The position numbers and the translations under genes were made by a program. From NCBI GenBank assembly GCA_963708295.1, contig CAVPSJ010000014.1:224001-288000 (forward strand): 64,000 nucleotides of DNA, in the 5' to 3' direction. This DNA comes from an uncultured delta proteobacterium. GTDB taxonomy: Bacteria; Desulfobacterota; BSN033; UBA1163. Below are positions 1 to 64,000 of the stretch, in pieces (the first letter of the stretch is position 1; the number at the start of each line of letters is the position of its first letter). The notes under the pieces were generated by a model, which searched no databases, was not told where the DNA came from, and saw nothing but the letters and a program-made list of their open reading frames with translations.

Positions 1-17
1 TCGTTATCTGACATGAC

Positions 18-67
18 TGGATTCCGGCTGGAGTTTACCCCGTACTTGATACGGGGCCGGAATGACG
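18..67. repeat. REP-like palindrome (GTCAT/ATGAC-tagged) with nested hairpin
   Basis: tggATTCCGGC...ccccgtacttgatacgggg...GCCGGAATgacg; outer and inner inverted repeats. Confidence 0.6.
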
Positions 68-220
68 ATCCTCAGGCTTATTCTACCTTTTATATCTTCA
101 TCCAGATATAAAATTCAAAAGGCCTTCACCAGAGAAATTGGTTTCTTGGGCATTTGTATTTGTTTCGGATTGATTCCTACGGAATGCTCCGCGCGTGCTT
201 CGAGTTTGGAGTTTTCCCGA

Positions 221-622
221 TCAAGGTCGGGAGTTAACGTGTTCTTTGATCCATCGGATCGATTCGTCGAAAGGAGTTCCTCCGGGGAAGATGCCCTGGA
301 TCCCGATCTTTTGGAGAGGAGGAATATCCCGTTTGGGAATGACACCGCCGATGATGACCAGGATGTCATCAATCTTCTTTTTTTTCATCTCCTTCATCAA
401 TTTTTCGCAGATCGGCAGGTGGGCTCCGGACATAATCGATAGGCCGATGATGTCCACCCCCTCCTGGATGGCCGTATGGGTGATTTGATCCACGGTCTGA
501 TGAAGGCCGGTGTAAATCACCTCCATCCCCGCGTCGCGGAGGGCTTGCGCCACTACTTTCGCCCCCCGATCGTGGCCGTCCAGCCCGGGTTTTGCGACCA
601 GGATACGAATTTTTTTCTCCAC
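221..622 (-). CDS. Cobalamin-binding domain protein (methylmalonyl-CoA mutase C-terminal/small subunit type)
   Basis: AKPGLDGHDRG B12-binding DxHxxG motif; 133 aa. Confidence 0.92.
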   Translation of the reverse strand: MEKKIRILVAKPGLDGHDRGAKVVAQALRDAGMEVIYTGLHQTVDQITHTAIQEGVDIIGLSIMSGAHLPICEKLMKEMKKKKIDDILVIIGGVIPKRDIPPLQKIGIQGIFPGGTPFDESIRWIKEHVNSRP

Positions 623-628
623 CTCTTT

Positions 629-724
629 ACCCCGTTAGAAAGCCCCGCTGCTAACAGCGGGGATGAATACTATTTGTTTTTCAGCGAGCCCCGTTAGAAA
701 GTAGAAGGCTTTCTAACAGGTTTA
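629..724. repeat. Palindromic repeat (ccccgttagaaa...tttctaac) with internal ccccgctg/cagcgggg hairpin
   Basis: Two direct copies of ccccgttagaaag plus inverted ctttctaacagg; related cgttagaa...ttctaacg at about 9434-9466. Confidence 0.55.
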
Positions 725-728
725 CCCC

Positions 729-1415
729 TTAAGGGATCATTCTTCCCTCATCGATTTCCCTTAAAACGAGCTCCTTGCCTTTCGCGAGATGCTTTCGGAC
801 AAGCCTTTCTGCCAACCTTGGGTTCTTCTTCCTCATCGCCTCCAGCATCTGACGATGGTCTTTATTGGAGGAACTGATGCCGTCCTGGGTCCGGAGCAGG
901 GCGGACCGGTACCGATAAAAATAGTCGCGAAAGGTATTGATCATGTCGACCAGTTTCTTGCTTTTACAAGACTTGTAGAGAAGGTCATGGAATTCGGTGT
1001 TGAGCTGGACAGCCTTATCCGGTTCTCCCTTTTCCAGGGCCTCTTCCGATTCCTTCACTTTATTCTCCAGAATGGAAATCTTATCAGGAGCCGTATGAAG
1101 GGTGGCCAAATAAGCGGCATAACTTTCGAGGGCACTCCGGATTCCGAAGATTTCCTCTACATCCTCTTTTGTGAATTCCGTCACCGCATAACCTCCTTTG
1201 GGAAGCCGGGTGACCAATTCATCCTTTTCAAGTTTGTGAAAAGCCTCTCTGACGGGGGTGCGGCTGATTCCAACGTGATCGGCCAATTGCTCCTCGATAA
1301 GATGCTGGCCGGGTTTCAATTTCCCGTGAAGAATAGATTTTCTGAGTGATTCATAGACTTCTTCCCGTAGAGATTTCTTTTTGCGGATCCGAAGGCCTCC
1401 TAAAGTCGTTTCCAT
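729..1415 (-). CDS. GntR family (FadR/FCD) transcriptional regulator
   Basis: HTH EEQLADHVGISRTPVREAF; FCD motif NTEFHDLL; GGAGG RBS before ATG 1415. Confidence 0.93.
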   Translation of the reverse strand: METTLGGLRIRKKKSLREEVYESLRKSILHGKLKPGQHLIEEQLADHVGISRTPVREAFHKLEKDELVTRLPKGGYAVTEFTKEDVEEIFGIRSALESYAAYLATLHTAPDKISILENKVKESEEALEKGEPDKAVQLNTEFHDLLYKSCKSKKLVDMINTFRDYFYRYRSALLRTQDGISSSNKDHRQMLEAMRKKNPRLAERLVRKHLAKGKELVLREIDEGRMIP

Positions 1416-1442
1416 GGAATCCTCCTTTTTCGGTATAAATTC

Positions 1443-1603
1443 TGTATACTGTATCCAGAATATCATCTTTTTATATGCCAAGGGTCTTGGCTTGTCAAGG
1501 ATTTTTTGAAAGGTGTTTTTTGAAAGGTTTTTTTGAAAGGGGAAGGAAAAGGCTTGACACCATCAGGATTTTGGGTATATATAATTTTTTGTATACAGTA
1601 TCC
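1443..1603. promoter_or_regulatory. Divergent sigma70-type promoters with two putative GntR operators
   Basis: Minus-strand TTGACA-17-TATAAA (1498-1470); plus-strand TTGACA at 1554; TGTATAC(T/A)GTATCC at 1443 and 1590. Confidence 0.6.
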
Positions 1604-1628
1604 CAATAGGAATCAGGAGGTGGTTTTT

Positions 1629-2828
1629 ATGGACGAAGTCCAACTCTTTAAAGATATTACTGTTTTGAGTCTCGAACAGGCAACTGTTCTCCCCTACTTA
1701 ACCCTCCGTTTGGCTGAAGAAGGAGCTAATATCATTCGCTTGGAACATCCCATTTACGGGGATCCCAATCGAAGAGTGGGGGACGATGTGTTGAAGGAAG
1801 ATCGAATGTTCTCCTATTATCTCTCCATCAATGCAGGGAAGAAAGCGCTCACCCTTGACATCGGGGCTCCTGAAGGGCAGGAAATTTTTAAAAATCTCAT
1901 CACCAAACTAAGCGTGGATATCTTTGCGACGAATCAACTTCCGAGAAATTACGCAAAACTCGGGATCGAGTATGAGATGCTCAAGAAGATCAAGGAGGAC
2001 ATCATCTGGCTGGGGATGACCGGTTTTGGCCCCCAGATCAATGAGGCAGCATATGATCCCGTGCTTCAAGCGAGGGGGGGGTTAATGGAGCTGACCGGAG
2101 AAAAGGGAGGGACGCCTCAAGTGATGGGGGTCCCCCTTCCCGATATGGGAGCCAGCGAGCATGGCTATGGCCTTCTGATGAAGGCCCTTTTCAAAAGGGC
2201 AGTGACAGGCCAAGGAAGCCGGATCGATCTCTCGATGTTCGAAAGCACGGTCTCCTGGCTCACTCAGGCCATTACCCACACGGTCTCGTTCAACAAGAAG
2301 GTTTCTCGAAGGGGGAATACTCACGAATTCTTTGCCCCGGTTTCTGTCTATGAGACGAAGGATGGCTATGCCTATATCGCTGTCGGAAATGATAAGCAGT
2401 GGGAGACGATGACAAAGATTCCGGGTTTTGAATCCCTTTATAAAAAAGAGTATGAAAGAAATGCCGGCCGCATTGCGGATGTGGACAACCTGAATCGTGC
2501 GATCAGAGCCGTTACCAAGAAATTTTCGACCGATGCATTGATCGACATCTTCAATAAGGCGACGCTTGCCATTTCAAAAGTCAACACCATTGAAGATGTG
2601 GTTCGAGATCCCCTGGTCAAACCGAATCTCATCCGAAGCAAAGACCCCAAGACGGGAATGGAAATTACTCTTGCCCCTCCTCCCGCGAATAACCTCAATC
2701 TCAAATCCATCGACCGAATGATGAGCTTCCCTCCCCGATTCGGTGAACACAACGAGGAGATTTACGGTGGGCTCTTGGGATACAGTCGTGCCCGGCTGAA
2801 GGAGTACAAGGAGAAAAATATCATTTAA
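1629..2828 (+). CDS. CaiB/BaiF family (class III) CoA transferase
   Basis: GDPNR, NAGKKALTLD, AYDPVLQARGG, PPRFGEHNEEI motifs; AGGAGG RBS. Confidence 0.92.
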   Translation: MDEVQLFKDITVLSLEQATVLPYLTLRLAEEGANIIRLEHPIYGDPNRRVGDDVLKEDRMFSYYLSINAGKKALTLDIGAPEGQEIFKNLITKLSVDIFATNQLPRNYAKLGIEYEMLKKIKEDIIWLGMTGFGPQINEAAYDPVLQARGGLMELTGEKGGTPQVMGVPLPDMGASEHGYGLLMKALFKRAVTGQGSRIDLSMFESTVSWLTQAITHTVSFNKKVSRRGNTHEFFAPVSVYETKDGYAYIAVGNDKQWETMTKIPGFESLYKKEYERNAGRIADVDNLNRAIRAVTKKFSTDALIDIFNKATLAISKVNTIEDVVRDPLVKPNLIRSKDPKTGMEITLAPPPANNLNLKSIDRMMSFPPRFGEHNEEIYGGLLGYSRARLKEYKEKNII

Positions 2829-2884
2829 GAAATGGTTCGGAGTCATGCGTTATCTCCCCATAGCGACGAAAGGAGGAACCCTCC

Positions 2885-4045
2885 ATGGCACTCGACTTCA
2901 GTTTTACAGAAGATCACGAGTTCTTCAGGCAGACCGTCCGGGGTGCTGTGAAGCGTTTAATCTTACCCCGGGTCAAGGAACTGGACGAAAAAGAGGAATT
3001 CCCCTGGGACCTCTGGAAGGAATTTGCTGCCCTGGGGTATCTCGGCCTAAAACACGAAGAAAAATACGGGGGCATGTCAACCGATACCATCAGTCAGATG
3101 ATCTTCTACGAAGAACTCGCAAGGGGGTCTTGCGGCTTTGCTATGTCAGCGATTATGCAGATCCTGATGGGAACTTATTTCATCGCCCGTTTCGGAAACG
3201 AGGATATTAAGCAGAGGATTCTTGTTCCCGCCATCAAAGGCGAAAAGATTGGCACGATCTGTTTTACTGAGGACCAATCTGGTTCGGATCTCGCCGGAAC
3301 AAAAACGCTAGCAACGAAGGTGGATGGAGGTTGGAGGATCAACGGTCAAAAACAGTGGATCACCAACGGTCCCATTGCTGAATTCGCTACGGTGATGGCA
3401 ACGGTGGATCGGAAAATGGGTCTGAAGGGTCTTAATTTTTACCTCGTAGAAAAGAAGACGAAGAATCGTGATGGGTTCGTCCCCGGCCAGAAGATCCATA
3501 AATTGGGCTCTCGCTGCTCGGTAACAGGTGAGCTGGTGTTTGACAATGTCTTTGTTCCTGATGAGAATTTCCTGGGAGAGGAAATCGGCAAAGGGGTTCA
3601 GTATGCCGGAAACATTCTCAACGAAGTGCGTGTCATGACAGGCATGTGCGCTTTGTCGATTGCAAAAGAAGCCATGGAAGATGCGAGGCAATATGCCAAT
3701 AACCGAATTGCTTTTGGAAACGCCATCAGCAAGTATCAACTCATTCGCGAAAAATTTGCCAAATTCTGGGCCTGGTATGAGGCTTCTCGAACCTTCCTCT
3801 ACAGGTGCGCATGGATGATTCAAAACAACATCCCTTGTACGAACGAATGCATGATGGCCAAATATCACTCTGCAGAGATGTGTATGTACGCGGTGGAAGA
3901 GGCCATGAGGATTTACGGTGGAAACGCCTTCTGCACCGACATTTCTGTCCAGCGATTCTGGAGAGATGCGAAATTCCTGCTCTATGGGGGTGGCACCCAT
4001 GAAGTTCTGTGTGATTATCTGGGAAGGGTTTACTGTAAAGATTAA
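2885..4045 (+). CDS. Acyl-CoA dehydrogenase
   Basis: CFTEDQSGSD, NGQKQWITNG, RIAFG, YGGGTHEV motifs. Confidence 0.93.
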   Translation: MALDFSFTEDHEFFRQTVRGAVKRLILPRVKELDEKEEFPWDLWKEFAALGYLGLKHEEKYGGMSTDTISQMIFYEELARGSCGFAMSAIMQILMGTYFIARFGNEDIKQRILVPAIKGEKIGTICFTEDQSGSDLAGTKTLATKVDGGWRINGQKQWITNGPIAEFATVMATVDRKMGLKGLNFYLVEKKTKNRDGFVPGQKIHKLGSRCSVTGELVFDNVFVPDENFLGEEIGKGVQYAGNILNEVRVMTGMCALSIAKEAMEDARQYANNRIAFGNAISKYQLIREKFAKFWAWYEASRTFLYRCAWMIQNNIPCTNECMMAKYHSAEMCMYAVEEAMRIYGGNAFCTDISVQRFWRDAKFLLYGGGTHEVLCDYLGRVYCKD

Positions 4046-4193
4046 CCTAACCGCCTTGCGCCCCTGCCTGCCGGGAGGCAGGCTCTTGGAAAATGGATTG
4101 AGATTTAGAAAACTGGATTGCTTTCCCACCACAGAGTCATGGGGAGCCTAGGGCATCTGAGGTGATACGGGTTATGAACGAGGGTTGCCTTCG

Positions 4194-4454
4194 ATGAAGA
4201 TCACCGAAAAGCTACCTCTCGATACCTTTATAAACGACGAAGAGTCCCGCATCCTTCTTGAGCAACAAATCTGTCACACGATCAAGAACAATTCTGCGTT
4301 TATGCCTGCCCCGCAAACCTGTACTCCCTCAACGAAAAAGGAGAGAGGACCGTCGAATTTGCCGGATGGCACCTGCAGGATTGCCTGCGTATAGGGTTCC
4401 GTGAAATGGAAATATCCCAAGAGCGGATTGGGTGTCCAGTATCGGTTTGGATGA
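4194..4454 (+). pseudogene. fixX: Degenerate FixX-type ferredoxin
   Basis: Across frames: MKITEKLPLDTFINDEES.. / CVYACPANLYSLNEKGERTVEFAG / GTCRIACV*GSVKWKYPKSGLGVQYRFG*; CxxC segments deleted, internal TAG. Confidence 0.75.
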
Positions 4455-4579
4455 GGGAACCCAAATCCATTTTCGACAATCCTCCGGCAGCACTGCTGTC
4501 CAAATTAAGTGGAATTCTCGGGAAGTAACGTTGATTTCATTCAGCTTTTGGATTGATATTCGCCTCTTTCAACGCCAGG

Positions 4580-4812
4580 TTTCACCGCAGAGGCGCGGAG
4601 ATCGCAGAGGGAGATTTTTCTTCTGCTCCAATCGGGAGACGGCGATTGGAGCAGAAACTTCGTCCCTTCGGGATCAGGATCGATCCGTTTGATGGCGGTG
4701 GTACTATCATGAGCCTTGTCTTTTTTTAGAATGACAAACCTTTTTATTTGGCGGTATCTCTCCGCCAAACAAAAAACCTTTTCTCCGCGTTCTCTGCGAC
4801 TCTGCGGTGAAA
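4580..4812. mobile_element. MITE-like structured element with ~32-bp imperfect terminal inverted repeats
   Basis: tttcaccgcagaggcgcggagatcgcagagga vs ttctccgcgttctctgcgactctgcggtgaaa; two internal hairpins. Confidence 0.6.
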
Positions 4813-4871
4813 AGTCTATTTTGGACAGGTTTGCTCCGGCAGGGATTGATTGACATCCTGAGGCGAACTCC

Positions 4872-5042
4872 CTAACTCACTTTTTTCCACGTTTCCAAGC
4901 TTTCTTGGGACGTTAGAATTTGGCGGTCGCCCTCTTCTTCTTTTAGAACGACCCAGTCCCCGTCCATAACCACTCTTGCTACTCCGTAGATTTTACGAGT
5001 ATCGGGCTTAATAAACCTGTCACCCTCCTTGGCCCTTTCCAT
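4872..5042 (-). CDS. Small hypothetical protein (56 aa; not in ORF track)
   Basis: MERAKEGDRFIKPDTRKIYGVARVVMDGDWVVLKEEEGDRQILTSQESLETWKKVS; purine-rich RBS AGGGGTGGGG. Confidence 0.55.
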   Translation of the reverse strand: MERAKEGDRFIKPDTRKIYGVARVVMDGDWVVLKEEEGDRQILTSQESLETWKKVS

Positions 5043-5533
5043 AGTTCCCCACCCCTGGTTTAAAGTCTAAGTGAATATCCTTCCTCTCGAGGGAGAGTTT
5101 ATTAAATTAGGGACGGGGTGTCAATTAAAGAATTAGAAGAATTAGAAGAATGTCCTGGTGGTCCATCCATCGAGTAAACCTCTCTTAAAGACAGCAAAAG
5201 TTGACACGCTTAATCATACATTGTAAATTCCCTTTGAAAATAAGCGGTTCCCTCAAAAAGGAAAACATTTTTCTGGCGAGAGCTCCGTCTTTTGGGGAAA
5301 GGATTCACTTCCCCTCACTGCCTCGGGGTGGTCGCCTGAAAAGCCGCGAGCAGTATGGATTGATTGAACATGGCAAAGATCTGCCCTCCCCGGGTTCAAG
5401 AAAGATTTTTAGCACTTTCAGGTGAGGAATTCAGTACTTATGTGAAAATTCTTTCCACTTTTGGTTTTCGCTGAAATCGTTTGGATTCGAGAGAAGATCT
5501 TAATTATCGATAAGTTGCATCAAATGACAAAAA

Positions 5534-5550
5534 TTGGCACTAAACTTGCT
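5534..5550 (+). promoter_or_regulatory. Sigma-54 (-24/-12) promoter
   Basis: TTGGCACTAAACTTGCT, exact GG-N10-GC, ~50 nt before ORF 5602. Confidence 0.75.
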
Positions 5551-5601
5551 TTATTTCTCTATTGTTTCTATCTTACTTCTTATTAAGGACGGTCTTCCGA
5601 T

Positions 5602-5784
5602 ATGATAGCCTATGAATTTTACTGGCGCGATGAAATTGGGAAGGAACATCTTGTTGGAATACTTCCGGAGAGAAGAAGAAACTCATTGAGAATAACCAAG
5701 GAGTCTATTCTGAATTGGGTTTCGATGGTGATTGGAAATAATTTGGAAAGTAACAATATCTATTTCGTTCAAGTGGAATTATAG
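5602..5784 (+). CDS. Small hypothetical protein (60 aa)
   Basis: TAAGGA RBS and sigma-54 promoter upstream; protein-like composition. Confidence 0.7.
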   Translation: MIAYEFYWRDEIGKEHLVGILPERRRNSLRITKESILNWVSMVIGNNLESNNIYFVQVEL

Positions 5785-6085
5785 GTTAAATCTGGGACAG
5801 AGATGATCTGAATTGGGAAGCATCCCAATCGTGATTCGATATTCGATTATCAAAAGCGAAAGCAGAGTCGGAGATGACTCTGCTTTTTTTATCCCTTTGG
5901 GCGAGCTTTTCCTTGCTTCATCCAATATTTCTTGTTAGAATTCCACTACAAACCGCTGATCAGAGGGGAATCCCCCAGCCGTTTCATGGATTCTACCCGC
6001 TCCATTATAGGGCGGAAGCTTACAGGGTCCGTGACGTCCGTCAGCATGCCGTTTATCTAGAGTGAACACCCGCAAATCAAAGAAG

Positions 6086-6607
6086 ATGGCTAAAGAATTT
6101 GATGAGGCGTACATGAAGATGGCTCTGGAAGAGGCAGAGAAGGCTGGCGCGAGAGGGGAAGTTCCGGTGGGAGCCGTTTTATTAAAGGGAGGTCAGGTGC
6201 TGGCAAGAGATCACAATCGTTGCATCGAGCTCAGCGACCCGACTGCCCACGCAGAAATCCTCGTCCTGCGAAAAGGGGGGGAGATTTTAAGAAACTACCG
6301 ATTGAATGGAACTGCGATGTATGTGACGGCAGAGCCTTGCCCCATGTGCGTTTCCGCAATGGTTCACGGCAGGATATCGAGATTGGTCTTTGGGGCATCG
6401 GAGCCGAAATTTGGGGCGGTCGAATCAAAATTTAGATTGTTGAGCGATCAGGGCATGAATCACAAAGTAAAGGTTGAGCGGGGGATTCTCGAAAAAGAAT
6501 GCGGTGAAATCTTAAAGGTTTTCTTTAGAGGACGAAGAGGAAGAGAAAGTAACAAGTTAAGAGTTATGAGTTCAGAGTTAGCGGGTACGGGAATTAGACA
6601 AGAATGA
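6086..6607 (+). CDS. tadA: tRNA adenosine(34) deaminase
   Basis: GEVPVGAV, DPTAHAE, EPCPMC motifs. Confidence 0.93.
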   Translation: MAKEFDEAYMKMALEEAEKAGARGEVPVGAVLLKGGQVLARDHNRCIELSDPTAHAEILVLRKGGEILRNYRLNGTAMYVTAEPCPMCVSAMVHGRISRLVFGASEPKFGAVESKFRLLSDQGMNHKVKVERGILEKECGEILKVFFRGRRGRESNKLRVMSSELAGTGIRQE

Positions 6608-6641
6608 AAATAACTCAAAACTTGGAACTCAAAACTCATAA
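6553..6641. repeat. Inverted pair of ~7-nt periodic tracts
   Basis: aagttaagagttatgagttcagagtt ... aactcaaaacttggaactcaaaactcataac; similar pair at 6786-6874. Confidence 0.6.
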
Positions 6642-6655
6642 CCGTAATTCAGCCA

Positions 6656-6744
6656 GGAGAGGTTGCCGAGTGGCTTAAGGCGCCGCTCTCGAAAAGCGGT
6701 TCTCCCGAAAGGAGACGTGGGTTCAAATCCCACCCTCTCCGCCA
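6656..6744 (+). tRNA. tRNA-Ser (CGA)
   Basis: Acceptor GGAGAGG/CCTCTCC-GCCA, anticodon loop CT-CGA-AA, long variable arm. Confidence 0.95.
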
Positions 6745-6885
6745 TCCTACGCTAAAGCTTCGGCTGGCGAACCATGCACCCTGTAAGTTATAAAATCAGA
6801 GTTCAGAAAAATAAATACTCCTTAGAAATTTGATTAAGAATTACTCCGAACTCCGAGCTAAGAACTCTGAACTAATTTTTGAAAC

Positions 6886-6978
6886 GGAGAGATGCCCGAG
6901 AGGCCGAAGGGGCACGATTGGAAATCGTGTATTCCGCTAATAACGGGATCGTGGGTTCGACTCCCACTCTCTCCGCCA
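6886..6978 (+). tRNA. tRNA-Ser (GGA)
   Basis: Acceptor GGAGAGA/TCTCTCC-GCCA, anticodon loop TT-GGA-AA, long variable arm. Confidence 0.95.
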
Positions 6979-7190
6979 TGCACCACGTAGGGTTCTGGCA
7001 GCCGTGCACCTTAAGGGCGCGGTATGCAACGCTGACCATGAGGTTCAGGATAGTCGCCATAGTTATAGCACCGCGTATGGTGCAGCTTGCCCTGAACCTG
7101 ACATGGTTTAGGGCGCCATAGGCCATGAACCGCGTAGTTCGTGGCAGCCGCGCACCTCACAGGGTACACGGCGCCAGATGACAGACTGAT

Positions 7191-7454
7191 ATGTATTATG
7201 TTTATGTGCTGAGAAGTCAGCTTGATGGAAGGCTCTACATCGGTTACACAGCGAACCTTAGGAATAGAATTCAAGAACACAATAGCGGGGAAGTGACATC
7301 AACAAAACCACGTAGGCCGTTAGAGTTAATTTTCTATGAAGGGTATAGGAGCATGGAAGATGCGAAACGTAGGGAACGTTATCTGAAGACTACTAAGGGT
7401 AAATCTTCATTGAACATAATGCTCCGAAATTCATTGAACCCATCGGCAAGATAG
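7191..7454 (+). CDS. Stand-alone GIY-YIG nuclease domain protein
   Basis: MYYVYVLRS..LYIGYT..RIQEHNSG..T..RRP..YE..A.RRERYLK; 87 aa. Confidence 0.9.
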   Translation: MYYVYVLRSQLDGRLYIGYTANLRNRIQEHNSGEVTSTKPRRPLELIFYEGYRSMEDAKRRERYLKTTKGKSSLNIMLRNSLNPSAR

Positions 7455-7484
7455 GGTCTACGAACAGGCGACGCAAGGAAGATC

Positions 7485-7596
7485 TTGTTGATAGCCGGGT
7501 CCTGCGCAACAAATGATTACAAACCCCGTCAGGTCCGGAAGGAAGCAGCGGTAGTAATCCCCTTTGTGTGCCGCAGGGGAGCCTGGCTATCAACAA
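7485..7596 (+). ncRNA. ffs: Signal recognition particle RNA (small)
   Basis: Conserved TCAGGTCCGGAAGGAAGCAGC core; terminal helix ttgttgatagcc/ggctatcaacaa; upstream of dnaX. Confidence 0.93.
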
Positions 7597-7679
7597 ATGA
7601 TATACGGAACGAGAGCTGATGGGTGTCGGCTGGCAGTCGGCCGTTCTGAGACTATATTTCATTCATAACGGTGCATCCT

Positions 7680-9428
7680 ATGGCAAAAGAAGACACATCC
7701 TATCTCGTGCTGGCAAGAAAGTGGAGACCCCAGCTTTTCGAAGAGGTGATTGGGCAGCGGCACATCACCCAAACATTACAAAACGCCATTTCACAGAAAC
7801 GGGTAGCTCACGCCTTTTTGTTTACCGGAGCCAGAGGGGTGGGCAAGACTTCTTCAGCTCGCATTTTGGCAAAGGCCTTAAACTGCGAAAAGGGTTCCGG
7901 GACGAATCCCTGTAATCAATGTACGACCTGTCAAGAGGTGACCCACGGAACCTCGATGGATGTGATTGAGATTGATGGAGCCTCCAACCGCGGGATCGAT
8001 GAGATTCGGGAGTTGAGGGAGAATGTCCGTTATACTCCCGCCAAGAATCGGTATAAGATCTATATCATCGATGAGGTCCACATGCTGACCAAGGAGGCTT
8101 TCAATGCCTTGTTGAAGACCCTCGAAGAGCCACCTCCACACATCATCTTTATCTTGGCCACCACCGAACCCCATAAAATTCCTGCCACGATTCTTTCGCG
8201 TTGCCAGCGGTACGATTTCAAGAGGATTCCGTTTAAGGAGGTCATCGGAAGCCTGAAACGGATCGTGGGAGAAGAAGAGATCCAGATCAGTCCGAGAGGG
8301 CTTCTTTCGATTGCCCAGGAATCAGAGGGGAGCCTGAGGGATGCTGAAAGTCTCCTCGACCAGGTGATCGCTTATTCCGGGAAAAATATTCGTGATGAAG
8401 ATATTGCCGAAGTCCTCGGGCTCATCGATCGAAAAATGCTCAGCGATACCATCGAAGCGATTGCCGACAGGGATGTTGAAAGTTGTATGAAGGTCATCGA
8501 ACGCGTCTATCACTTTGGAGTCGACCTCCAGCATTTCAGCCGAGAGCTTCTTCAATATCTTCGCAATTTAATCCTCATCAAAGTCAGCCAGCATCCGGAA
8601 GGGTTAATGGAATTGCCGGAAGAGGAATTCATGCTCGTTAAGAAACAGGCAGAGAGGTTCGAATTCGAACAATTGAATTACCTTTTCACCCTTCTTTTGA
8701 AAGGAGAGCAAGAAACGGCGCAGTCTACTTTTCCTCGAACCATGCTCGAGGTGACATTGGTTCGAATGGCCACATTGCGTCCCCTCCTTCCTATCGATGA
8801 GATGCTGAAGAAACTGGAGGCGATGGAAAGCAAGGGACGGACCGGAGGGGACAGGGAGGGAAAAGCATCTCCTGCTTCAGGAAGAGTGGTCCGGTCAGAG
8901 GATCCGGTTAGAGATAGAAAAAAGGGAGAAGGGTCGCCGGAGAGGCGAGAGCCAACCAGGGAAGAAAAGGTTTGTGAGGAAAGTGAGAGTTTGGGGGATT
9001 TAAAAAAGGAGGAAGAGTCCAGTGGCGTCCTCCCGCAACGTCCGGAAGAGGCATGGAAAGGCCTGGTTGAATTTACACGGGCAAAGAATCCTATCTTGGG
9101 GGCATTCTTAGTCCTGGGAAATCTCGTTCATCTCGATGACGAAAGGATTGAGATCGGGTTTGAAAAAGATTCGTTTCACTACGATCGAATGCTGGAAAAG
9201 GAGAATCGGAGCCAATTAGAATCCATCTGTTTTGAATATTTTCAAAAGAAGGCGAAGGTGGTGATCTCGCCGTTGGCCCAGGGGGTAGGGTCCAAAGGAC
9301 GGGGGATGTTCAGCGAAGGAAAGGCAACCCCCGATGAAGAGGATGGGCGGTTGGGCCATCGGGCAGAGGAGAACCCTCTGATTCAGGAGGCGCTCCGTCT
9401 TTTTGACGGAAAGATTGTAGAAAGGTAA
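7680..9428 (+). CDS. dnaX: DNA polymerase III subunit gamma/tau
   Basis: YLVLARKWRPQ, Walker A GARGVGKT, IIDEVHML, LKTLEEPP, SRC. Confidence 0.96.
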   Translation: MAKEDTSYLVLARKWRPQLFEEVIGQRHITQTLQNAISQKRVAHAFLFTGARGVGKTSSARILAKALNCEKGSGTNPCNQCTTCQEVTHGTSMDVIEIDGASNRGIDEIRELRENVRYTPAKNRYKIYIIDEVHMLTKEAFNALLKTLEEPPPHIIFILATTEPHKIPATILSRCQRYDFKRIPFKEVIGSLKRIVGEEEIQISPRGLLSIAQESEGSLRDAESLLDQVIAYSGKNIRDEDIAEVLGLIDRKMLSDTIEAIADRDVESCMKVIERVYHFGVDLQHFSRELLQYLRNLILIKVSQHPEGLMELPEEEFMLVKKQAERFEFEQLNYLFTLLLKGEQETAQSTFPRTMLEVTLVRMATLRPLLPIDEMLKKLEAMESKGRTGGDREGKASPASGRVVRSEDPVRDRKKGEGSPERREPTREEKVCEESESLGDLKKEEESSGVLPQRPEEAWKGLVEFTRAKNPILGAFLVLGNLVHLDDERIEIGFEKDSFHYDRMLEKENRSQLESICFEYFQKKAKVVISPLAQGVGSKGRGMFSEGKATPDEEDGRLGHRAEENPLIQEALRLFDGKIVER

Positions 9429-9482
9429 CTCTTCGTTAGAAATTCGAGGAGGCCGGATTCTAACGGAATAAAGGAGAGGCGC

Positions 9483-9797
9483 ATGGTAAAAGGCTTCGGG
9501 AACATACTAAAGCAGGCTCAGGAGATGCACGCTAAGATCGCCCAGCTCCAGGAGGAGATGGCAGGGAGAACGGTGGAAGCGAGTTCCGGGGGGGGCATGG
9601 TGAACATCGTGATGAACGGGAGACAGGAAGTCGTGAGCATCCGGATCGATCCGGAAGTGGTCAGTCGAGAAGACGTTGAGATGTTGCAAGATTTAATTGT
9701 AGCCGCCGTCAATGAGGCTATCCGGAAATCCCAGGAGATGATGACCGAAGAAATGAAAAAGGTTACGGGCGGACTCAATATTCCAGGATTGTTCTAA
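9483..9797 (+). CDS. ybaB: YbaB/EbfC nucleoid-associated protein
   Basis: KQAQEM..SGGGMV..EMLQDLIVAAVNEA; lies between dnaX and recR. Confidence 0.93.
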   Translation: MVKGFGNILKQAQEMHAKIAQLQEEMAGRTVEASSGGGMVNIVMNGRQEVVSIRIDPEVVSREDVEMLQDLIVAAVNEAIRKSQEMMTEEMKKVTGGLNIPGLF

Positions 9798-9801
9798 AGA
9801 G

Positions 9802-9936
9802 ATTATTGTAAATTGTAAAATTACCAGTGCAAAATGCAAAATGAGGAACTCAACGGCACACTATAGAATGGAACAGAGCGTTGGGATCTTTCCAACTATT
9901 TTGCATTGCTAACTTTGCAATTTCCATTTTGTATTG
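9802..9936. repeat. Inverted pair of ~7-nt periodic tracts
   Basis: gtaaattgtaaaattaccagtgcaaaatgcaaaatg ... ttttgcattgctaactttgcaatttccattttg; same family at 27197-27390. Confidence 0.6.
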
Positions 9937-9946
9937 AGGTCTTACG

Positions 9947-10546
9947 ATGGCTGCTTATCCCAAACCCATTGATCATCTGATAGAAGCCCTGGCAAGACTT
10001 CCGGGGATAGGGAAAAAGACGGCGTCCAGACTTGCCTTCCACGTCTTGCGGAGCAGTTCATCCGAGGCTCAAGAGCTGGCGAGAGCGATTTTGGACGTCA
10101 AAGAAAAGATCCGGCTTTGTTCAACCTGCTTCAACTTGACAGATGAAGATCCGTGTCGAATCTGCCAAGACGAACGCCGAGCCGGCGAGACTCTCTGTGT
10201 GGTCGAGGGGCCGAATGACCTGATCGCCATCGAGAACACGGGCGTTTTTGATGGAAGATACCACGTGTTGCACGGTACGATCTCTCCTCTGGAAGGTATT
10301 GGTCCAGACCACCTGAAAATGAAGGAACTGCTGGAAAGGCTTCAAAAGGAAAAGATTTCGGAAGTGATTCTGGCCAGCAATCCCACGGTCGAAGGGGGAG
10401 CCACGGCTCTTTATCTGGTTGATCTGATTAAGCCTTTAGGCATAAAAGTAACAAGAATCGCCTACGGAATCCCGATGGGAAGCGAAATTGAATACTCAGA
10501 CGGGATGACCTTATCCAAAGCCCTTGAGGGCCGCAGGGAAATTTGA
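9947..10546 (+). CDS. recR: Recombination mediator RecR
   Basis: LPGIGKKTA HhH, C4 zinc finger, Toprim, TRIAYGIPMG. Confidence 0.96.
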   Translation: MAAYPKPIDHLIEALARLPGIGKKTASRLAFHVLRSSSSEAQELARAILDVKEKIRLCSTCFNLTDEDPCRICQDERRAGETLCVVEGPNDLIAIENTGVFDGRYHVLHGTISPLEGIGPDHLKMKELLERLQKEKISEVILASNPTVEGGATALYLVDLIKPLGIKVTRIAYGIPMGSEIEYSDGMTLSKALEGRREI

Positions 10547-10708
10547 TAAAAAATTCTTGACAAATAAGCAAATAAGTTTTAACGTTAACGCGATCGAAGC
10601 GGCCTTAAATAAAATACAATAGTTTCGGGTAGATATGCAGGAGAGGACGTGTTGATAACTTTTACAAAATATATTATATTTTTGATTATAGCAACACAGG
10701 AGAGTTAG

Positions 10709-11257
10709 ATGATTGAGATTCGATTTCATGGAAGAGGCGGTCAAGGGGCGGTGACTTCGGCGGAATTGTTGGCTCTGGCAGCCATCGGGGAAGGAAAGTA
10801 TGCCCAGGCATTTCCAAGTTTCGGTCCAGAACGAAGAGGAGCACCGGTCGTGGCCTTCTGTCGAATTGACGAAGAACGGATCCGTATCAGGGCCAATGTT
10901 TCCGAGCCGGATATTGTCGTTGTCCTCGATTCTTCTCTTTTGAAAATCGTCAATGTTGCTGCTGGATTGAAGTCCAACGGCGTCCTGGTCACGACGAGTC
11001 CTGATTCTGCAGAGAGCGTGCGGCAGGATTTGAAAATCAAGAATCGAATGGCCGTTGTGGACGCGCTCAAAATTGCAAGGGAGGTTCTGGGTGTCCCCAT
11101 TACCAATACTACGATGCTGGGATCTTTGATCAGAGCCCAGGGATTGGTCAAGAAAGAGTCGTTTCTCTCCCCTTTGCGGGAACGGTTTGGCCGGATTGCT
11201 GAAAAGAATATTTCTGCTTTTGAGCGAGCCTACCAAGACACTATCCTCCTTCAATAA
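10709..11257 (+). CDS. porC: Pyruvate/2-oxoacid:ferredoxin oxidoreductase gamma subunit
   Basis: [26 protein letters not shown]. Confidence 0.92.
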
Positions 11258-11339
11258 TTTTTTGATGGTCCCTTCTCTTCCCTAATGATCAAGGGGAGGA
11301 AGAGGGAATTAAAGTTATTCCAAGAGAGAGGTATTCGGT

Positions 11340-11640
11340 ATGACCAAACCAGAAAATGAATGGACGTGGAAAGAGATACCCGTCGGGAATGTGATCCTGG
11401 AACCCGGAAATGCCAGTCAATATCGGACAGGAGACTGGAAGAGTCTCAAGCCGGTTCTCAAAAAAGAACTCTGTATCCATTGTGGTTTGTGCTACATCTT
11501 CTGCCCCGATATGGCCTACAACCTGGATTCGGAGAGCTATTTTATTGCCGACCTTTTTTATTGCAAAGGGCTGCGGTATCTGCGCAAAGGAGTGTCCCAC
11601 CGGGGCGATTACCATGGTGATGGAAGAGGAGGGGAAATAA
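11340..11640 (+). CDS. porD: 2-oxoacid:ferredoxin oxidoreductase delta subunit (frameshift near 11570)
   Basis: TGDW, CIHCGLCYIFCP then YCKG/CGICAKECP in the shifted frame. Confidence 0.85.
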
Positions 11641-12815
11641 TGGGAAAAAGGATTGGAATGGAAGTCTCCATCGCAGCGGCCGAGGCGGTCAAACAGGCCA
11701 ACGTGGATGTGATCTCGGCCTATCCCATTACTCCGCAGACACATATCGTTGAGCATCTTTCTGAGCTGGTGGCCAACGGAGAAATGGATGCGGAGTTTTT
11801 CTGCGTGGAATCGGAGCATTCCGCATTGAGTGTCTGCGTGGGAAGCCAGGCGACGGGAGCCAGGTCCTTCACCTGCACCAGCGCTCAGGGGCTGGCCCTG
11901 CTGAGTGAGATCACGTTTATTGCCTCGGGCTTGAGGTTGCCCATTGTCATGATTCTTGCGAATCGGACCCTCTCGGCGCCTCTCAGTATCTGGAATGACC
12001 ACAGTGATGCCATGATGGTCCGGGACTGTGGTTGGATTCAATTTTTTACGGAGAATGGTCAGGAAGTCTATGACCATGTCTTTATTTCCTACCGGGTCGC
12101 AGAAGATCGTCAGGTTCTTTTCCCGGTGATTATTAACATGGATGGGTTTATATTAAGCCATGTGATTGAACCCATCGAGATGATCGATCAGGAGAAGATC
12201 GATCAGTTTCTGCCTCCTTATGAACCCCTTCACCGCCTCCATCCGGATCAGCCCATAACGATGGGGGCCTTCGCATTGCCCGCCATCTTTGCAGAGACCA
12301 AGAAGGCCCAGGAAGTGGCGCTTCAGTCCTCTCTTCCAAGAATCCTAGAGGTATGGAAGACGTTCGGAGACATGACGGGGAGATACTATCACCCGATCGA
12401 AACTTATCGGACAGAGGATGCGGAGACGCTCCTGGTCACCATGGGGTGCTTTGGTGAGACGGCCTCGGTGGCCGTGGATCAGATGAGGGCTGAAGGAAGG
12501 TCGGTGGGTTTGGTCAAGATCCGGCTGTGGCGGCCTTTTCCTTTCGACGATTTCAAGAAGGCGGTCCAGGGAGCAAAGAACCTGGTGGTCATTGATCGAG
12601 CGGTTTCCCCGGGAGGTCCCAAAGGGCCTGTGGGGTCCGAAGTGAGATCGGCTCTGTTTGGAGAACCGGTCCATCCAGCCGTCTATGATTTTGTCGCGGG
12701 AATTTCCGGCAGAGATGTGGCCCCCTCCGATTTCGTCAAAATGGTGGGTAAGGCTGAAATTGAGATCGAGGAAGGAAATAAGGAAGGATACGAACTGTAC
12801 GGGGTGAGAGAATGA
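11640..12815 (+). CDS. porA: 2-oxoacid:ferredoxin oxidoreductase alpha subunit
   Basis: [26 protein letters not shown]; ATG overlaps porD stop. Confidence 0.92.
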
Positions 12816-13745
12816 CTGAAAATCTGAACGTTTTTGCTGTTAGGACATTGACACAAAAGGAATATTTTGCGCCCGGCCATCGATCTTGCCAGGGTTGCGC
12901 CGAGGCATTGGCGGTAAGGTTGGTCGCCAAGGCCGTGGGAAGGAACGTCATCATTGCCAATGCGACGGGCTGTATGGAAATCGTTTCCTCTCCGCTGCCT
13001 TACACTTCCTGGAGGGTGCCCTGGATCCACGTTGCGTTTGAGAATACGTCCGCGGTTGCCTCCGGCATTGAGTCAGCCCTGAAGGTCTTGATGAGAAAGG
13101 GGAGAATTCCCCACAAGAAGATCGTCACCCTTGCCATGGGCGGGGACGGAGGGACGGCGGACATCGGCCTTCAGTCACTTTCGGGTGCTCTGGAGAGAGG
13201 TCACAACTTTCTCTACGTGTGCACTGACAATGAGGCCTATATGAACACCGGCATCCAGCGATCTTCCTCTACGCCTTTCGGTGCATCGACCACCACTTCT
13301 CCGGCCGGAAAAGTCCAGACAGGACAGGTCACCTGGAAGAAGAATATGGCGGCCATTGCAGCTGCTCATAATATCCCTTATGTTGCCACGGCCTGCCCGA
13401 GTTATCCCATCGATCTGGTGCAGAAGGTGAAGAAAGGCGGCTGATGTCGATGGCCCTGCTTATATCCATATCCTCTCTGTCTGCCCGACGGGATGGAGGT
13501 CTGCGCCGGAGCTCTCTATCAAACTGGGCCGGTTGGCCGTAGAGACGGGGATCTTTCCCCTGTATGAGGTGGAGAGGGGACAGTATCATTTAAGCATCGA
13601 TTTTCCGAAATTGAAACCGATTAAGGAATATATCAAGCTCCAGGGGAGATTCCGGCATCTGACGGAAGAGATGATCGAGGGGATTCAGAAACGCGTTGAA
13701 AAGGAATACGAACAGTTAAGAGAAAGAGCGAAAAGGGGATTTTGA
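12812..13745 (+). CDS. porB: 2-oxoacid:ferredoxin oxidoreductase beta subunit (frameshift near 13435)
   Basis: [16 protein letters not shown] motif, [13 protein letters not shown]; continues [17 protein letters not shown] in the shifted frame. Confidence 0.88.
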
Positions 13746-13746
13746 A

Positions 13747-14226
13747 ATGACTCACTCACAGATTGATACCATCATCGATCAAAACGGAGACAAGGAATCC
13801 GCTATCCTATCCATTCTTCAGGATGTTCAGGCCAAGGAGAAATACCTTCCCAAAGAGGCCCTTGAGTATATCGGGGAAAAGCTCCATATCCCGTTGAACA
13901 AGATCTACCGGATCGCCACATTTTACCGGGCCTTCAGTCTCTCGCCGCGGGGAAAGCATGAGGTCTGTGTCTGCATGGGAACCGCATGCCATGTCCGTGG
14001 AGCGCAGCGAATTATCGATCAGGTCAAGCTGGCATTGGACATCCGGCCGGGAGAGACGACCAAGGATCGGAATTTTACGCTGGAGACGGTCAACTGTCTG
14101 GGTGTCTGTGCGGCCGGACCGGTGGTCGCCATCGACGGTCAGTACTTCGGAAAGATGAGCTCGGCCAAGGTTGCCGGGACCCTTAAGAAGTTTCGTTCTG
14201 ATAAGAAAAAAGGAGGGGACGAATGA
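13747..14226 (+). CDS. NuoE/HydC/BfuC-like [2Fe-2S] subunit
   Basis: VCMGTACHVRG ... VNCLGVC. Confidence 0.9.
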   Translation: MTHSQIDTIIDQNGDKESAILSILQDVQAKEKYLPKEALEYIGEKLHIPLNKIYRIATFYRAFSLSPRGKHEVCVCMGTACHVRGAQRIIDQVKLALDIRPGETTKDRNFTLETVNCLGVCAAGPVVAIDGQYFGKMSSAKVAGTLKKFRSDKKKGGDE

Positions 14227-16094
14227 GAAGGCTTGGTTCTCCTCAAGAGTTGGAAAAATACAGGGAAGAAATCCTCAGCACGAGGGATCCTAACCAACCC
14301 TTGATCACGGTTTGCGGCGGGACAGGATGTCACGCCTCAGGATGTCATGCGGTGGTAGACGCCTTCAGGAAGGTTCTCGACGAGAAGGGGAAAGGGAATG
14401 GCGTCGGCCTCCGGGTGACGGGGTGTCATGGCTTCTGTGAAAGGGGGCCGCTGGTCGTCATTCATCCGAAGAAGGTCATGTATCAACGGGTGAAACCCGA
14501 GGATGTCCCGGCGATCTTTCAGGAGACGGTCCTCAACGGAAAAATCCTCGAACCCCTGCTTTACGAACATCCGACGACACAGGAGAAGATTGTCGCCGAG
14601 GAGGATGTGCCGTTTTACAAGAAACAGATGCGAATCATCTTCGGAAATAACGGGAGCATCGATCCGACCCGGATTGAAGACTATATTGCAGTCGGTGGCT
14701 ACCGAGCCTTGCCCAAGGCGTTGTTATCCATGACGCCCGAGCAGATTATCGGCGAGGTGAAAAAGGCCAATTTGAGAGGCCGTGGAGGCGGAGGGTTTCC
14801 CGCTGGCCTGAAATGGGAGCAGTGCCGGAACGCGCCCGAAAGGATTAAATACGTGATCTGCAACGCGGACGAGGGAGATCCGGGCGCTTACATGGACCGG
14901 AGTCTCCTGGAGGGGAACCCGCACAGCGTTCTCGAAGGGATGATCATCGGGGCCTTCGCGATCGGGTCTCACGAGGGCTATGTCTACGTCCGTAACGAAT
15001 ATCCTCTGGCCGTCGAGAATATCGGGATCGCTGTCAGACGAGCGGAAGAACTGGGCCTGATCGGCAAGAATATTCTCGGATCGGGGTTTGACTTCGAGGT
15101 TAAGGTGAGCCGGGGAGGAGGTGCCTTTGTTTGTGGGGAATCGACCGCACTCATGGCATCCATCGAAGGGAATGTGGGAGAACCCAGGGCAAAACATATT
15201 CACACCGTCATCAGCGGCCTCTGGGACCGTCCGAGCAATCTCAACAACGTGGAGACATGGGCCAACGTACCGGTGATCATCAATCAAGGCGCCGATTGGT
15301 ACGGGAGGATCGGCACCGAGGGCAGCAAGGGGACCAAGATCTTTTCACTGGTCGGGAAGGTGAACAATACGGGTCTGGTGGAAGTTCCCATGGGGATCTC
15401 GCTAAAGGAGATCGTCTATGATATTGGGGGGGGAATCCCTGGAGGCAAGAAACTGAAAGCGGTCCAGACCGGAGGGCCTTCCGGAGGCTGCATTCCCGAG
15501 TCGCTCATTGACCTGCCCGTGGATTTTGATCGTTTGACAGAAGTAGGTTCGATGATGGGTTCGGGCGGAATGATCGTGATGGATGAGTCGACCTGCATGG
15601 TGGATGTGGCCAAGTACTTCATGAACTTCCTCAAGGATGAATCCTGCGGAAAGTGTACTTCTTGCCGGGAGGGGACGAAACGGATGCACGAAGTCCTGAC
15701 GGAGATTACGGAGGGGAGGGGAAGAACGGACCACCTCGATCTCCTTGAAGAGATCGGTTGGGTTACGGCAGAAGCCTCTTTGTGCGCGTTGGGAGGCACG
15801 GCTTCCAATCCCGTCCTCTCCACCGTTCGCTACTTCCGGGACGAATACAAGGAACATATTATTAATAAACGGTGTCCGGCAAAGGTTTGTCGGGCCCTTC
15901 TCGAATATCGAGTGATCTCCGAAGTCTGCAAGATGTGCGGCGCCTGTTCAAAAGTCTGCCCTTCAGAGGCCATCAGCGGCAAGCCAAAGACGAAAAAAGA
16001 GAAGGGAAAGCCTTTTAAGATCGATGTGGAGAAATGCATCCGGTGTGGAATGTGTTTTGAGGCCTGTAAATTTGAGGCGATCGAGGTCCAGTAA
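14223..16094 (+). CDS. NuoF/HydB/BfuB-like FMN/NADH-binding subunit with N-terminal [2Fe-2S] and C-terminal 2[4Fe-4S] domains
   Basis: CGGTGC..GCHGFCERGP, RGRGGGGFP, CNADEGDPGAYMDR, ESCGKCTSCREG, two CxxCxxCxxxC. Confidence 0.92.
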   Translation: MRRLGSPQELEKYREEILSTRDPNQPLITVCGGTGCHASGCHAVVDAFRKVLDEKGKGNGVGLRVTGCHGFCERGPLVVIHPKKVMYQRVKPEDVPAIFQETVLNGKILEPLLYEHPTTQEKIVAEEDVPFYKKQMRIIFGNNGSIDPTRIEDYIAVGGYRALPKALLSMTPEQIIGEVKKANLRGRGGGGFPAGLKWEQCRNAPERIKYVICNADEGDPGAYMDRSLLEGNPHSVLEGMIIGAFAIGSHEGYVYVRNEYPLAVENIGIAVRRAEELGLIGKNILGSGFDFEVKVSRGGGAFVCGESTALMASIEGNVGEPRAKHIHTVISGLWDRPSNLNNVETWANVPVIINQGADWYGRIGTEGSKGTKIFSLVGKVNNTGLVEVPMGISLKEIVYDIGGGIPGGKKLKAVQTGGPSGGCIPESLIDLPVDFDRLTEVGSMMGSGGMIVMDESTCMVDVAKYFMNFLKDESCGKCTSCREGTKRMHEVLTEITEGRGRTDHLDLLEEIGWVTAEASLCALGGTASNPVLSTVRYFRDEYKEHIINKRCPAKVCRALLEYRVISEVCKMCGACSKVCPSEAISGKPKTKKEKGKPFKIDVEKCIRCGMCFEACKFEAIEVQ

Positions 16095-16103
16095 AATATA
16101 AGG

Positions 16104-16211
16104 AATAAGTTAGTGAGTTATTAAGTTAATAAATTATCAGGAATCATCGCAAGTGAACGGTCCATGCTCATTCACTTATTCACTCTATTACCTCATTAAC
16201 CTGTATTAACT
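16104..16211. repeat. Inverted pair of ~8-nt periodic tracts
   Basis: taagttagtgagttattaagttaataaatt ... attcacttattcactctattacctcattaacc. Confidence 0.5.
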
Positions 16212-16223
16212 TGGAGGAGCATT

Positions 16224-16940
16224 ATGACGATTCCCTTTGTGATTGACGGGCAATCCGTTGAAGGAAAAGAAGGCGAAAATATTCTGAGTGTGGCTTTGGA
16301 CGCGGGGTTTGATATTCCCCATCTCTGTTACAATGAGTCCGTGAAGCCTTATGGTGCCTGTCGCCTCTGTCTGGTAGAAGTGAAGAGGCGAGGGAGGACC
16401 AACATGACGACCTCTTGCACCTACCCTGTTTTAGAAGGGGTCGAGGTGTTCACGCAAACGGAGAAAGTATTGCGCGCCCGCCGGATGATGATCGAACTGA
16501 TTTTGGCCATGTGTCCGGGAGACAAGTTGATTCAGGATATGGCCAGGGAGATGGGGGTCCAGGAGGTCCGATTCAAACAGGAGGATAAGGATTGCATTCT
16601 CTGCGGTCTCTGCGCCAGAGTCTGCGAGGAGGTCGTCGGGGCCAACGCCATTCATTTTGCTTTCAGGGGAGATCGGCGGGAGATGATTCCTCCGTTCCAG
16701 GCGGAGGCGACGAGTTGCATTGCGTGCGGAGCCTGTGTGGTCGCCTGTCCGGTCGATGTCATTCGGATGAAGGAAGAAAAGGATGAGCGGACGATCGTTC
16801 GGTGGAAGCGAACGTTGAAAATGAAGCAATGCAAGATCTGCGGAAATTATTTCGCCCCCTGGTTTCAGCTAGAGAAGTTCAAGGAGCAGGCCAAGCTCCA
16901 GAAAGATTTTTTTGATGTCTGTTATACGTGCCGGACTTGA
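16224..16940 (+). CDS. NuoG-N/BfuA-like Fe-S protein without catalytic domain
   Basis: IPHLC..GACRLCLVE..SC, CILCGLCARVC, CIACGACVVACP; only 238 aa. Confidence 0.88.
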   Translation: MTIPFVIDGQSVEGKEGENILSVALDAGFDIPHLCYNESVKPYGACRLCLVEVKRRGRTNMTTSCTYPVLEGVEVFTQTEKVLRARRMMIELILAMCPGDKLIQDMAREMGVQEVRFKQEDKDCILCGLCARVCEEVVGANAIHFAFRGDRREMIPPFQAEATSCIACGACVVACPVDVIRMKEEKDERTIVRWKRTLKMKQCKICGNYFAPWFQLEKFKEQAKLQKDFFDVCYTCRT

Positions 16941-17001
16941 AATCTCTCCCCAATTCGAGTATATTGGAAACAAGAAGCATGTTCAACAGGAGGTGACGGG
17001 T

Positions 17002-17445
17002 ATGACCCTTGTCAAATGGGAACCCTTCCGAGATCTCATGACCATGCAAGACCGAATGACCCGGCTGATCGATGAAACTCTTTCTCGAATCTGGAAAGAG
17101 GAAGTTCATCACGAAGCCTGGTCCCCTCCTGTGGATATTCTGGAGAAAGGCGACGAAGTGATCCTGAAAGTGGACCTGCCCGAAGTGAATCAAAATGAGA
17201 TCGATATTAGAGCAGAAGAAAGCACTCTGATCATTCAGGGGGAGAGAAGGTTTATCAAAGAGTCCTCCGAAGAAAACTATGTTCAGATTGAAAGACCTTA
17301 TGGGACCTTTCGCCGGACCTTCAGCATCCCTAAAACGATCGATCAGGAGGGAATCAAGGCTTCCTACAAGGATGGAGTGCTTCGAGTGGTTCTTCCCAGA
17401 AAGCAGGAAATCCAACCGAAACAGATTGTCGTCGAACCCATGTAA
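17002..17445 (+). CDS. Hsp20/alpha-crystallin small heat-shock protein
   Basis: WEPFRDL, PPVDI, ERPYGTFRRTF, ASYKDGVLRV. Confidence 0.93.
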   Translation: MTLVKWEPFRDLMTMQDRMTRLIDETLSRIWKEEVHHEAWSPPVDILEKGDEVILKVDLPEVNQNEIDIRAEESTLIIQGERRFIKESSEENYVQIERPYGTFRRTFSIPKTIDQEGIKASYKDGVLRVVLPRKQEIQPKQIVVEPM

Positions 17446-17458
17446 TGGATGAGAGCCG

Positions 17459-17491
17459 AAGGGGGCCCTTTTCCAAAGGGCCCCCTTTTTT
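17459..17491 (+). terminator. Rho-independent terminator
   Basis: gggggccctt-ttcca-aagggccccc followed by T-run. Confidence 0.8.
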
Positions 17492-17650
17492 CTATTTCTC
17501 AATACCCTACTTTTAGTCTGCCCAAGGGCTTTTCAATACGAATACCGATATCTGTCAGAACGTGCCGTACCCCTCTCCGTCGCTAACTCCCGTCTCGTGG
17601 GCCTTCCTCCGGCGCTATCAACCAAGGGTATGATTCCGATCCTGATCGCC

Positions 17651-17688
17651 AAAAAAATGGGTGGCAGGACAAAATGCCTGCCACCCAT
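17651..17688 (-). terminator. Rho-independent terminator of the OmpA-family gene
   Basis: atgggtggcagg/cctgccacccat hairpin with A-run on the plus strand. Confidence 0.75.
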
Positions 17689-17723
17689 GCCTTACCTCCA
17701 TACTTTCCGATTAATCCGTCTGG

Positions 17724-18485
17724 TTACGGAATCACTCTAAATTCCACTCTCCTGTTTTTGGCGCGACCCTCTGTGGTCTTATTATCAGCAATGGGCTTTT
17801 GGCTTCCATACCCCTTGATGGTCATTCGGTCGCCTTGAATGTTGAATTTATCCATGAGATACTTCTTCACACTTTGTGCTCTCTTCTCTGAAATCTTTTG
17901 TCTCGCTACCTCCGATCCCGAAAAATCCGTGTGACCTCCGATTTCAACTTTGGTGTCCGGATTGTCCTTCAGGATGGCCGCGTCTCGGTCTAAAACCTTG
18001 GCAGCTACAGGATCGATATTCGTCTTGTTCTCGTTAAAGTAGACGTTTTCGAATATCGGCACTGGCTTCGGTGGTGGAGGCGCAGGTGCCGGTGCAGGCG
18101 GCGGTGGTGGCGGTGGTTCAGGTGCCGGTGCAGGTGGTGGCGGTGGCGGTGGAGGTGGAGGTGGAGGTGGCGCCGGCTTCGCCTCTTCGCAAGGCGTTCG
18201 CTTGAGAGCCTCTAATGACTTCTCCTTGACAATCCTGGAGTGGGTATCAAGATCCTCCATTTCTCTCCAATAGTATTTCATCTCATGATCGGCCAATGCA
18301 AGGTTGGCCTCCGCGGTCGCATATTCACAGGGTGCACATTTCTTAGCTCCAGCAATGGTGGCCCGCTGGAAGGCATCCTTTGCCTCGTTATAGGACATGA
18401 CCGTTGCTTTGGGTGCACATCCTGAGGCCATGACTGCTCCTAGAATGAGGAGCAATAAGATCATCCATTTTCTGTTCATCTTCAT
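17724..18485 (-). CDS. OmpA-family lipoprotein with helical (DUF4398-like) N-domain and Pro-rich linker
   Basis: Lipobox ASGC; poly-Pro linker; GHTD, RAQSVK, NRRVEF. Confidence 0.9.
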   Translation of the reverse strand: MKMNRKWMILLLLILGAVMASGCAPKATVMSYNEAKDAFQRATIAGAKKCAPCEYATAEANLALADHEMKYYWREMEDLDTHSRIVKEKSLEALKRTPCEEAKPAPPPPPPPPPPPPPAPAPEPPPPPPPAPAPAPPPPKPVPIFENVYFNENKTNIDPVAAKVLDRDAAILKDNPDTKVEIGGHTDFSGSEVARQKISEKRAQSVKKYLMDKFNIQGDRMTIKGYGSQKPIADNKTTEGRAKNRRVEFRVIP

Positions 18486-18504
18486 AATTCACCCCCTCTC
18501 TCGA

Positions 18505-18798
18505 CTATTTTTTCCTGGTTTCAGCCAATCCAGCTTGAGCGGCGGATGTGGACCGTTGCGCAAGTCCCAGGGCTGGCCCAAAATCATTCTGGCTGAATTC
18601 AACTTTAGAAGCTTCTAAGAACTTCTCGGCGCTACAGTATTCATACGGAGCTTTTTTCTCTCCTCCTGCTCCCTTCAGTTCGGAAATCAGCTTTCCAGCA
18701 TTCCCGATCTCCTTTTTTGCGCTGAAATAATTGCAGCCAGAAAGAGAGAAGGCGAAGAAAACCAAAATAAAAAATAGCGTGAAATATCCTTTTTTCAT
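18505..18798 (-). CDS. Small lipoprotein (DUF4398-like)
   Basis: Lipobox LSGC; APYEYCSAE resembles the neighbour's APCEYATAE. Confidence 0.7.
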   Translation of the reverse strand: MKKGYFTLFFILVFFAFSLSGCNYFSAKKEIGNAGKLISELKGAGGEKKAPYEYCSAEKFLEASKVEFSQNDFGPALGLAQRSTSAAQAGLAETRKK

Positions 18799-18979
18799 AT
18801 TGTCACCCCCTTTCGAATTTCTTGGAAAACCACTCATATCTTTTAACATATCGAACCTGTTCAGACTTGTCAAGACTTTTGTGATTTTACTTGATCTTCA
18901 CTCGTCACGAATAAATGGCCGCTCGTGAGGCTTGAGGAATAAATAAGATCAATTCTGTATTGGGGAGGGGAAAACTGTG

Positions 18980-19261
18980 TTAGGGGCCGGACGCTCGACC
19001 CTTTGGATTTTGAGACTTCTTTTCAGCGAGGAATCTCTTCGCACAGTCTTTACCGCAGAAATAATAATCTCTCCCCGCTATCCTTTTCCTCACGGCGGTC
19101 CCCGCTGGGATATAGACTTGGCAACAAGGGTCTTGAAGAAGTTCTTCGGGTTCAGACTCGCTGTTCAACCTTTTCTTTCGTGTGAATATTTCTTTCACGA
19201 GGAAGTGAAGGCTCCTAGAGAGGAGGAGGAGAAGAAGAATGAATAGAAAAAGCCTGATCAT
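18980..19261 (-). CDS. YHS/TRASH domain membrane-anchored protein
   Basis: N-terminal hydrophobic helix; QDPCCQVYIP..YYFCGKDC. Confidence 0.8.
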   Translation of the reverse strand: MIRLFLFILLLLLLSRSLHFLVKEIFTRKKRLNSESEPEELLQDPCCQVYIPAGTAVRKRIAGRDYYFCGKDCAKRFLAEKKSQNPKGRASGP

Positions 19262-19336
19262 GATTCAGCCCTATCCGAGAAGCACCCCATCCCAGCCTCA
19301 AATAACAAGCCCTTTCCCATCATCCAAATTCGAAAT

Positions 19337-19470
19337 GTGAAGCTCCCCGCCCACAGGGCGGGGCTTCCGGGCACGCAGTGGCGAGCAGGATGCGAGCAAA
19401 GGAAGTTTCGTTCATAGGGTACCTCTTAACCCCGCCTCCAAGGCGGGGTCAAGAGGCACGTTCCGGCCAA
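19337..19470 (-). mobile_element. Non-autonomous IS200/IS605-like palindromic element, copy 1
   Basis: gtgaagctccccgcccacagggcggggcttcc...ttcgttcat...accccgcctccaaggcgggg...cacgttccggc; homologous to 40541 and 42130. Confidence 0.7.
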
Positions 19471-19496
19471 ATAGGATCGTCTTGGTGGTTTTGGAT

Positions 19497-19982
19497 TTAG
19501 AGCCTTTCCACCCCCTGATCCTCCTTGAGGTTGTTCAAGAGCTCTTGAATGGTCTTTTTCAAAACGGGATGGACAAGGCTTCGATCGATCTCAGCCAATG
19601 GGATGAGGACAAATTTGCGATTTTGGATGAGGGGGTGTGGAATGTGGAGTTCCTCGGTGTGAATTTCAATGTCGTCGAAGAAAAGAATGTCCAGATCAAT
19701 GGTTCGGGGTCCCCATCGAAAAGTCTGTGTGCGGCCCAACTGGGATTCAATGGCCTTCAATGTTCGGAGGAGTTCAGGAGCTTCCAGATCGGTCTCGATT
19801 TTTATGACTCCGTTCACAAACCAATCCTGGGAGGTGTAACCAACGGGTTTCGTTTTAAAGAAGGAAGATTTTGCTAAAAGTTTGTGGCGGTCCGCTTTTA
19901 GGATTTCTGAAACAGCTTTTTCACAGTTGTCTAACTTGTCGCCGATGTTCGAGCCGATTCCAATAGAGGCAATGTGTCCCAT
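19497..19982 (-). CDS. folK: 2-amino-4-hydroxy-6-hydroxymethyldihydropteridine diphosphokinase
   Basis: IGIGSNIGD, QDWFVN, WGPRTIDLDIL, IPHP. Confidence 0.94.
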   Translation of the reverse strand: MGHIASIGIGSNIGDKLDNCEKAVSEILKADRHKLLAKSSFFKTKPVGYTSQDWFVNGVIKIETDLEAPELLRTLKAIESQLGRTQTFRWGPRTIDLDILFFDDIEIHTEELHIPHPLIQNRKFVLIPLAEIDRSLVHPVLKKTIQELLNNLKEDQGVERL

Positions 19983-20013
19983 TCCGATCGGATCAAAAAA
20001 AACCCTCTGCTTT

Positions 20014-20202
20014 TCACTTTTTTTCTGAAATCTCTTCGGGTTTCTTGGGAGTGACGTCGATCTCTTCATCCTTAGTCGACTTTTTGAAATTTCTGATCCC
20101 TTTTCCGAGTCCCTCACCGATCTGAGGGAGTTTTCCCGCACCAAAAATAATCAGCACAATGACTAAAATAACGACCAACTCAGGCATCCCTATCCCAAAC
20201 AT
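20014..20202 (-). CDS. tatA: Twin-arginine translocase TatA/TatE subunit
   Basis: [40 protein letters not shown]. Confidence 0.94.
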
Positions 20203-20267
20203 TTTTCTCTCCTTTTCAATCTTAACTTGATCAGAGCCTGTCACTGGCAGGCCTGTCAGTGACAATT

Positions 20268-20361
20268 TGGCGGAAGTGCATGGGAATCGAACCCACCACG
20301 GACATCTCTGCCCGTCACTGGATTTGAAGTCCAGGAGGCCCACCAGAACCTGTCCACTTCC
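20268..20361 (-). tRNA. selC: tRNA-Sec (UCA)
   Basis: GGAAGTG...CTGGTGGG..CTGGA-CTTCAAA-TCCAG, long variable arm, GTTCGATT, CACTTCC-GCCA; 94 nt. Confidence 0.93.
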
Positions 20362-20760
20362 AAATTATAACCTAATGGATTCTCTTTTCAAAGTCAAGAT
20401 TCTTGCATGCTTCGCCCTTTCCTTAGTTTTTTTCTCCCAGGGGCAGAAGATCGTCGTACCTAAGGGAGGGTTGGAAAACTTCCTGGCAATGGTGTCAAAC
20501 TCGGACTGAATAGAATTTTGCCATCCCGACAGACAAAAATGGACGCCGAGACGTCCACCGGAAGAATAGATAAAGCCACATTTTACAGGAGTTATCATGA
20601 TTAAATATCAACCCTATGGATACCGCGCCTCGAATTTGAATGAACCCCGGCATATTTCTTGAATAGACCATATCCAGAAAATCTTTCTTGAATCTTTAAA
20701 TTGTTTTAGAATTTACACGTAGACAGCTGGATCGCTGTAAAAACAAAAAAGGAGGTAAGT

Positions 20761-21288
20761 ATGAAAAGGCTTGTTGGTATTTTTATTTTTTTCGCTCTGG
20801 TAACGGCCATGGGTTGTGCCAGTTACACTCCGACCCCAGTCTACACACCGAATGAAAATTGCAAGCTCGTCGGTTTCAAGCCTGGTTTAGAGCCGAGGGG
20901 AGTGAACGGGATCGGGTGGGAAGCAGACGTGGCAACTTTCAAGGAGATGAAATCTTACAGAAAAGACTCGAGTCACGGCGGGATTCATTTCTATTTGAGA
21001 GCGGGGGATGGATACAAATTAAGAAGTGGTAAGCTGATCCCCATTCAATATGGTTTTTGGAGGGGGAAATTCTATATTGGGATGGTTATGACGGAGCAGG
21101 TTTCGGATTGGGACGCCCTAAAGGATTCCGTTTTTGAGAAATTTGGGGCGGGAGCAAAGCCATTTAGTAACAAAGAGGAATATCTGTGGATTGGTAAGGA
21201 TGTAACGATGGCATTACGATATGATGAGAATTTAAAGAAAGGCACTTACTATATCAGGTCCCACTCGATGGAAAAACAGATGCCGTAA
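20761..21288 (+). CDS. Hypothetical lipoprotein
   Basis: GGAGG RBS; signal peptide with lipobox AMGC. Confidence 0.75.
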   Translation: MKRLVGIFIFFALVTAMGCASYTPTPVYTPNENCKLVGFKPGLEPRGVNGIGWEADVATFKEMKSYRKDSSHGGIHFYLRAGDGYKLRSGKLIPIQYGFWRGKFYIGMVMTEQVSDWDALKDSVFEKFGAGAKPFSNKEEYLWIGKDVTMALRYDENLKKGTYYIRSHSMEKQMP

Positions 21289-21347
21289 GGCAAGGTGTGC
21301 TTCCAGACCACCCCCAATGGGTATGGGAGAGGAAAGGTTTCGCCTGA

Positions 21348-21408
21348 CAAAGATGAGGTCTGGCAGGATAAAAGAAATAATCTTTTAGAAATGTCTGACC
21401 TCATCTTT
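21348..21408. repeat. Imperfect inverted repeat (REP-like)
   Basis: aaagatgaggtctggca ... tgtctgacctcatcttt (15/17 complementary). Confidence 0.5.
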
Positions 21409-21763
21409 TTTCTTCAAGCCTCTTGTGCTTACCAGAATTGAGAGCGCAGCTTAGGGTTCGAGTCTTAGACCCTGCTTTTCCCGGTCCACATTCCGCAATG
21501 AAGTCAGAAATACCGTTTTTCTTCCAAGAAAATACATACTTTATCCCATGCCTCTCTTAAGGGTTTTGAATCTATTGTAATAGAGTATGGATGCCTTCTC
21601 CCATGCTTTCAGGGAAAAACTCGTTCCGTCATGGGCGAGGTACGAAGAGCCCCCTCTTGCTTAGAGGGAAGGAAAAAGATAACATGAGAAAGTTCAAAGA
21701 GGGTGCATTCGAAAGTTGAGCATCGGCCATTTTTGTGAGCGCCAAAGGGAGGGAATCTTAGTG

Positions 21764-23194
21764 ATGGGAGAGTCAAACCACGAAACCGAGCTTCTTGTCA
21801 TTGGGGCGGGGCCCGGAGGCTATTCGGCCGCGTTCCGGGCAGCGGATCTGGGAATGGAAGTAACCCTGGTAGATTTGGAGAAACGGCCGGGGGGCGAATG
21901 CCTGTTTCGGGGGTGTATTCCCTCCAAGGCGCTCCTTTACTTGGCCGAGCTTTTGTTCGATGCCCAACGCTCGGGAGAGATGGGGGTAAGGTTTGATAAG
22001 CCCCAGATCGACCTGGATCGAATACGGGCCTGGAAAGATCAGGTGGTCGACAAACTGACGAGCGGGCTGCTCACCTTGAGTAAGCGACGCAAGGTTCAAC
22101 TGGTACAGGGAAGAGCGATCTTTGAAGGGTCTGACCGGGTGCGATTGGAGGACTCGGAAATTGGCCAGATCCGGTTCCGTCATGCCATCATCGCTACCGG
22201 GTCTTACACAACCCCTTTTGGCGACATTCCCTTCGTGAGAGGGAGTCGCATCATGGATTCGGCGGGGGCACTGGAATTACCCGAGATCCCTCGGTCACTG
22301 CTCGTCCTGGGCGGCGGTTATATTGGTCTGGAGATGGGAACGTTCTACGCGGCCATGGGAAGTCGGGTCACCGTGGTGGTTCATGGCGATAGACTCCTAA
22401 GAGCTGCGGATCCGGATCTGACGAATGTATTGCTATTCAGGCTGAAGGAGGTTTTTGAAGCCATTCATTACAATACCCAGGTCTTATCCCTCAAAGAACA
22501 CAGTGAAGGAGTGGACGTCAAATTTGCGGGGGAGGTGAGTAAAACTGACCAAACCTTTGATCGAGTGCTCGTTGCTGTCGGCCGAAGGCCGAATCTGGGA
22601 AAGATCGGCCTGGAGAAAACCAGAGTGAAAGTGGACGACCAGGGTTTTGTGGTCGTGGATGAACAGCGCCGGACCACGGATGGCAACATCTTTGCCATCG
22701 GGGATGTTGCCGGAGAGCCTCTGCTCGCTCACAAAGCCTTTCGGGAAGGGAAGGTGGCAGCAGAAGTGATCAAAGGGAAGCCGTCGGCTTTTGACGTTCA
22801 GGCCATTCCGGCGGTCGTTTTTACAGATCCTCAAGTTGCCTGGACCGGTGTCACGGAGGAGCAGGCTCGAAAAGAGAACCGAAACATAAAGGTAGAGCGA
22901 TATCTATGGAAATTTTCGAGCCGTGCGACCACCATGGGTGTCTCGGACGGAGTCACCAAAATGATCCTCAATCCTGAGACAGGTCGAATCCTGGGAGTAG
23001 GAATCTGTGGTCGAAACGTTGAGGGGTTGATCTCAGAAGGCACCCTCGCCATAGAAATGGGAGCTGTCGCGCAGGATCTTGGACTCACCATTCATCCTCA
23101 TCCGACCCTTTCAGAAATGATGATGGAGACAGCGGAACTCTTCACGGGCACCGTGACCCACGTCTTGCCCGAAAAGCATTTGACCTCAGGTTGA
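21764..23194 (+). CDS. lpdA: Dihydrolipoyl dehydrogenase
   Basis: GAGPGGY, GGECLFRGCIPSK, GGGYIGLE, HPHPTLSE. Confidence 0.93.
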   Translation: MGESNHETELLVIGAGPGGYSAAFRAADLGMEVTLVDLEKRPGGECLFRGCIPSKALLYLAELLFDAQRSGEMGVRFDKPQIDLDRIRAWKDQVVDKLTSGLLTLSKRRKVQLVQGRAIFEGSDRVRLEDSEIGQIRFRHAIIATGSYTTPFGDIPFVRGSRIMDSAGALELPEIPRSLLVLGGGYIGLEMGTFYAAMGSRVTVVVHGDRLLRAADPDLTNVLLFRLKEVFEAIHYNTQVLSLKEHSEGVDVKFAGEVSKTDQTFDRVLVAVGRRPNLGKIGLEKTRVKVDDQGFVVVDEQRRTTDGNIFAIGDVAGEPLLAHKAFREGKVAAEVIKGKPSAFDVQAIPAVVFTDPQVAWTGVTEEQARKENRNIKVERYLWKFSSRATTMGVSDGVTKMILNPETGRILGVGICGRNVEGLISEGTLAIEMGAVAQDLGLTIHPHPTLSEMMMETAELFTGTVTHVLPEKHLTSG

Positions 23195-23293
23195 AAAGGC
23201 GGGGATTGATCCCGGACGCTCATGGGGCAGGGATTCAAAGAGGTGTAAAGTGCCCGGGAGAGCACGCGCTGAGCTCTTCTGCCTTCGGGAGGT

Positions 23294-23557
23294 TTATTTG
23301 TTGAAGCCAATCCGTTTATTCGGAATGGCGCCCGAAATTTTCAGTGTTTTTTCTCGGGAATGAAGGCCCTTGATAATTTCAATACAGGATGGGGGAATTC
23401 CATATTCCTTAGCCAGAAAACGGATAAGAGCTTCGTTCGCCTTTCCCTCAACGGGGGGAGCAGTCACTTTCACCTTTATCCCGTCCCGGTAGGGGCCCGC
23501 CACCTCATTCTTGGAGGACTTGGGCTGAAGGTAGACTTTTAAAAGAATCTCTTCCAT
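23294..23557 (-). CDS. DUF167/YggU family protein
   Basis: IKVKVTAPPVEGKANEALIRFLA..G..SREK. Confidence 0.9.
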   Translation of the reverse strand: MEEILLKVYLQPKSSKNEVAGPYRDGIKVKVTAPPVEGKANEALIRFLAKEYGIPPSCIEIIKGLHSREKTLKISGAIPNKRIGFNK

Positions 23558-23731
23558 TTCAACCAACCCCGATCGCCGAAGTGGGACCTCATTTGTGAAA
23601 CGGAAAAAACCTCAAAATTACAAGCACCCAATCCCCAATGGGTCCCAATTTCCAAGATCCGAAATCCCAAACAAATCAATTGGGTCATTCAGAATTGTCG
23701 CTTGGAGCTTGTTTGGAATTTGTCATTTGGC

Positions 23732-24559
23732 TTAGACCATTCCAATAAAAGAAAGCTGCCTTCCGGTTCGGCCTTCTTTGCGGTAAGAGAAATAAAGATC
23801 GCTATGGCAATGGGTGCACAGATCGACCCGGGAGATTTGTTCCTCCTGAATCCCCTCCTTTGTGATCTGATCAATATTGATTTTCGCGAGATCCACCATC
23901 CACTTTCCTGCCCCCTTTGAGACGGAAAAGGGCTTCCATTCCTGCTGGAAAACCTTTTCATCGATTTCATAACAGAAAGGCCCGATCGAGGGGCCGATGG
24001 CAATGAATAGGTTACGCGATTGGCATCCGAACTCTTCCTTCATCTTTCTCAACGCCTTTGTTGCGATGTGAAGGGCGGTTCCCTGCCTTCCAGCGTGAAT
24101 TGCCGCAATTACCTTCTTTTTTTGATCAACGACAAAGATGGGAAGGCAATCTGCCGTCAGAATGGCCAGGAAGAGGCCGGGGCAATCCGTGATCAGCCCG
24201 TCGTATTCTAAAACGGGGGGAAGGAGAGGGGTCGGTTTTTTCAGAAGAAGGATCTGGTCCTGATGCATTTGATCGAGTCGAACCAAACGGCCGAAATCAA
24301 ACCCAAACGTTTTGGCAATGAGATCTCCATTCCGACGGACAAATCCTTCTTGATCACCGTTCTTGTCGCTCAGGTTGAGGGAATCATAGGGGGGAAGGCT
24401 CGTCCCTCCCTGGCGGGTTAGAAAGGCATGGCGAACCCATCCGATTCCTGCGAAATCAGGAATTTCGAAATAAGAGAAGTTGTTCTTAGTTTTCAACGAG
24501 GGCCGATGAAGAATATTCAATTTATTCTCCAGACGGAATACTGGAATGCAGGATGCCAA
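23732..24559 (-). CDS. pgeF: PgeF/YfiH family protein (start uncertain)
   Basis: HAFLTRQGG, QMH, TADCLP, HAGRQG, GPSIG..CYE, FSYR. Confidence 0.9.
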   Translation of the reverse strand: MASCIPVFRLENKLNILHRPSLKTKNNFSYFEIPDFAGIGWVRHAFLTRQGGTSLPPYDSLNLSDKNGDQEGFVRRNGDLIAKTFGFDFGRLVRLDQMHQDQILLLKKPTPLLPPVLEYDGLITDCPGLFLAILTADCLPIFVVDQKKKVIAAIHAGRQGTALHIATKALRKMKEEFGCQSRNLFIAIGPSIGPFCYEIDEKVFQQEWKPFSVSKGAGKWMVDLAKINIDQITKEGIQEEQISRVDLCTHCHSDLYFSYRKEGRTGRQLSFIGMV

Positions 24560-24594
24560 AACCTTGGATAAGAGACATGGAAGACCCGTTTTTC

Positions 24595-25587
24595 TTATCC
24601 ATGTTTAGCCCGTAGCTGCAACCACTCCAGCAATTCGTTCATGTCATGAGGGATGGGTGAAACAAATTCCATTCGCTCCCCAGTTCGAGGGTGATCGAAT
24701 TTCAACCGATGGGCATGAAGCGCCTGACGGTCCATGCTCTTCACACACTCTCTCAAAATCGGGTCATGGATCGTCCCGGGTCTTCCTCTTCTTCCGTAGA
24801 GAGGGTCTCCCAGCAGAGGATGACCGACGGAGGAGAGGTGTACTCGGATCTGGTGGGTTCGGCCGGTCTTAGGAAAAATCTCAAGGAGCGTGCAGTTCTC
24901 AAACTCTTCGGCCTTTTTCCAGCGGGTGATGGCTGCCCTCCCTCTCCTGACCCGTGTGGACATCCGTTTTCTCTGGCTGGGGTGCCTTCCGATGGCCGAA
25001 TCGATCAAGCCTTCCTCCTGGCCGAATTTGCCGTAGACAATGGCCAGATAGACCTTTTCCACAGTCCGGTTTTTAAACTGTTTCGCGAGATGATGAAAAG
25101 CCCCGTCCTCTTTAGCGACGACCATCACACCGGAGGTGTCCTTGTCCAACCGATGCACAATCCCCGGCCTTAAGACCCCATTGATCCCGGAGAGGTCTTC
25201 GCAGTGATAGAGAAGGGCATTGACCAATGTGCCGGAAGGGTTTCCGTAAGCGGGATGAACGACCATTCCCGGAGGCTTGTCAATGACGATGATCGAGGGG
25301 TCTTCATAAAGGATGGTGAGGGGAAGGGGTTCCGGCTTGAGGGAAAGGGGCTCGGGCTCGGGAAGAGATCCAGAGACCCTGTCGCCAGCCTTCACGTGAG
25401 CACCGGGCTTTGTCGGCTTCTGATTGAGAAAGATCAGATGTTTCTCAATCAGGTTCTTTGCCTGGGAACGCGAGAGATTCAGGGTGGCTCCCGAGAGGAA
25501 TTGGTCAAGGCGCCTTCCGTGATACTTCTCGGAAACGAGAATCGAAAAGGACTTACCTCCGTCGTTGTCTTTGAGCAAATGGGTCAT
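24595..25587 (-). CDS. rluD: RluA-family 23S rRNA pseudouridine synthase
   Basis: S4 domain, KPPGMVVHP, HRLDKDTSG, TGRTHQIRVH. Confidence 0.92.
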   Translation of the reverse strand: MTHLLKDNDGGKSFSILVSEKYHGRRLDQFLSGATLNLSRSQAKNLIEKHLIFLNQKPTKPGAHVKAGDRVSGSLPEPEPLSLKPEPLPLTILYEDPSIIVIDKPPGMVVHPAYGNPSGTLVNALLYHCEDLSGINGVLRPGIVHRLDKDTSGVMVVAKEDGAFHHLAKQFKNRTVEKVYLAIVYGKFGQEEGLIDSAIGRHPSQRKRMSTRVRRGRAAITRWKKAEEFENCTLLEIFPKTGRTHQIRVHLSSVGHPLLGDPLYGRRGRPGTIHDPILRECVKSMDRQALHAHRLKFDHPRTGERMEFVSPIPHDMNELLEWLQLRAKHG

Positions 25588-25593
25588 TCCACG

Positions 25594-25731
25594 CAAGCAC
25601 CAAATTCCAAGCGCCAAACAACAAACAAATTCCAACGGTTCAAATTCGAAATTTCAAAGAAAACCGGTTGGGTGATGAAATGGGAATTTGGAGTTTATTT
25701 GGGATTTGGAATTTGTGGTTTGGGATTTCAG
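25594..25731. repeat. Inverted pair of ~7-nt periodic tracts
   Basis: caagcaccaaattccaagcgccaaacaacaaacaaattccaa ... ttggagtttatttgggatttggaatttgtggtttggg; same family at 23614-23731. Confidence 0.6.
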
Positions 25732-25734
25732 ACG

Positions 25735-27183
25735 TTATGTCCTTTGTTCTTTGCGCTTCGCGATACGCGCGAGCGCGTTATCAATCCCGGCAGCCAAAAG
25801 GGGGATCTCTTCATCGAAGACGGTTCTCATGTCCAGGATCAATTCTTCTTTGCTGATTCTCGCAATGACAGGAGGATCGCCCTTTCTCAAAGTTTCTTCA
25901 AAGCTGTTTACGGAAAAGTCAAGCGGTTTGGCGGCGACGACCGTGGTTGGGAGTTCCTGAAGGGGAAGGGCGCCACCGCCCACCTGAGAGACATCTTCTC
26001 TCAATGAGAACGTCATCCTTTCATTCGTCCTCCCCGCCAGCCTTTTCAGCAACCGTTTTCCTCTCCTCGTCAGCTTCTTCGTGTCCAAACTCAGCATCCT
26101 GAGCGTGGGAATTTCTTCCATGGCCCTCTTCTCGTCGAGGTAAACGAGGAGCGTCGACTCGAGAGCAGCCAGGGTAAGCTTGTCGATGCGGAGGGCCCGG
26201 GCCAAGGGATTGACTTTGAAAAGGTCCAAAATGGTTTTCTTCCCCAGAATGATTCCCGCTTGAGGGCCTCCTAGGAGCTTGTCCCCGCTGATGGTGACCG
26301 CGTCCACGCCCGTTTTGATCGCCTCCTGGACGGTAGGCTCCTTCTCCAATCCGTACTGGGTGAGGTCGATGAGACAGCCACTTCCTAAATCATCCACGAC
26401 AGGAACGTGATGCTCCCTACCGAGCTGCACCAGGTCCTGAAGGGAGACTTCGGAGGTAAACCCCATCACCCTGAAATTACTGGTGTGGACTTTGAGAAGC
26501 AGAGCCGTGTGAGGGCCGATGGCCGTCTGGTAATCGTTGAAGTGCGTACGGTTGGTCGTGCCGACCTCCCTCAGCAAAGCCCCGCTTCGTTTCATGACAT
26601 CGGGGATGCGAAAAGCCCCCCCGATTTCGACGAGTTCTCCTCTGGAGACGATCACCTCCTTACCTTCTGCGAGAGTATTCAGAACGAGGAGGACAGCCGC
26701 GGCATTATTGTTCACCACCAGCGCCGATTCTGCTCCCGATAGACGGCAGAGACTCTCTTCCACCGGAGAGGATCGATCTCCCCGCTCGCCCCGCTCGAGG
26801 TCATATTCCAAATTGGAATAGGTTTTAGAGACCTCTATCAAATGATGGATCGCCGAAGGGTGAAGGGGAGCTCTTCCGAGATTGGTGTGGATGACGACTC
26901 CGGTCGCATTGATCACCCTGCGGAGCCGGGGTTGGATCTGAAGGTCGATCTCCTTCTGAAAAAGAGGGTAGAGGTTTTCGAAGGCAAAAACGGCCTCTCC
27001 GGGTTGAGGGAGGTCTTTTTCGCGGAGGATTTCATCACGCAGTCGTCCTAATCCCCTTCGGATGGCTTCGACCACGACCTTGCGAGGATAGACCTGTAAG
27101 AGATCAGCGACCTGCTGTTTTGAGAGGAGTTCATCAACACTGGGGATCTCACGGAGCACCTGTTGACGAAGGGATGGGGACAT
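25735..27183 (-). CDS. selA: L-seryl-tRNA(Sec) selenium transferase
   Basis: VINATGVVIHTNLGRA, VVNNNAAA, SRGELVEIGG, SGDKLLGGPQAG. Confidence 0.96.
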   Translation of the reverse strand: MSPSLRQQVLREIPSVDELLSKQQVADLLQVYPRKVVVEAIRRGLGRLRDEILREKDLPQPGEAVFAFENLYPLFQKEIDLQIQPRLRRVINATGVVIHTNLGRAPLHPSAIHHLIEVSKTYSNLEYDLERGERGDRSSPVEESLCRLSGAESALVVNNNAAAVLLVLNTLAEGKEVIVSRGELVEIGGAFRIPDVMKRSGALLREVGTTNRTHFNDYQTAIGPHTALLLKVHTSNFRVMGFTSEVSLQDLVQLGREHHVPVVDDLGSGCLIDLTQYGLEKEPTVQEAIKTGVDAVTISGDKLLGGPQAGIILGKKTILDLFKVNPLARALRIDKLTLAALESTLLVYLDEKRAMEEIPTLRMLSLDTKKLTRRGKRLLKRLAGRTNERMTFSLREDVSQVGGGALPLQELPTTVVAAKPLDFSVNSFEETLRKGDPPVIARISKEELILDMRTVFDEEIPLLAAGIDNALARIAKRKEQRT

Positions 27184-27392
27184 GACTTAAACCTCATTGA
27201 AAATTGCAAAGCGCAAAATGAAAAATGCAAAATTTAAGAAGATCCTAACAACCCATTCTAAGATTGAGGTTCAGGTTAAGGCTTGAAGCCAGGCAACCCC
27301 GGGTTTCAAGCGTTAAAGATGAATTCTTAAGTTAGGCTGTGTGAGATAGATTTTGTAATTTTCAATTTGCAATTTGCGTTTTGCAATGCAGT

Positions 27393-29159
27393 TTAGCCAT
27401 CGATAGAATGTCTAAACTGGTTTTTCTTACTCATCAGGAGTGTTTTAAAGATTTTAAGGAAGTTCATTCGGATGAATCGAGTCGGCCACTCCAGCTCTTT
27501 TTTCTCGCAAATCGTGGACATACTGTAATGACGGAGGGCGTCACTTCCGCTTGAGACAGACTCCAAGAGCCTCTCTCGCTCTCGGGGATCCGAAACGGCC
27601 ATGATCCGGTCGATCTCCTTCATCATCCGAACGGACCCTTCCAGCCTGGCCTCAACCGATGCTGCGGTCCTCGGATCGATCAAAGCGAATTGGGCCTTGA
27701 GCCGGTTGAGCCGTTTCCCGGCCTCATAGGTGCTGTAAACGATCTCATCCCGCGTCATCCACTCCGTTTCATAGTTGAGGATGTATTTCCAACTGGGAGA
27801 CAAGGAAGCCTGTCGGTGCTCTTCCACTGTCCGATAAAGCAGACGGTACCCATATTTTTCCGGAGTTTCAAAAACGGCACTCCCGGGATCCAAGAAAGGG
27901 GCGAGGGGGGAGATGAAGGGGATCAGTTTGTTATAGGAGCGAAATCGCTCCAAGAGAGAATGACAATAATCCACCGTCTTGAGAACGGATGAATAAGTCT
28001 GTTTTGGAAGGCCGGTCATAAAGAACAGGTCAATCCGTTTCGAGCCAAGGTCGATGGCATCTTCGAGCATGTTTTCCAGCGATCGATTGTTGTAAGGCCT
28101 TCCAAAGGCCTTCCGGACTTCTTCGTCGTGAGACTCGGGAGAGATTTCGATATTGAAGTTGAGAATGGAGTCAGCAATCCTTTCCAGTTGAGCCCTCGTC
28201 GGGGGAACAAAAAATTCAAAAGCGATATGGTTCTTGATGGGCTTCCGTTTCATCTCCCGAAGAAAAGTAAACCCATATTCCTCCCCCGGCTGAAAGATGT
28301 CGCCGATGATCATGACGGGGGCAAGCAGGTGATCCGAGACGTTGAAGATATCCTGCGCCAATGATTCGGGGTTTCGGTAGGCGGGTTTTCTCCGGTTAGC
28401 GATGTTTCGAAAGGTCTGGGCAGAGCCTCCGCACGTTCTGCAAGCGTAAGTGCATCCCCGGCAGGTGAAGACCGCCGTCACGGGATAGGTATACCAATCT
28501 TTAAAAGGCTGGTACCCTGTGGGATCAACATACCTTACCACCTTCTTCATGATGTGACTGTAGTCGATCGTTATCTCATCAAGATTTTCCGGAACATGGG
28601 TGAGGGGGTTGATTTGAATCTCATGGTTCGAGTCCCGGTAGGTGAGGTTCGGAACGTTTTTGGGGTCCCCTCCTTTTTTGATGATTTGAAGGAGCTGGAC
28701 CAGGGGGACCTCCGTAGAATCTCCTCGCATCACAAAATCGATGAATGGATATTGCCGGAGAATCTCTTGGTGAAAATAAGTGGCGGAGAGCCCGCCCAGG
28801 ATGACAGGGATGTCGGGATGAAACCGTTTGATGATCTCTGCGAGGGCCAATGCTCCCTGAACATGGGCCATCCAATGGAGATCGATCCCGAAGGCCGCGG
28901 GCTTGTGTTTCCGGATGAGCCGCTCCACATCAAATGTCTCGTCCTTCAGCATCTTCATGGCCACATTGATGATCCTGACGTTGAGGCCATGGCGCTCCAA
29001 ATATTCTGAGAGGCTGGCAAATCCGATGGGATACATTTCAAAGATGGGGGTGGAGGGAACGACATCGCTGATGGGACCATGGATTCCGGGCCGCTTTCGA
29101 AAGTCGTAAAGAGAAGGAGGATGGAAAAGGATGAGATCAATAGGTGCCATCGTCATCAC
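27393..29159 (-). CDS. B12-binding domain radical SAM protein (TIGR04190-like)
   Basis: HPPSLYDFR..GPISDVVPSTPIFEMYPIG; CxxxCxxC RGCTYACRTCGG. Confidence 0.85.
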   Translation of the reverse strand: MMTMAPIDLILFHPPSLYDFRKRPGIHGPISDVVPSTPIFEMYPIGFASLSEYLERHGLNVRIINVAMKMLKDETFDVERLIRKHKPAAFGIDLHWMAHVQGALALAEIIKRFHPDIPVILGGLSATYFHQEILRQYPFIDFVMRGDSTEVPLVQLLQIIKKGGDPKNVPNLTYRDSNHEIQINPLTHVPENLDEITIDYSHIMKKVVRYVDPTGYQPFKDWYTYPVTAVFTCRGCTYACRTCGGSAQTFRNIANRRKPAYRNPESLAQDIFNVSDHLLAPVMIIGDIFQPGEEYGFTFLREMKRKPIKNHIAFEFFVPPTRAQLERIADSILNFNIEISPESHDEEVRKAFGRPYNNRSLENMLEDAIDLGSKRIDLFFMTGLPKQTYSSVLKTVDYCHSLLERFRSYNKLIPFISPLAPFLDPGSAVFETPEKYGYRLLYRTVEEHRQASLSPSWKYILNYETEWMTRDEIVYSTYEAGKRLNRLKAQFALIDPRTAASVEARLEGSVRMMKEIDRIMAVSDPRERERLLESVSSGSDALRHYSMSTICEKKELEWPTRFIRMNFLKIFKTLLMSKKNQFRHSIDG

Positions 29160-30307
29160 TTCGGAGGGGCTGGTTGATCCGTTGACTGAGTTTTTGTCTT
29201 ATAAGCTTCCATGATCTTCTTAATATCAGCATCTTCTTTCATCTGTTCCTGAAGCGAAAGGATGCGATTCGTAAACTGGTTTTTACCCCGGAACTGGTTC
29301 AGGGTGTGCTCCGACTCATCTTTGGCTTTCCGCAACTGAAGGCTTTCCGTCTCGGTGATCCCCTTCGAGTTTAATCGCTCGTTGTATCTCTTGACGTTGT
29401 TCTCCAGTGAAACTTTTGTTGCCGTGTTGTAAAAAACGGGATCATTGTTATAAAGGATGAGATCCAGTTTTCCTCCAAACATTCCTCGAGAAGCGGTCTG
29501 AAGGATAATGGCATTCTGGATGACCGGGGGGTAGGAGAGATTGATTCCGGTATGGCCACCCGAGATGACCTGGATGCCTTGGACCTTCTGGGCCAATTCC
29601 ATATCTTTCGCATAGCCAAGATGGCTCAGGAGAATGATCAGATCGGTTTTAGGTCTAAGCTCCCTGACCATGGCCTGTGCTGTTTCGACGGGTGGATGAA
29701 AACTCAATCCCTTCTTCCGGGGATCGGCAGGATTTGTAAACCAATCGGGTGAAAGAAGGCTAAACAGACCAATCCGAAGGCCGTTGACTTCTTTGATGAG
29801 AAAGGTCTGAAAAAGATTTTTGCCCGATCCTTCGTCGACCAGGTTGGAACAGAGGAACGGGAAATTGGCCTTCCTCGAAATTTCCAGCAGAAATTCCTTG
29901 CCTAAGGTTAAATCATCATCCCCAATTCCCATCGCATCGTAACCCATGAGATTGAAGCTTTCGATAATGAGGCGGGCCTTTTCGGCCATTGCCGGCAACT
30001 CGTTTTCTGGAACGGGATTCAGATATTTCTTAAAGAGAAGATCACCCGCATCAGAGACGAGTATTCCCTTTTCACTTACCCGTAAATCCTTTACCCATGC
30101 TCCTCGTCTGGCCAGACCGCCAGCTCGATTCTTTTCCCCTCAGGACGGGCAGGAGTCAATCTCCCCATTGATATTGTTGCTGTAGACCAGGGTAAGAGTC
30201 TTCGCTGATTTTTGGGCGTGGGATGGAGAAGCATTGAACAACAAAGAGAATCCCAGGGCCAAAAGGCCGATCACAAACCATTTTCCGTTCATCATGGGTT
30301 TTTCCAT
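29156..30307 (-). CDS. UshA-like (5'-nucleotidase N-domain) secreted selenoprotein; UGA-Sec at 30140-30142
   Basis: ORFs 30140-30487 and 29156-29998 are in one frame: NGEIDSCPS-U-GEKNRAGGLARR..DAGD..GDDD..LSHLG..GGH; signal peptide; downstream hairpin. Confidence 0.85.
30108..30123 (-). promoter_or_regulatory. Putative bacterial SECIS hairpin
   Basis: CTGGC-GGTCTG-GCCAG starting 16 nt after the UGA. Confidence 0.6.
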
Positions 30308-30496
30308 AAAAATATTTATAGCCCATCCCCTCTCTGAAAACAAGTATCCCTTGACCGCTTGCCCGCCCCGGTTTTTTTCTTTTGTATCGAAGAGCGTGAT
30401 CGATCCAGTGGGAGCGAGCTTGAATCTTTTGAATGCGACCAGGGTCACATGTTGTGGCGAATCTCGTCGGTACCCATCGGCACTCACCTTTCCAGG

Positions 30497-30634
30497 TTAG
30501 GAATTACCAAGCGGATGAATTGATCCATCTGAACATTGATCGGGTCTGCGCAGGATGGCAGTCCCGCAGAATTTGAGAAACTCCCTGCGGGAAACGCCTC
30601 GTCCCCTATCCAGCCGTATTCTCTGAAAGGTCAC
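30497..30634 (-). pseudogene. Remnant resembling the Tat signal of a periplasmic [NiFe] hydrogenase small subunit
   Basis: 45-codon GTG ORF containing RGVSRREFLKFCG, then loss of similarity; divergent from hypB. Confidence 0.55.
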
Positions 30635-30708
30635 ACATCCCTTCCATTTAGAAATAGATTTCGTTATAATTCTTGACTGTATCCATTATGAAACCGAGGA
30701 GATGAGAG

Positions 30709-31383
30709 ATGAAGATCGTTAGACCGAAGGGACCTGAAATATTCGATATTGAATTGGAGAAAGATCTCCTGGCCAAAAACAGAGGGCTCGCCAAAGAGAA
30801 TCGGAAGAGGTTTGATCGTTCAAAGATATTGGCCGTTGATGTGATGGGCTCCATCGGATCGGGAAAGACTTCGTTGATCAAGGTCGTCTTGAAGAGGCTG
30901 GGAATGGGAAAGAGGGCGGCCGTCATTGCAGGGGACCTTACGACCACCATCGACGCTGAAAGAATCGAAGCGGAAGGCGCCCGTGTCATCCAGGTCAATA
31001 CCGGGAAGGAATGTCATCTCGATGCCCACCTGATTCACCAGGCCGTCGATCGGATGAAATTGGATGGCGTGGACGTCCTTTTCATTGAGAATGTGGGAAA
31101 TCTGATCTGTCCGGGAGAATTTCCTCTGGGCGCCCATAAGAGGCTGGTGGTGACCTCCGTGACCGAAGGGCCTTACACCGTCGTCAAACATCCCTATATC
31201 TTCAGAGAGGCGGATGTGATCGTTCTCAATAAAATGGACATGGCTAAACCCATGAGAGTAAGTCTTTCCAAACTGGAAAGGGATGCCCGGCAGATCAACC
31301 CGCGGGCCTTTTTGATCAAGACCAATGCGCTGAGTGGAAGGGGTATTCCTAAAGTCATTGAAGCTCTCGGGCTGAAACGCTAG
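30709..31383 (+). CDS. hypB: Hydrogenase nickel incorporation GTPase
   Basis: GSGKTSL, TGKECHLDA, IENVGNLICP, NKMD. Confidence 0.94.
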   Translation: MKIVRPKGPEIFDIELEKDLLAKNRGLAKENRKRFDRSKILAVDVMGSIGSGKTSLIKVVLKRLGMGKRAAVIAGDLTTTIDAERIEAEGARVIQVNTGKECHLDAHLIHQAVDRMKLDGVDVLFIENVGNLICPGEFPLGAHKRLVVTSVTEGPYTVVKHPYIFREADVIVLNKMDMAKPMRVSLSKLERDARQINPRAFLIKTNALSGRGIPKVIEALGLKR

Positions 31384-31492
31384 GAGTGTACCCCATAAAT
31401 AGAACGATGTCTGAAAATGATTATTTCCAGCAAGAAAGGCTATCCAAGTGCTTTTTGAGATATAGCGTTATTTCTGCGGTACACCCCTAGCC

Positions 31493-31865
31493 ATGCACGA
31501 ATTCTCCATCTCCGACGAAATCGTAAAAAATGTCCTGGGCGCCGTAAAAGAGAACAATGGCAAAAAGGTTCTCTCCATCCAGCTTAGAGATCGGAGAGTT
31601 GGCGCTTCTCAATGTGGAGCAGGTTACGTTCTGGATTCGAGAGATGTTCAAGGGATCGGTTGCCGAGGGAGCAAAAGTCAAAGTTAGAACGATCAAGGCT
31701 CGCATCAAATGTGAATCCTGCGGATACCGGGGGGGAATGAATCTGGATCAACGAGACCCTTTCCGACACGCTATTCCTTATTCCTGTCCGAAATGCCAGT
31801 CGTTCCAGATCGACGTCGAAAAGGGACGGGAGTGTCATCTCAAAAAAATTCAGGTACTCCGATAA
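31493..31865 (+). CDS. hypA: Hydrogenase nickel metallochaperone (frameshift near 31585)
   Basis: MHEFSI..; CESCG and CPKC zinc motifs, GRE in the shifted frame. Confidence 0.88.
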
Positions 31866-32072
31866 GGCTGGAGAAAAACCCATTTCATGTCCTCCATAGA
31901 TTTTTCACTCCTCAGGGATCGAGAGGGGTTTTCCTCTCGCGTGATGGAAGCTTTGGCACGGGAGCCCGTCCGTTCCGGATCAGCGACGGGTGATCCGCAG
32001 GCGGCTGGCCTCAAATACCTCTCCGGAAAGAATAAGTCTTGAGAGGCCATCCGGCTCCTTCATCGATACCCC

Positions 32073-32564
32073 TTACGGAGTCAGGTTAAGGCGATCCATG
32101 ATGACACGGACGATGATTTTGGGAGTTGCGGAGATGTCCACTGTCAAACCCTCCGTTGGCTCTTCAAGAGTATCTAATTGACTTCTTAGCAAATTCTTAT
32201 CCATATAAGGATGCTGGCGCTCTTCAATCCGTGCGCGCAGCAATTCATAGGAGCCTTTTAAATAGACCGTTTTCACCGTATTCTGGTTTACGCCGAGGAG
32301 TTCCCGGTAGGCCTGCTTCAGAGCCGAACAAGCCAGGACCGAATTTTTTTTATCTTTCAGCCAGAGCTGTATGTTCGAATGCAATCTTTCCAGCCAGGCC
32401 TTGCGATCCTCATCGGTTAAAGCAATCCCGGCCCGCATCTTTTCAACATTTTTTTGAGGGTGAAAATCATCCCCATCGTAAAAAGACCAGTCGAGCTTCT
32501 CGGCCAGCATTTTCCCGATGGTTGTCTTGCCACACCCCATCGGCCCCATCAGGATGAGTACCAT
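32073..32564 (-). CDS. gntK: Gluconokinase
   Basis: MGPMGCGKTT, DGDDFHP..NVEKM..LTDEDR, ACSALK, SQLDTLEEP. Confidence 0.92.
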   Translation of the reverse strand: MVLILMGPMGCGKTTIGKMLAEKLDWSFYDGDDFHPQKNVEKMRAGIALTDEDRKAWLERLHSNIQLWLKDKKNSVLACSALKQAYRELLGVNQNTVKTVYLKGSYELLRARIEERQHPYMDKNLLRSQLDTLEEPTEGLTVDISATPKIIVRVIMDRLNLTP

Positions 32565-32685
32565 GTCGTCTTCCTCTACACGATACGGATATGGGTGAAT
32601 CCCAAATCAATCGCCATCCGGAGTACCGCGAAGGTGGGATTTGCCCATGTCCGTCTATGGGAACTGGAAGGTAGATCCTATCCAT

Positions 32686-33915
32686 TCATTCCTTATCCAG
32701 TCGGTAAAGAATCTCACCGGCGTGGTCGACATAGAGGATGCCCTCATCCTCCTTTCCCATGTAATCCGCAATCCTGATCTCAGCCGGGTTCATATAGCCC
32801 AAGTTGATCTGCTCGCATTTTTCTTTTGGAATCGCAGTCGCCAGTACGACTTGAATGCGGGGTTTTTCAATGCCGTTTTGGTAGATGCCGGTCCCGCACA
32901 CATGGGTGGAATGGGCGAGAACGCCTCTCGGAACATCTCCGAAATTTTCCATCTGAGACAAAAAGTAGTCCCGCACGTGGTATCCTATTTTTTCAATATA
33001 ATCCCCCCAGGTACTGGAAACCCTGTCAATATGCGGCGCATAGATAATGAGTTTGCCACCGTCGGCGACCACCTGTTCGAGCTTGTACATCACTTTCCCG
33101 CCTGTCCAGATCTCATCATACATTTCGGGCGCTTTGCCCAATACCGTCCGATAGGGTCTCTGCTTGACCACGATGTGAACTTTCGAGGACACCTCCGCAG
33201 CCGCAGACCATGCCTCTTTCACATCCCCGGCAAAAAAACCGTACAGTCCGCCACCTGGCTTCACCACCATGGCCAAACAATGAATGGGCAAGTTGATCTT
33301 TTCCATCGCCTTATGGATCACCTGCCGGACCGGGGTTTCTTTCTTCCCGATGATCTCTTTGCAGGTCATCACCGCGGACAGCCAGTGGAAAAAATGTAAT
33401 AGTTCGCCGCCAGAAATGCCCGGAAACAGGTATTTTGCGCCTCCGGAGAATCCAACGACTTCATGAGGGAAAACCGGACCCAGAATGAGGATCAGGTCAT
33501 AGGCATAGATCTTTCTGTTGATTTCGATCGGAACCTTTTCTTTCAGGAGTCCGCCGGAAATTCGTTCAACCTCTTCCTCGGACAGATGTCCAATCTGGAG
33601 AAAGGTTTCCGGCAAATCCCAGCGGTGGCAAAAAAAATTGCACCGCGCAAACTTCTCCTTCCGGGATAGAGCGGTGATCCCATAAAGGCCTAGAATCTTC
33701 TCTTCGGACAACGGCGGATGGGTTCCCACGGCTACCATGAAATCCAATTCGGCAGCCCGCCCTCCGATCACCTCCCGGATAGCACGAACCATCATCGGCA
33801 GCGGGCAACTCCTGGTCGCATCCGGCGTTAATACCAGGACACGTTTGTTTTCATACAGGGTGGCGGGTGTTCCGCATTCGATCATTTCCTTGACCTTTTC
33901 TTCTGAAAAGGACAC
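32686..33915 (-). CDS. LarA-family (nickel-pincer) racemase/epimerase
   Basis: PDATR, AVGTH, FPHEVVGFSGGAK; GTG start with GGAGGG RBS. Confidence 0.82.
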   Translation of the reverse strand: MSFSEEKVKEMIECGTPATLYENKRVLVLTPDATRSCPLPMMVRAIREVIGGRAAELDFMVAVGTHPPLSEEKILGLYGITALSRKEKFARCNFFCHRWDLPETFLQIGHLSEEEVERISGGLLKEKVPIEINRKIYAYDLILILGPVFPHEVVGFSGGAKYLFPGISGGELLHFFHWLSAVMTCKEIIGKKETPVRQVIHKAMEKINLPIHCLAMVVKPGGGLYGFFAGDVKEAWSAAAEVSSKVHIVVKQRPYRTVLGKAPEMYDEIWTGGKVMYKLEQVVADGGKLIIYAPHIDRVSSTWGDYIEKIGYHVRDYFLSQMENFGDVPRGVLAHSTHVCGTGIYQNGIEKPRIQVVLATAIPKEKCEQINLGYMNPAEIRIADYMGKEDEGILYVDHAGEILYRLDKE

Positions 33916-33938
33916 GGCGAAGCCCTCCTTTCTCAGGG

Positions 33939-34751
33939 TCAGTCTTTCAAAGCCCCCATGGTCAGTCCTTGAACAATGGTTCTCCGCACGAAGAATGCAA
34001 ATAAGGAAACCGGCAGAACGATCAGGGTCGCCGCGGCACCGATGCCGGCCCAGTCGATCTTTCCGTAGGAGATGAAATTGTATACCGCCACCGGCACGGT
34101 TTTGGTCTTCGGGCCGGAGAGGATGAGCGAAAAGAGAAACTGGTTCCACGAAAAAATAAACGACAGTATTGCCGAAGTGGCAATGCCGTTTCGCACCAGG
34201 GGCAGCACGATGATGAGGAAACTTTGCAAGCGGGAACACCCGTCGATCATGGCCGCATCTTCTAGTTCCTCCGGCATCCCCTCAAAGAAGGAGACCATCA
34301 GCCAGATCACCATGGGCAGGGTGATGATCAGATGGGTGATGGTCAGGGCCGTGTACGTGTCGATGAGCTTCAGGTGACGGAAGATGATGTACCAGGGAAG
34401 GAGGTAGCTCACAAACGGCGTCATCCTGGCGACCAGGATGAGGATACCGATCTTTCCCTGCCGGTATTTGGCGATAGAATAGGCTGCCGGCAGCCCCAAC
34501 ACCAGTGAAACACCTGTGGCCAGACCGGCGACGATGAGACTGTTCATCAGGTATCTGAAAAAATTGTACTGTTGAAAGACCGCCCTGAAGTTTTCCAGTG
34601 TGGGCACAAAAATGAACTCCGGTGGATAGGAGATGTTTTGCACCCCGGTCTTGAGCCCGGTCAGGATCATCCAAACGAAGACGAACACGGGCGGCAAACA
34701 CAAGGCGACGGCCCCTGCATAGAAAAGAATTGATTTAAAGGTCTTCACCAT
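33939..34751 (-). CDS. Carbohydrate ABC transporter permease
   Basis: EAA loop ELEDAAMIDG; FSWNQF; TM helices. Confidence 0.92.
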   Translation of the reverse strand: MVKTFKSILFYAGAVALCLPPVFVFVWMILTGLKTGVQNISYPPEFIFVPTLENFRAVFQQYNFFRYLMNSLIVAGLATGVSLVLGLPAAYSIAKYRQGKIGILILVARMTPFVSYLLPWYIIFRHLKLIDTYTALTITHLIITLPMVIWLMVSFFEGMPEELEDAAMIDGCSRLQSFLIIVLPLVRNGIATSAILSFIFSWNQFLFSLILSGPKTKTVPVAVYNFISYGKIDWAGIGAAATLIVLPVSLFAFFVRRTIVQGLTMGALKD

Positions 34752-34810
34752 TTGAGTTCCAGTGACCCTCTCTCATGGATCAGCGCTTCGATTGCAGAGC
34801 CCTGCCCCGC

Positions 34811-35704
34811 TTAGACCTCCTGCGCTCTGAGACGCATCCGGTTCATGACCACGTTGAACGCGAGGACAATCAAAAAGACGACCACCATGAGGGCCGAGCC
34901 GTACCCGGCCTTGAAGAAGCTGAACCCGACATTGTAGGAATAGAGATAGAGCGTCTCTGAAGCGATGCCCGGTCCCCCTTGGGTGATGGTGTAGATCATG
35001 TCGAACTCCTTCAAGTTGTCCAAAGACCTTAGCATGAGTGCTGCAATCAGCACTGGCCAGATCAGGGGCAGGGTGATGTGCCAGAAAATCTGAAACGTGT
35101 TGGCACCGTCGATTCGCGCGGCCTCATAGGGATCATGGGGCAGGGATTTGAGCCCTGCCAGCACGATCAGGGTGATCATGGGCGTCCATTTCCACACGTC
35201 CACCATGACCAGGGCGGGAATCACGGTCGTCGGGCTGCTAACCCAAAGGCTTCCGGGGAGGCCGACGCTTCTCAGCAGGTAATTCATGACCCCGATTTCG
35301 GGGTTCAGCATGATCCGCCAGATCAATGCGACAGCCACGGGCGTGGCCGCAAACGGAAAAATATAAATTGCTTGGACGATCTCGCTGCCCTTAAATTCAC
35401 GATTGAAATAGACCGCGATAAGAAGTCCCAACACCAGCTCGAGGGAAAGGCTCAGGCCGCTGAAATAGACCATCACTTTCACGCCGTTTAAAACGCGCTC
35501 ATCGGAGAAAAGTTCGACGAAATTTCCGAGACCGATAAATCGCGGCTGCCCCAGCCCGATGGTCCATTTGGTGAAAGTAAGATAAAGGTTATACGCGATG
35601 GGAATGATGACGATGAAAAAGATCGCGATCACTGCCGGCGCCGGGTAGACAAGCGCCTGGTGCCGGTCCATGAACCGGCTGAGTGTGCTGGGGGCTGTCT
35701 TCAT
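34811..35704 (-). CDS. Carbohydrate ABC transporter permease
   Basis: FIGLGNF, DVWKWTP, YEAARIDGA. Confidence 0.92.
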   Translation of the reverse strand: MKTAPSTLSRFMDRHQALVYPAPAVIAIFFIVIIPIAYNLYLTFTKWTIGLGQPRFIGLGNFVELFSDERVLNGVKVMVYFSGLSLSLELVLGLLIAVYFNREFKGSEIVQAIYIFPFAATPVAVALIWRIMLNPEIGVMNYLLRSVGLPGSLWVSSPTTVIPALVMVDVWKWTPMITLIVLAGLKSLPHDPYEAARIDGANTFQIFWHITLPLIWPVLIAALMLRSLDNLKEFDMIYTITQGGPGIASETLYLYSYNVGFSFFKAGYGSALMVVVFLIVLAFNVVMNRMRLRAQEV

Positions 35705-35878
35705 AACCGTATTTTTTTCCCTGATCCTGGGGGGTCGGAATCCATCCGCGGAGCGAAGGCGAACATAGTCTCACCGTTTGAAAGTGTGATATCGGATACT
35801 GCCCGCGCATCACCGGGCAGGGTCTCTCTCATGAGTCCCTTGCCCGGTTTCTAGCCGATGTGATATTCTACGGGCGGA

Positions 35879-37183
35879 CTATCGCTCCATCTTCTTATCC
35901 ATTAACTCGGCCGCTTTCTTAGCCGAAGCGGCCACATCCTTGCCTTCGATGGCGTCCACGATCACCTGGCCGGTGATATCCCGGATCTCGGGGACGTTGA
36001 TCACGGGTGGATTCCACTGAGGTTGACCGATTTCGAATGACTTCATCGTGCTCGACGTCCAGTCCGGATGGTCGTCTTTGGATTTATATTCCTTGGCGCT
36101 CCATGCCGACGCCCTTCCTGCCGGCACGCCAGCCAGGAGTGCGCCCAGACAATTATTTTTGTTGGTGGCCCATTGGATGAATAGCCAGGCTGCCTTTTGC
36201 CGCTCGGGTGTGCTGGTTTTGCTGATGGAGAGACTCCAGTTGGAAACATGGGGCAGCCTGCCCGCCGGGCCGGCCGGGATAACCGCATAACCCACCTTCC
36301 CGGCAACCTTGGACTCCTTGGGGTTTTCATACAAGGCCTTAAACACGTTGGCGTCGTAAATCATGGCAGCTTTGCCTTCCATAAACATGGACGTGCTTTC
36401 GGCCCAGTGAAGCATGGCGCCGCCCTGGGGGCCATAGTTTCTCAACAGGTCCCCGTAAAACTTAAAGGCTGCGATGTCCTGGGGCGAGGCGAAGTTCGAG
36501 TTTCCCTGGGCGGTGGTCCATGAACCGCCAAAGCTGTACAGGAAGTCGACCCACTGGGACGTCGCCGCGGACCCCTTTCCTCTCAAGGTAATACCGACCA
36601 TCTTCTTGCCCTCGATCTCCTTCCCATGGAAAAACTTCGCCGTCTGCTCCAGTTCCTTCATTGTTTGAGGGACCTTTACCTTGAGCTTTGTAAACAGATC
36701 CTTGCGATAGGCCAAAAGGGACGTCTCGGCATTGATGACGATGCCGATCAGCTTGCCATCCACCGACGAGGCCTTTGCAAAGCTTGGGAAGAAGTCCTTA
36801 AAATTCCAGTCGGCCTCGGTGAGGCCGGGGTCGGCGATGTACGCATCCATGGGCTGGAGCCATCCCGCTTTCCAGTAGTGAAGATCGTCCTGGCCCGGCA
36901 TAATCATGTAGCCATCCACCTTCCCTCCGGCATTGAGTTCGATCGTCCGTTTGTTCCGGTATTGATCCTCCGGAAAAGCTTCGATCGTCACTTTGATGCC
37001 GGTCAATTTTTCGAACTCGGACACCTTGGGTTCGATAAACGTGGTAAACGGATGCTTGTTCATCAGAAAACGGATCTCGGTGCCCTGGAGCTGCTTCCAG
37101 TTGACTGCTCCGAGGGCGATTGAAGAAAATACGCCCACACAAACCAGAGCGATCAACGATAAACATACCATTCTTCTTTTCAT
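35879..37183 (-). CDS. Sugar ABC transporter substrate-binding protein
   Basis: Signal peptide; FEKLTGIKV, YRKDLF, GKAAM, AAWLFIQW. Confidence 0.9.
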   Translation of the reverse strand: MKRRMVCLSLIALVCVGVFSSIALGAVNWKQLQGTEIRFLMNKHPFTTFIEPKVSEFEKLTGIKVTIEAFPEDQYRNKRTIELNAGGKVDGYMIMPGQDDLHYWKAGWLQPMDAYIADPGLTEADWNFKDFFPSFAKASSVDGKLIGIVINAETSLLAYRKDLFTKLKVKVPQTMKELEQTAKFFHGKEIEGKKMVGITLRGKGSAATSQWVDFLYSFGGSWTTAQGNSNFASPQDIAAFKFYGDLLRNYGPQGGAMLHWAESTSMFMEGKAAMIYDANVFKALYENPKESKVAGKVGYAVIPAGPAGRLPHVSNWSLSISKTSTPERQKAAWLFIQWATNKNNCLGALLAGVPAGRASAWSAKEYKSKDDHPDWTSSTMKSFEIGQPQWNPPVINVPEIRDITGQVIVDAIEGKDVAASAKKAAELMDKKMER

Positions 37184-37255
37184 GTTCTGCCTCCTCTTTT
37201 GAAAGTTTTGGATTCCCTCGTCAGACCGATTGTCTGCCGAGATGAATCCTTCGAT

Positions 37256-38359
37256 TTACACAATGGTTTGCGTCGTCTCCTTGTCAAAGAGATGGGTTTT
37301 TGACATCTTGAGGCCTACCTCTAATGTTTGGCCCACGGTCAACGGCCGTTCCGGGGACTCCATCCGGGCCACGATGGCATGAGGTCCGCAGGTCAGATAG
37401 ACAAAAGTTTCAGACCCGAGGGGCTCCACCACATCGGCCCGTGCCTGAAGGGTGTTTTCGTGGACGCCGACGGATAGGGAGGTGCGTTCCGCCACGTCCT
37501 CGGGCCGAACGCCGAATGTAACCTGTCTGCCGACATAGGGTTTGACTTTAGGAGAAAAGGCCTCAGGCAACCTCACCTTAAAACCAGCGGCGTCTATAAA
37601 ATAGGCGGTCCCTTCCTGGATCAGTGTGGCTTCGATAAAGTTCATGGCCGGGGAACCGATGAACCCCGCGACGAACCGGTTGGCCGGCTGCCTATAGACC
37701 TCCAGGGGCGCCCCGAATTGCTGAAGCGTGCCATTGTACATGATGAAGATCCGGTCGGCCATGGTCATAGCCTCCACCTGATCGTGGGTGACATAGAGGA
37801 TGGTGGCCCCCAATCGCTGGTGTAGTTTACTGATCTCGGCCCGCATCGCGACTCGGAGTTTGGCATCGAGGTTGGAGAGCGGCTCGTCGAACAGGAAGAC
37901 CTTTGGCTTTCGCACGATCGCTCTCCCCACGGCCACTCTCTGCCGCTGTCCTCCCGAGAGCTGTTTCGGTTTTCGGTCCAGAAGGTCATGGATGCCAAGG
38001 ATGTCGGCCGCCTCCCGCACACGCTCGTCGATTTCATCCTTGGGAAACTTCCTCATTTTCAACCCGAATCCCAGATTTTCCCCGACGTTCATGTGAGGGT
38101 AGAGAGCGTAGTTCTGAAAGACCATCGCGATGTCCCGATCCTTGGGCGCGACGTCATTCACCAGGCGGTCGCCGATAAAGATCTCGCCGGTTGTCACGGG
38201 CTCGAGACCGGCGATCATCCGGAGCGCAGTGGTCTTCCCGCATCCGGAAGGCCCCACCAGCACCGCAAACTCCCGGTCCCGGACTTCAATGCTGAGGCTG
38301 TCGACCGCCGTCACCGACTTGAATCGTTTCGTCACGTTTCTCAGGGTCACACTTGCCAC
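37256..38359 (-). CDS. Sugar ABC transporter ATP-binding protein (UgpC/MalK type)
   Basis: GPSGCGKTT, LSGGQRQR, FDEPLSNLD, TOBE C-terminus. Confidence 0.94.
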   Translation of the reverse strand: MASVTLRNVTKRFKSVTAVDSLSIEVRDREFAVLVGPSGCGKTTALRMIAGLEPVTTGEIFIGDRLVNDVAPKDRDIAMVFQNYALYPHMNVGENLGFGLKMRKFPKDEIDERVREAADILGIHDLLDRKPKQLSGGQRQRVAVGRAIVRKPKVFLFDEPLSNLDAKLRVAMRAEISKLHQRLGATILYVTHDQVEAMTMADRIFIMYNGTLQQFGAPLEVYRQPANRFVAGFIGSPAMNFIEATLIQEGTAYFIDAAGFKVRLPEAFSPKVKPYVGRQVTFGVRPEDVAERTSLSVGVHENTLQARADVVEPLGSETFVYLTCGPHAIVARMESPERPLTVGQTLEVGLKMSKTHLFDKETTQTIV

Positions 38360-38436
38360 GTCCTCTGCCTCTTTTTCCGTTTGTATGAAATCGAGAATCC
38401 GGAATTTAGCAACCCGAAGGTACAGTAATGGATTGC

Positions 38437-39291
38437 CTAAATCGAATAGGATGAATACCCTCCATCGACGGGCACAACCACGCCGGTGACGAAACTGGAA
38501 GCATCCGAGAGCAGCCAGACGAGGGTACCGATCAGATCCTCCGGCTGGCCGAACCGGCCCATGGGCGTGTGGGCAATTGCCTTTTCACCCCGCGGCAAGA
38601 GACCGCCCGTCTTCTGATTCGTCAGCAAGAATTTATTCTGTTCGGTCATAAAAAAACCCGGCGCCAGGGCGTTGACGCGAACGCCTGTGCGCGAGAGATG
38701 GACCGCCAGCCACTGTGTGAAGTTGCTCACCGCCCCCTTGGCCGCCGAATAGGCAGGCACTTTCGTGAGCGGCGTCAAGGCACTCATGGAAGAGATGTTG
38801 ACGATCGACCCTTTGACCTTCTTGACCATTCCCTGTGAAAAGGTCTGGCTCACGAGAAACGTTCCCATGAAATTAAGGTCAAACACCTGGCGGAATCCGG
38901 TGGGATCTAGATCGAAAAACGACTGGGTTGCCGGATCAGGGGATCCTGCGGGATTGTGGAATTCTTCGGAAGTGGTGGCCCGGGGAGCATTGCCGCCAGC
39001 GCCGTTGATCAAGAAATCGGGCGGGCCCCATAAACTGCAAACCTCCTCATAGCACTCCCGGACCTGCCCCCTGTCGAGCACGTCGCACCGAAGCGCCCTG
39101 GCGGTTCCTCCGGATCCGGTGACGGCGGACGACCGGGCTTCGGCCTTCTTCAGGTCGATATCCAGCACAGCCACCTTCACGCCCATCGCGCCGAGGGCTT
39201 CGGCCATGGCGCCGCACAAATCGCCGCCGCCGGCGGTGATCGCGGCAACTTTTCCGTTAAGATCAAAATGACTCAAGAAATCGTTTTTCAT
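38437..39291 (-). CDS. SDR oxidoreductase, D-mannonate oxidoreductase (UxuB)-like
   Basis: LINGAGGN.P.ATT, SFFDLD, PLTKVPAYSAAK, NFTQWLAVH. Confidence 0.85.
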   Translation of the reverse strand: MKNDFLSHFDLNGKVAAITAGGGDLCGAMAEALGAMGVKVAVLDIDLKKAEARSSAVTGSGGTARALRCDVLDRGQVRECYEEVCSLWGPPDFLINGAGGNAPRATTSEEFHNPAGSPDPATQSFFDLDPTGFRQVFDLNFMGTFLVSQTFSQGMVKKVKGSIVNISSMSALTPLTKVPAYSAAKGAVSNFTQWLAVHLSRTGVRVNALAPGFFMTEQNKFLLTNQKTGGLLPRGEKAIAHTPMGRFGQPEDLIGTLVWLLSDASSFVTGVVVPVDGGYSSYSI

Positions 39292-39311
39292 GTTACCTCC
39301 ATTCCTGACAG

Positions 39312-40347
39312 TCAAAATCCGCCTTGCTCGCGCACAAAGGCCGTCACTTCTTCCAGGAAGGGCATGGAAATAGAGCAGCCGTGGCGGCTGGCTACCATTG
39401 CACCGCAGGCGTTCCCCAGACGACAGGCCTTCCGGAGGTCCCATCCTTTCACATGCCCGTAAAGGAACCCCGCACCGAACGCATCGCCGGCACCCAGGAT
39501 GTTCTGAATCGTTACCGCAAACCCCGGGACGTCCTCTGTCGCCCTATCGCGCTGATGAATCCGACAACCGTGCTTGCCGCGCTTCTCCACCACCACCCGG
39601 GGTCCCCTCTCCAAAAGGACGCGAACATGCTCAGCCGTGTTTCCGGTCACCCGGGCATCGGTCAACTGGGAATCGGTCATCCGGACAGCCTGGGGGTCGG
39701 TCAGCATGGCGGCATTGATTTCGTCCTCGGTGCCTAAGATGATATCTACGTAAGGAAGGGAGGAACGAACCGCTGCGCCGTAAGCTCGAGGGTCGTTCCA
39801 CTGGTCTGGCCGGAAGTCCAGGTCGAGGACTACCGTTGTGCCGGCCTTTTTGGCAAGCTCCGCTCCAAACAGGCTCGCGCTCCGGCTCGGGTCTTTGCTC
39901 AGATTCGTGCCGGCAAACTGAAAGATGCCGGTGTCCGTGACGGGAGCCGCCAATACATCGTCGATCTCCAGGGCGGTATCAGCGCAGTTATCTCGGTAAA
40001 AAACCAGTGGAAACTTGTCAGGGGGCTCGATGCTCAGGAGAACGAGGCTCGTGTGTCGGCCCGGTTTTCGCGGGCTGAATTGAATGTTCACCCCTTCTTT
40101 CTGCAGAAAATGGACAACGAAGTCACCGACGAGATCTTCACCGAAGGCGGTCAGTAACGCCGATTTCAGTCCCAGCCTTCGGCACCCAACGCTCATGTTG
40201 GTCGGGGATCCTCCGACATAAGCAGCAAAGCTTTTGATATTGACAAAATCGACCCCCACATCATTGCTGTAAAGATCCATGCAGGATCGACCCATATGAA
40301 ACGTGTCGAAAGTACGTTGAGCCTTGGCGGGAGTCCGGGTGTTTCAT
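39312..40347 (-). CDS. iolC: PfkB-family kinase, IolC-like (5-dehydro-2-deoxygluconokinase); probable 1-nt error near the start
   Basis: GRSCMDLY, YVGGSPTN, FYRDNCAD, DLDFRPDQW, GAGDAFGAG. Confidence 0.8.
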
Positions 40348-40440
40348 TCCGTGATTTTCAGTGATTCTGGCTGGCCCTATTCTAAATACCGGATAAGAAA
40401 TCCTAGTGATAACGATGGAAATTTACTCTCAGGTGAGTTG

Positions 40441-40470
40441 AATATAACGAAAAATGAAGTCGTGTGTCAA
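40441..40470 (-). promoter_or_regulatory. Putative sigma70 promoter of the sugar-acid cluster
   Basis: TTGACA-18-TATATT on the minus strand. Confidence 0.45.
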
Positions 40471-40540
40471 CCGAAAAGACCCTTCCCACCCCCAATTTTC
40501 TCTCCTATCGACAAATAGTTATCGACCAGAGGGGCGAGCT

Positions 40541-40648
40541 TTGAAGCTCGCCCCCTGGGGCGGCACTTCCCGGTAATGCACTGTCATTCGTATTGTGCCC
40601 CTTGGCTCCGCCTCTAAGGGGAAGCTTGCGGAGCACGTTCCGGCCCGA
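40541..40648 (-). mobile_element. Non-autonomous IS200/IS605-like palindromic element, copy 2 (degenerate)
   Basis: tgaagctcgccccctggggcggcacttcccgg...gtgccccttggctccgcctctaagggg..cttgcggagcacgttccggc. Confidence 0.6.
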
Positions 40649-40992
40649 ACCTTTAGAATGCGGCCAGGATCGGATGTTACGGAGGTCCTCGTCGGTATCA
40701 AGAAACAAAACCGGGTGAGGATTTGGGCGGGCCCTGAAGAGGCTTCATCGGCTCAACCGCTGCAGGGTTTGGCTGCCTGAGTTTGAAGGGGGGAGAATGG
40801 GGATCAATGTCATGAGGGCCTTGATCCGGGGTACCCTTAGCGCGAGCCTTATGAAGCCTCCGAAGGGATTTACCCGGGGGCGGGCAAGGAAAAGACCCCC
40901 TTGAAACCGTAACTCCTCCGGAGGTGTGAAAAAATTGGCTCACGTACCAAAGTCGAGAGGATGGGTGGGTTAACCATGCAATGAACGGAGGG

Positions 40993-42002
40993 TTAGCAGA
41001 TTCTCGGATATTGCCCGCCCGTCAACATGTCCAGGATCCTGTGACCGCCGATCACTGTATGGAGAATCACTCTTTTCCGATTCTCCTCTGTCACGCTTCC
41101 GATGATCGCCGCATCTCTTCCGAGGGGGTGGCTTTTCATCACTTCCAGGAGCCGTTCTGCCTCCTGGGAAGGACAGATGGCGATCAATTTTCCCTCATTG
41201 GCAAGATACAGCGGATCCAACCCCAACAGTTCGGAGATTCCCTTGACCGATTCTCGTACCGGAACTCTTTCCTCTTCGATCACCATTCCCACATTTGACG
41301 TCGAGGCAATCTCATTGAGGGTCGTGGCCAACCCGCCGCGGGTCGGATCGCGCATGCATCGGAGGGAAGGGCAGACATCCAGCATCTTTCCAGCCAGGTC
41401 GTTCAACGGGGCAAGTCACTTTCTAATTCCCCTTGAAATTTGAATCCCTCTCTCCGGGAGAGGACCGCCATCTCATGATCTCCCAGGGGGCCGTTCAAAA
41501 GAATTTTATCTCCCGGCCTGGCATTGCCCCCTGAAAGGTTGACCCCCGGCCTGATCCATCCGATTCCAGCGGTATTGATAAACAATTGATCTACGGCTCC
41601 GTGTTCCGCTACTTTGGTGTCGCCCGTGACAATCGCCACCCCTGCCTGGGCAGCCGTATCGTGAATAGAGGAGGCGATCCGTTCAAGAAGATCGATGGGG
41701 AATCCTTCTTCGATAATCAGCGAGAGACTCAAATAGGCCGGGGTAGCTCCGATCATAGACAGATCGTTCACGGTTCCGCATACGGCCAACTTTCCGATAT
41801 CGCCCCCCGGGAAAAAGATAGGGTTGACGACGTAGGAGTCCGTGGTGAAACCGATCATTCCCTGTCGATTTGTTATCTTCGCGCCGTCATCCAAAGGTTC
41901 AAGGAAAGGGTTTGAAAATTGGGGGAGAAAGATCTGCTTTATCAAGTCGTGAGAGAGTTTGCCTCCGCTCCCGTGGGCGAACAGGATCTTTTCGTCGCTC
42001 AT
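40993..42002 (-). CDS. hypE: Hydrogenase carbamoyl dehydratase (frameshift near 41410)
   Basis: HGSGG, TTDSYVV, GDTKV, MRDPTRGG, C-terminal PRIC. Confidence 0.92.
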
Positions 42003-42129
42003 AGGGTATTCTCCTTAAAGGGTTCAAGGATTCGAGGGGTCTAGGGTTCAAACACTTCATGGTCAACTATTCGATACGGTCCCTAACAAGGTCACTCGAC
42101 CGCTTGAATTCTTGAAATGAGGATTTCAC

Positions 42130-42233
42130 TCGCCGGAACGTGTCCCGCAAGCCCCCTTGTAGGCGGGGTCAAGGGACACATATGAACGAAATTTCCTTCC
42201 GGGAAGCCCCGCCCTGTGGGCGGGGAGCTTCAC
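42130..42233 (+). mobile_element. Non-autonomous IS200/IS605-like palindromic element, copy 3 (opposite orientation)
   Basis: gccggaacgtg...gaagccccgccctgtgggcggggagcttcac; sits inside a periodic repeat tract (42020-42256). Confidence 0.7.
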
Positions 42234-42255
42234 CCTGGGCCCTTGCCCCCTCGAA

Positions 42256-43333
42256 TTATTGATATTTAAAGTACGTATGGCAGGTTCCTTCGATGGAGAC
42301 CATGCAGGGACCGATCGGGTTCTCGGGATGGCAGACTTTTTTGAACAACCGGCATTCCAGAGGAGTTTTGATCCCCTGAAGCACCTCTCCGCAAAGGCAA
42401 TCCGGATGCTCTTTCACCGGTTCCACATCCACCTCGAACTTCCTGACATCCATCTCTTTGTAAGACTCTCTGAAACGGTACCCGCTGTCCGGAATCAGTC
42501 CGAGACCTCTCCAGCGGCCCTCATCCTCTTCGAAGACCTCGTAGATCTTGCTCAGGGCCGTTGGATTCCCTTCTTCGTGGACGACCCTTCGATACTGGAT
42601 CTCGACGGCCGCCCGGTCCTCTTCGATCTGTTTGACGAGCATCCAGATTCCCTGAAGGATATCCAGCGGTTCAAAGCCGGTGATCACCGCGGGTCGTCCG
42701 AACTCTCTTGCGATGAATTGATAGGGATGTGTCCCAAGGATTGTGCTCACATGGCCGGGAAGGATCAAGCCATCGATCTTCACCTGCTTTGCTTGCAGGA
42801 GCGCGATGAGGGCAGGAGGGACCCGCTTCTGGCTGTTCAAGAAAAAGAGATTCCGTAACTCTTCTTCTTTGGCCCGGAGGATCGCCACGGCAATGGTAGG
42901 GGAAGTGGTTTCGAAACCGATGGCCAGGAAGACCACTCTCTTTCCCGGGATTCTCGTTCGCTATCTTTAATGCATCGAGAGAAGAGTAAACGATTCGGAT
43001 GTCTCCTCCCTCGGCCTTCTCCTTCTGCAGGCTCGACGTCGAGCCGGGGACTCTCATCATGTCGCCGAAGGTTGCGATGATCACATCCTTCTGCCTGGAG
43101 ACGGCGATGGCGAAATCGATATCGTGATTGGGAGTGACGCAGACGGGGCAGCCCGGGCCGGAGATCAGCCGGATCTGCTCCGGAAGGATTCCTCTGATCC
43201 CGTACCGAAAGATAGAGACCGTGTGAGTTCCGCAGACCTCCATCAACTGAATGGGACGGGAGGAAGTCTCCTGGATCTTCCGGATCAGTCCTGCGGCAAT
43301 CTCTTTGTCACGAAACTCATCCATGAACTTCAT
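42256..43333 (-). CDS. hypD: Hydrogenase formation protein (frameshift near 42945)
   Basis: MEVCGTHT, GPGCPVCVT, GFETT, PGHVS, GPCMVSIEGTC. Confidence 0.93.
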
Positions 43334-43376
43334 ATCGATCCCTCAGGGTGAAATCCCCTCCTCGAGTGGTCGCGTC

Positions 43377-43595
43377 TCACGTCGCTTCCGCCAGTTGCCT
43401 CAAAAGCTCGAACGTCTCCTTTGCTTCTTCCTCATCCACCTTCTGGATCGCAAATCCCGTGTGGATGAGAACATATTCCCCTACGGAAACATCCGGACAG
43501 AGGTCGAGCGAAACCTCTCTCAAAAGACCGCCCACGTCCACCTTCGCCACATTCTTCTCAATCTCGATGACTTTTCCGGGAATCGCTAAGCACAT
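43377..43595 (-). CDS. hypC: Hydrogenase assembly chaperone
   Basis: MCLAIPGKV..VLIHTGFAI. Confidence 0.95.
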   Translation of the reverse strand: MCLAIPGKVIEIEKNVAKVDVGGLLREVSLDLCPDVSVGEYVLIHTGFAIQKVDEEEAKETFELLRQLAEAT

Positions 43596-45864
43596 TGAAA
43601 TAACCTCATCTGGGCAATCACGGCCTGTCCCAATGAAATGCCCCCATCATTGGTGGGGACAAGATGGTGGGTATAGACATCAAACCTTGAACTTCTTAAG
43701 CCCTCCGTGACGAGGGAAAGGAGAAAGATATTCTGGAAGACGCCTCCGCTCAGAACGACACGGTTCAACCCATGCCTCGGATCGAATGGCCTCGCAGGTC
43801 GCGATAATCAGGCTGGCGATCGTACGATGGAATTTCCCCGAGATGATGGATGAGGACACCCCCGCAATCATATCACGAACGATCCCTCTAATCATCTCGG
43901 TCGGATCAATCGTCATTGGGCTCTCGATCTTTCTCGGTATGGAAAGGATATTCCTCTTTCACCCCGGGGTCGGCGATCTTCTCCAGTTCGATGGCGGCCT
44001 GTCCTTCATAGCGAACTTCATCTCTGATGGATAAAAGGGATGAGACCGCATCGAAGAGGCGGCCCATGCTCGAAGTCAGCGGGCTGTTGATCTTCTTTCC
44101 GATCGCCTTTGTCAGGATGTCCCATTTCTGCAGGTCGATCCTTTTCATCAGACCGATTCTCAATCGGGTGGCTTCCTCTCCAAAGGCCTCTGAAAGATAG
44201 ACCATGGCCATTCTCCATGGTTCTTTGATGGCCATGGAACCCCCGGGCATGGGGACTTTCTTCAGATGGGCCAATCGATCAAAGTCTCTCAGATTTGCCT
44301 TAATAAATTCACCCCCCCAGAGGGTGCCGTCCAATCCAAACCCCGTCCCATCCAGCGCGACTCCGATGACGTCCCCCTCTATTCCGTTCTCCACCATCGC
44401 ACTCACGATGTGGGCGTGATGATGCTGGACGCCGATCTTCGGAATATTCGGAATCGAAAGGGCATACTGGGTGGAGAGGTAGTCCGGATGAAGGTCATAG
44501 GCGACGGCCTTGGGTTCAATGTAGAAGAGTTTCTTAAAATGTTCGATTCCTTCCTCAAAAGAGGTGAGGGTTTCGAGATTCTCGAGGTCTCCGATGTGAT
44601 GACTCAGAAAGGCGTAATTCTCGCGAGTGAGGCAAAAGGTGTTTTTCAATTCTCCCCCACAGGCCAGGATCATTTCAAGGGGGAAGGAGAGTTTGATAGG
44701 GAAAGGGACATAACCTCGTGACCTTCGAAGGATATAAGGTTTCCCTTCAAAGATCCTTGTCACCGAATCGTCACACCTCATGTGGATCTCACGGTTGTGA
44801 AAGAGGAAATAGTCGGCGATCCTGGAGAGACGGTGAAAAGCCTCTTCATTGTTATAGGAGATGGGCTCGTCACTCACATTGCCGCTTGTCATCACCAAAG
44901 TCTTGAGGGGACCGTTGAGAAGAAGGTGGTGAAGCGGCGAGTAAGGAAGCATGACTCCAAGGGTATCCTGATAAGGAGCAACCGCGCCGGCGACCGGAGA
45001 GATTTCTCTCCTTCTCAGAATGACGATGGGTCTCTCGACGCCCAGCAGTAACTTCTCCTCTTCTTCGCTGACCTCACAGTGTTCCTTCACTTCCTCAAGA
45101 TCTCGGCACATCACGGCGAAGGGTTTATCCTCTCTAAATTTTCGGGATCTCAAGGAGGAGACCGCGTCCTGATTCCTTGCGTCACAGGCAAGATGAAACC
45201 CTCCCAGGCCCTTGATCGCTACAATCCTCCCTGCCGCGAGAAGATCCAGGGTCTTCTCAACCGGATCTCCGGGGACGGCTTGACCTGCGCGATCCTCCAG
45301 TCGAAGCGAAGGACCGCAGGCAGGGCAGGCGTTCGGCTGGGCGTGAAACCGCCGGTCCCTTGGGTCTTCATACTCCTTCCGGCAGACGGGGCACATGGTG
45401 AAAGGGGCCATGGTTGTTTTATGGCGATCGTAAGGGATGTCCTGAATGATGGTGAATCTCGGGCCACAGAGGGTGCAGTTGATGAAAGGATATCGGTATC
45501 GAAAATTCCCGGGTGAGAAAAGCTCGGAAAGACACGGATCGCAGGTGGCCAGGTCGGGAGAGATGAGGACGAATTTCTCTTGAGCCTCTTCGCTCTTTCT
45601 TATTTCAAAAAGGGTGTAGCCCAGAGGTTCAAGGTATTTGATATCAAACGATTCAATCCGGGCGAGGGGTGGCGCGAGCTTGGGAATATTCTGAATGAAG
45701 ACGTCGAGGTTTCCGTCTTCGCTTTCGGCATCGATAAAAACCCCCTTTTCGTTGTTGAGGACCCACCCGCGGATGGAATAGGCTTCGGCAAGACCGTAGA
45801 TAAAGGGCCTGAACCCGATTCCTTGAACCATGCCGGTAATCTTGATCTCCGCCCGCTTCACCAC
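43586..45864 (-). CDS. hypF: Carbamoyltransferase (frameshifts near 43910 and 43770)
   Basis: Acylphosphatase GMVQGIGFRPF, zinc fingers, QHHHAH, LSGGVFQN, NDGGISLGQ. Confidence 0.93.
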
Positions 45865-46036
45865 TTATTTTTAACACTCTTTTAAGACCACTTCAATGCC
45901 GGTGTCGCGCGGCTTTGCAGCCCTATTTACATCTCGTGGGAATTCGATTAGATTGTTAAAAGGTGCTTTTCCTTCCGTGCAACAAAGAATCGTTCGAAAA
46001 CTGAGCGATTCATTTATCCCTAATCCTAGAAGAAAG

Positions 46037-48505
46037 ATGAAACGAAATCGGGTTCTTGTCACACTGACGGCCGTCTTGCTGGCGGTTGTTTCTCTCCTGA
46101 CGCTTCACCTTCACTATGAAGGCATCCGGGAAGTTCTTTCTCAGTTTGAGAAGGATCAACTCTCTTACGCCAAACATCTTTCCAACCAGATCCAATTCTA
46201 TATCCAGGCCCGTTCACGAGGATTGAGGGCCCTCTCGTCATTCGCCTCTCTCCAACACGGAGACAGGAACAGGCAGAGGCTGGATATCGAAGCTTACGCC
46301 AATAAAATAGAGAAAGTTTATGTCAAATCGATTTCGCTCTACGATGAATCGGGAACCGTCGTCTATTCCACAGATCGGGAATCCATCGGCTTGAAGAAGA
46401 GAGAAGATAAATTCTTTGCCTGGGCACAAAAAAGTGAAAACAGGGACAAAATTTCACTGACCCCCGTTCTTTCTGAACCGCAATCTCTCACGTTTATCCT
46501 TGCCATTCCCCTGTATCAGGAGGTCTCAGATTCCAGGCATCCTAAGCCGGATGGGAGATTTCGCGGTGTTCTTACGTTTACTTTAGATATGAAAGAATTT
46601 CTCGTCGATCAGTTGGGCTCCGCAGACCCTAAAATGAATCTTGATCAAGTCTGGATCATGGATAAGGACGGGACGCTCCTGTTTGAACCCGATCATCCGG
46701 AGATGGTGTTCCGAAATATCTATCAGAAAGGGGGAAGCTGCCGTTCGTGTCACCTCTCTTTTAACTACATTGAAGAGATTTTGATGAAAAGGGAAGGGAC
46801 CGCCGACTATAAGATAAAGAACCATCCAAAGAAGATCGCTGCCTTTGCTTCCATGGAGTTCGAGAATGTCTCCTGGGTGGTCGTTGTGAATACCCCCTAC
46901 GATAAGGTGACCGGTTTTGTGGACAGAAGTCTGCGAGAGCACCTGTTCCTTCTCGGGATCGTTGTCTTAGCCTTTGCGATCGGTTCTGCACTCGTCGTCC
47001 GTAAGGAACGAATGAAGATCAAGGCAGAGGAAGAGGTGTTGCGCTGGCAGGAAAAAATGGCGGATCGCAGAAAGGCGGAGGAGGCCCTGGAAGGTGAAAG
47101 GAATAAACTCAAAGGAATCCTGGATTCGATGAACGACGGCGTTTACATCGTCAACCAGCAGTATGAGATCCTCTATACGAATCCCGTGATAGAGAAAGAA
47201 TTTGGTCCGGTCAAGGGACGCAAGTGTCATGAGTACTTCTACGATCTTCCTAACGTCTGCTCCTGGTGCAAGAGCAAAGAGGTCTTTGCCGGGAAAGACG
47301 GTCCGATGGGAATGGTATTCCCTAAAAACCGGCAAGACCTACGATCTCTTTGATACACCGATGATGGGTCCGGATGGAACCCTATGCAAATTGCAGTTCA
47401 GCCGCGACATCAGCGACCGGAAGAGGGCGGAAAAGGCGCTCCGGCAAAGCGAGAAACGCTATCGCATGTTGGTCGAGACGATGAACGAAGGGCTGGGAGT
47501 GCAGAATGAGCATGGAGAGTGGATCTACGTGAATGATCGGTTCTGTGAAATGTTGGGATACTCCAGAGATGAAATGATCGGCCGGCCGGTGACGGATTTC
47601 CTTAGCGAGAATGATCGGATCATCTATAAGGAACAGGTGGCCAGGCGAAGAAGGGGGGAGCGTGAATCTTACGGGCTTTCATGGTTAAAGAAAGACGGGC
47701 AGATGATTTTTACACGGGTCTCCCCGAAGGCCATTTTTGACGAGCGCGGTCAATTTAAAGGCAGCTTTGCCGTGGTCACCGACATCACGGAGCGAAAACG
47801 AGCGGAGGAGGCGTTGAAGGAATCGGAGAAGCAGCTTCGGCATCTCTCCTCCCAGCTCTTGACGGCTCAGGAAACAGAACGAAAGCGAATTTCGAGGGAA
47901 CTCCATGATGAATTAGGACAATCCCTGACGGTCATGAAACTCCGGCTCAATTTTATCGAAAAGAATCTGTTGGAACATCAGACAGATCTCAAGCAGGAAT
48001 GTGAATATGGCATCCAGTACATCGACCAGGTCATTGAAAATATCCGTCGTCTTTCAAGGGACTTAAGCCCCACCATCCTCGAGGATTTTGGGCTCTCGGC
48101 AGCCCTTCGATGGTTGATAAACAATTTTGCCAAGAGTTACAATATCCGGGTGATTCTGGATATGATCGATATCGATTCCTTGCTTCCCCGGGATTCTCAT
48201 GTCGTCGTTTACAGAACCGTACAAGAAGCCCTGACGAATATCGGAAAGCACTCCCGAGCGAAGAATGTGTCAGATCGCCGTCAATCTGAGATGACAGCTT
48301 CGGTTCTATTTTCCATTCAGGATGACGGAATAGGATTTGATGAGAAGAGGGTAACTGCGAAAAATCCTGAAGAAAGAGGGTTGGGTTTGGCAACGATGAA
48401 GGGACGGGCGCAGATGGTAGGAGGAGTCCTCAACATACGGACCCAGGAAGGAAAAGGAACCTCATCACGTTGAGCATCCCGATGAAGCGAGGAGAAACCC
48501 GGTAA
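46037..48505 (+). CDS. Sensor histidine kinase (periplasmic Cache-like domain with CxxCH, two PAS, HisKA_3); frameshifts near 47295 and in the C-terminus
   Basis: Two TM helices; SCRSCH; RISRELHDELGQ, QEALTNIGKH, QDDGIGF, GLGLATM. Confidence 0.88.
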
Positions 48506-49155
48506 TGGCACCTTATCGCATTGCATTGGCCGATGATCATGTCTTGGTCCGGCAGGGTCTGAGAAGGATTCTCGAGGGAATGGCCGATCTGGAGGTGATC
48601 GGAGAAGCAAATGATGGCCTCGAGCTGCTCAATCTCCTGAACCAGGTGACGCCTCACATGGTGATCCTTGACATCTTCATGCCAAATCTCCGAGGAATCG
48701 AGGCGATTCATGAGATCAAGAAAATCCATCCCGACGTGAAGGTATTGATTTTGACGATGCATAAAGACAAGGAATATCTTTACCTGTCCCTCTCTGCCGG
48801 GGCAAAAGGATACTTGCTTAAAGAAGATGCGGATAAGGAACTCTTTTCTGCGATCGAGAAGGTCCGCCAGGGAAAGACTTACATCTCCCCTTACTTCTCA
48901 GAGGAGGTCGTCGATGATTTGGTGCAGATCGGCAAGGGGGATACGAAGACGATTTTTGAGATGGACCCACTGACACCCCGTGAAAGAGAGGTCTTGAAGC
49001 TGATCGCCGAGGGAAAATCGAGCAAAGAAATTGCCAATCTTCTCTTCATCAGCGTTTCCACCGTAAATAACCATCGCGCGAGTATCATGGAGAAACTGAA
49101 CTTGAATAAAGCCACCGATCTCGTCAAATACGCCATCCGAAAGGGTTATGTTTGA
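48505..49155 (+). CDS. NarL/LuxR-family response regulator
   Basis: LADDH, LDIFMP, LTPREREVLKLIAEG..HRASIMEKL. Confidence 0.94.
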   Translation: MAPYRIALADDHVLVRQGLRRILEGMADLEVIGEANDGLELLNLLNQVTPHMVILDIFMPNLRGIEAIHEIKKIHPDVKVLILTMHKDKEYLYLSLSAGAKGYLLKEDADKELFSAIEKVRQGKTYISPYFSEEVVDDLVQIGKGDTKTIFEMDPLTPREREVLKLIAEGKSSKEIANLLFISVSTVNNHRASIMEKLNLNKATDLVKYAIRKGYV

Positions 49156-49201
49156 TTCATCCTTCCCGATTCATTTCATCATTCCCTCGTTTCGGCACCC
49201 T

Positions 49202-49249
49202 ATAGTTATTTCTAATCATCCGAAAATAGTTATTTCTGGGGATTGATCC
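49202..49249 (+). promoter_or_regulatory. Putative response-regulator binding box, copy 1
   Basis: ATAGTTATTTCT twice, 24 bp apart; 41/48 identical to 52002-52049. Confidence 0.6.
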
Positions 49250-49386
49250 CGACTCCTCAACCTTGGTACAAAGGGAGCATCCTGTCGAAATATCCCAAGA
49301 TCCATGTATGTCAGCGGCGGAAGATGAGGATGGACAAAAGATAAGAGTCGGCTGCTGCATATTAAATCTAGGAAGGAGGTAAGGCT

Positions 49387-50331
49387 ATGGCGGTAAATGT
49401 CGTGGAAGATTGGTTGAACGCCTGCTCCGGTTGCGAGATTTCCATTCTCAATATTGGAGACCCCCTGCTGGACCTGTTGCCTCAATTGAACTTTGTCCAC
49501 ATAACGGCCCTGATCGATCACAAGTTTTTTGGTCAGCTGGGCGAGGGGACGGCCATGGAGGTTCCCGAGGCTGTGGTGGGCATCGTGTCCGGCGGCGTCC
49601 GTAACGAAGAGCAAAAACACGAATTACAGGAGATCCGCAAAAAGACCAAGTTTCTCATCTCCCTGGGCAGTTGCGCCTGCTTCGGCGGGGTACCGGCCCA
49701 GGCCAACATGTGGAAAAATGACGATGTCTTTGAAAAGGTGTTTCGCCAAAGCCCTTCCACCAATCCCTCCCCTAACCCGGAAGACCCCAATGTGCCGAAA
49801 TGGACTCCTACCTGCGCCGCGGTGGATGAAGTCGTCAAAGTGGACATCAGCATCCCCGGTTGTCCTCCCCACCCCGACTGGATTGCCGAGGCCGTCACCG
49901 CCCTGCTCCAGGGCAAGACCTCCTGGAGCCTGCCTGAGCGGAGCGTGTGCGACACCTGCCCGGTCATTCGGGAACAGAAGTCAGGCGGCGGCCCGGTCAA
50001 ACGCTGGCTGCAGAACATGGAATTTAACCCGGAAGAGGGCCTGGAGAAGATGCGCTGTATCAACGAGCAGGGTTACCTCTGCATGGGCACGGTGACGCTG
50101 GCAGGCTGCGCCGGCAAAACCGGGGTGCCCCGGTGTATTCAGGCCCGGACTCCCTGCCGGGGCTGTTTCGGACCCATCCGCAAGGGAGCCCAGCCCATGG
50201 TGGATATGATGGGCGCCCTGAGCTCAGTGGGGCTGGACCCCAAATCGATGCTGGATCGGCGGGCCATGATGAACCGTTATATCGGCGGCCATGGCAACCT
50301 GAAGGTGCTGCCGGCGCGACCGGCGAAATGA
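49387..50331 (+). CDS. mvhG: Group 3c-type [NiFe] hydrogenase small subunit
   Basis: WLNACSGCEIS, GSCACFGG, PGCPP, SVCDTC, CRGCFGP; no Tat signal. Confidence 0.88.
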   Translation: MAVNVVEDWLNACSGCEISILNIGDPLLDLLPQLNFVHITALIDHKFFGQLGEGTAMEVPEAVVGIVSGGVRNEEQKHELQEIRKKTKFLISLGSCACFGGVPAQANMWKNDDVFEKVFRQSPSTNPSPNPEDPNVPKWTPTCAAVDEVVKVDISIPGCPPHPDWIAEAVTALLQGKTSWSLPERSVCDTCPVIREQKSGGGPVKRWLQNMEFNPEEGLEKMRCINEQGYLCMGTVTLAGCAGKTGVPRCIQARTPCRGCFGPIRKGAQPMVDMMGALSSVGLDPKSMLDRRAMMNRYIGGHGNLKVLPARPAK

Positions 50332-50344
50332 GGAGGTGAAACGC

Positions 50345-51788
50345 ATGAGCAAAGTGATCAATATTCAGCCAGTAACCCGGATCGAAGGCCACAGCAGGGT
50401 AGCCATCACCCTGGATGATGCAGGCAATGTTGTCGATACCAAGGTTCATGTCCAGACCTTGCGCGGCTTTGAGAAATTTTGCGAAGGTCGGCCGGTAGAG
50501 GAGATGCCCCGGACGGTCTGCCATATCTGCGGCATCTGCCCCTGGGCCCATCACCTGGCCTCCAGCAAAGCGGCGGATGGCTGTTTCGGCGTTACACCGC
50601 CACCGACCGCGGTGAAATTGCGCCGCCTGATGCAGAGCATCGCTTACGTGAGCGATAAAATCCTCAATTTTTACTTTCTGGCGGCTCCCGACTTTGTCAT
50701 CGGTCCCGACGCCGACTATTCGGTGCGCAATGTGGTGGGCATCCTCCAGGCCGCCCCGGACATTGCCAAGAAGGTGGTGCATATGCGCCATTTGGGGGCC
50801 CAGATGCTGGAGGGGTTTGCCGGTCGGGCCATCCATCCCACCTTCTCCGTGCCGGGCGGGGTGAGCAAACCCCTCACCGAAGCCGATCGCGCAGAAGATG
50901 CTTCCCCCGGCCCAGGAGCTGCTGGAGTTCGCCAAGTTCTCCATCAAGTTCGCCAAGGAGAATGTCTTCCCGAAGTACCTGGATGCCATCAAATCCATCG
51001 GCGTCATCAAGGTGGGCTACCTGGGCACCGTGCGGGAGGATGGGGCGCTCGATTTCTATGACGGCAAGCTCCGGATGATGAAGCCGGACGGCTCCTACGA
51101 AGATTTCAAATACGACCAGTACCTGGATTACATCGGCGAATGGGTGGAGTCCTGGTCCTATCAGAAGTTCCCCTACGCCAAAAAATGGGGCAAACTCAAC
51201 CTGTCATTGGAGAACCCCGTCGGGGTGTACCGCACCAACTGTCTGGCCCGTATCAACGTGGCCGACAAGATGGCAACCCCCCTGGCCCAGGCCGAGCTCG
51301 AGGAGTTCCGGGCTGCCTTTGGCCGGCCGGCCCACTACACCTTGCTCTACCACTACGCCCGCCTGATCGAACTCCTGCAGGCGGCGGAAACCGTGGTGGA
51401 ACTCCTGAACGACCCGGAGATCACCAGCACCAATATCCGGGTACCGGTTACGGCCAAAGCGGGCCGGGGCGTGGGTTGCGTCGAGGCCCCCCGGGGCACC
51501 CTGATCCACGATTATGAGTGCGACAATGACGGCCTGATCACCAAGGTGAACCTGATTGTGGGCACGACCCACAACAACGCCGCGATCAATCTCTCGGTGA
51601 ATCAGGCGGCCAAAGAGTTCATCAAAGAGGGCAAGTACGACCAGGGAATCCTGAACAGGGTGGAGATGGCCATACGCGCCTACGACCCCTGACTGAGCTG
51701 CGCCACTCACCGCCTGGATGGCGGTATGGCCATAGATCTCACCATCCTGGATCTCCAGGGCCGGGTGATCGATACTCTCAGTAAGTAA
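50345..51788 (+). CDS. mvhA: [NiFeSe] hydrogenase large subunit; frameshift near 50895, Sec (UGA) at 51690-51692
   Basis: PVTRIEGH, ICGICPWAH (L1), EAPRG, RAYDP-U-LSCATH (L2) followed by a cleavable C-terminal tail. Confidence 0.9.
51709..51725 (+). promoter_or_regulatory. Putative bacterial SECIS hairpin
   Basis: ACCGCC-TGGAT-GGCGGT starting 16 nt after the UGA. Confidence 0.65.
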
Positions 51789-51862
51789 GAATGGTTGGTT
51801 TGGATGGAGGCCGGGGCCGCAGGCGTTGTTACGGAGAGCGGGCCCCCGGCCCAAAGGGGACC

Positions 51863-51903
51863 TGCCCGGCTGGATGGAAGAATGCCCAGCCGGGCACTTT
51901 TTT
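51863..51903 (+). terminator. Rho-independent terminator after mvhA
   Basis: tgcccggctgg ... ccagccgggca followed by T6. Confidence 0.7.
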
Positions 51904-52001
51904 ACCCTGTCACCGACCAAACCTAAATCCTCTCGATCTTCGATCAAAAGGTTTTCTTGCTAAACTTGAGGTCTGGCCGCATTCTTAGCTTGCTCTATTC
52001 C

Positions 52002-52049
52002 ATAGCTATTTCTAATCACCTAAAAATGATTATTTCTGTGGATTGATCC
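52002..52049 (+). promoter_or_regulatory. Putative response-regulator binding box, copy 2
   Basis: atagctatttctaatcacctaaaaatgattatttctgtggattgatcc. Confidence 0.6.
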
Positions 52050-52099
52050 AGAAGTGTCGGTTTGCTACAAAGAAAGCGTTAACAGAGGAGAGACTGTTC

Positions 52100-52501
52100 A
52101 TGGTCCCTTACCGGATTGTCCTGGCAAATGATCATATGCCCCTCCGGGAATGCTTGAAGAGGATTCTGAGGGAAAAATCCGATCTGGAGGTCATCGGGGA
52201 AGCTGAAAGCGGTTCCGAACTCCTTAACCTCTTGAAATTGAGCGAATTAGCTCCCCAGATGGTCATTCTGGACCCGTCCATGCCGAATTTCCACGGAATC
52301 GATACGATCCGTAAAGTGAAGACGATCCACCCTGAAATAAAAGTGCTCATCCTGAGCATGCACAAAGATAAGGAATACCTCAGCCAGGCTATTCTTGAAG
52401 GAGCCGAGGGCTACTTAATCAAAGAGACTGTTGATAAGGAGCTCCTGCCGGCCATTGAAATGATTATGCGGGGAAGAATCTATGTTCCTCCTTTCCCCTG
52501 A
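52100..52501 (+). CDS. Receiver-domain-only response regulator (paralogue of 48505-49155)
   Basis: PYRIVLANDH..ILDPSMP..MHKDKEYL..GYLIKE; ends before the HTH. Confidence 0.8.
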   Translation: MVPYRIVLANDHMPLRECLKRILREKSDLEVIGEAESGSELLNLLKLSELAPQMVILDPSMPNFHGIDTIRKVKTIHPEIKVLILSMHKDKEYLSQAILEGAEGYLIKETVDKELLPAIEMIMRGRIYVPPFP

Positions 52502-52574
52502 AAAGATTCTAAATTTCGCAACGAGACTTCGACAGGGAAAAGAAAGAAAAACTTAACTGGAGGGGTAATCCAAC

Positions 52575-52772
52575 ATGCCCAGTGATGCGATTCTAATGAA
52601 CGGAAAGAAGTTTATGTGGGATGGCGTTGATTATCCGGATGGAGAAAAAGCTTCGGAGAAGACGCAGAAGTACAAAGCGGAAGGGTTCGAAGTTGAGGTA
52701 TACGAAGAGGAAGGAAAAACTTACCTTTACACGAGAAGAGTTGTCAAACATGTTGTTGTCTCCAACGCTTAG
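52575..52772 (+). CDS. Small hypothetical protein (65 aa)
   Basis: GGAGG RBS; GKKFMWDG..Y..YLYTRRVV. Confidence 0.75.
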   Translation: MPSDAILMNGKKFMWDGVDYPDGEKASEKTQKYKAEGFEVEVYEEEGKTYLYTRRVVKHVVVSNA

Positions 52773-52854
52773 GATTTCTAATCTAGATCGGAAGACTCTA
52801 TCAGGGATTTGGATTTCGTCGTGGGAGTCCTCGTTTGGGGGTTAGAGAGACGCT

Positions 52855-53449
52855 ATGCAATCCACGGATGAAATAAACGAAGACATCCTTGTTCTGGGAT
52901 GCGGAAATATCCTTTTCGGTGATGACGGCTTCGGATCTTCCGTGGCGGAGCATCTCCAAAGCTGTAGCCTTCTCCCGGAGAATGTCTCGGTCATCAATGC
53001 AGGAACAAGCGTGAGAGAAATTCTCTTTGATCTTATCCTCAGCGAGCAGAGGCCCAGAAGAGTCATCGTCATCGATGCCGTCGACGCAAAAAGGAGGCCG
53101 GGAGAGATATTCAGAATCGATCTCGACGAGATTGCCGAAAAATAAGATCGATGACTTCACCCTTCATGAGATGCCCACTTCAAATCTGCTGAGGGAGTTG
53201 AGAGATTTCTGTCATGTTGAAGTGGTCATCATCGCCGGCCAGGTCGAGTCCATCCCGGAAGCGGTCAGGCCGGGGTTGTCGGAGGCGTTAGCCAGAAGCG
53301 TGCCTGTTGCCGTAGAGGAAGTCTTGAAATTGTGTCACGAACCGTGCGGAAACCCTGCGAGATCAAGTTCGGAGGGGGATTGTTCCACGAGGGAGAATAC
53401 AAGAGTTTCTGGATTCAGAGGAGTGACCATCAGAAAGGAGTGGCAGTAA
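52855..53449 (+). CDS. Hydrogenase maturation protease (frameshift near 53140)
   Basis: VLGCGNILFGDDGFG, IDAVD, TLHEMP. Confidence 0.88.
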
Positions 53450-54617
53450 TGAGTTATGATTGCGACCCGACACTGCTGGCTGAAGTTCGGAAATATGGGA
53501 AAGTTTGACGTGGCAGGTTGTTTTAACTGTGGGAGCTGCGTCCTGAGCTGCGATCTGGCAGGAGATCATGCCTCCTTTCCAAGGAGGTCGACCCGCCACG
53601 TATTGATGGGCCTGAGAAAACTCCTTAACGAGAGCCTGGACCCATGGATCTGTCACGACTGTGGCGACTGTGCGACTGTCTGCCCCCGACAGACAGAGCC
53701 TCGGAAGTCGATGAAGACGCTGCGACGCTATCTGGCTTCGGTTTACGACTGGACAGGGATTGCAGCCAAGATCAACAGCTCCAAGGCTTGGCACATCGGG
53801 ACCCTTGCGTTCGTGGCAATTCTGGTGCTGGTGCTCATCGGCCTTTACCATGTCTACGTTGTGAAAATGCCTCTTTATGGATTTTGCTTCAACCTCCATG
53901 GGGTTGGAGCACATGTTTCCCTTGATGACCTACTTCACCCTGGTGGTGATCCTCTTCCCTCTGTTGATCCTGATGACCAACGCCTTTCGCATGTACCTCT
54001 TCACCGTCCACCGGAAGGAGATCATCAAGACACCCCCTTCCCAGTGGCTTATCGAAGCCAAGATATTTCATGCTCCACTTCTTCACTTACAAAAAGATGG
54101 CGGAATGTCCGACCGAAAAGGGTCGATGGTTCAAGCACATGTTCCTCGCTTCCGGATGCCTGGGCATGCTCGTTCTGCTTGTCTTCTGGGTGAGATGGTT
54201 TCAAACCGATAAGATCTATCCCGTTTACTCACCCCCAGCGATGGATCGGCTATGTCGCTGCGGCCTTTCTGATCTTTGGCACGGTTGACATTCTGGTCGG
54301 CCGCCTCAAGAAAGAGAAGGAGATCCACAAGACCTCCGATTTCAGGGATTGGACGTTTCCGATCTTGCTGCTGGCAACGACGGTGAGCGGAATCGTGGTC
54401 CACATCCTCAGGGTTTCCGGACTTGAGCTGGCCACCCATTACAGCTACGCCATTCACATAATGATCTCTGTCCCCATGCTGGTCATTGAAATGCCTTTCG
54501 GAAAATGGACCCATATGATCTACCGTCCGTTGGCCCTTTACTTTCAATCACTCAAGAGAGAGGACCCTGGAGCAGCAGGTGTCCTCGGAGGGGGTTCCTG
54601 AGTATGTCACCTCATGA
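53449..54617 (+). CDS. QmoC-like protein (HdrC-type 2[4Fe-4S] N-domain plus membrane heme-b domain); several frameshifts
   Basis: [27 protein letters not shown], several TM helices, [14 protein letters not shown]. Confidence 0.78.
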
Positions 54618-57600
54618 AACTCAAGACGAAAAAGGTTGGCGCAGCATTCATCGTCGGCGGCGGAATCGGCGGGATGCAGGCTGCCCTCGACCTGGCGGCG
54701 TGCGGCATCAAGGTCTATCTCGCCGAGAACAAGCCTTCGATCGGCGGCGTCATGTCTCAACTGGACAAGACCTTTCCCACCAATGATTGTGCCATGTGTA
54801 CCCAGGCGCCCGAGGCTGGTCGAGATCGGCAGGCACAAGGATATTGAGATCCTTTCCCTGAGTGAGGTGGAAAGCGTGAAGGGAGAGCCGGGAAATTTCC
54901 AGGTCACCCTCAGGAAAAGGCCCCGCTATGTGGATATCAACAAGTGCACCGGGTGTGGTCTCTGTTTCCCCAGTTGTCCGGTCGTCATGAAGAATGAGTT
55001 CGATCTCGGATTATCGGAACGGAAAGCGATCTACACCCTCTTTCCTCAGGCTGTGCCGAACAAGGCGGCGATCGACAAGCGGGAGGAGCGCCCCTGCAAG
55101 GCCGCTTGCATGGATCGCTGCCCTGTCCATACCAACGTGCTCGGTTATGTCAAGCTCATTGCCGAAGGCAAGTTCCAGGAAGCCTATCAGATGAACCGGC
55201 ATGTCAATCCCCTTCCCTCTGTCTGCGGCAGGGTCTGTTACGCCCCGTGCGAGGAGGCCTGCAACCGGGGACAACTGGAAGAACCGATCGCCATTCGCCA
55301 ACTGAAGATGTTCGTTGCCGATCAGGTCAATATCGATGAACTTCCCGTTCCCCAGATCACAAAAACGGGCAAGAAGGTGGCCGTCATCGGCGCCGGACCC
55401 GGCCGGTCTGGCGGCGGCCAACGATCTCGCGTTGGAGGGACATGAGGTCACCATCTTCGAAGCCCAGCCGGAACCCGGAGGCATGCTGCGTTACGGCATT
55501 CCTGAATACCGGCTGCCCAAAGAGACACTGGGCAAGGAGATCAACTACATCCAGAAACTTGGGGTGGAGATCAAGACCGGCGTTCGAGGTGGGCAAAGAC
55601 ATCTCCCTTGGCGATATCCAGAAGGATCACCAGGCCGTTTTCATCGGAGTCGGCGCCCAGGGAGGCATGAAATTAGAAGCAGAAGGATCGGACCTTCCGG
55701 GCGTGACGGATGGAATCAAGTTCCTTCAGGCCGTCAACCTGGGTGAGAAGGTTCAGGTCGGGAAGAAGGTCGCCGTCATCGGGGGAGGGAATACGGCCAT
55801 TGACTGCGCCCGGACAGCCAAACGCCTGGGAGCGGGAGGAGGTGAGGATTGTCTACCGTCGCTCCCGTGCCGAAATGCCCGCTTCGGAAGAAGAGATCGA
55901 GGCTGTGGAGAAAGAAGGGATTAAGATCGATTATCTGACCTTGCCCAAACGATTCTTCTCCGAAGGCGGAAGACTTTCAGGAATGGAGTGCATCGGGATG
56001 ACGCTCGGCGACCCGGATGCCAGCGGCCGGCGTCGGCCGATTCCTGTTCCTGGTTCTGAAGCCACCGTGTCGGTGGACACCGTGATCGCTGCCCTCGGAC
56101 AAGTGACACAGGTTGAGTTCTTGAAAGAACTGGGGGTATCTCTGACCAAAAACGGCACGGTCGAAATTGATCCAAAGACAGGGGCGACGAACATCGAAGG
56201 GATATTTGCGGGTGGAGACGTTGTCACAGGAGCGGCTTATGTCATCGATGCCATTGCAGCGGGGAAAAGAGCCGCACGTTCGATCAGCCGGTATCTGAAG
56301 GGTGAACCGATCGAGATCGCGGAGGAGGAGAAACAACCTGAAAAACTGACCGAGAAGGAAGTCGCTGCCTTGAAACAGCGTTTTCCTTCTCAAAAGCGGG
56401 TGGAGATGGGAGAAGTCCCTGTAGCGAAGAGGATCAACAACTTCCAGGAGGTGGCCCTGGGGTTCAAGCCTCAGGAAGCCGTTGCAGAAGCGATGCGGTG
56501 TCTGGCGGGTCAGATTGAGGGATGCATCGAATGCGGCGAGTGCGAACGGCGTTGCGAGGCCAAGGCCATCGATTATGGGCAGAAAGAAGAAAACATTGAA
56601 TTGAACGTGGGCGCGATCATTCTGTCCCCCGGATACGAGCTTTTTGACGCAAAAGCCAAACCGGAATTCGGTTACGGCCGTTTTCCGAATGTCGTCAGCG
56701 CCATCGAATTTGAGAGAATCCTCTCCGCTTCAGGGCCCTATTCCGGAAAAGTGTTGAGACCTTCCGACAAGAAGGTCCCCAAACGGATCGCCTTCATTCA
56801 GTGTGTCGGGTCCCGAGATTCTGAAAGGGATTATCTGTTCCTCCATCTGCTGCATGTATGCGACGAAGGAGGCCATCATCGCCAAGGAACATGCCGGGTG
56901 AGGATTTGCAGTGTGACGTATTCTTGATGGACATGCGGGCCTTCAGCAAGGGATTCGAGGAATATTATGAAAGGGCAAAGCAACTCGGGGTAAACTACAT
57001 CCGGTGTCGTCCGGCCTCCAGTTGAAGAGAGACCTGAAACCCGGAATCTCGTCATTCAATACCTGATTGAAGACGAGAAGAAGGTCTCCCGGGAATACGA
57101 TATGGTGGTTCTGTCCACCGGCGTGCAGCCCCCGCAGGATGCGGACAGAATTTCCAAAACCTTCGGAATGGATTTGAATGAGTATCATTTCTGCAAGACC
57201 TCGACGTTTCGGCCGGTCGAATCCAATCGGGAGGGGATCTATGTCGCCGGACCCTTCGCGGAACCGAAGGATATCCCCGAAACGGTCATGGAGGCATCGG
57301 GCGCGGCATCAAAGGTTCTATCGCTTCTGAAGGACGTCAGGGGCAGTCTGATCGTGCAGAAAGAATTTCCCCCGGAGAGAGACGTCACGGGCGAGGATCC
57401 GAGAATCGGGGTCTTTGTCTGCCATTGCGGGTCGAATATCGGCGGATTTGTCAATGTTCCGGACGTGGTTGAATACGCAAAGACCCTTCCGAATGTGGTC
57501 TATGCAGAGAATAATCTCTACACCTGCTCAAACGATACGCAGGAAAAGATCAAAGAAAAAATAGAAGAGCATCGCTTAAACCGCGTGGTCGTTGCCTCAT

Positions 57601-59105
57601 GCACCCCTCGAACCCATGAACCTCTTTTCAGAAACACCCTCCGGGAGGCGGGGCTCAACCCTTACCTCTTTGAGATGGCGAACATCAGAGACCAGTGTTC
57701 CTGGGTGCATATGCACGAACACGAAAAGGCCACCCTCAAATCAAAGGACCTGGTGAGAATGGCCGTCGCAAAGGCAAGGCTTCTCGAACCCCTTCAGACA
57801 AGGTCGGTTCCCATCACGAAATCGGCCCTTGTCATCGGCGCTGGACTTTCCGGAATGACCTCTGCCCTGGGACTGGCCAATCAGGGTTTTGATGTCTATC
57901 TGGTGGAGAGGGAAAAAGAGATTGGGCGGCCACCTCAGGAATATCCATTACCTGATCGACGGGACAAAACTTCACGAGGAATTCAGATCGCTCAGGAAAC
58001 AGGTGAAAGGAGAATAACAGGATTCATCTATTTACGCAGGCGAAAATCGAAAAGATCGAAGGCTCCATCGGCCATTTCAAGACAAAGATCGCGATGAACG
58101 GGACATCCAAGGAATTCGAGCACGGAACGGTCATTGTCGCAACGGGTGCAAAGGAGTATCAGCCCAAGGAATATCTGTATGGAGAGGATGAAAGGGTCAT
58201 GACACAACTGGAACTGGAGCGACGGCTGGTCGTGGTTGATGACTTTATTTCATCGCCCGGGAAAGGGCCCCGGAACCGTCGTCATGATTCAATGCGTGGG
58301 CTCCCGCGATGACGAAAGGCCCTACTGCTCGAGGTTATGCTGCACCGAAGCGGTGAAGAATGCTCTGAAAATAAAAGAACTCTCTCCGACGAGCAATGTC
58401 TACGTTCTCTACCGGGACGTAAGAACGTATGGATTTAAAGAAAGCTATTACACGAAAGCAAGACAGCAAGGGGTCGTGTTCATCAGATACGATAAGGATA
58501 AGAAACCGGAGGTTTCAAAAAATGGGAAGGCATTAAAGGTTCATGTCTATGACCAGACGCTGGGAATTCCGGTCGACGATCTCCGCCAATCTGGTCGTGC
58601 TGTCGGCAGGGATCGTTCCAAACGAGGACAGCAAGACCATCGCCCAATTCTTGAAAATCCCGTTGAACAAAGATGGGTTCTTCCTCGAGGCCCATATGAA
58701 ATTACGGCCCATCGATTTTGCCACCGACGGAGTCTTCCTGGCCGGCATGGCTCACTTCCCGAAAGCCATCGAAGAGAGCATCGTCCAGGCCCAGGCCGCA
58801 TCCGCAAGAGCGGCCACCGTCCTTTCAAAGGATCGTATCGAGCTGGAAGGGAATATCTCCTTCGTGGTGGATGAGAACTGCGACGGCTGCGCCTACTGCG
58901 TGGATACCTGTCCTTACAAAGCGATTACGTTGTTGGAATACATGAGAGGAGGATGCCGTCAAGAAGACGGTTGAAGTGAATGAGACGGTGTGCAAGGGCT
59001 GCGGGTGCTGCATGGCCACCTGTCCGAAGAAAGGGAATATTTGTGAAGGGATTTAAATTGGAACAGATCTCGGCTCAAGTCAATGCTGCCTTGGGGGTGG
59101 AATGA
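54614..59105 (+). CDS. Large HdrA-family flavoprotein with inserted GltD/NfnB-like NAD(P)H oxidoreductase domain (HdrL/BamE-like); many frameshifts
   Basis: [56 protein letters not shown] twice, [17 protein letters not shown], terminal ferredoxin motifs. Confidence 0.85.
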
Positions 59106-59520
59106 TGAACGAAACATTTTGATCCTTTGATCATCGGTTTTTGCTGCAATTGGTGTTCCTATGCTGGAGCGGATCTGGCAGGCGTTTCCAGGATTCAGTA
59201 TCCGACGAGCTTAAGAATCGTCAGGGTGATGTGCTCGGGCATGGTCCATCCCGAACCTGGTGATCGATGCCCTGACCAAGGGGGCCGACGGGGTCTTGAT
59301 CTGCGGATGTCACATCGGGGACTGCCATTACCAGGAAGGCAATTTGAAGGCGGAAAAGAGGGCCGAGGCCATAAGACTGATGTTGGAGGATTTCGGGATT
59401 GAGAACGAAAGATTCAGATTGGAATGGGTTTCCGCGGCCGAGGGCCCGAGGTTCGCCCAGGTGGTTCAGGAATTCACGGAACAGGTAAAGCAATTAGGGC
59501 CCAGTTCGTACAAGACGTAA
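59105..59520 (+). CDS. mvhD: MvhD/FlpD-type [2Fe-2S] subunit (frameshifts)
   Basis: [34 protein letters not shown]. Confidence 0.9.
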
Positions 59521-59716
59521 GCGGGAATGTTTACTCATCCTTCGCCTCCAGTCCAGATCCGGTCAAAATCGACGAGATTGAGAAGTTTCGTAAGGACTCA
59601 GATTGTCATCCCTAAAAATGTTGATACGATGACTTCAGCAGTAAGAAATACATCTGTAATATGCGTTTAATCCATCGATAATATTCTTAACTTCTCTCCG
59701 ACGAAACTGACTCTTT

Positions 59717-60199
59717 ATGGGGGGGAAAAGGGTGAAGATATTATCTGTAGTTATTCTTGCTGGTTTTTTTATGCTTTTTATTTTGACTTCCCCACAAGCA
59801 GAAGGACCGAATTGGAAATTATACTGCACGTCAGATGATATTTTGTATCTCTATGATGCAAGAAGCATGACCAAGTCTAAGGGTATTCTAAAAGTCTCGG
59901 AAAAATCAGTTGCCCGAGAGACAAAACAGTATAATTATCCCCAAGCACTTATAAAGATCGAAAAAGAGGGTTCTGGCAAAATGAATGACGAATTACGTAA
60001 AAGGACGATAGATGGGTTGGCGCTTCAGGTAACCAGACGTTTATATGAAATTAGATGCTCCCTCAAAACGTATCGAATGATTACAGGGATGAAGTATGAC
60101 AATGAGGGGATTTTGATCGATAGTGTCACATCTCTGAAATGGCAAAGCATTGAACCTGGCTCAATCATTGAAAGACTCTATAATGAAGTTTGCCATTAA
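59717..60199 (+). CDS. Secreted hypothetical protein (possibly surface-adhesin-E-like)
   Basis: Signal peptide; WKLY..YLYD..EIRC..W.SIEPGS; AT-rich. Confidence 0.6.
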   Translation: MGGKRVKILSVVILAGFFMLFILTSPQAEGPNWKLYCTSDDILYLYDARSMTKSKGILKVSEKSVARETKQYNYPQALIKIEKEGSGKMNDELRKRTIDGLALQVTRRLYEIRCSLKTYRMITGMKYDNEGILIDSVTSLKWQSIEPGSIIERLYNEVCH

Positions 60200-60547
60200 A
60201 ATGCATGATAGTTTGAACAAACTGAAACGTTGATGGATCAGATTTCACTTTCTTTCTTCCTTCCCTGGACCCGCTAACCTTTGCACCATTGCTTAAGAAT
60301 TCTTCCCATGTCTTGCCTGTGAAGAGGTCTCACCCATATTTTCTCCCCGCCATGACTTATCTCCTAATGTGCAGAAGTGGGTACAGGAGGCTTGACACCC
60401 AATCGCAGTGTGCTAAATCAGGAACGGGGTATCAATGAGGATCGGAGACAGCTTAGGGAAAAGAGCTTAGGAAAAAGCTTGGGAAAAAAACATTGACATC
60501 CAGAGGGGCCTGTGGTATTCAGGTTTCCATCCTTAGTAAGGCGGGGA

Positions 60548-61129
60548 ATGAGTATGGACCTGGAGACAAAGGAATATTTGGAAAGAATATTACTGGGCGT
60601 GGTCAACAAAGAGGACATGGAGAAGTTGAGGCAGGAAATGAAGTCAAATTTCCGTCAATTAAAGGAGGAGAATAAGAATCAGGCCCTTGAATGGAGACAG
60701 GAAGTAAAGGCCGAGCTTGAGCAATTGAGAAAGGGTGGTGCGGGGGAACCCGATCCGATCCGGAAAGAATTCAGAGATGGAATCAAGGAACTCAAGGCCG
60801 AGACTCAGTCTGCCCTTGATCAACCCATCCAGAAATTAGAGACTTTTCTTCAGGACCTGAAGGAGGAAAGAGAAGCCCCTTCGGCCGGTGCCAGCGAAGG
60901 GTTCCGCACCGATGTGAGTGGATTGAAGGATGGAATAGAGAGTCTGAGAGAAGGGATCAAGGAAGTCACGGAGGAGATCCTCTACATCAAAGAGAAGATG
61001 AAGGACGGTTTTGTTGAAGTCCAGACGGAATTGGGTTCGATGATAAGATTCTCTTATGCAGATCTGGAGAGGAAATTTAGCGCCTTGGAGGCCAGAATCA
61101 AGGCCCTGGAGAAAATGGTTTTTCCCTGA
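60548..61129 (+). CDS. Coiled-coil hypothetical protein
   Basis: E/K/L-rich heptads; TTGACA-17-TATTCA promoter upstream. Confidence 0.7.
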   Translation: MSMDLETKEYLERILLGVVNKEDMEKLRQEMKSNFRQLKEENKNQALEWRQEVKAELEQLRKGGAGEPDPIRKEFRDGIKELKAETQSALDQPIQKLETFLQDLKEEREAPSAGASEGFRTDVSGLKDGIESLREGIKEVTEEILYIKEKMKDGFVEVQTELGSMIRFSYADLERKFSALEARIKALEKMVFP

Positions 61130-61133
61130 TACG

Positions 61134-61348
61134 TTACTAAATTTGCATCTCAGGATCCCTCCCTGTGGACGGGGGTGAAAGATGCGTTTGCTGAAAACAA
61201 AAAGTAAGCAAGCCAGATGCTGAAACCAGTTCAGCATGACAAAACGGGTTGGTACGGGTCTTCTTGTCATCCCGAACTTGTTTCGGGATCTCGTATTCTG
61301 GTTTATGAATGTAGGTTTAGACGGCCCACCCTGCAGACGGGGTTTTTC
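61134..61348. repeat. Composite palindromic element with nested GTCAT-type REP pair
   Basis: agatgctgaaaccagttcagcatgaca and tgtcatcccgaacttgtttcgggatct, flanked by ccc..ggg hairpins. Confidence 0.55.
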
Positions 61349-62009
61349 ACTTCCCGCTTTTCTCCTTATATCCTCCTGCGAAGGTAATGACACAGATGGT
61401 CCTGTAAGTGGGGTGACGGCCGAAGGCCACTCCGATCACGCGAAAATCCGGGTTGAAGATATCTTTTCTGTGCCCCCGATTCGAGACCCCGTCGTCTACG
61501 ATTAAAAACGCCACGATATTTCGAGCTTTGCCACTGCCGCAGGCGATACTTTCGGCAATGCTTTTCTCCCAGGCCCCGTAGCGATTGACTCTGTCCCAGA
61601 CCTGGCTTCCGTCGCTCCCCTTGTGTTGAGTGGAGCCTGATGATCCTTGATCCGTGACATGATCCCTGGCTCCCAGGGACATCCCTTTCGATGCGTTAAG
61701 GGGAAAGATAGGTTTGACAGAGCGCAGGTAACGAACGGCCTCGACCACTGCCTTCGCTCCTTCTTTTGTCAGGATGGGAGTCTCTCCGGGAAGTTTCAGG
61801 AGTTTTTTATCATAATACTTCTTATATCCTTCAAGAAGCGAAGCATAGTCTTTAGGAGCCGTTCGGGCCTTGTTGATCTCATCAACCACGGCATTTTCCA
61901 AAGGCGAAAGGGGATTGGCTTTTTCATTGGCACTGGACCGAGGGGTTCCGACAAGGGGGCTAAACAAGAGAATCAGGAGGATAATCGATGAAAACTCGGA
62001 AGACAACAT
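61347..62009 (-). CDS. CAP/SCP domain secreted protein
   Basis: EINKART.P, ARDH, H.GSDGS, VDDGVSNRGHRKDIFNPDF..IGV. Confidence 0.85.
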   Translation of the reverse strand: MLSSEFSSIILLILLFSPLVGTPRSSANEKANPLSPLENAVVDEINKARTAPKDYASLLEGYKKYYDKKLLKLPGETPILTKEGAKAVVEAVRYLRSVKPIFPLNASKGMSLGARDHVTDQGSSGSTQHKGSDGSQVWDRVNRYGAWEKSIAESIACGSGKARNIVAFLIVDDGVSNRGHRKDIFNPDFRVIGVAFGRHPTYRTICVITFAGGYKEKSGK

Positions 62010-62082
62010 TGTTTTCCCGAATTTTCTTCGTTTCCCATCCAAGACAGAATGAGGAGAGCGAAGGATATTCATAGGAAAGCCT

Positions 62083-62580
62083 TTATCTCCGGCTGGATTC
62101 TCTGAAGAGGCGTTTTGCCTTCAGAAGGTATTCGATGTCCTGTTCATCTTTTACATTTGGTTTCCTGATCTTCTTAAGGCGGATGAGATCGTCAATGGAT
62201 GGAATTCGAAAGCTGAAATCCTCTTTTGGGTCCTTTTTCAGGATGGAATGGTCGTAGCAATCTTCAAACTCAATCGTCTCGTGATCGACGTTTCTGACAC
62301 TTCTTTGGAAGAATAGATCAAATTTTCTTAGTCCGGAAAAAGCGCTTACCACGGGTTTTTTCGTGTCGGGAGAATGAGAAATCTCTAAGCCGAGTTTATC
62401 CAGAAGCAAAGAAAGAACCCTTTTCTTGTCTTCCGGATGAATCCAGAGATCCGTGTCGGCTGTGAGAACTGGCCCCCCGTAAAGGATCACGGCACGACGT
62501 CCGATAATTAAATAACGGATTTTTCCCCGATTCAGCTCTCGAATCAACTTCAAAAAGCTAACTTCTTTTTCCGGTTCCAT
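62083..62580 (-). CDS. Nucleotidyltransferase-fold protein (DUF6036-like)
   Basis: YLIIGRRAVILYG..TADTDLWI..DLIRLK..KDEQDI. Confidence 0.72.
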   Translation of the reverse strand: MEPEKEVSFLKLIRELNRGKIRYLIIGRRAVILYGGPVLTADTDLWIHPEDKKRVLSLLLDKLGLEISHSPDTKKPVVSAFSGLRKFDLFFQRSVRNVDHETIEFEDCYDHSILKKDPKEDFSFRIPSIDDLIRLKKIRKPNVKDEQDIEYLLKAKRLFRESSRR

Positions 62581-62761
62581 GTTCTTTCAGACCAAACTTT
62601 TTGATGAACAACTGAATTTCTTCCCACTCTCGATCGATATGATTTAACCTTTCAACGGGAGAAAACTTGGAAAACCAGAGAAGATCCTCGGCCAACTGCC
62701 GCTGCCGCCACAAGGGGATATCCTTGAGGGATCTCGGGTATGTGATCTTTTTTGAAGCCAT
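62558..62761 (-). CDS. Small hypothetical protein overlapping the nucleotidyltransferase gene
   Basis: GGAGAGG RBS; 67 aa; FSPVERL motif. Confidence 0.65.
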   Translation of the reverse strand: MASKKITYPRSLKDIPLWRQRQLAEDLLWFSKFSPVERLNHIDREWEEIQLFIKKFGLKEHGTGKRS

Positions 62762-62848
62762 TACCTCTCCTTCAATTCAGGCAAGTTTATCATGTTTGGC
62801 AGGAATTTTGAACAAAAAAGGGCAGATCGTGGCCCATTCGATATTTCC

Positions 62849-63766
62849 TTAGAATAACGCCTCTACGAAATCCGTGGCGTTAAATTCCTTCAAATCGTCG
62901 ATTCCTTCGCCCACGCCGATATACCGAATTGGAATGTTCAGCTCTTCTGTGATTCCGATAATGATTCCTCCCTTGGCTGTTCCGTCGAGCTTGGTGAGGG
63001 CGATGCCTGTCACACCGATCGCCTCGTTGAAAAGTTTCGCCTGGGAGATGGCGTTCTGGCCGGTGGTGGCGTCAAGAACGAGGAGGATCTCATGAGGGGC
63101 CCCCGGACATTCCCGGCTGACGATTCGTTTTATCTTCTTGAGCTCTTCCATCAGATTAACCTTGGTTTGAAGCCTGCCCGCCGTATCGATGAAGACGAGA
63201 TCCGTCTCCCTGGCCTTGGCTGCGTGGATGGCGTCGAAAGCCACAGCGGAAGGGTCCGATCCTTTTGATTGTTTGATCAGATCGGCGCCGACCCGATTGG
63301 CCCAGACCTCAAGCTGCTCCACCGCAGCCGCCCTGAAGGTATCCGCGGCGCCGACCAAGACTTTTTTCCCTTGCGATGAAAACTGATTGGCAATCTTTCC
63401 AATGGTGGTCGTTTTACCGCCTCCATTGACCCCGACCACCATCATGACGAAGGGCTTCGCCTGAGAGAAGTCGATGGAGAGAGGTTTCTCGCCTGATTTC
63501 AGGATTTGAAGAATTTCTTGCTTAATAAAATCTTTTACCTTCTGGGGTTCCTGAAGCTCTCCTCTTTTGAGCCCCTGACGGACGCCTTCGATCAATTGGC
63601 TGGATGTCTTCACTCCCAAATCGGCCTCAAAAAGAAGACCTTCCAATTCGTCCAGGACATCCTGGTCAATGGTCTTCTTTCCCAGGAAGAGCTGATCGAT
63701 CTTCTCGACAAACCCCTGATGGGTTTTCGAAAGGCCCTTTTTTAATTTCTCAAAAAAATTCCACAT
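62849..63766 (-). CDS. ftsY: Signal recognition particle receptor
   Basis: [36 protein letters not shown]. Confidence 0.96.
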
Positions 63767-63852
63767 TAAATTTTCTCCCAACCTGCTTATGTTTCTTAAT
63801 ATCTATCACCCCCATAGGATAAAATCAAATCTGTTGCCAACCTTTTTTTGAT

Positions 63853-63891
63853 TTGACAAAGTCGTATAACGATATTAAGATAACGTATAAC
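63853..63891 (+). promoter_or_regulatory. Sigma70 promoter with repeated CGTATAAC (possible autoregulatory operator)
   Basis: TTGACA-17-TAAGAT; cgtataac at 63863 and 63884. Confidence 0.55.
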
Positions 63892-63910
63892 CATTTTTGG
63901 AGGTTACAGC

Positions 63911-64000
63911 ATGGGAACAAAAGTGAAAGTAGGTCCGAAGTATCAGGTGGTCATCCCGCAAACGGTCCGGAAGAAGGTTGCCATCTCCCCCAAGAAAGAA
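63911..64000 (+). CDS. AbrB/MazE-family DNA-binding protein (partial, runs off the window)
   Basis: MGTKVKVGPKYQVVIPQTVRKK; GGAGG RBS. Confidence 0.75.
   Translation, partial: MGTKVKVGPKYQVVIPQTVRKKVAISPKKE

Follow-up and report, generated by a model that had tools for sequence, protein, structure and literature searches.

The window analysed here (the whole stretch of 64,000 nucleotides, C14:224001-288000) carries on its plus strand a cluster of hydrogenase and Hdr-related genes (Table 1). All the elements named in the initial annotation, i.e. MvhG, a Sec-containing MvhA, a maturation protease, an Fe-S protein with transmembrane segments, an HdrA::GltD fusion and MvhD, were recovered. Two genes were missing from that list: a receiver-only response regulator, found at the same position in genomes G006 and G010 of the same genus, and a 65-aa ORF without Pfam match, which has a positional counterpart in G010 (71 aa, locus L017). 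As had been claimed, the window encodes neither HdrB nor AprAB: none of the genome's 37 CCG-domain matches falls within it, and a Pfam scan of 51 other ORFs of the window retrieved neither protein. For AprA, the best match in the whole genome scores 77.5 bits, under the cut-off of 641.75. The hyp genes share the window with a gene for SelA (25738-27183; Pfam scan).

Table 1. Features of the locus, with positions in the window and extra bases relative to the G006 orthologues
Feature	Position	Strand	Remarks
hypB, hypA, hypE, hypD, hypF maturation genes (context)	within 30709..49155		Pfam scan
dCache-PAS histidine kinase and LuxR-type response regulator (context)	within 30709..49155		directly upstream of mvhG; Pfam scan
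mvhG	49387..50331	+	group 3c-type [NiFe(Se)] hydrogenase small subunit, intact, 314 aa
mvhA	50345..51788	+	hydrogenase large subunit, 480 codons; 1 extra base near 50891
Sec codon and downstream hairpin	51690..51749	+	possible SECIS element
Receiver-only response regulator	52100..52501	+	between mvhA and protease; Pfam Response_reg, E 8e-22
65-aa ORF	52575..52772	+	no known family; between mvhA and protease
FrhD/HycI-type hydrogenase maturation protease	~52855..53362	+	1 extra base near 53134
QmoC-like subunit	~53449..54617	+	extra bases near 53497, 53873, 54009, 54229, 54557
hdrL (HdrA::GltD fusion)	54604..59105	+	~1495 codons; 14 extra bases, near 54628, 54809, 55398, 55585, 55835, 56835, 56899, 57020, 57921, 58012, 58277, 58575, 58954, 59030
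GltD/NfnB-like insert, part of hdrL	54980..56552	+	DNA without match in G010, G012
mvhD	59105..59520	+	[2Fe-2S] adaptor, Cys form; extra bases near 59114, 59250

MvhG matches Pfam PF01058 (Oxidored_q6; E 2e-29) and scores 190.5 bits on the NCBIfam VhuG model, under its cut-off of 450. Its frame is unbroken, and the protein is identical to the G006 orthologue at 291 of 314 positions. Both halves of MvhA match Pfam PF00374 (NiFeSe_Hases) and 447 of its 480 residues are identical to those of G006; the orthologue reaches 473 bits on NCBIfam VhuA, with VhuU at residues 432-457. The TGA at 51690-51692 is a Sec codon in the context DPULSCATH (DPUxxCxxH) and was translated with TGA=U. The hairpin that follows it has a predicted energy of -20.2 kcal/mol (z = -1.83); because 11 of 200 shuffled sequences give an equally or more stable fold, its support for a SECIS element is weak. 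The protease matches Pfam HycI on both halves, and its orthologue matches TIGR00130 (frhD) at 124.6 bits and hydrog_prot at 121 bits. MvhD shares 116 of 137 residues with its G006 counterpart, which has Sec at the position corresponding to Cys here.

The QmoC-like subunit begins with an HdrC-like domain for two [4Fe-4S] clusters, followed by a NarI-like membrane domain of six helices (Pfam Fer4_8 and other Fer4 families; Nitrate_red_gam). The initial annotation had made its reading depend on QmoC homology, which was recovered over the full length: intact orthologues score 172-190 bits on the NCBIfam qmoC model NF038018 (model positions 2-360, E 1e-50 to 1e-55), below its equivalog cut-off of 300 bits. 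The subunit also matches PDB HdrC chains (E 1e-10). Its AF2 model (pLDDT 80.8) has EtfD 9OJN as best natural-protein fold match (Z 10.3, 226 residues), ahead of NarI 1q16_C (Z 9.8); values of about 10 can also arise by chance between helical bundles. Six His are invariant in 89 sequences, and on the basis of these conserved His the subunit may bind haem b.

HdrL is a fused and permuted double HdrA, 1182 of 1495 residues being identical to the intact G006 orthologue (1495 aa). It aligns with HdrA 5ODC_A (E 2e-197) in four stretches: HdrL 40-160 corresponds to HdrA 171-291, 638-854 to 291-511, 928-1100 to 2-174 and 1305-1489 to 467-647. The first two of these alignments place the GltD-like part (161-637) inside the inserted ferredoxin domain, with one of the domain's two Cys motifs on either side. 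This part matches NfnB, NfnA and GltD chains with E values of 1e-99 to 1e-130, and Fer4_20 and Pyr_redox_2 were found at residues 165-553 of the G006 protein. In G010 and G012, both of the same genus, DNA matches are limited to query positions 1-5594 and 7167-10100, and NuoE/NuoF/NuoG-N-like genes occupy the place of the GltD/NfnB-like insert. The novel element of the locus is an NAD(P)H module inside the inserted ferredoxin domain of HdrA, where close relatives have a NuoEF/Bfu-like module.

We compared the 80 best related loci, which belong to at least seven phylum-level groups, with 53 labelled Acidobacteriota. In 77 of these 80, the N-terminal part of HdrA is encoded immediately after the QmoC-like gene. 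Where full flanks were available, MvhG and MvhA are present in 44 and MvhD in 46 of 48 loci. The type of module could be called in 76 of the 80 loci, the other four being truncated: GltD alone occurs in 57, NuoF alone in 14 and the two together in 5. The proposal of the initial annotation that a quinone-facing subunit stands in place of HdrBC fits the conserved adjacency of the QmoC-like and HdrA genes.

We propose, with a probability of roughly 0.55, that this is a live operon with conservation across phyla, encoding an Mvh-type [NiFeSe] hydrogenase complex anchored in the membrane, and that its 23 frame breaks are assembly errors. The subunits would form one complex, in which H2 would be oxidised by MvhA/MvhG and the electrons handed by MvhD to a bifurcating FAD in the first thioredoxin-reductase-like unit of HdrL. 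The high-potential electron would enter the QmoC-like subunit at its HdrC-like [4Fe-4S] domain and reach menaquinone by way of putative b-haems. In methanogens, HdrBC and the heterodisulfide stand at this place in the path. The low-potential electron would exit via the inserted ferredoxin domain, where the GltD/NfnB-like FAD/NAD(P)H module that splits this domain would reduce NAD(P)+, and possibly ferredoxin too. The net reaction would be 2 H2 + MQ + NAD(P)+ -> MQH2 + NAD(P)H + H+. If so, the cell could use an exergonic quinone branch to gain NAD(P)H or reduced ferredoxin from H2 at the trace pressures of peat and wetland soil. Bifurcation is not thermodynamically required at standard-pressure H2, because both acceptors are then more positive than the donor; the argument for it assumes a low in-situ H2. 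As to menaquinone synthesis, the genome (91% complete) has no match to the MqnA family and its MenA matches are below the cut-off, which speaks against the proposed path.

The same complex might also run in reverse. In a syntroph, electrons from menaquinol would be confurcated with those from NAD(P)H or reduced ferredoxin, forming cytoplasmic H2, which would dispose of the electrons from acyl-CoA oxidation and corresponds to the reverse electron transport suggested in the initial annotation. Relatives are labelled Syntrophorhabdales, Syntrophaceae or Syntrophorhabdus, and the window contains acyl-CoA dehydrogenase and CoA-transferase genes (Pfam scan). According to the published descriptions, H2 or formate production in syntrophs draws on menaquinol supplied by an EtfD/EMO-type NarI-HdrC-HdrB protein, and a confurcating Qmo, for which a hydrogenase might be the partner, was proposed by Ramos et al. 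However, NAD(P)H (-320 mV) and menaquinol (-74 mV) have a mean of about -197 mV from textbook potentials, which permits H2 formation only far below 1 Pa unless reduced ferredoxin or the proton-motive force drives it. Moreover, the 53 Acidobacteriota-labelled loci come from soil or peat MAGs, which are not known syntrophs. By standard potentials, reverse electron transport would be the less favourable direction with NAD(P)H as the low-potential partner, and we consider it rather unlikely.

The initial annotation had also named a dead locus with real frameshifts as a reason to reject its reading. Frameshift-aware alignment to the G006 orthologues gives 23 breaks (one in mvhA, one in the protease gene, five in the QmoC-like gene, 14 in hdrL and two in mvhD), each of them a single extra base, with no deletion. 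The broken genes contain no in-frame stop besides the conserved Sec TGA, and the alignment reveals no larger rearrangement in 9.3 kb. All six genes have a dN/dS of 0.05-0.16 against the intact G006 orthologue, and intact orthologues also occur in G010. Contigs from four other metagenomes have one base fewer at 50892 (three of the four), 57926, 58577, 58947, 59030-59036 and 59116; no RNA run contained the stretch. The genes hypE, hypD, hypF and the histidine kinase gene are frame-broken as well, as are other places on the contig, and a like local fragmentation of these genes is seen in three other MAG records (L042, L043 and L056). Assembly errors are thus very probably the source of the breaks, judging from the sequence comparisons.

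A recently inactivated set of pseudogenes, with a second hydrogenase taking over, is by comparison improbable. In its favour are the high density of breaks (23 in 9 kb, compared with some 8 over about 45 kb of flanking sequence) and an intact second [NiFe] large subunit at C17:590912-592141. The genome's other HdrA paralogues are open throughout, and homopolymers are not preferred among the breaks, of which about 9 out of 23 adjoin an identical base (read by eye). Elsewhere on the contig, breaks of +1 and -1 are mixed, unlike the strict +1 bias at the cluster, which also counts against assembly error. Nevertheless, neutral decay to 23 indels should have brought many substitutions and several stops, assuming the usual excess of substitutions over indels. 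The uniform +1 breaks, the low dN/dS and the intact mvhG and regulators also argue against decay, and the broken neighbouring hyp genes fit regional assembly trouble better than selection.

It is just as improbable that the QmoC-like subunit is a mere membrane anchor, or a wire to another partner, for example a periplasmic or sulfur-linked acceptor, in what would essentially be an H2:NAD(P)+ and/or ferredoxin oxidoreductase: its score is under the QmoC equivalog cut-off and haem number and coupling are described as variable among NarI-type domains, but NarI can be aligned over its entire chain with the membrane domain, invariant His lie at both membrane faces across phyla, no sulfur-carrier, apr or dsr gene was found in the locus or window, and the NarI, HdrE, QmoC and EtfD members studied are all described as exchanging electrons with (mena)quinone or methanophenazine.

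With the methanogen MvhAGD-HdrABC (PDB 5ODC and relatives), the proposed H2:menaquinone:NAD(P)H complex shares a group 3c-type hydrogenase, the MvhD adaptor and the HdrA flavoprotein; however, HdrB and its CCG domain are absent from the window, the HdrC part continues into a NarI-like membrane domain, and HdrA occurs as a permuted duplicate into which a GltD-like module is inserted. The QmoABC of sulfate reducers likewise joins an HdrC-like Fe-S domain to a membrane domain, which in QmoC carries haem b, and has two HdrA-like units and an MvhD-like element. Here, by contrast, both HdrA units belong to one polypeptide, MvhD has a gene of its own, a hydrogenase and an NAD(P)H module are built in, and the genome lacks aprAB. 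EtfD (ETF:menaquinone oxidoreductase, EMO; PDB 9OJN), as described, sends electrons to menaquinone through a NarI-like haem-b domain and an HdrC-like two-cluster domain, as proposed here, but with the membrane domain first, the reverse of the order here, and with an HdrB-like CCG domain that is absent here.

In the published account of class II benzoyl-CoA reductase, the fused HdrA dimer BamE passes high-potential electrons via the cluster of a TrxR domain to the HdrBC-like BamD, low-potential electrons leave via the inserted ferredoxin domain, and a Sec-containing MvhD-like adaptor feeds the flavin. By this description, BamB-I and the present locus have in common a fused permuted HdrA dimer, an N-terminal CxxC near the bifurcating FAD (a predicted one here), an MvhD-like adaptor and coupling to a second flavin module. 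BamGHI is NuoEFG/Bfu-like, and the likeness is particularly strong for the G010/G012-type relatives, which have NuoE/NuoF/NuoG-N genes inside a split hdrA. The reported outputs of BamB-I are a tungsten ring reductase and BamD/ETF, vs. a QmoC-like subunit and, as proposed, quinone here, and its input is ferredoxin and NADH, vs. H2 in the proposed path.

The initial annotation knew of no characterised complex of this composition. This holds for biochemical characterisation, but the gene set itself has precedents. HdrL, an HdrA/GltD fusion, has been annotated together with MvhD since 2009. In Desulfobacterium autotrophicum and Syntrophobacter fumaroxidans, hdrL is followed by mvhD, and an electron exchange with NAD(P)H was proposed. 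By its published description, that HdrL is likewise a large protein of the HdrA type that has gained an NAD(P)H-binding domain, and it often contains Sec. It is described as soluble and encoded beside dsr, fdh or hdrABC, with no adjoining QmoC-like membrane subunit or MvhGA mentioned in these descriptions. The other precedent is the "Mvh-Qmo-Hdr" cluster of Ca. Methanoglobus nevadensis and Ca. M. hypatiae (Archaeoglobi), which comprises Mvh, two HdrA and an HdrC-QmoC fusion. From genome and transcriptome evidence only, this cluster is reported as highly expressed and was hypothesised to bifurcate electrons from H2 to menaquinone and ferredoxin. As described, both loci encode MvhA/G/D, one or more flavoproteins of the HdrA type and an HdrC-QmoC fusion that includes a cytochrome b domain, and both lack HdrB and AprAB. 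The description of the Methanoglobus cluster gives two separate HdrA genes and reports no NAD(P)H-binding module, whereas the locus analysed here belongs to a bacterial host, encodes a Sec hydrogenase and joins both HdrA units and the GltD/NfnB-like insert in a single polypeptide of ~1495 aa.

The hydrogenase locus of the window is a real, widespread and uncharacterised module, a variant of a published kind that is blurred here by probable assembly errors. Upstream of it lie hypB, hypA, hypE, hypD and hypF, then genes for a dCache-PAS histidine kinase and a LuxR-type regulator (Pfam scan), so that the locus sits within a neighbourhood of hydrogenase maturation and regulation. The initial annotation had proposed that a quinone-interacting subunit replaces HdrBC in this complex. 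HdrB, whose two CCG domains bind the non-cubane clusters of the disulfide site and which defines MvhADG-HdrABC, is absent from the locus: none of the 37 genomic matches to the HdrB/CCG domain (PF02754) falls within the window, and the nearest (C14:313459, on the same contig) is about 25 kb past its end. The genomic link to AprAB that defines QmoABC is also lacking, as no AprA match at cut-off was found within the window or elsewhere in the genome (91% complete). A 65-71 aa ORF without known family is kept between mvhA and the protease gene, also in a same-genus genome (L017, 11372-11587), and the adjoining receiver-only response regulator is likewise conserved at that place.

Features of the window discussed in the text (coordinates in nucleotides of the window)
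Feature	Position	Strand	Evidence or remark
2-Oxoacid oxidoreductase-like and Nuo-like gene group	11340-16937		one extra base at ~13433
SelA (selenocysteine synthase) gene	25738-27183		Pfam scan
hypE, hypD, hypF	40996-45864		1, 1 and 2 frame breaks, respectively
dCache-PAS histidine kinase	45896-48473		1-2 frame breaks
mvhG	49387-50331	+	intact; Pfam and NCBIfam
mvhA	50345-51788	+	Pfam and NCBIfam
Receiver-only response regulator	52100-52501	+	Pfam
65-aa ORF	52575-52772	+	no known family
FrhD/HycI-type maturation protease	~52855-53362	+	Pfam and NCBIfam
QmoC-like gene	~53449-54617	+	Pfam and NCBIfam
hdrL (very long HdrA gene, GltD-like part inside)	54604-59105	+	Pfam and NCBIfam
mvhD	59105-59520	+	overlaps hdrL stop codon

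The reading frame is repeatedly interrupted from mvhA through mvhD. In the same genus, genome G006 presents the same architecture with an undivided 1495-codon HdrA::GltD gene and intact orthologues, and in G010 mvhG, mvhA, the protease gene and the QmoC-like gene are all intact. The six G006 proteins were compared with the window by dynamic programming that permits frame jumps. Each of the 23 breaks found corresponds to one extra base in the window (23/23, with no missing base), and no in-frame stop was detected besides the conserved selenocysteine (Sec) TGA. The identities to the six proteins are 291/314, 447/480, 122/177, 259/406, 1182/1495 and 116/137, and the Nei-Gojobori dN/dS against G006 is between 0.05 and 0.16 for all six genes. 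It would be highly unusual for a decaying locus to gather 23 neutral indels and not a single nonsense mutation, deletion or rearrangement. The breaks are therefore very probably assembly errors, and a dead locus in which they are real is improbable. Reading them as assembly errors nevertheless leaves two features without explanation: the bias is strictly +1, and only about 9 of the 23 inserted bases adjoin an identical base. This last proportion does not support homopolymer-type long-read error as the sole cause. Programmed +1 frameshifting or quadruplet decoding was rejected, as no shared motif was seen at the 23 sites and the relatives read straight through. For the source genome, the practical lesson is that this locus should not be scored as pseudogenes.

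Frame breaks are not confined to the locus: hypE, hypD, hypF (two), the kinase gene, a pyruvate:ferredoxin oxidoreductase-like gene and a gene at C14:131 kb have them too, with +1 and -1 changes mixed. With the hyp and kinase genes included, the error-rich part of the window extends from about 41 to 59.5 kb. These upstream breaks comprise both extra and missing bases, in contrast to the insertions alone inside the locus. With the same test, the matched genes on contigs C8 and C4 of this genome show no frame break. Contigs from four other metagenomes are one letter shorter at 50892, 57926, 58577, 58947, 59030-59036 and 59116, and among the matches listed these omissions coincide with at least 6 of the 23 break sites; the contigs belong to relatives about 88-95% alike rather than to the same strain, and thus inform on relatives and not on the source reads. 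Sixteen DNA runs matched the stretch, each with at most 0.14 of the sampled words, and no RNA run was among the matches listed. The same genes are similarly shattered locally in three other MAG records (L042, L043 and L056); in these and in L044 they are divided into several tblastn pieces, for example four for MvhG in L043. Clustered frame errors at this locus are thus not peculiar to the window's assembly.

To describe the distribution of the gene set, an alignment of QmoC-like proteins was used to scan one genome per GTDB species, which returned 532 relatives. The best 80 of these 532 loci were retrieved with 10-kb flanks and probed by tblastn with the G006 and G010 proteins. The N-terminal part of HdrA is encoded directly 3' of the QmoC-like gene in 77 of these 80 loci; among the three others, one is cut within 2 bases of the end of the QmoC-like gene and two have the NuoE part next. 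In 48 loci the flanks reach at least 4.5 kb upstream and 9.5 kb downstream; of these, 44 contain MvhG and MvhA, and 46 contain MvhD. According to the record titles, the best 80 loci are of Acidobacteriota type (53), Desulfobacterota type (Syntrophorhabdales and others, 12), Bacteroidota/Ignavibacteria type (9), Gemmatimonadota (2), and Binatia, Myxococcales, Aminicenantes and Eubacteriales (1 each). The gene order is variable, mvhGA being located before or after the other genes and at times on the opposite strand, and the set is retained despite this shuffling, which is strong evidence that the QmoC-like, HdrA and Mvh genes form one functional module.

Concerning the hydrogenase itself, the top NCBIfam matches are VhuA for MvhA (473.5 bits, under the equivalog cut-off of 800) and VhuG for MvhG (190.5 bits, under the cut-off of 450). 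The C-terminal DP(C/U)xxCxxH nickel-ligand motif of MvhA, which has Sec in the Vhu type, is present as DPULSCATH, with the TGA at 51690 read as Sec, and the companion genes of group 3c, mvhD and the HdrA partner hdrL, are encoded alongside. At this motif position, a stop codon was found in eight Desulfobacterota-labelled loci and Cys in 48 other loci. A hairpin 3' of the mvhA TGA scores weakly better than shuffled sequences. The G006 HdrA::GltD gene contains one Sec codon, in its TNDCAMU motif, and a further Sec is found in the G006 MvhD. Sec use among close relatives differs gene by gene (G006 [L027], L031, L032 and L086 vs. the window and G010): MvhA carries Sec in Desulfobacterota-type and Cys in Acidobacteriota-type loci, and HdrA (TNDCAM-U/C) and MvhD (GG-U/C-H) carry Sec in G006-like genomes and Cys in the window.

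The membrane subunit shows the QmoC architecture, i.e. an HdrC-like Fe-S domain followed by a membrane domain, which in QmoC is of the di-haem-b type. Intact orthologues match the whole NCBIfam model NF038018 (qmoC; positions 2-360, E 1e-50 to 1e-55) with 172-190 bits, below the equivalog cut-off of 300. In a profile search against PDB sequences, the N-terminal 100 residues match HdrC chains; this HdrC-like domain was the only part matched, and NarI was not found. An AlphaFold model built from 89 sequences reached a pLDDT of 80.8 and a pTM of 0.81 (pLDDT 54 with 12 sequences). Foldseek returned no match to it in the PDB at E <= 0.001, with HdrC, EtfD and NarI as weak rows only. A wide search with VIA-align gave EtfD (9OJN, Z 10.3, 226 residues) and NarI (1Q16_C, Z 9.8 over NarI residues 2-225), a Z of about 10 being a value that can also occur among helical bundles. 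Six His are invariant across phyla in the 89 sequences (134, 154, 229, 317, 335 and 354 in the G010 protein); they are located in helices or at helix ends of the model, and the predicted topology places two of them close to the cytoplasmic side of the membrane and four close to the outer side. The spacing of 19 between His335 and His354 resembles the spacing of 18 between the two helix-V haem ligands of NarI. Judging from this model, the six His would suffice for two haems; formally, even three could be bound, as in the twin-haem EMO. Three other loci with QmoC-like and HdrA matches (C17:219 kb, C12:25 kb and C8:239-245 kb) were rejected, their products being HdrC + CCG (HdrD-like) proteins; the window subunit is thus the only NarI-type HdrA partner of this genome.

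Against chain A of the HdrA structure 5ODC, the G006 HdrL aligns in four stretches: residues 40-160 with HdrA 171-291, 638-854 with 291-511, 928-1100 with 2-174, and 1305-1489 with 467-647. HdrL is thus a fused and permuted double HdrA, of which the first unit retains the TNDC-x2-C/U motif near its N-terminus. Residues 161-637 match NfnB, NfnA (Bfu type), Stn-type and GltD chains (E 1e-68 to 1e-130), and within HdrA, Pfam assigns residues 165-553 to Fer4_20 and Pyr_redox_2. This NAD(P)H/FAD module separates the two cysteine motifs of the ferredoxin domain that is inserted in HdrA. Within a single genus, the linker carries a GltD/NfnB-like module in the window, G005 and G006, and a Bfu-like NuoE/NuoF/NuoG-N module, accompanied by regulatory genes, in G010 and G012. 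In these last two genomes, hdrA is divided at a nearby point of the same linker: its N-part is joined to a NuoE-like domain and its C-part to a NuoG-N-like domain, and a NuoF-like gene lies between the two. Among the best 80 loci, 57 have only the GltD-like module, 14 only the NuoF-like one and 5 both, 4 being truncated. Some NuoEF-type loci also contain DRTGG, CBS-PHP and HATPase_c (histidine-kinase-like ATPase) genes within the split hdrA (L025, 14065-17100; L095, 5886-8171), a set typical of the operons of Bfu-type, bifurcating [FeFe] hydrogenases, which suggests that a whole Bfu-type module was inserted along with its regulators.

Split hdrA genes with this arrangement of NuoE-, NuoF- and NuoG-N-like parts were observed in L017 (G010, 3136-9541), L018 (G012), L024-L026, L028, L033, L044, L049, L056, L068, L077, L089 and L096-L098, some of which belong to the same genus; there, the NuoG-N-like domain on the C-part is of the 2Fe-2S type. 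The loci with both modules (L079, L091, L092, L095 and L103) are labelled Myxococcales, Ignavibacteriales, Eubacteriales and Bacteroidota, and in L095 the two are joined as one 1057-aa NuoF::GltD fusion.

The components resemble several described systems. HdrL was defined in D. autotrophicum (Strittmatter et al. 2009), and seen again in S. fumaroxidans, as one polypeptide joining HdrA to an NAD(P)H/FAD domain like the glutamate synthase small subunit, often with Sec and followed by mvhD; the window gene has this composition, but the HdrL of these two species is described as a soluble protein whose gene neighbours are dsr, fdh or hdrABC. The gene content of the window also agrees with the Mvh-Qmo-Hdr cluster of Ca. 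Methanoglobus, to which it is likened on the published description: two papers report MvhAGD, two HdrA and an HdrC-QmoC fusion, highly expressed and without HdrB or AprAB, and propose bifurcation of H2 electrons to menaquinone and ferredoxin. The two HdrA units are one gene here (HdrA 171-511; HdrA 2-174 and 467-647). For Qmo, Ramos et al. proposed con- or bifurcation with hydrogenase as a possible partner, and noted that no partner genes adjoin qmo. In a cryo-EM preprint on class II benzoyl-CoA reductase, whose MvhD-like adaptor carries Sec, BamE is a fused HdrA dimer with a domain permutation; its bifurcating FAD lies in the N-terminal unit next to the Cys59-Cys62 pair, the high-potential exit leads to an HdrBC-like subunit and the low-potential one passes through the inserted ferredoxin domain. 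In publications on Acidobacteria from peat and soil, group 3c hydrogenases are named by class only, and one paper attributes such an enzyme to a cultured acidobacterium. Full-text searches covering the main texts of papers returned no description of Mvh, QmoC-like subunit and HdrL together.

The most likely function of the complex, to which we give a probability of roughly 0.55, is the bifurcation of H2 electrons to menaquinone and NAD(P)+, perhaps also ferredoxin. MvhAG would oxidise H2 and MvhD would feed the HdrL flavin. From there, one electron would reach menaquinone via the QmoC-like subunit; the second would cross the inserted ferredoxin domain to the GltD-like flavin and reduce NAD(P)+, perhaps also ferredoxin. 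By analogy with BamE, the GltD-like module would belong to the low-potential branch and the QmoC-like subunit to the high-potential one. The H+/H2 couple is calculated to be near -270 mV at 1-10 Pa H2, so that the reduction of NAD(P)+ needs the pull of the quinone branch and bifurcation gains a purpose. The reverse direction, i.e. H2 formation, had been considered in the initial annotation and appears unlikely; it would require reduced ferredoxin or proton-motive force. Equally tentative is a joint reading of a new energy-converting, doubly bifurcating class of hydrogenases. In it, the inserted ferredoxin domain of HdrA would be a socket accepting interchangeable pyridine-nucleotide modules, so that a membrane-anchored hydrogenase would have two flavin sites in series, both potentially bifurcating. 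Its QmoC-like subunit might hold three haems b, as two of the six invariant His are beyond the need of two haems. In that case, H2-dependent quinone reduction would be coupled to proton-motive force or driven by it. Such an enzyme class would be abundant in peat Acidobacteriota. A non-quinone role for the membrane subunit is improbable. In the search for menaquinone synthesis genes, the genome (91% complete) yielded no MqnA family match, and its MenA matches are under cut-off.

Bacterial group 3c hydrogenases are usually annotated as 'heterodisulfide-linked', although this disulfide does not exist in their hosts. In the window, the hydrogenase has as its partner a QmoC-type membrane cytochrome together with an NAD(P)H-binding HdrA. 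Hundreds of species-level genomes share this arrangement (the membrane subunit has 532 relatives, of which the best 80 were examined), and the Acidobacteriota that dominate peat and wetland soils are prominent among the carriers. If electrons from trace H2 are indeed split between menaquinone and NAD(P)+ or ferredoxin, this would account for the use of H2 below the threshold of direct NAD(P)+ reduction; the hypothesis of con- or bifurcation by Qmo would gain a hard-wired, testable model, and the HdrA family of bifurcating enzymes a membrane-bound member.

Two further gene groups of the same genome were noted. The window also encodes a pyruvate/2-oxoacid:ferredoxin oxidoreductase-like pair, after which come NuoE-like, NuoF-like and NuoG-N-like genes; together they may form a second NADH/ferredoxin-linked module. 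On another contig (C17:586046-592141), a second [NiFe] hydrogenase large subunit is encoded by an unbroken frame of 486 aa, about 3 kb away from a GltD/HdrA-like gene, and the organism may thus possess a second cytoplasmic hydrogenase.
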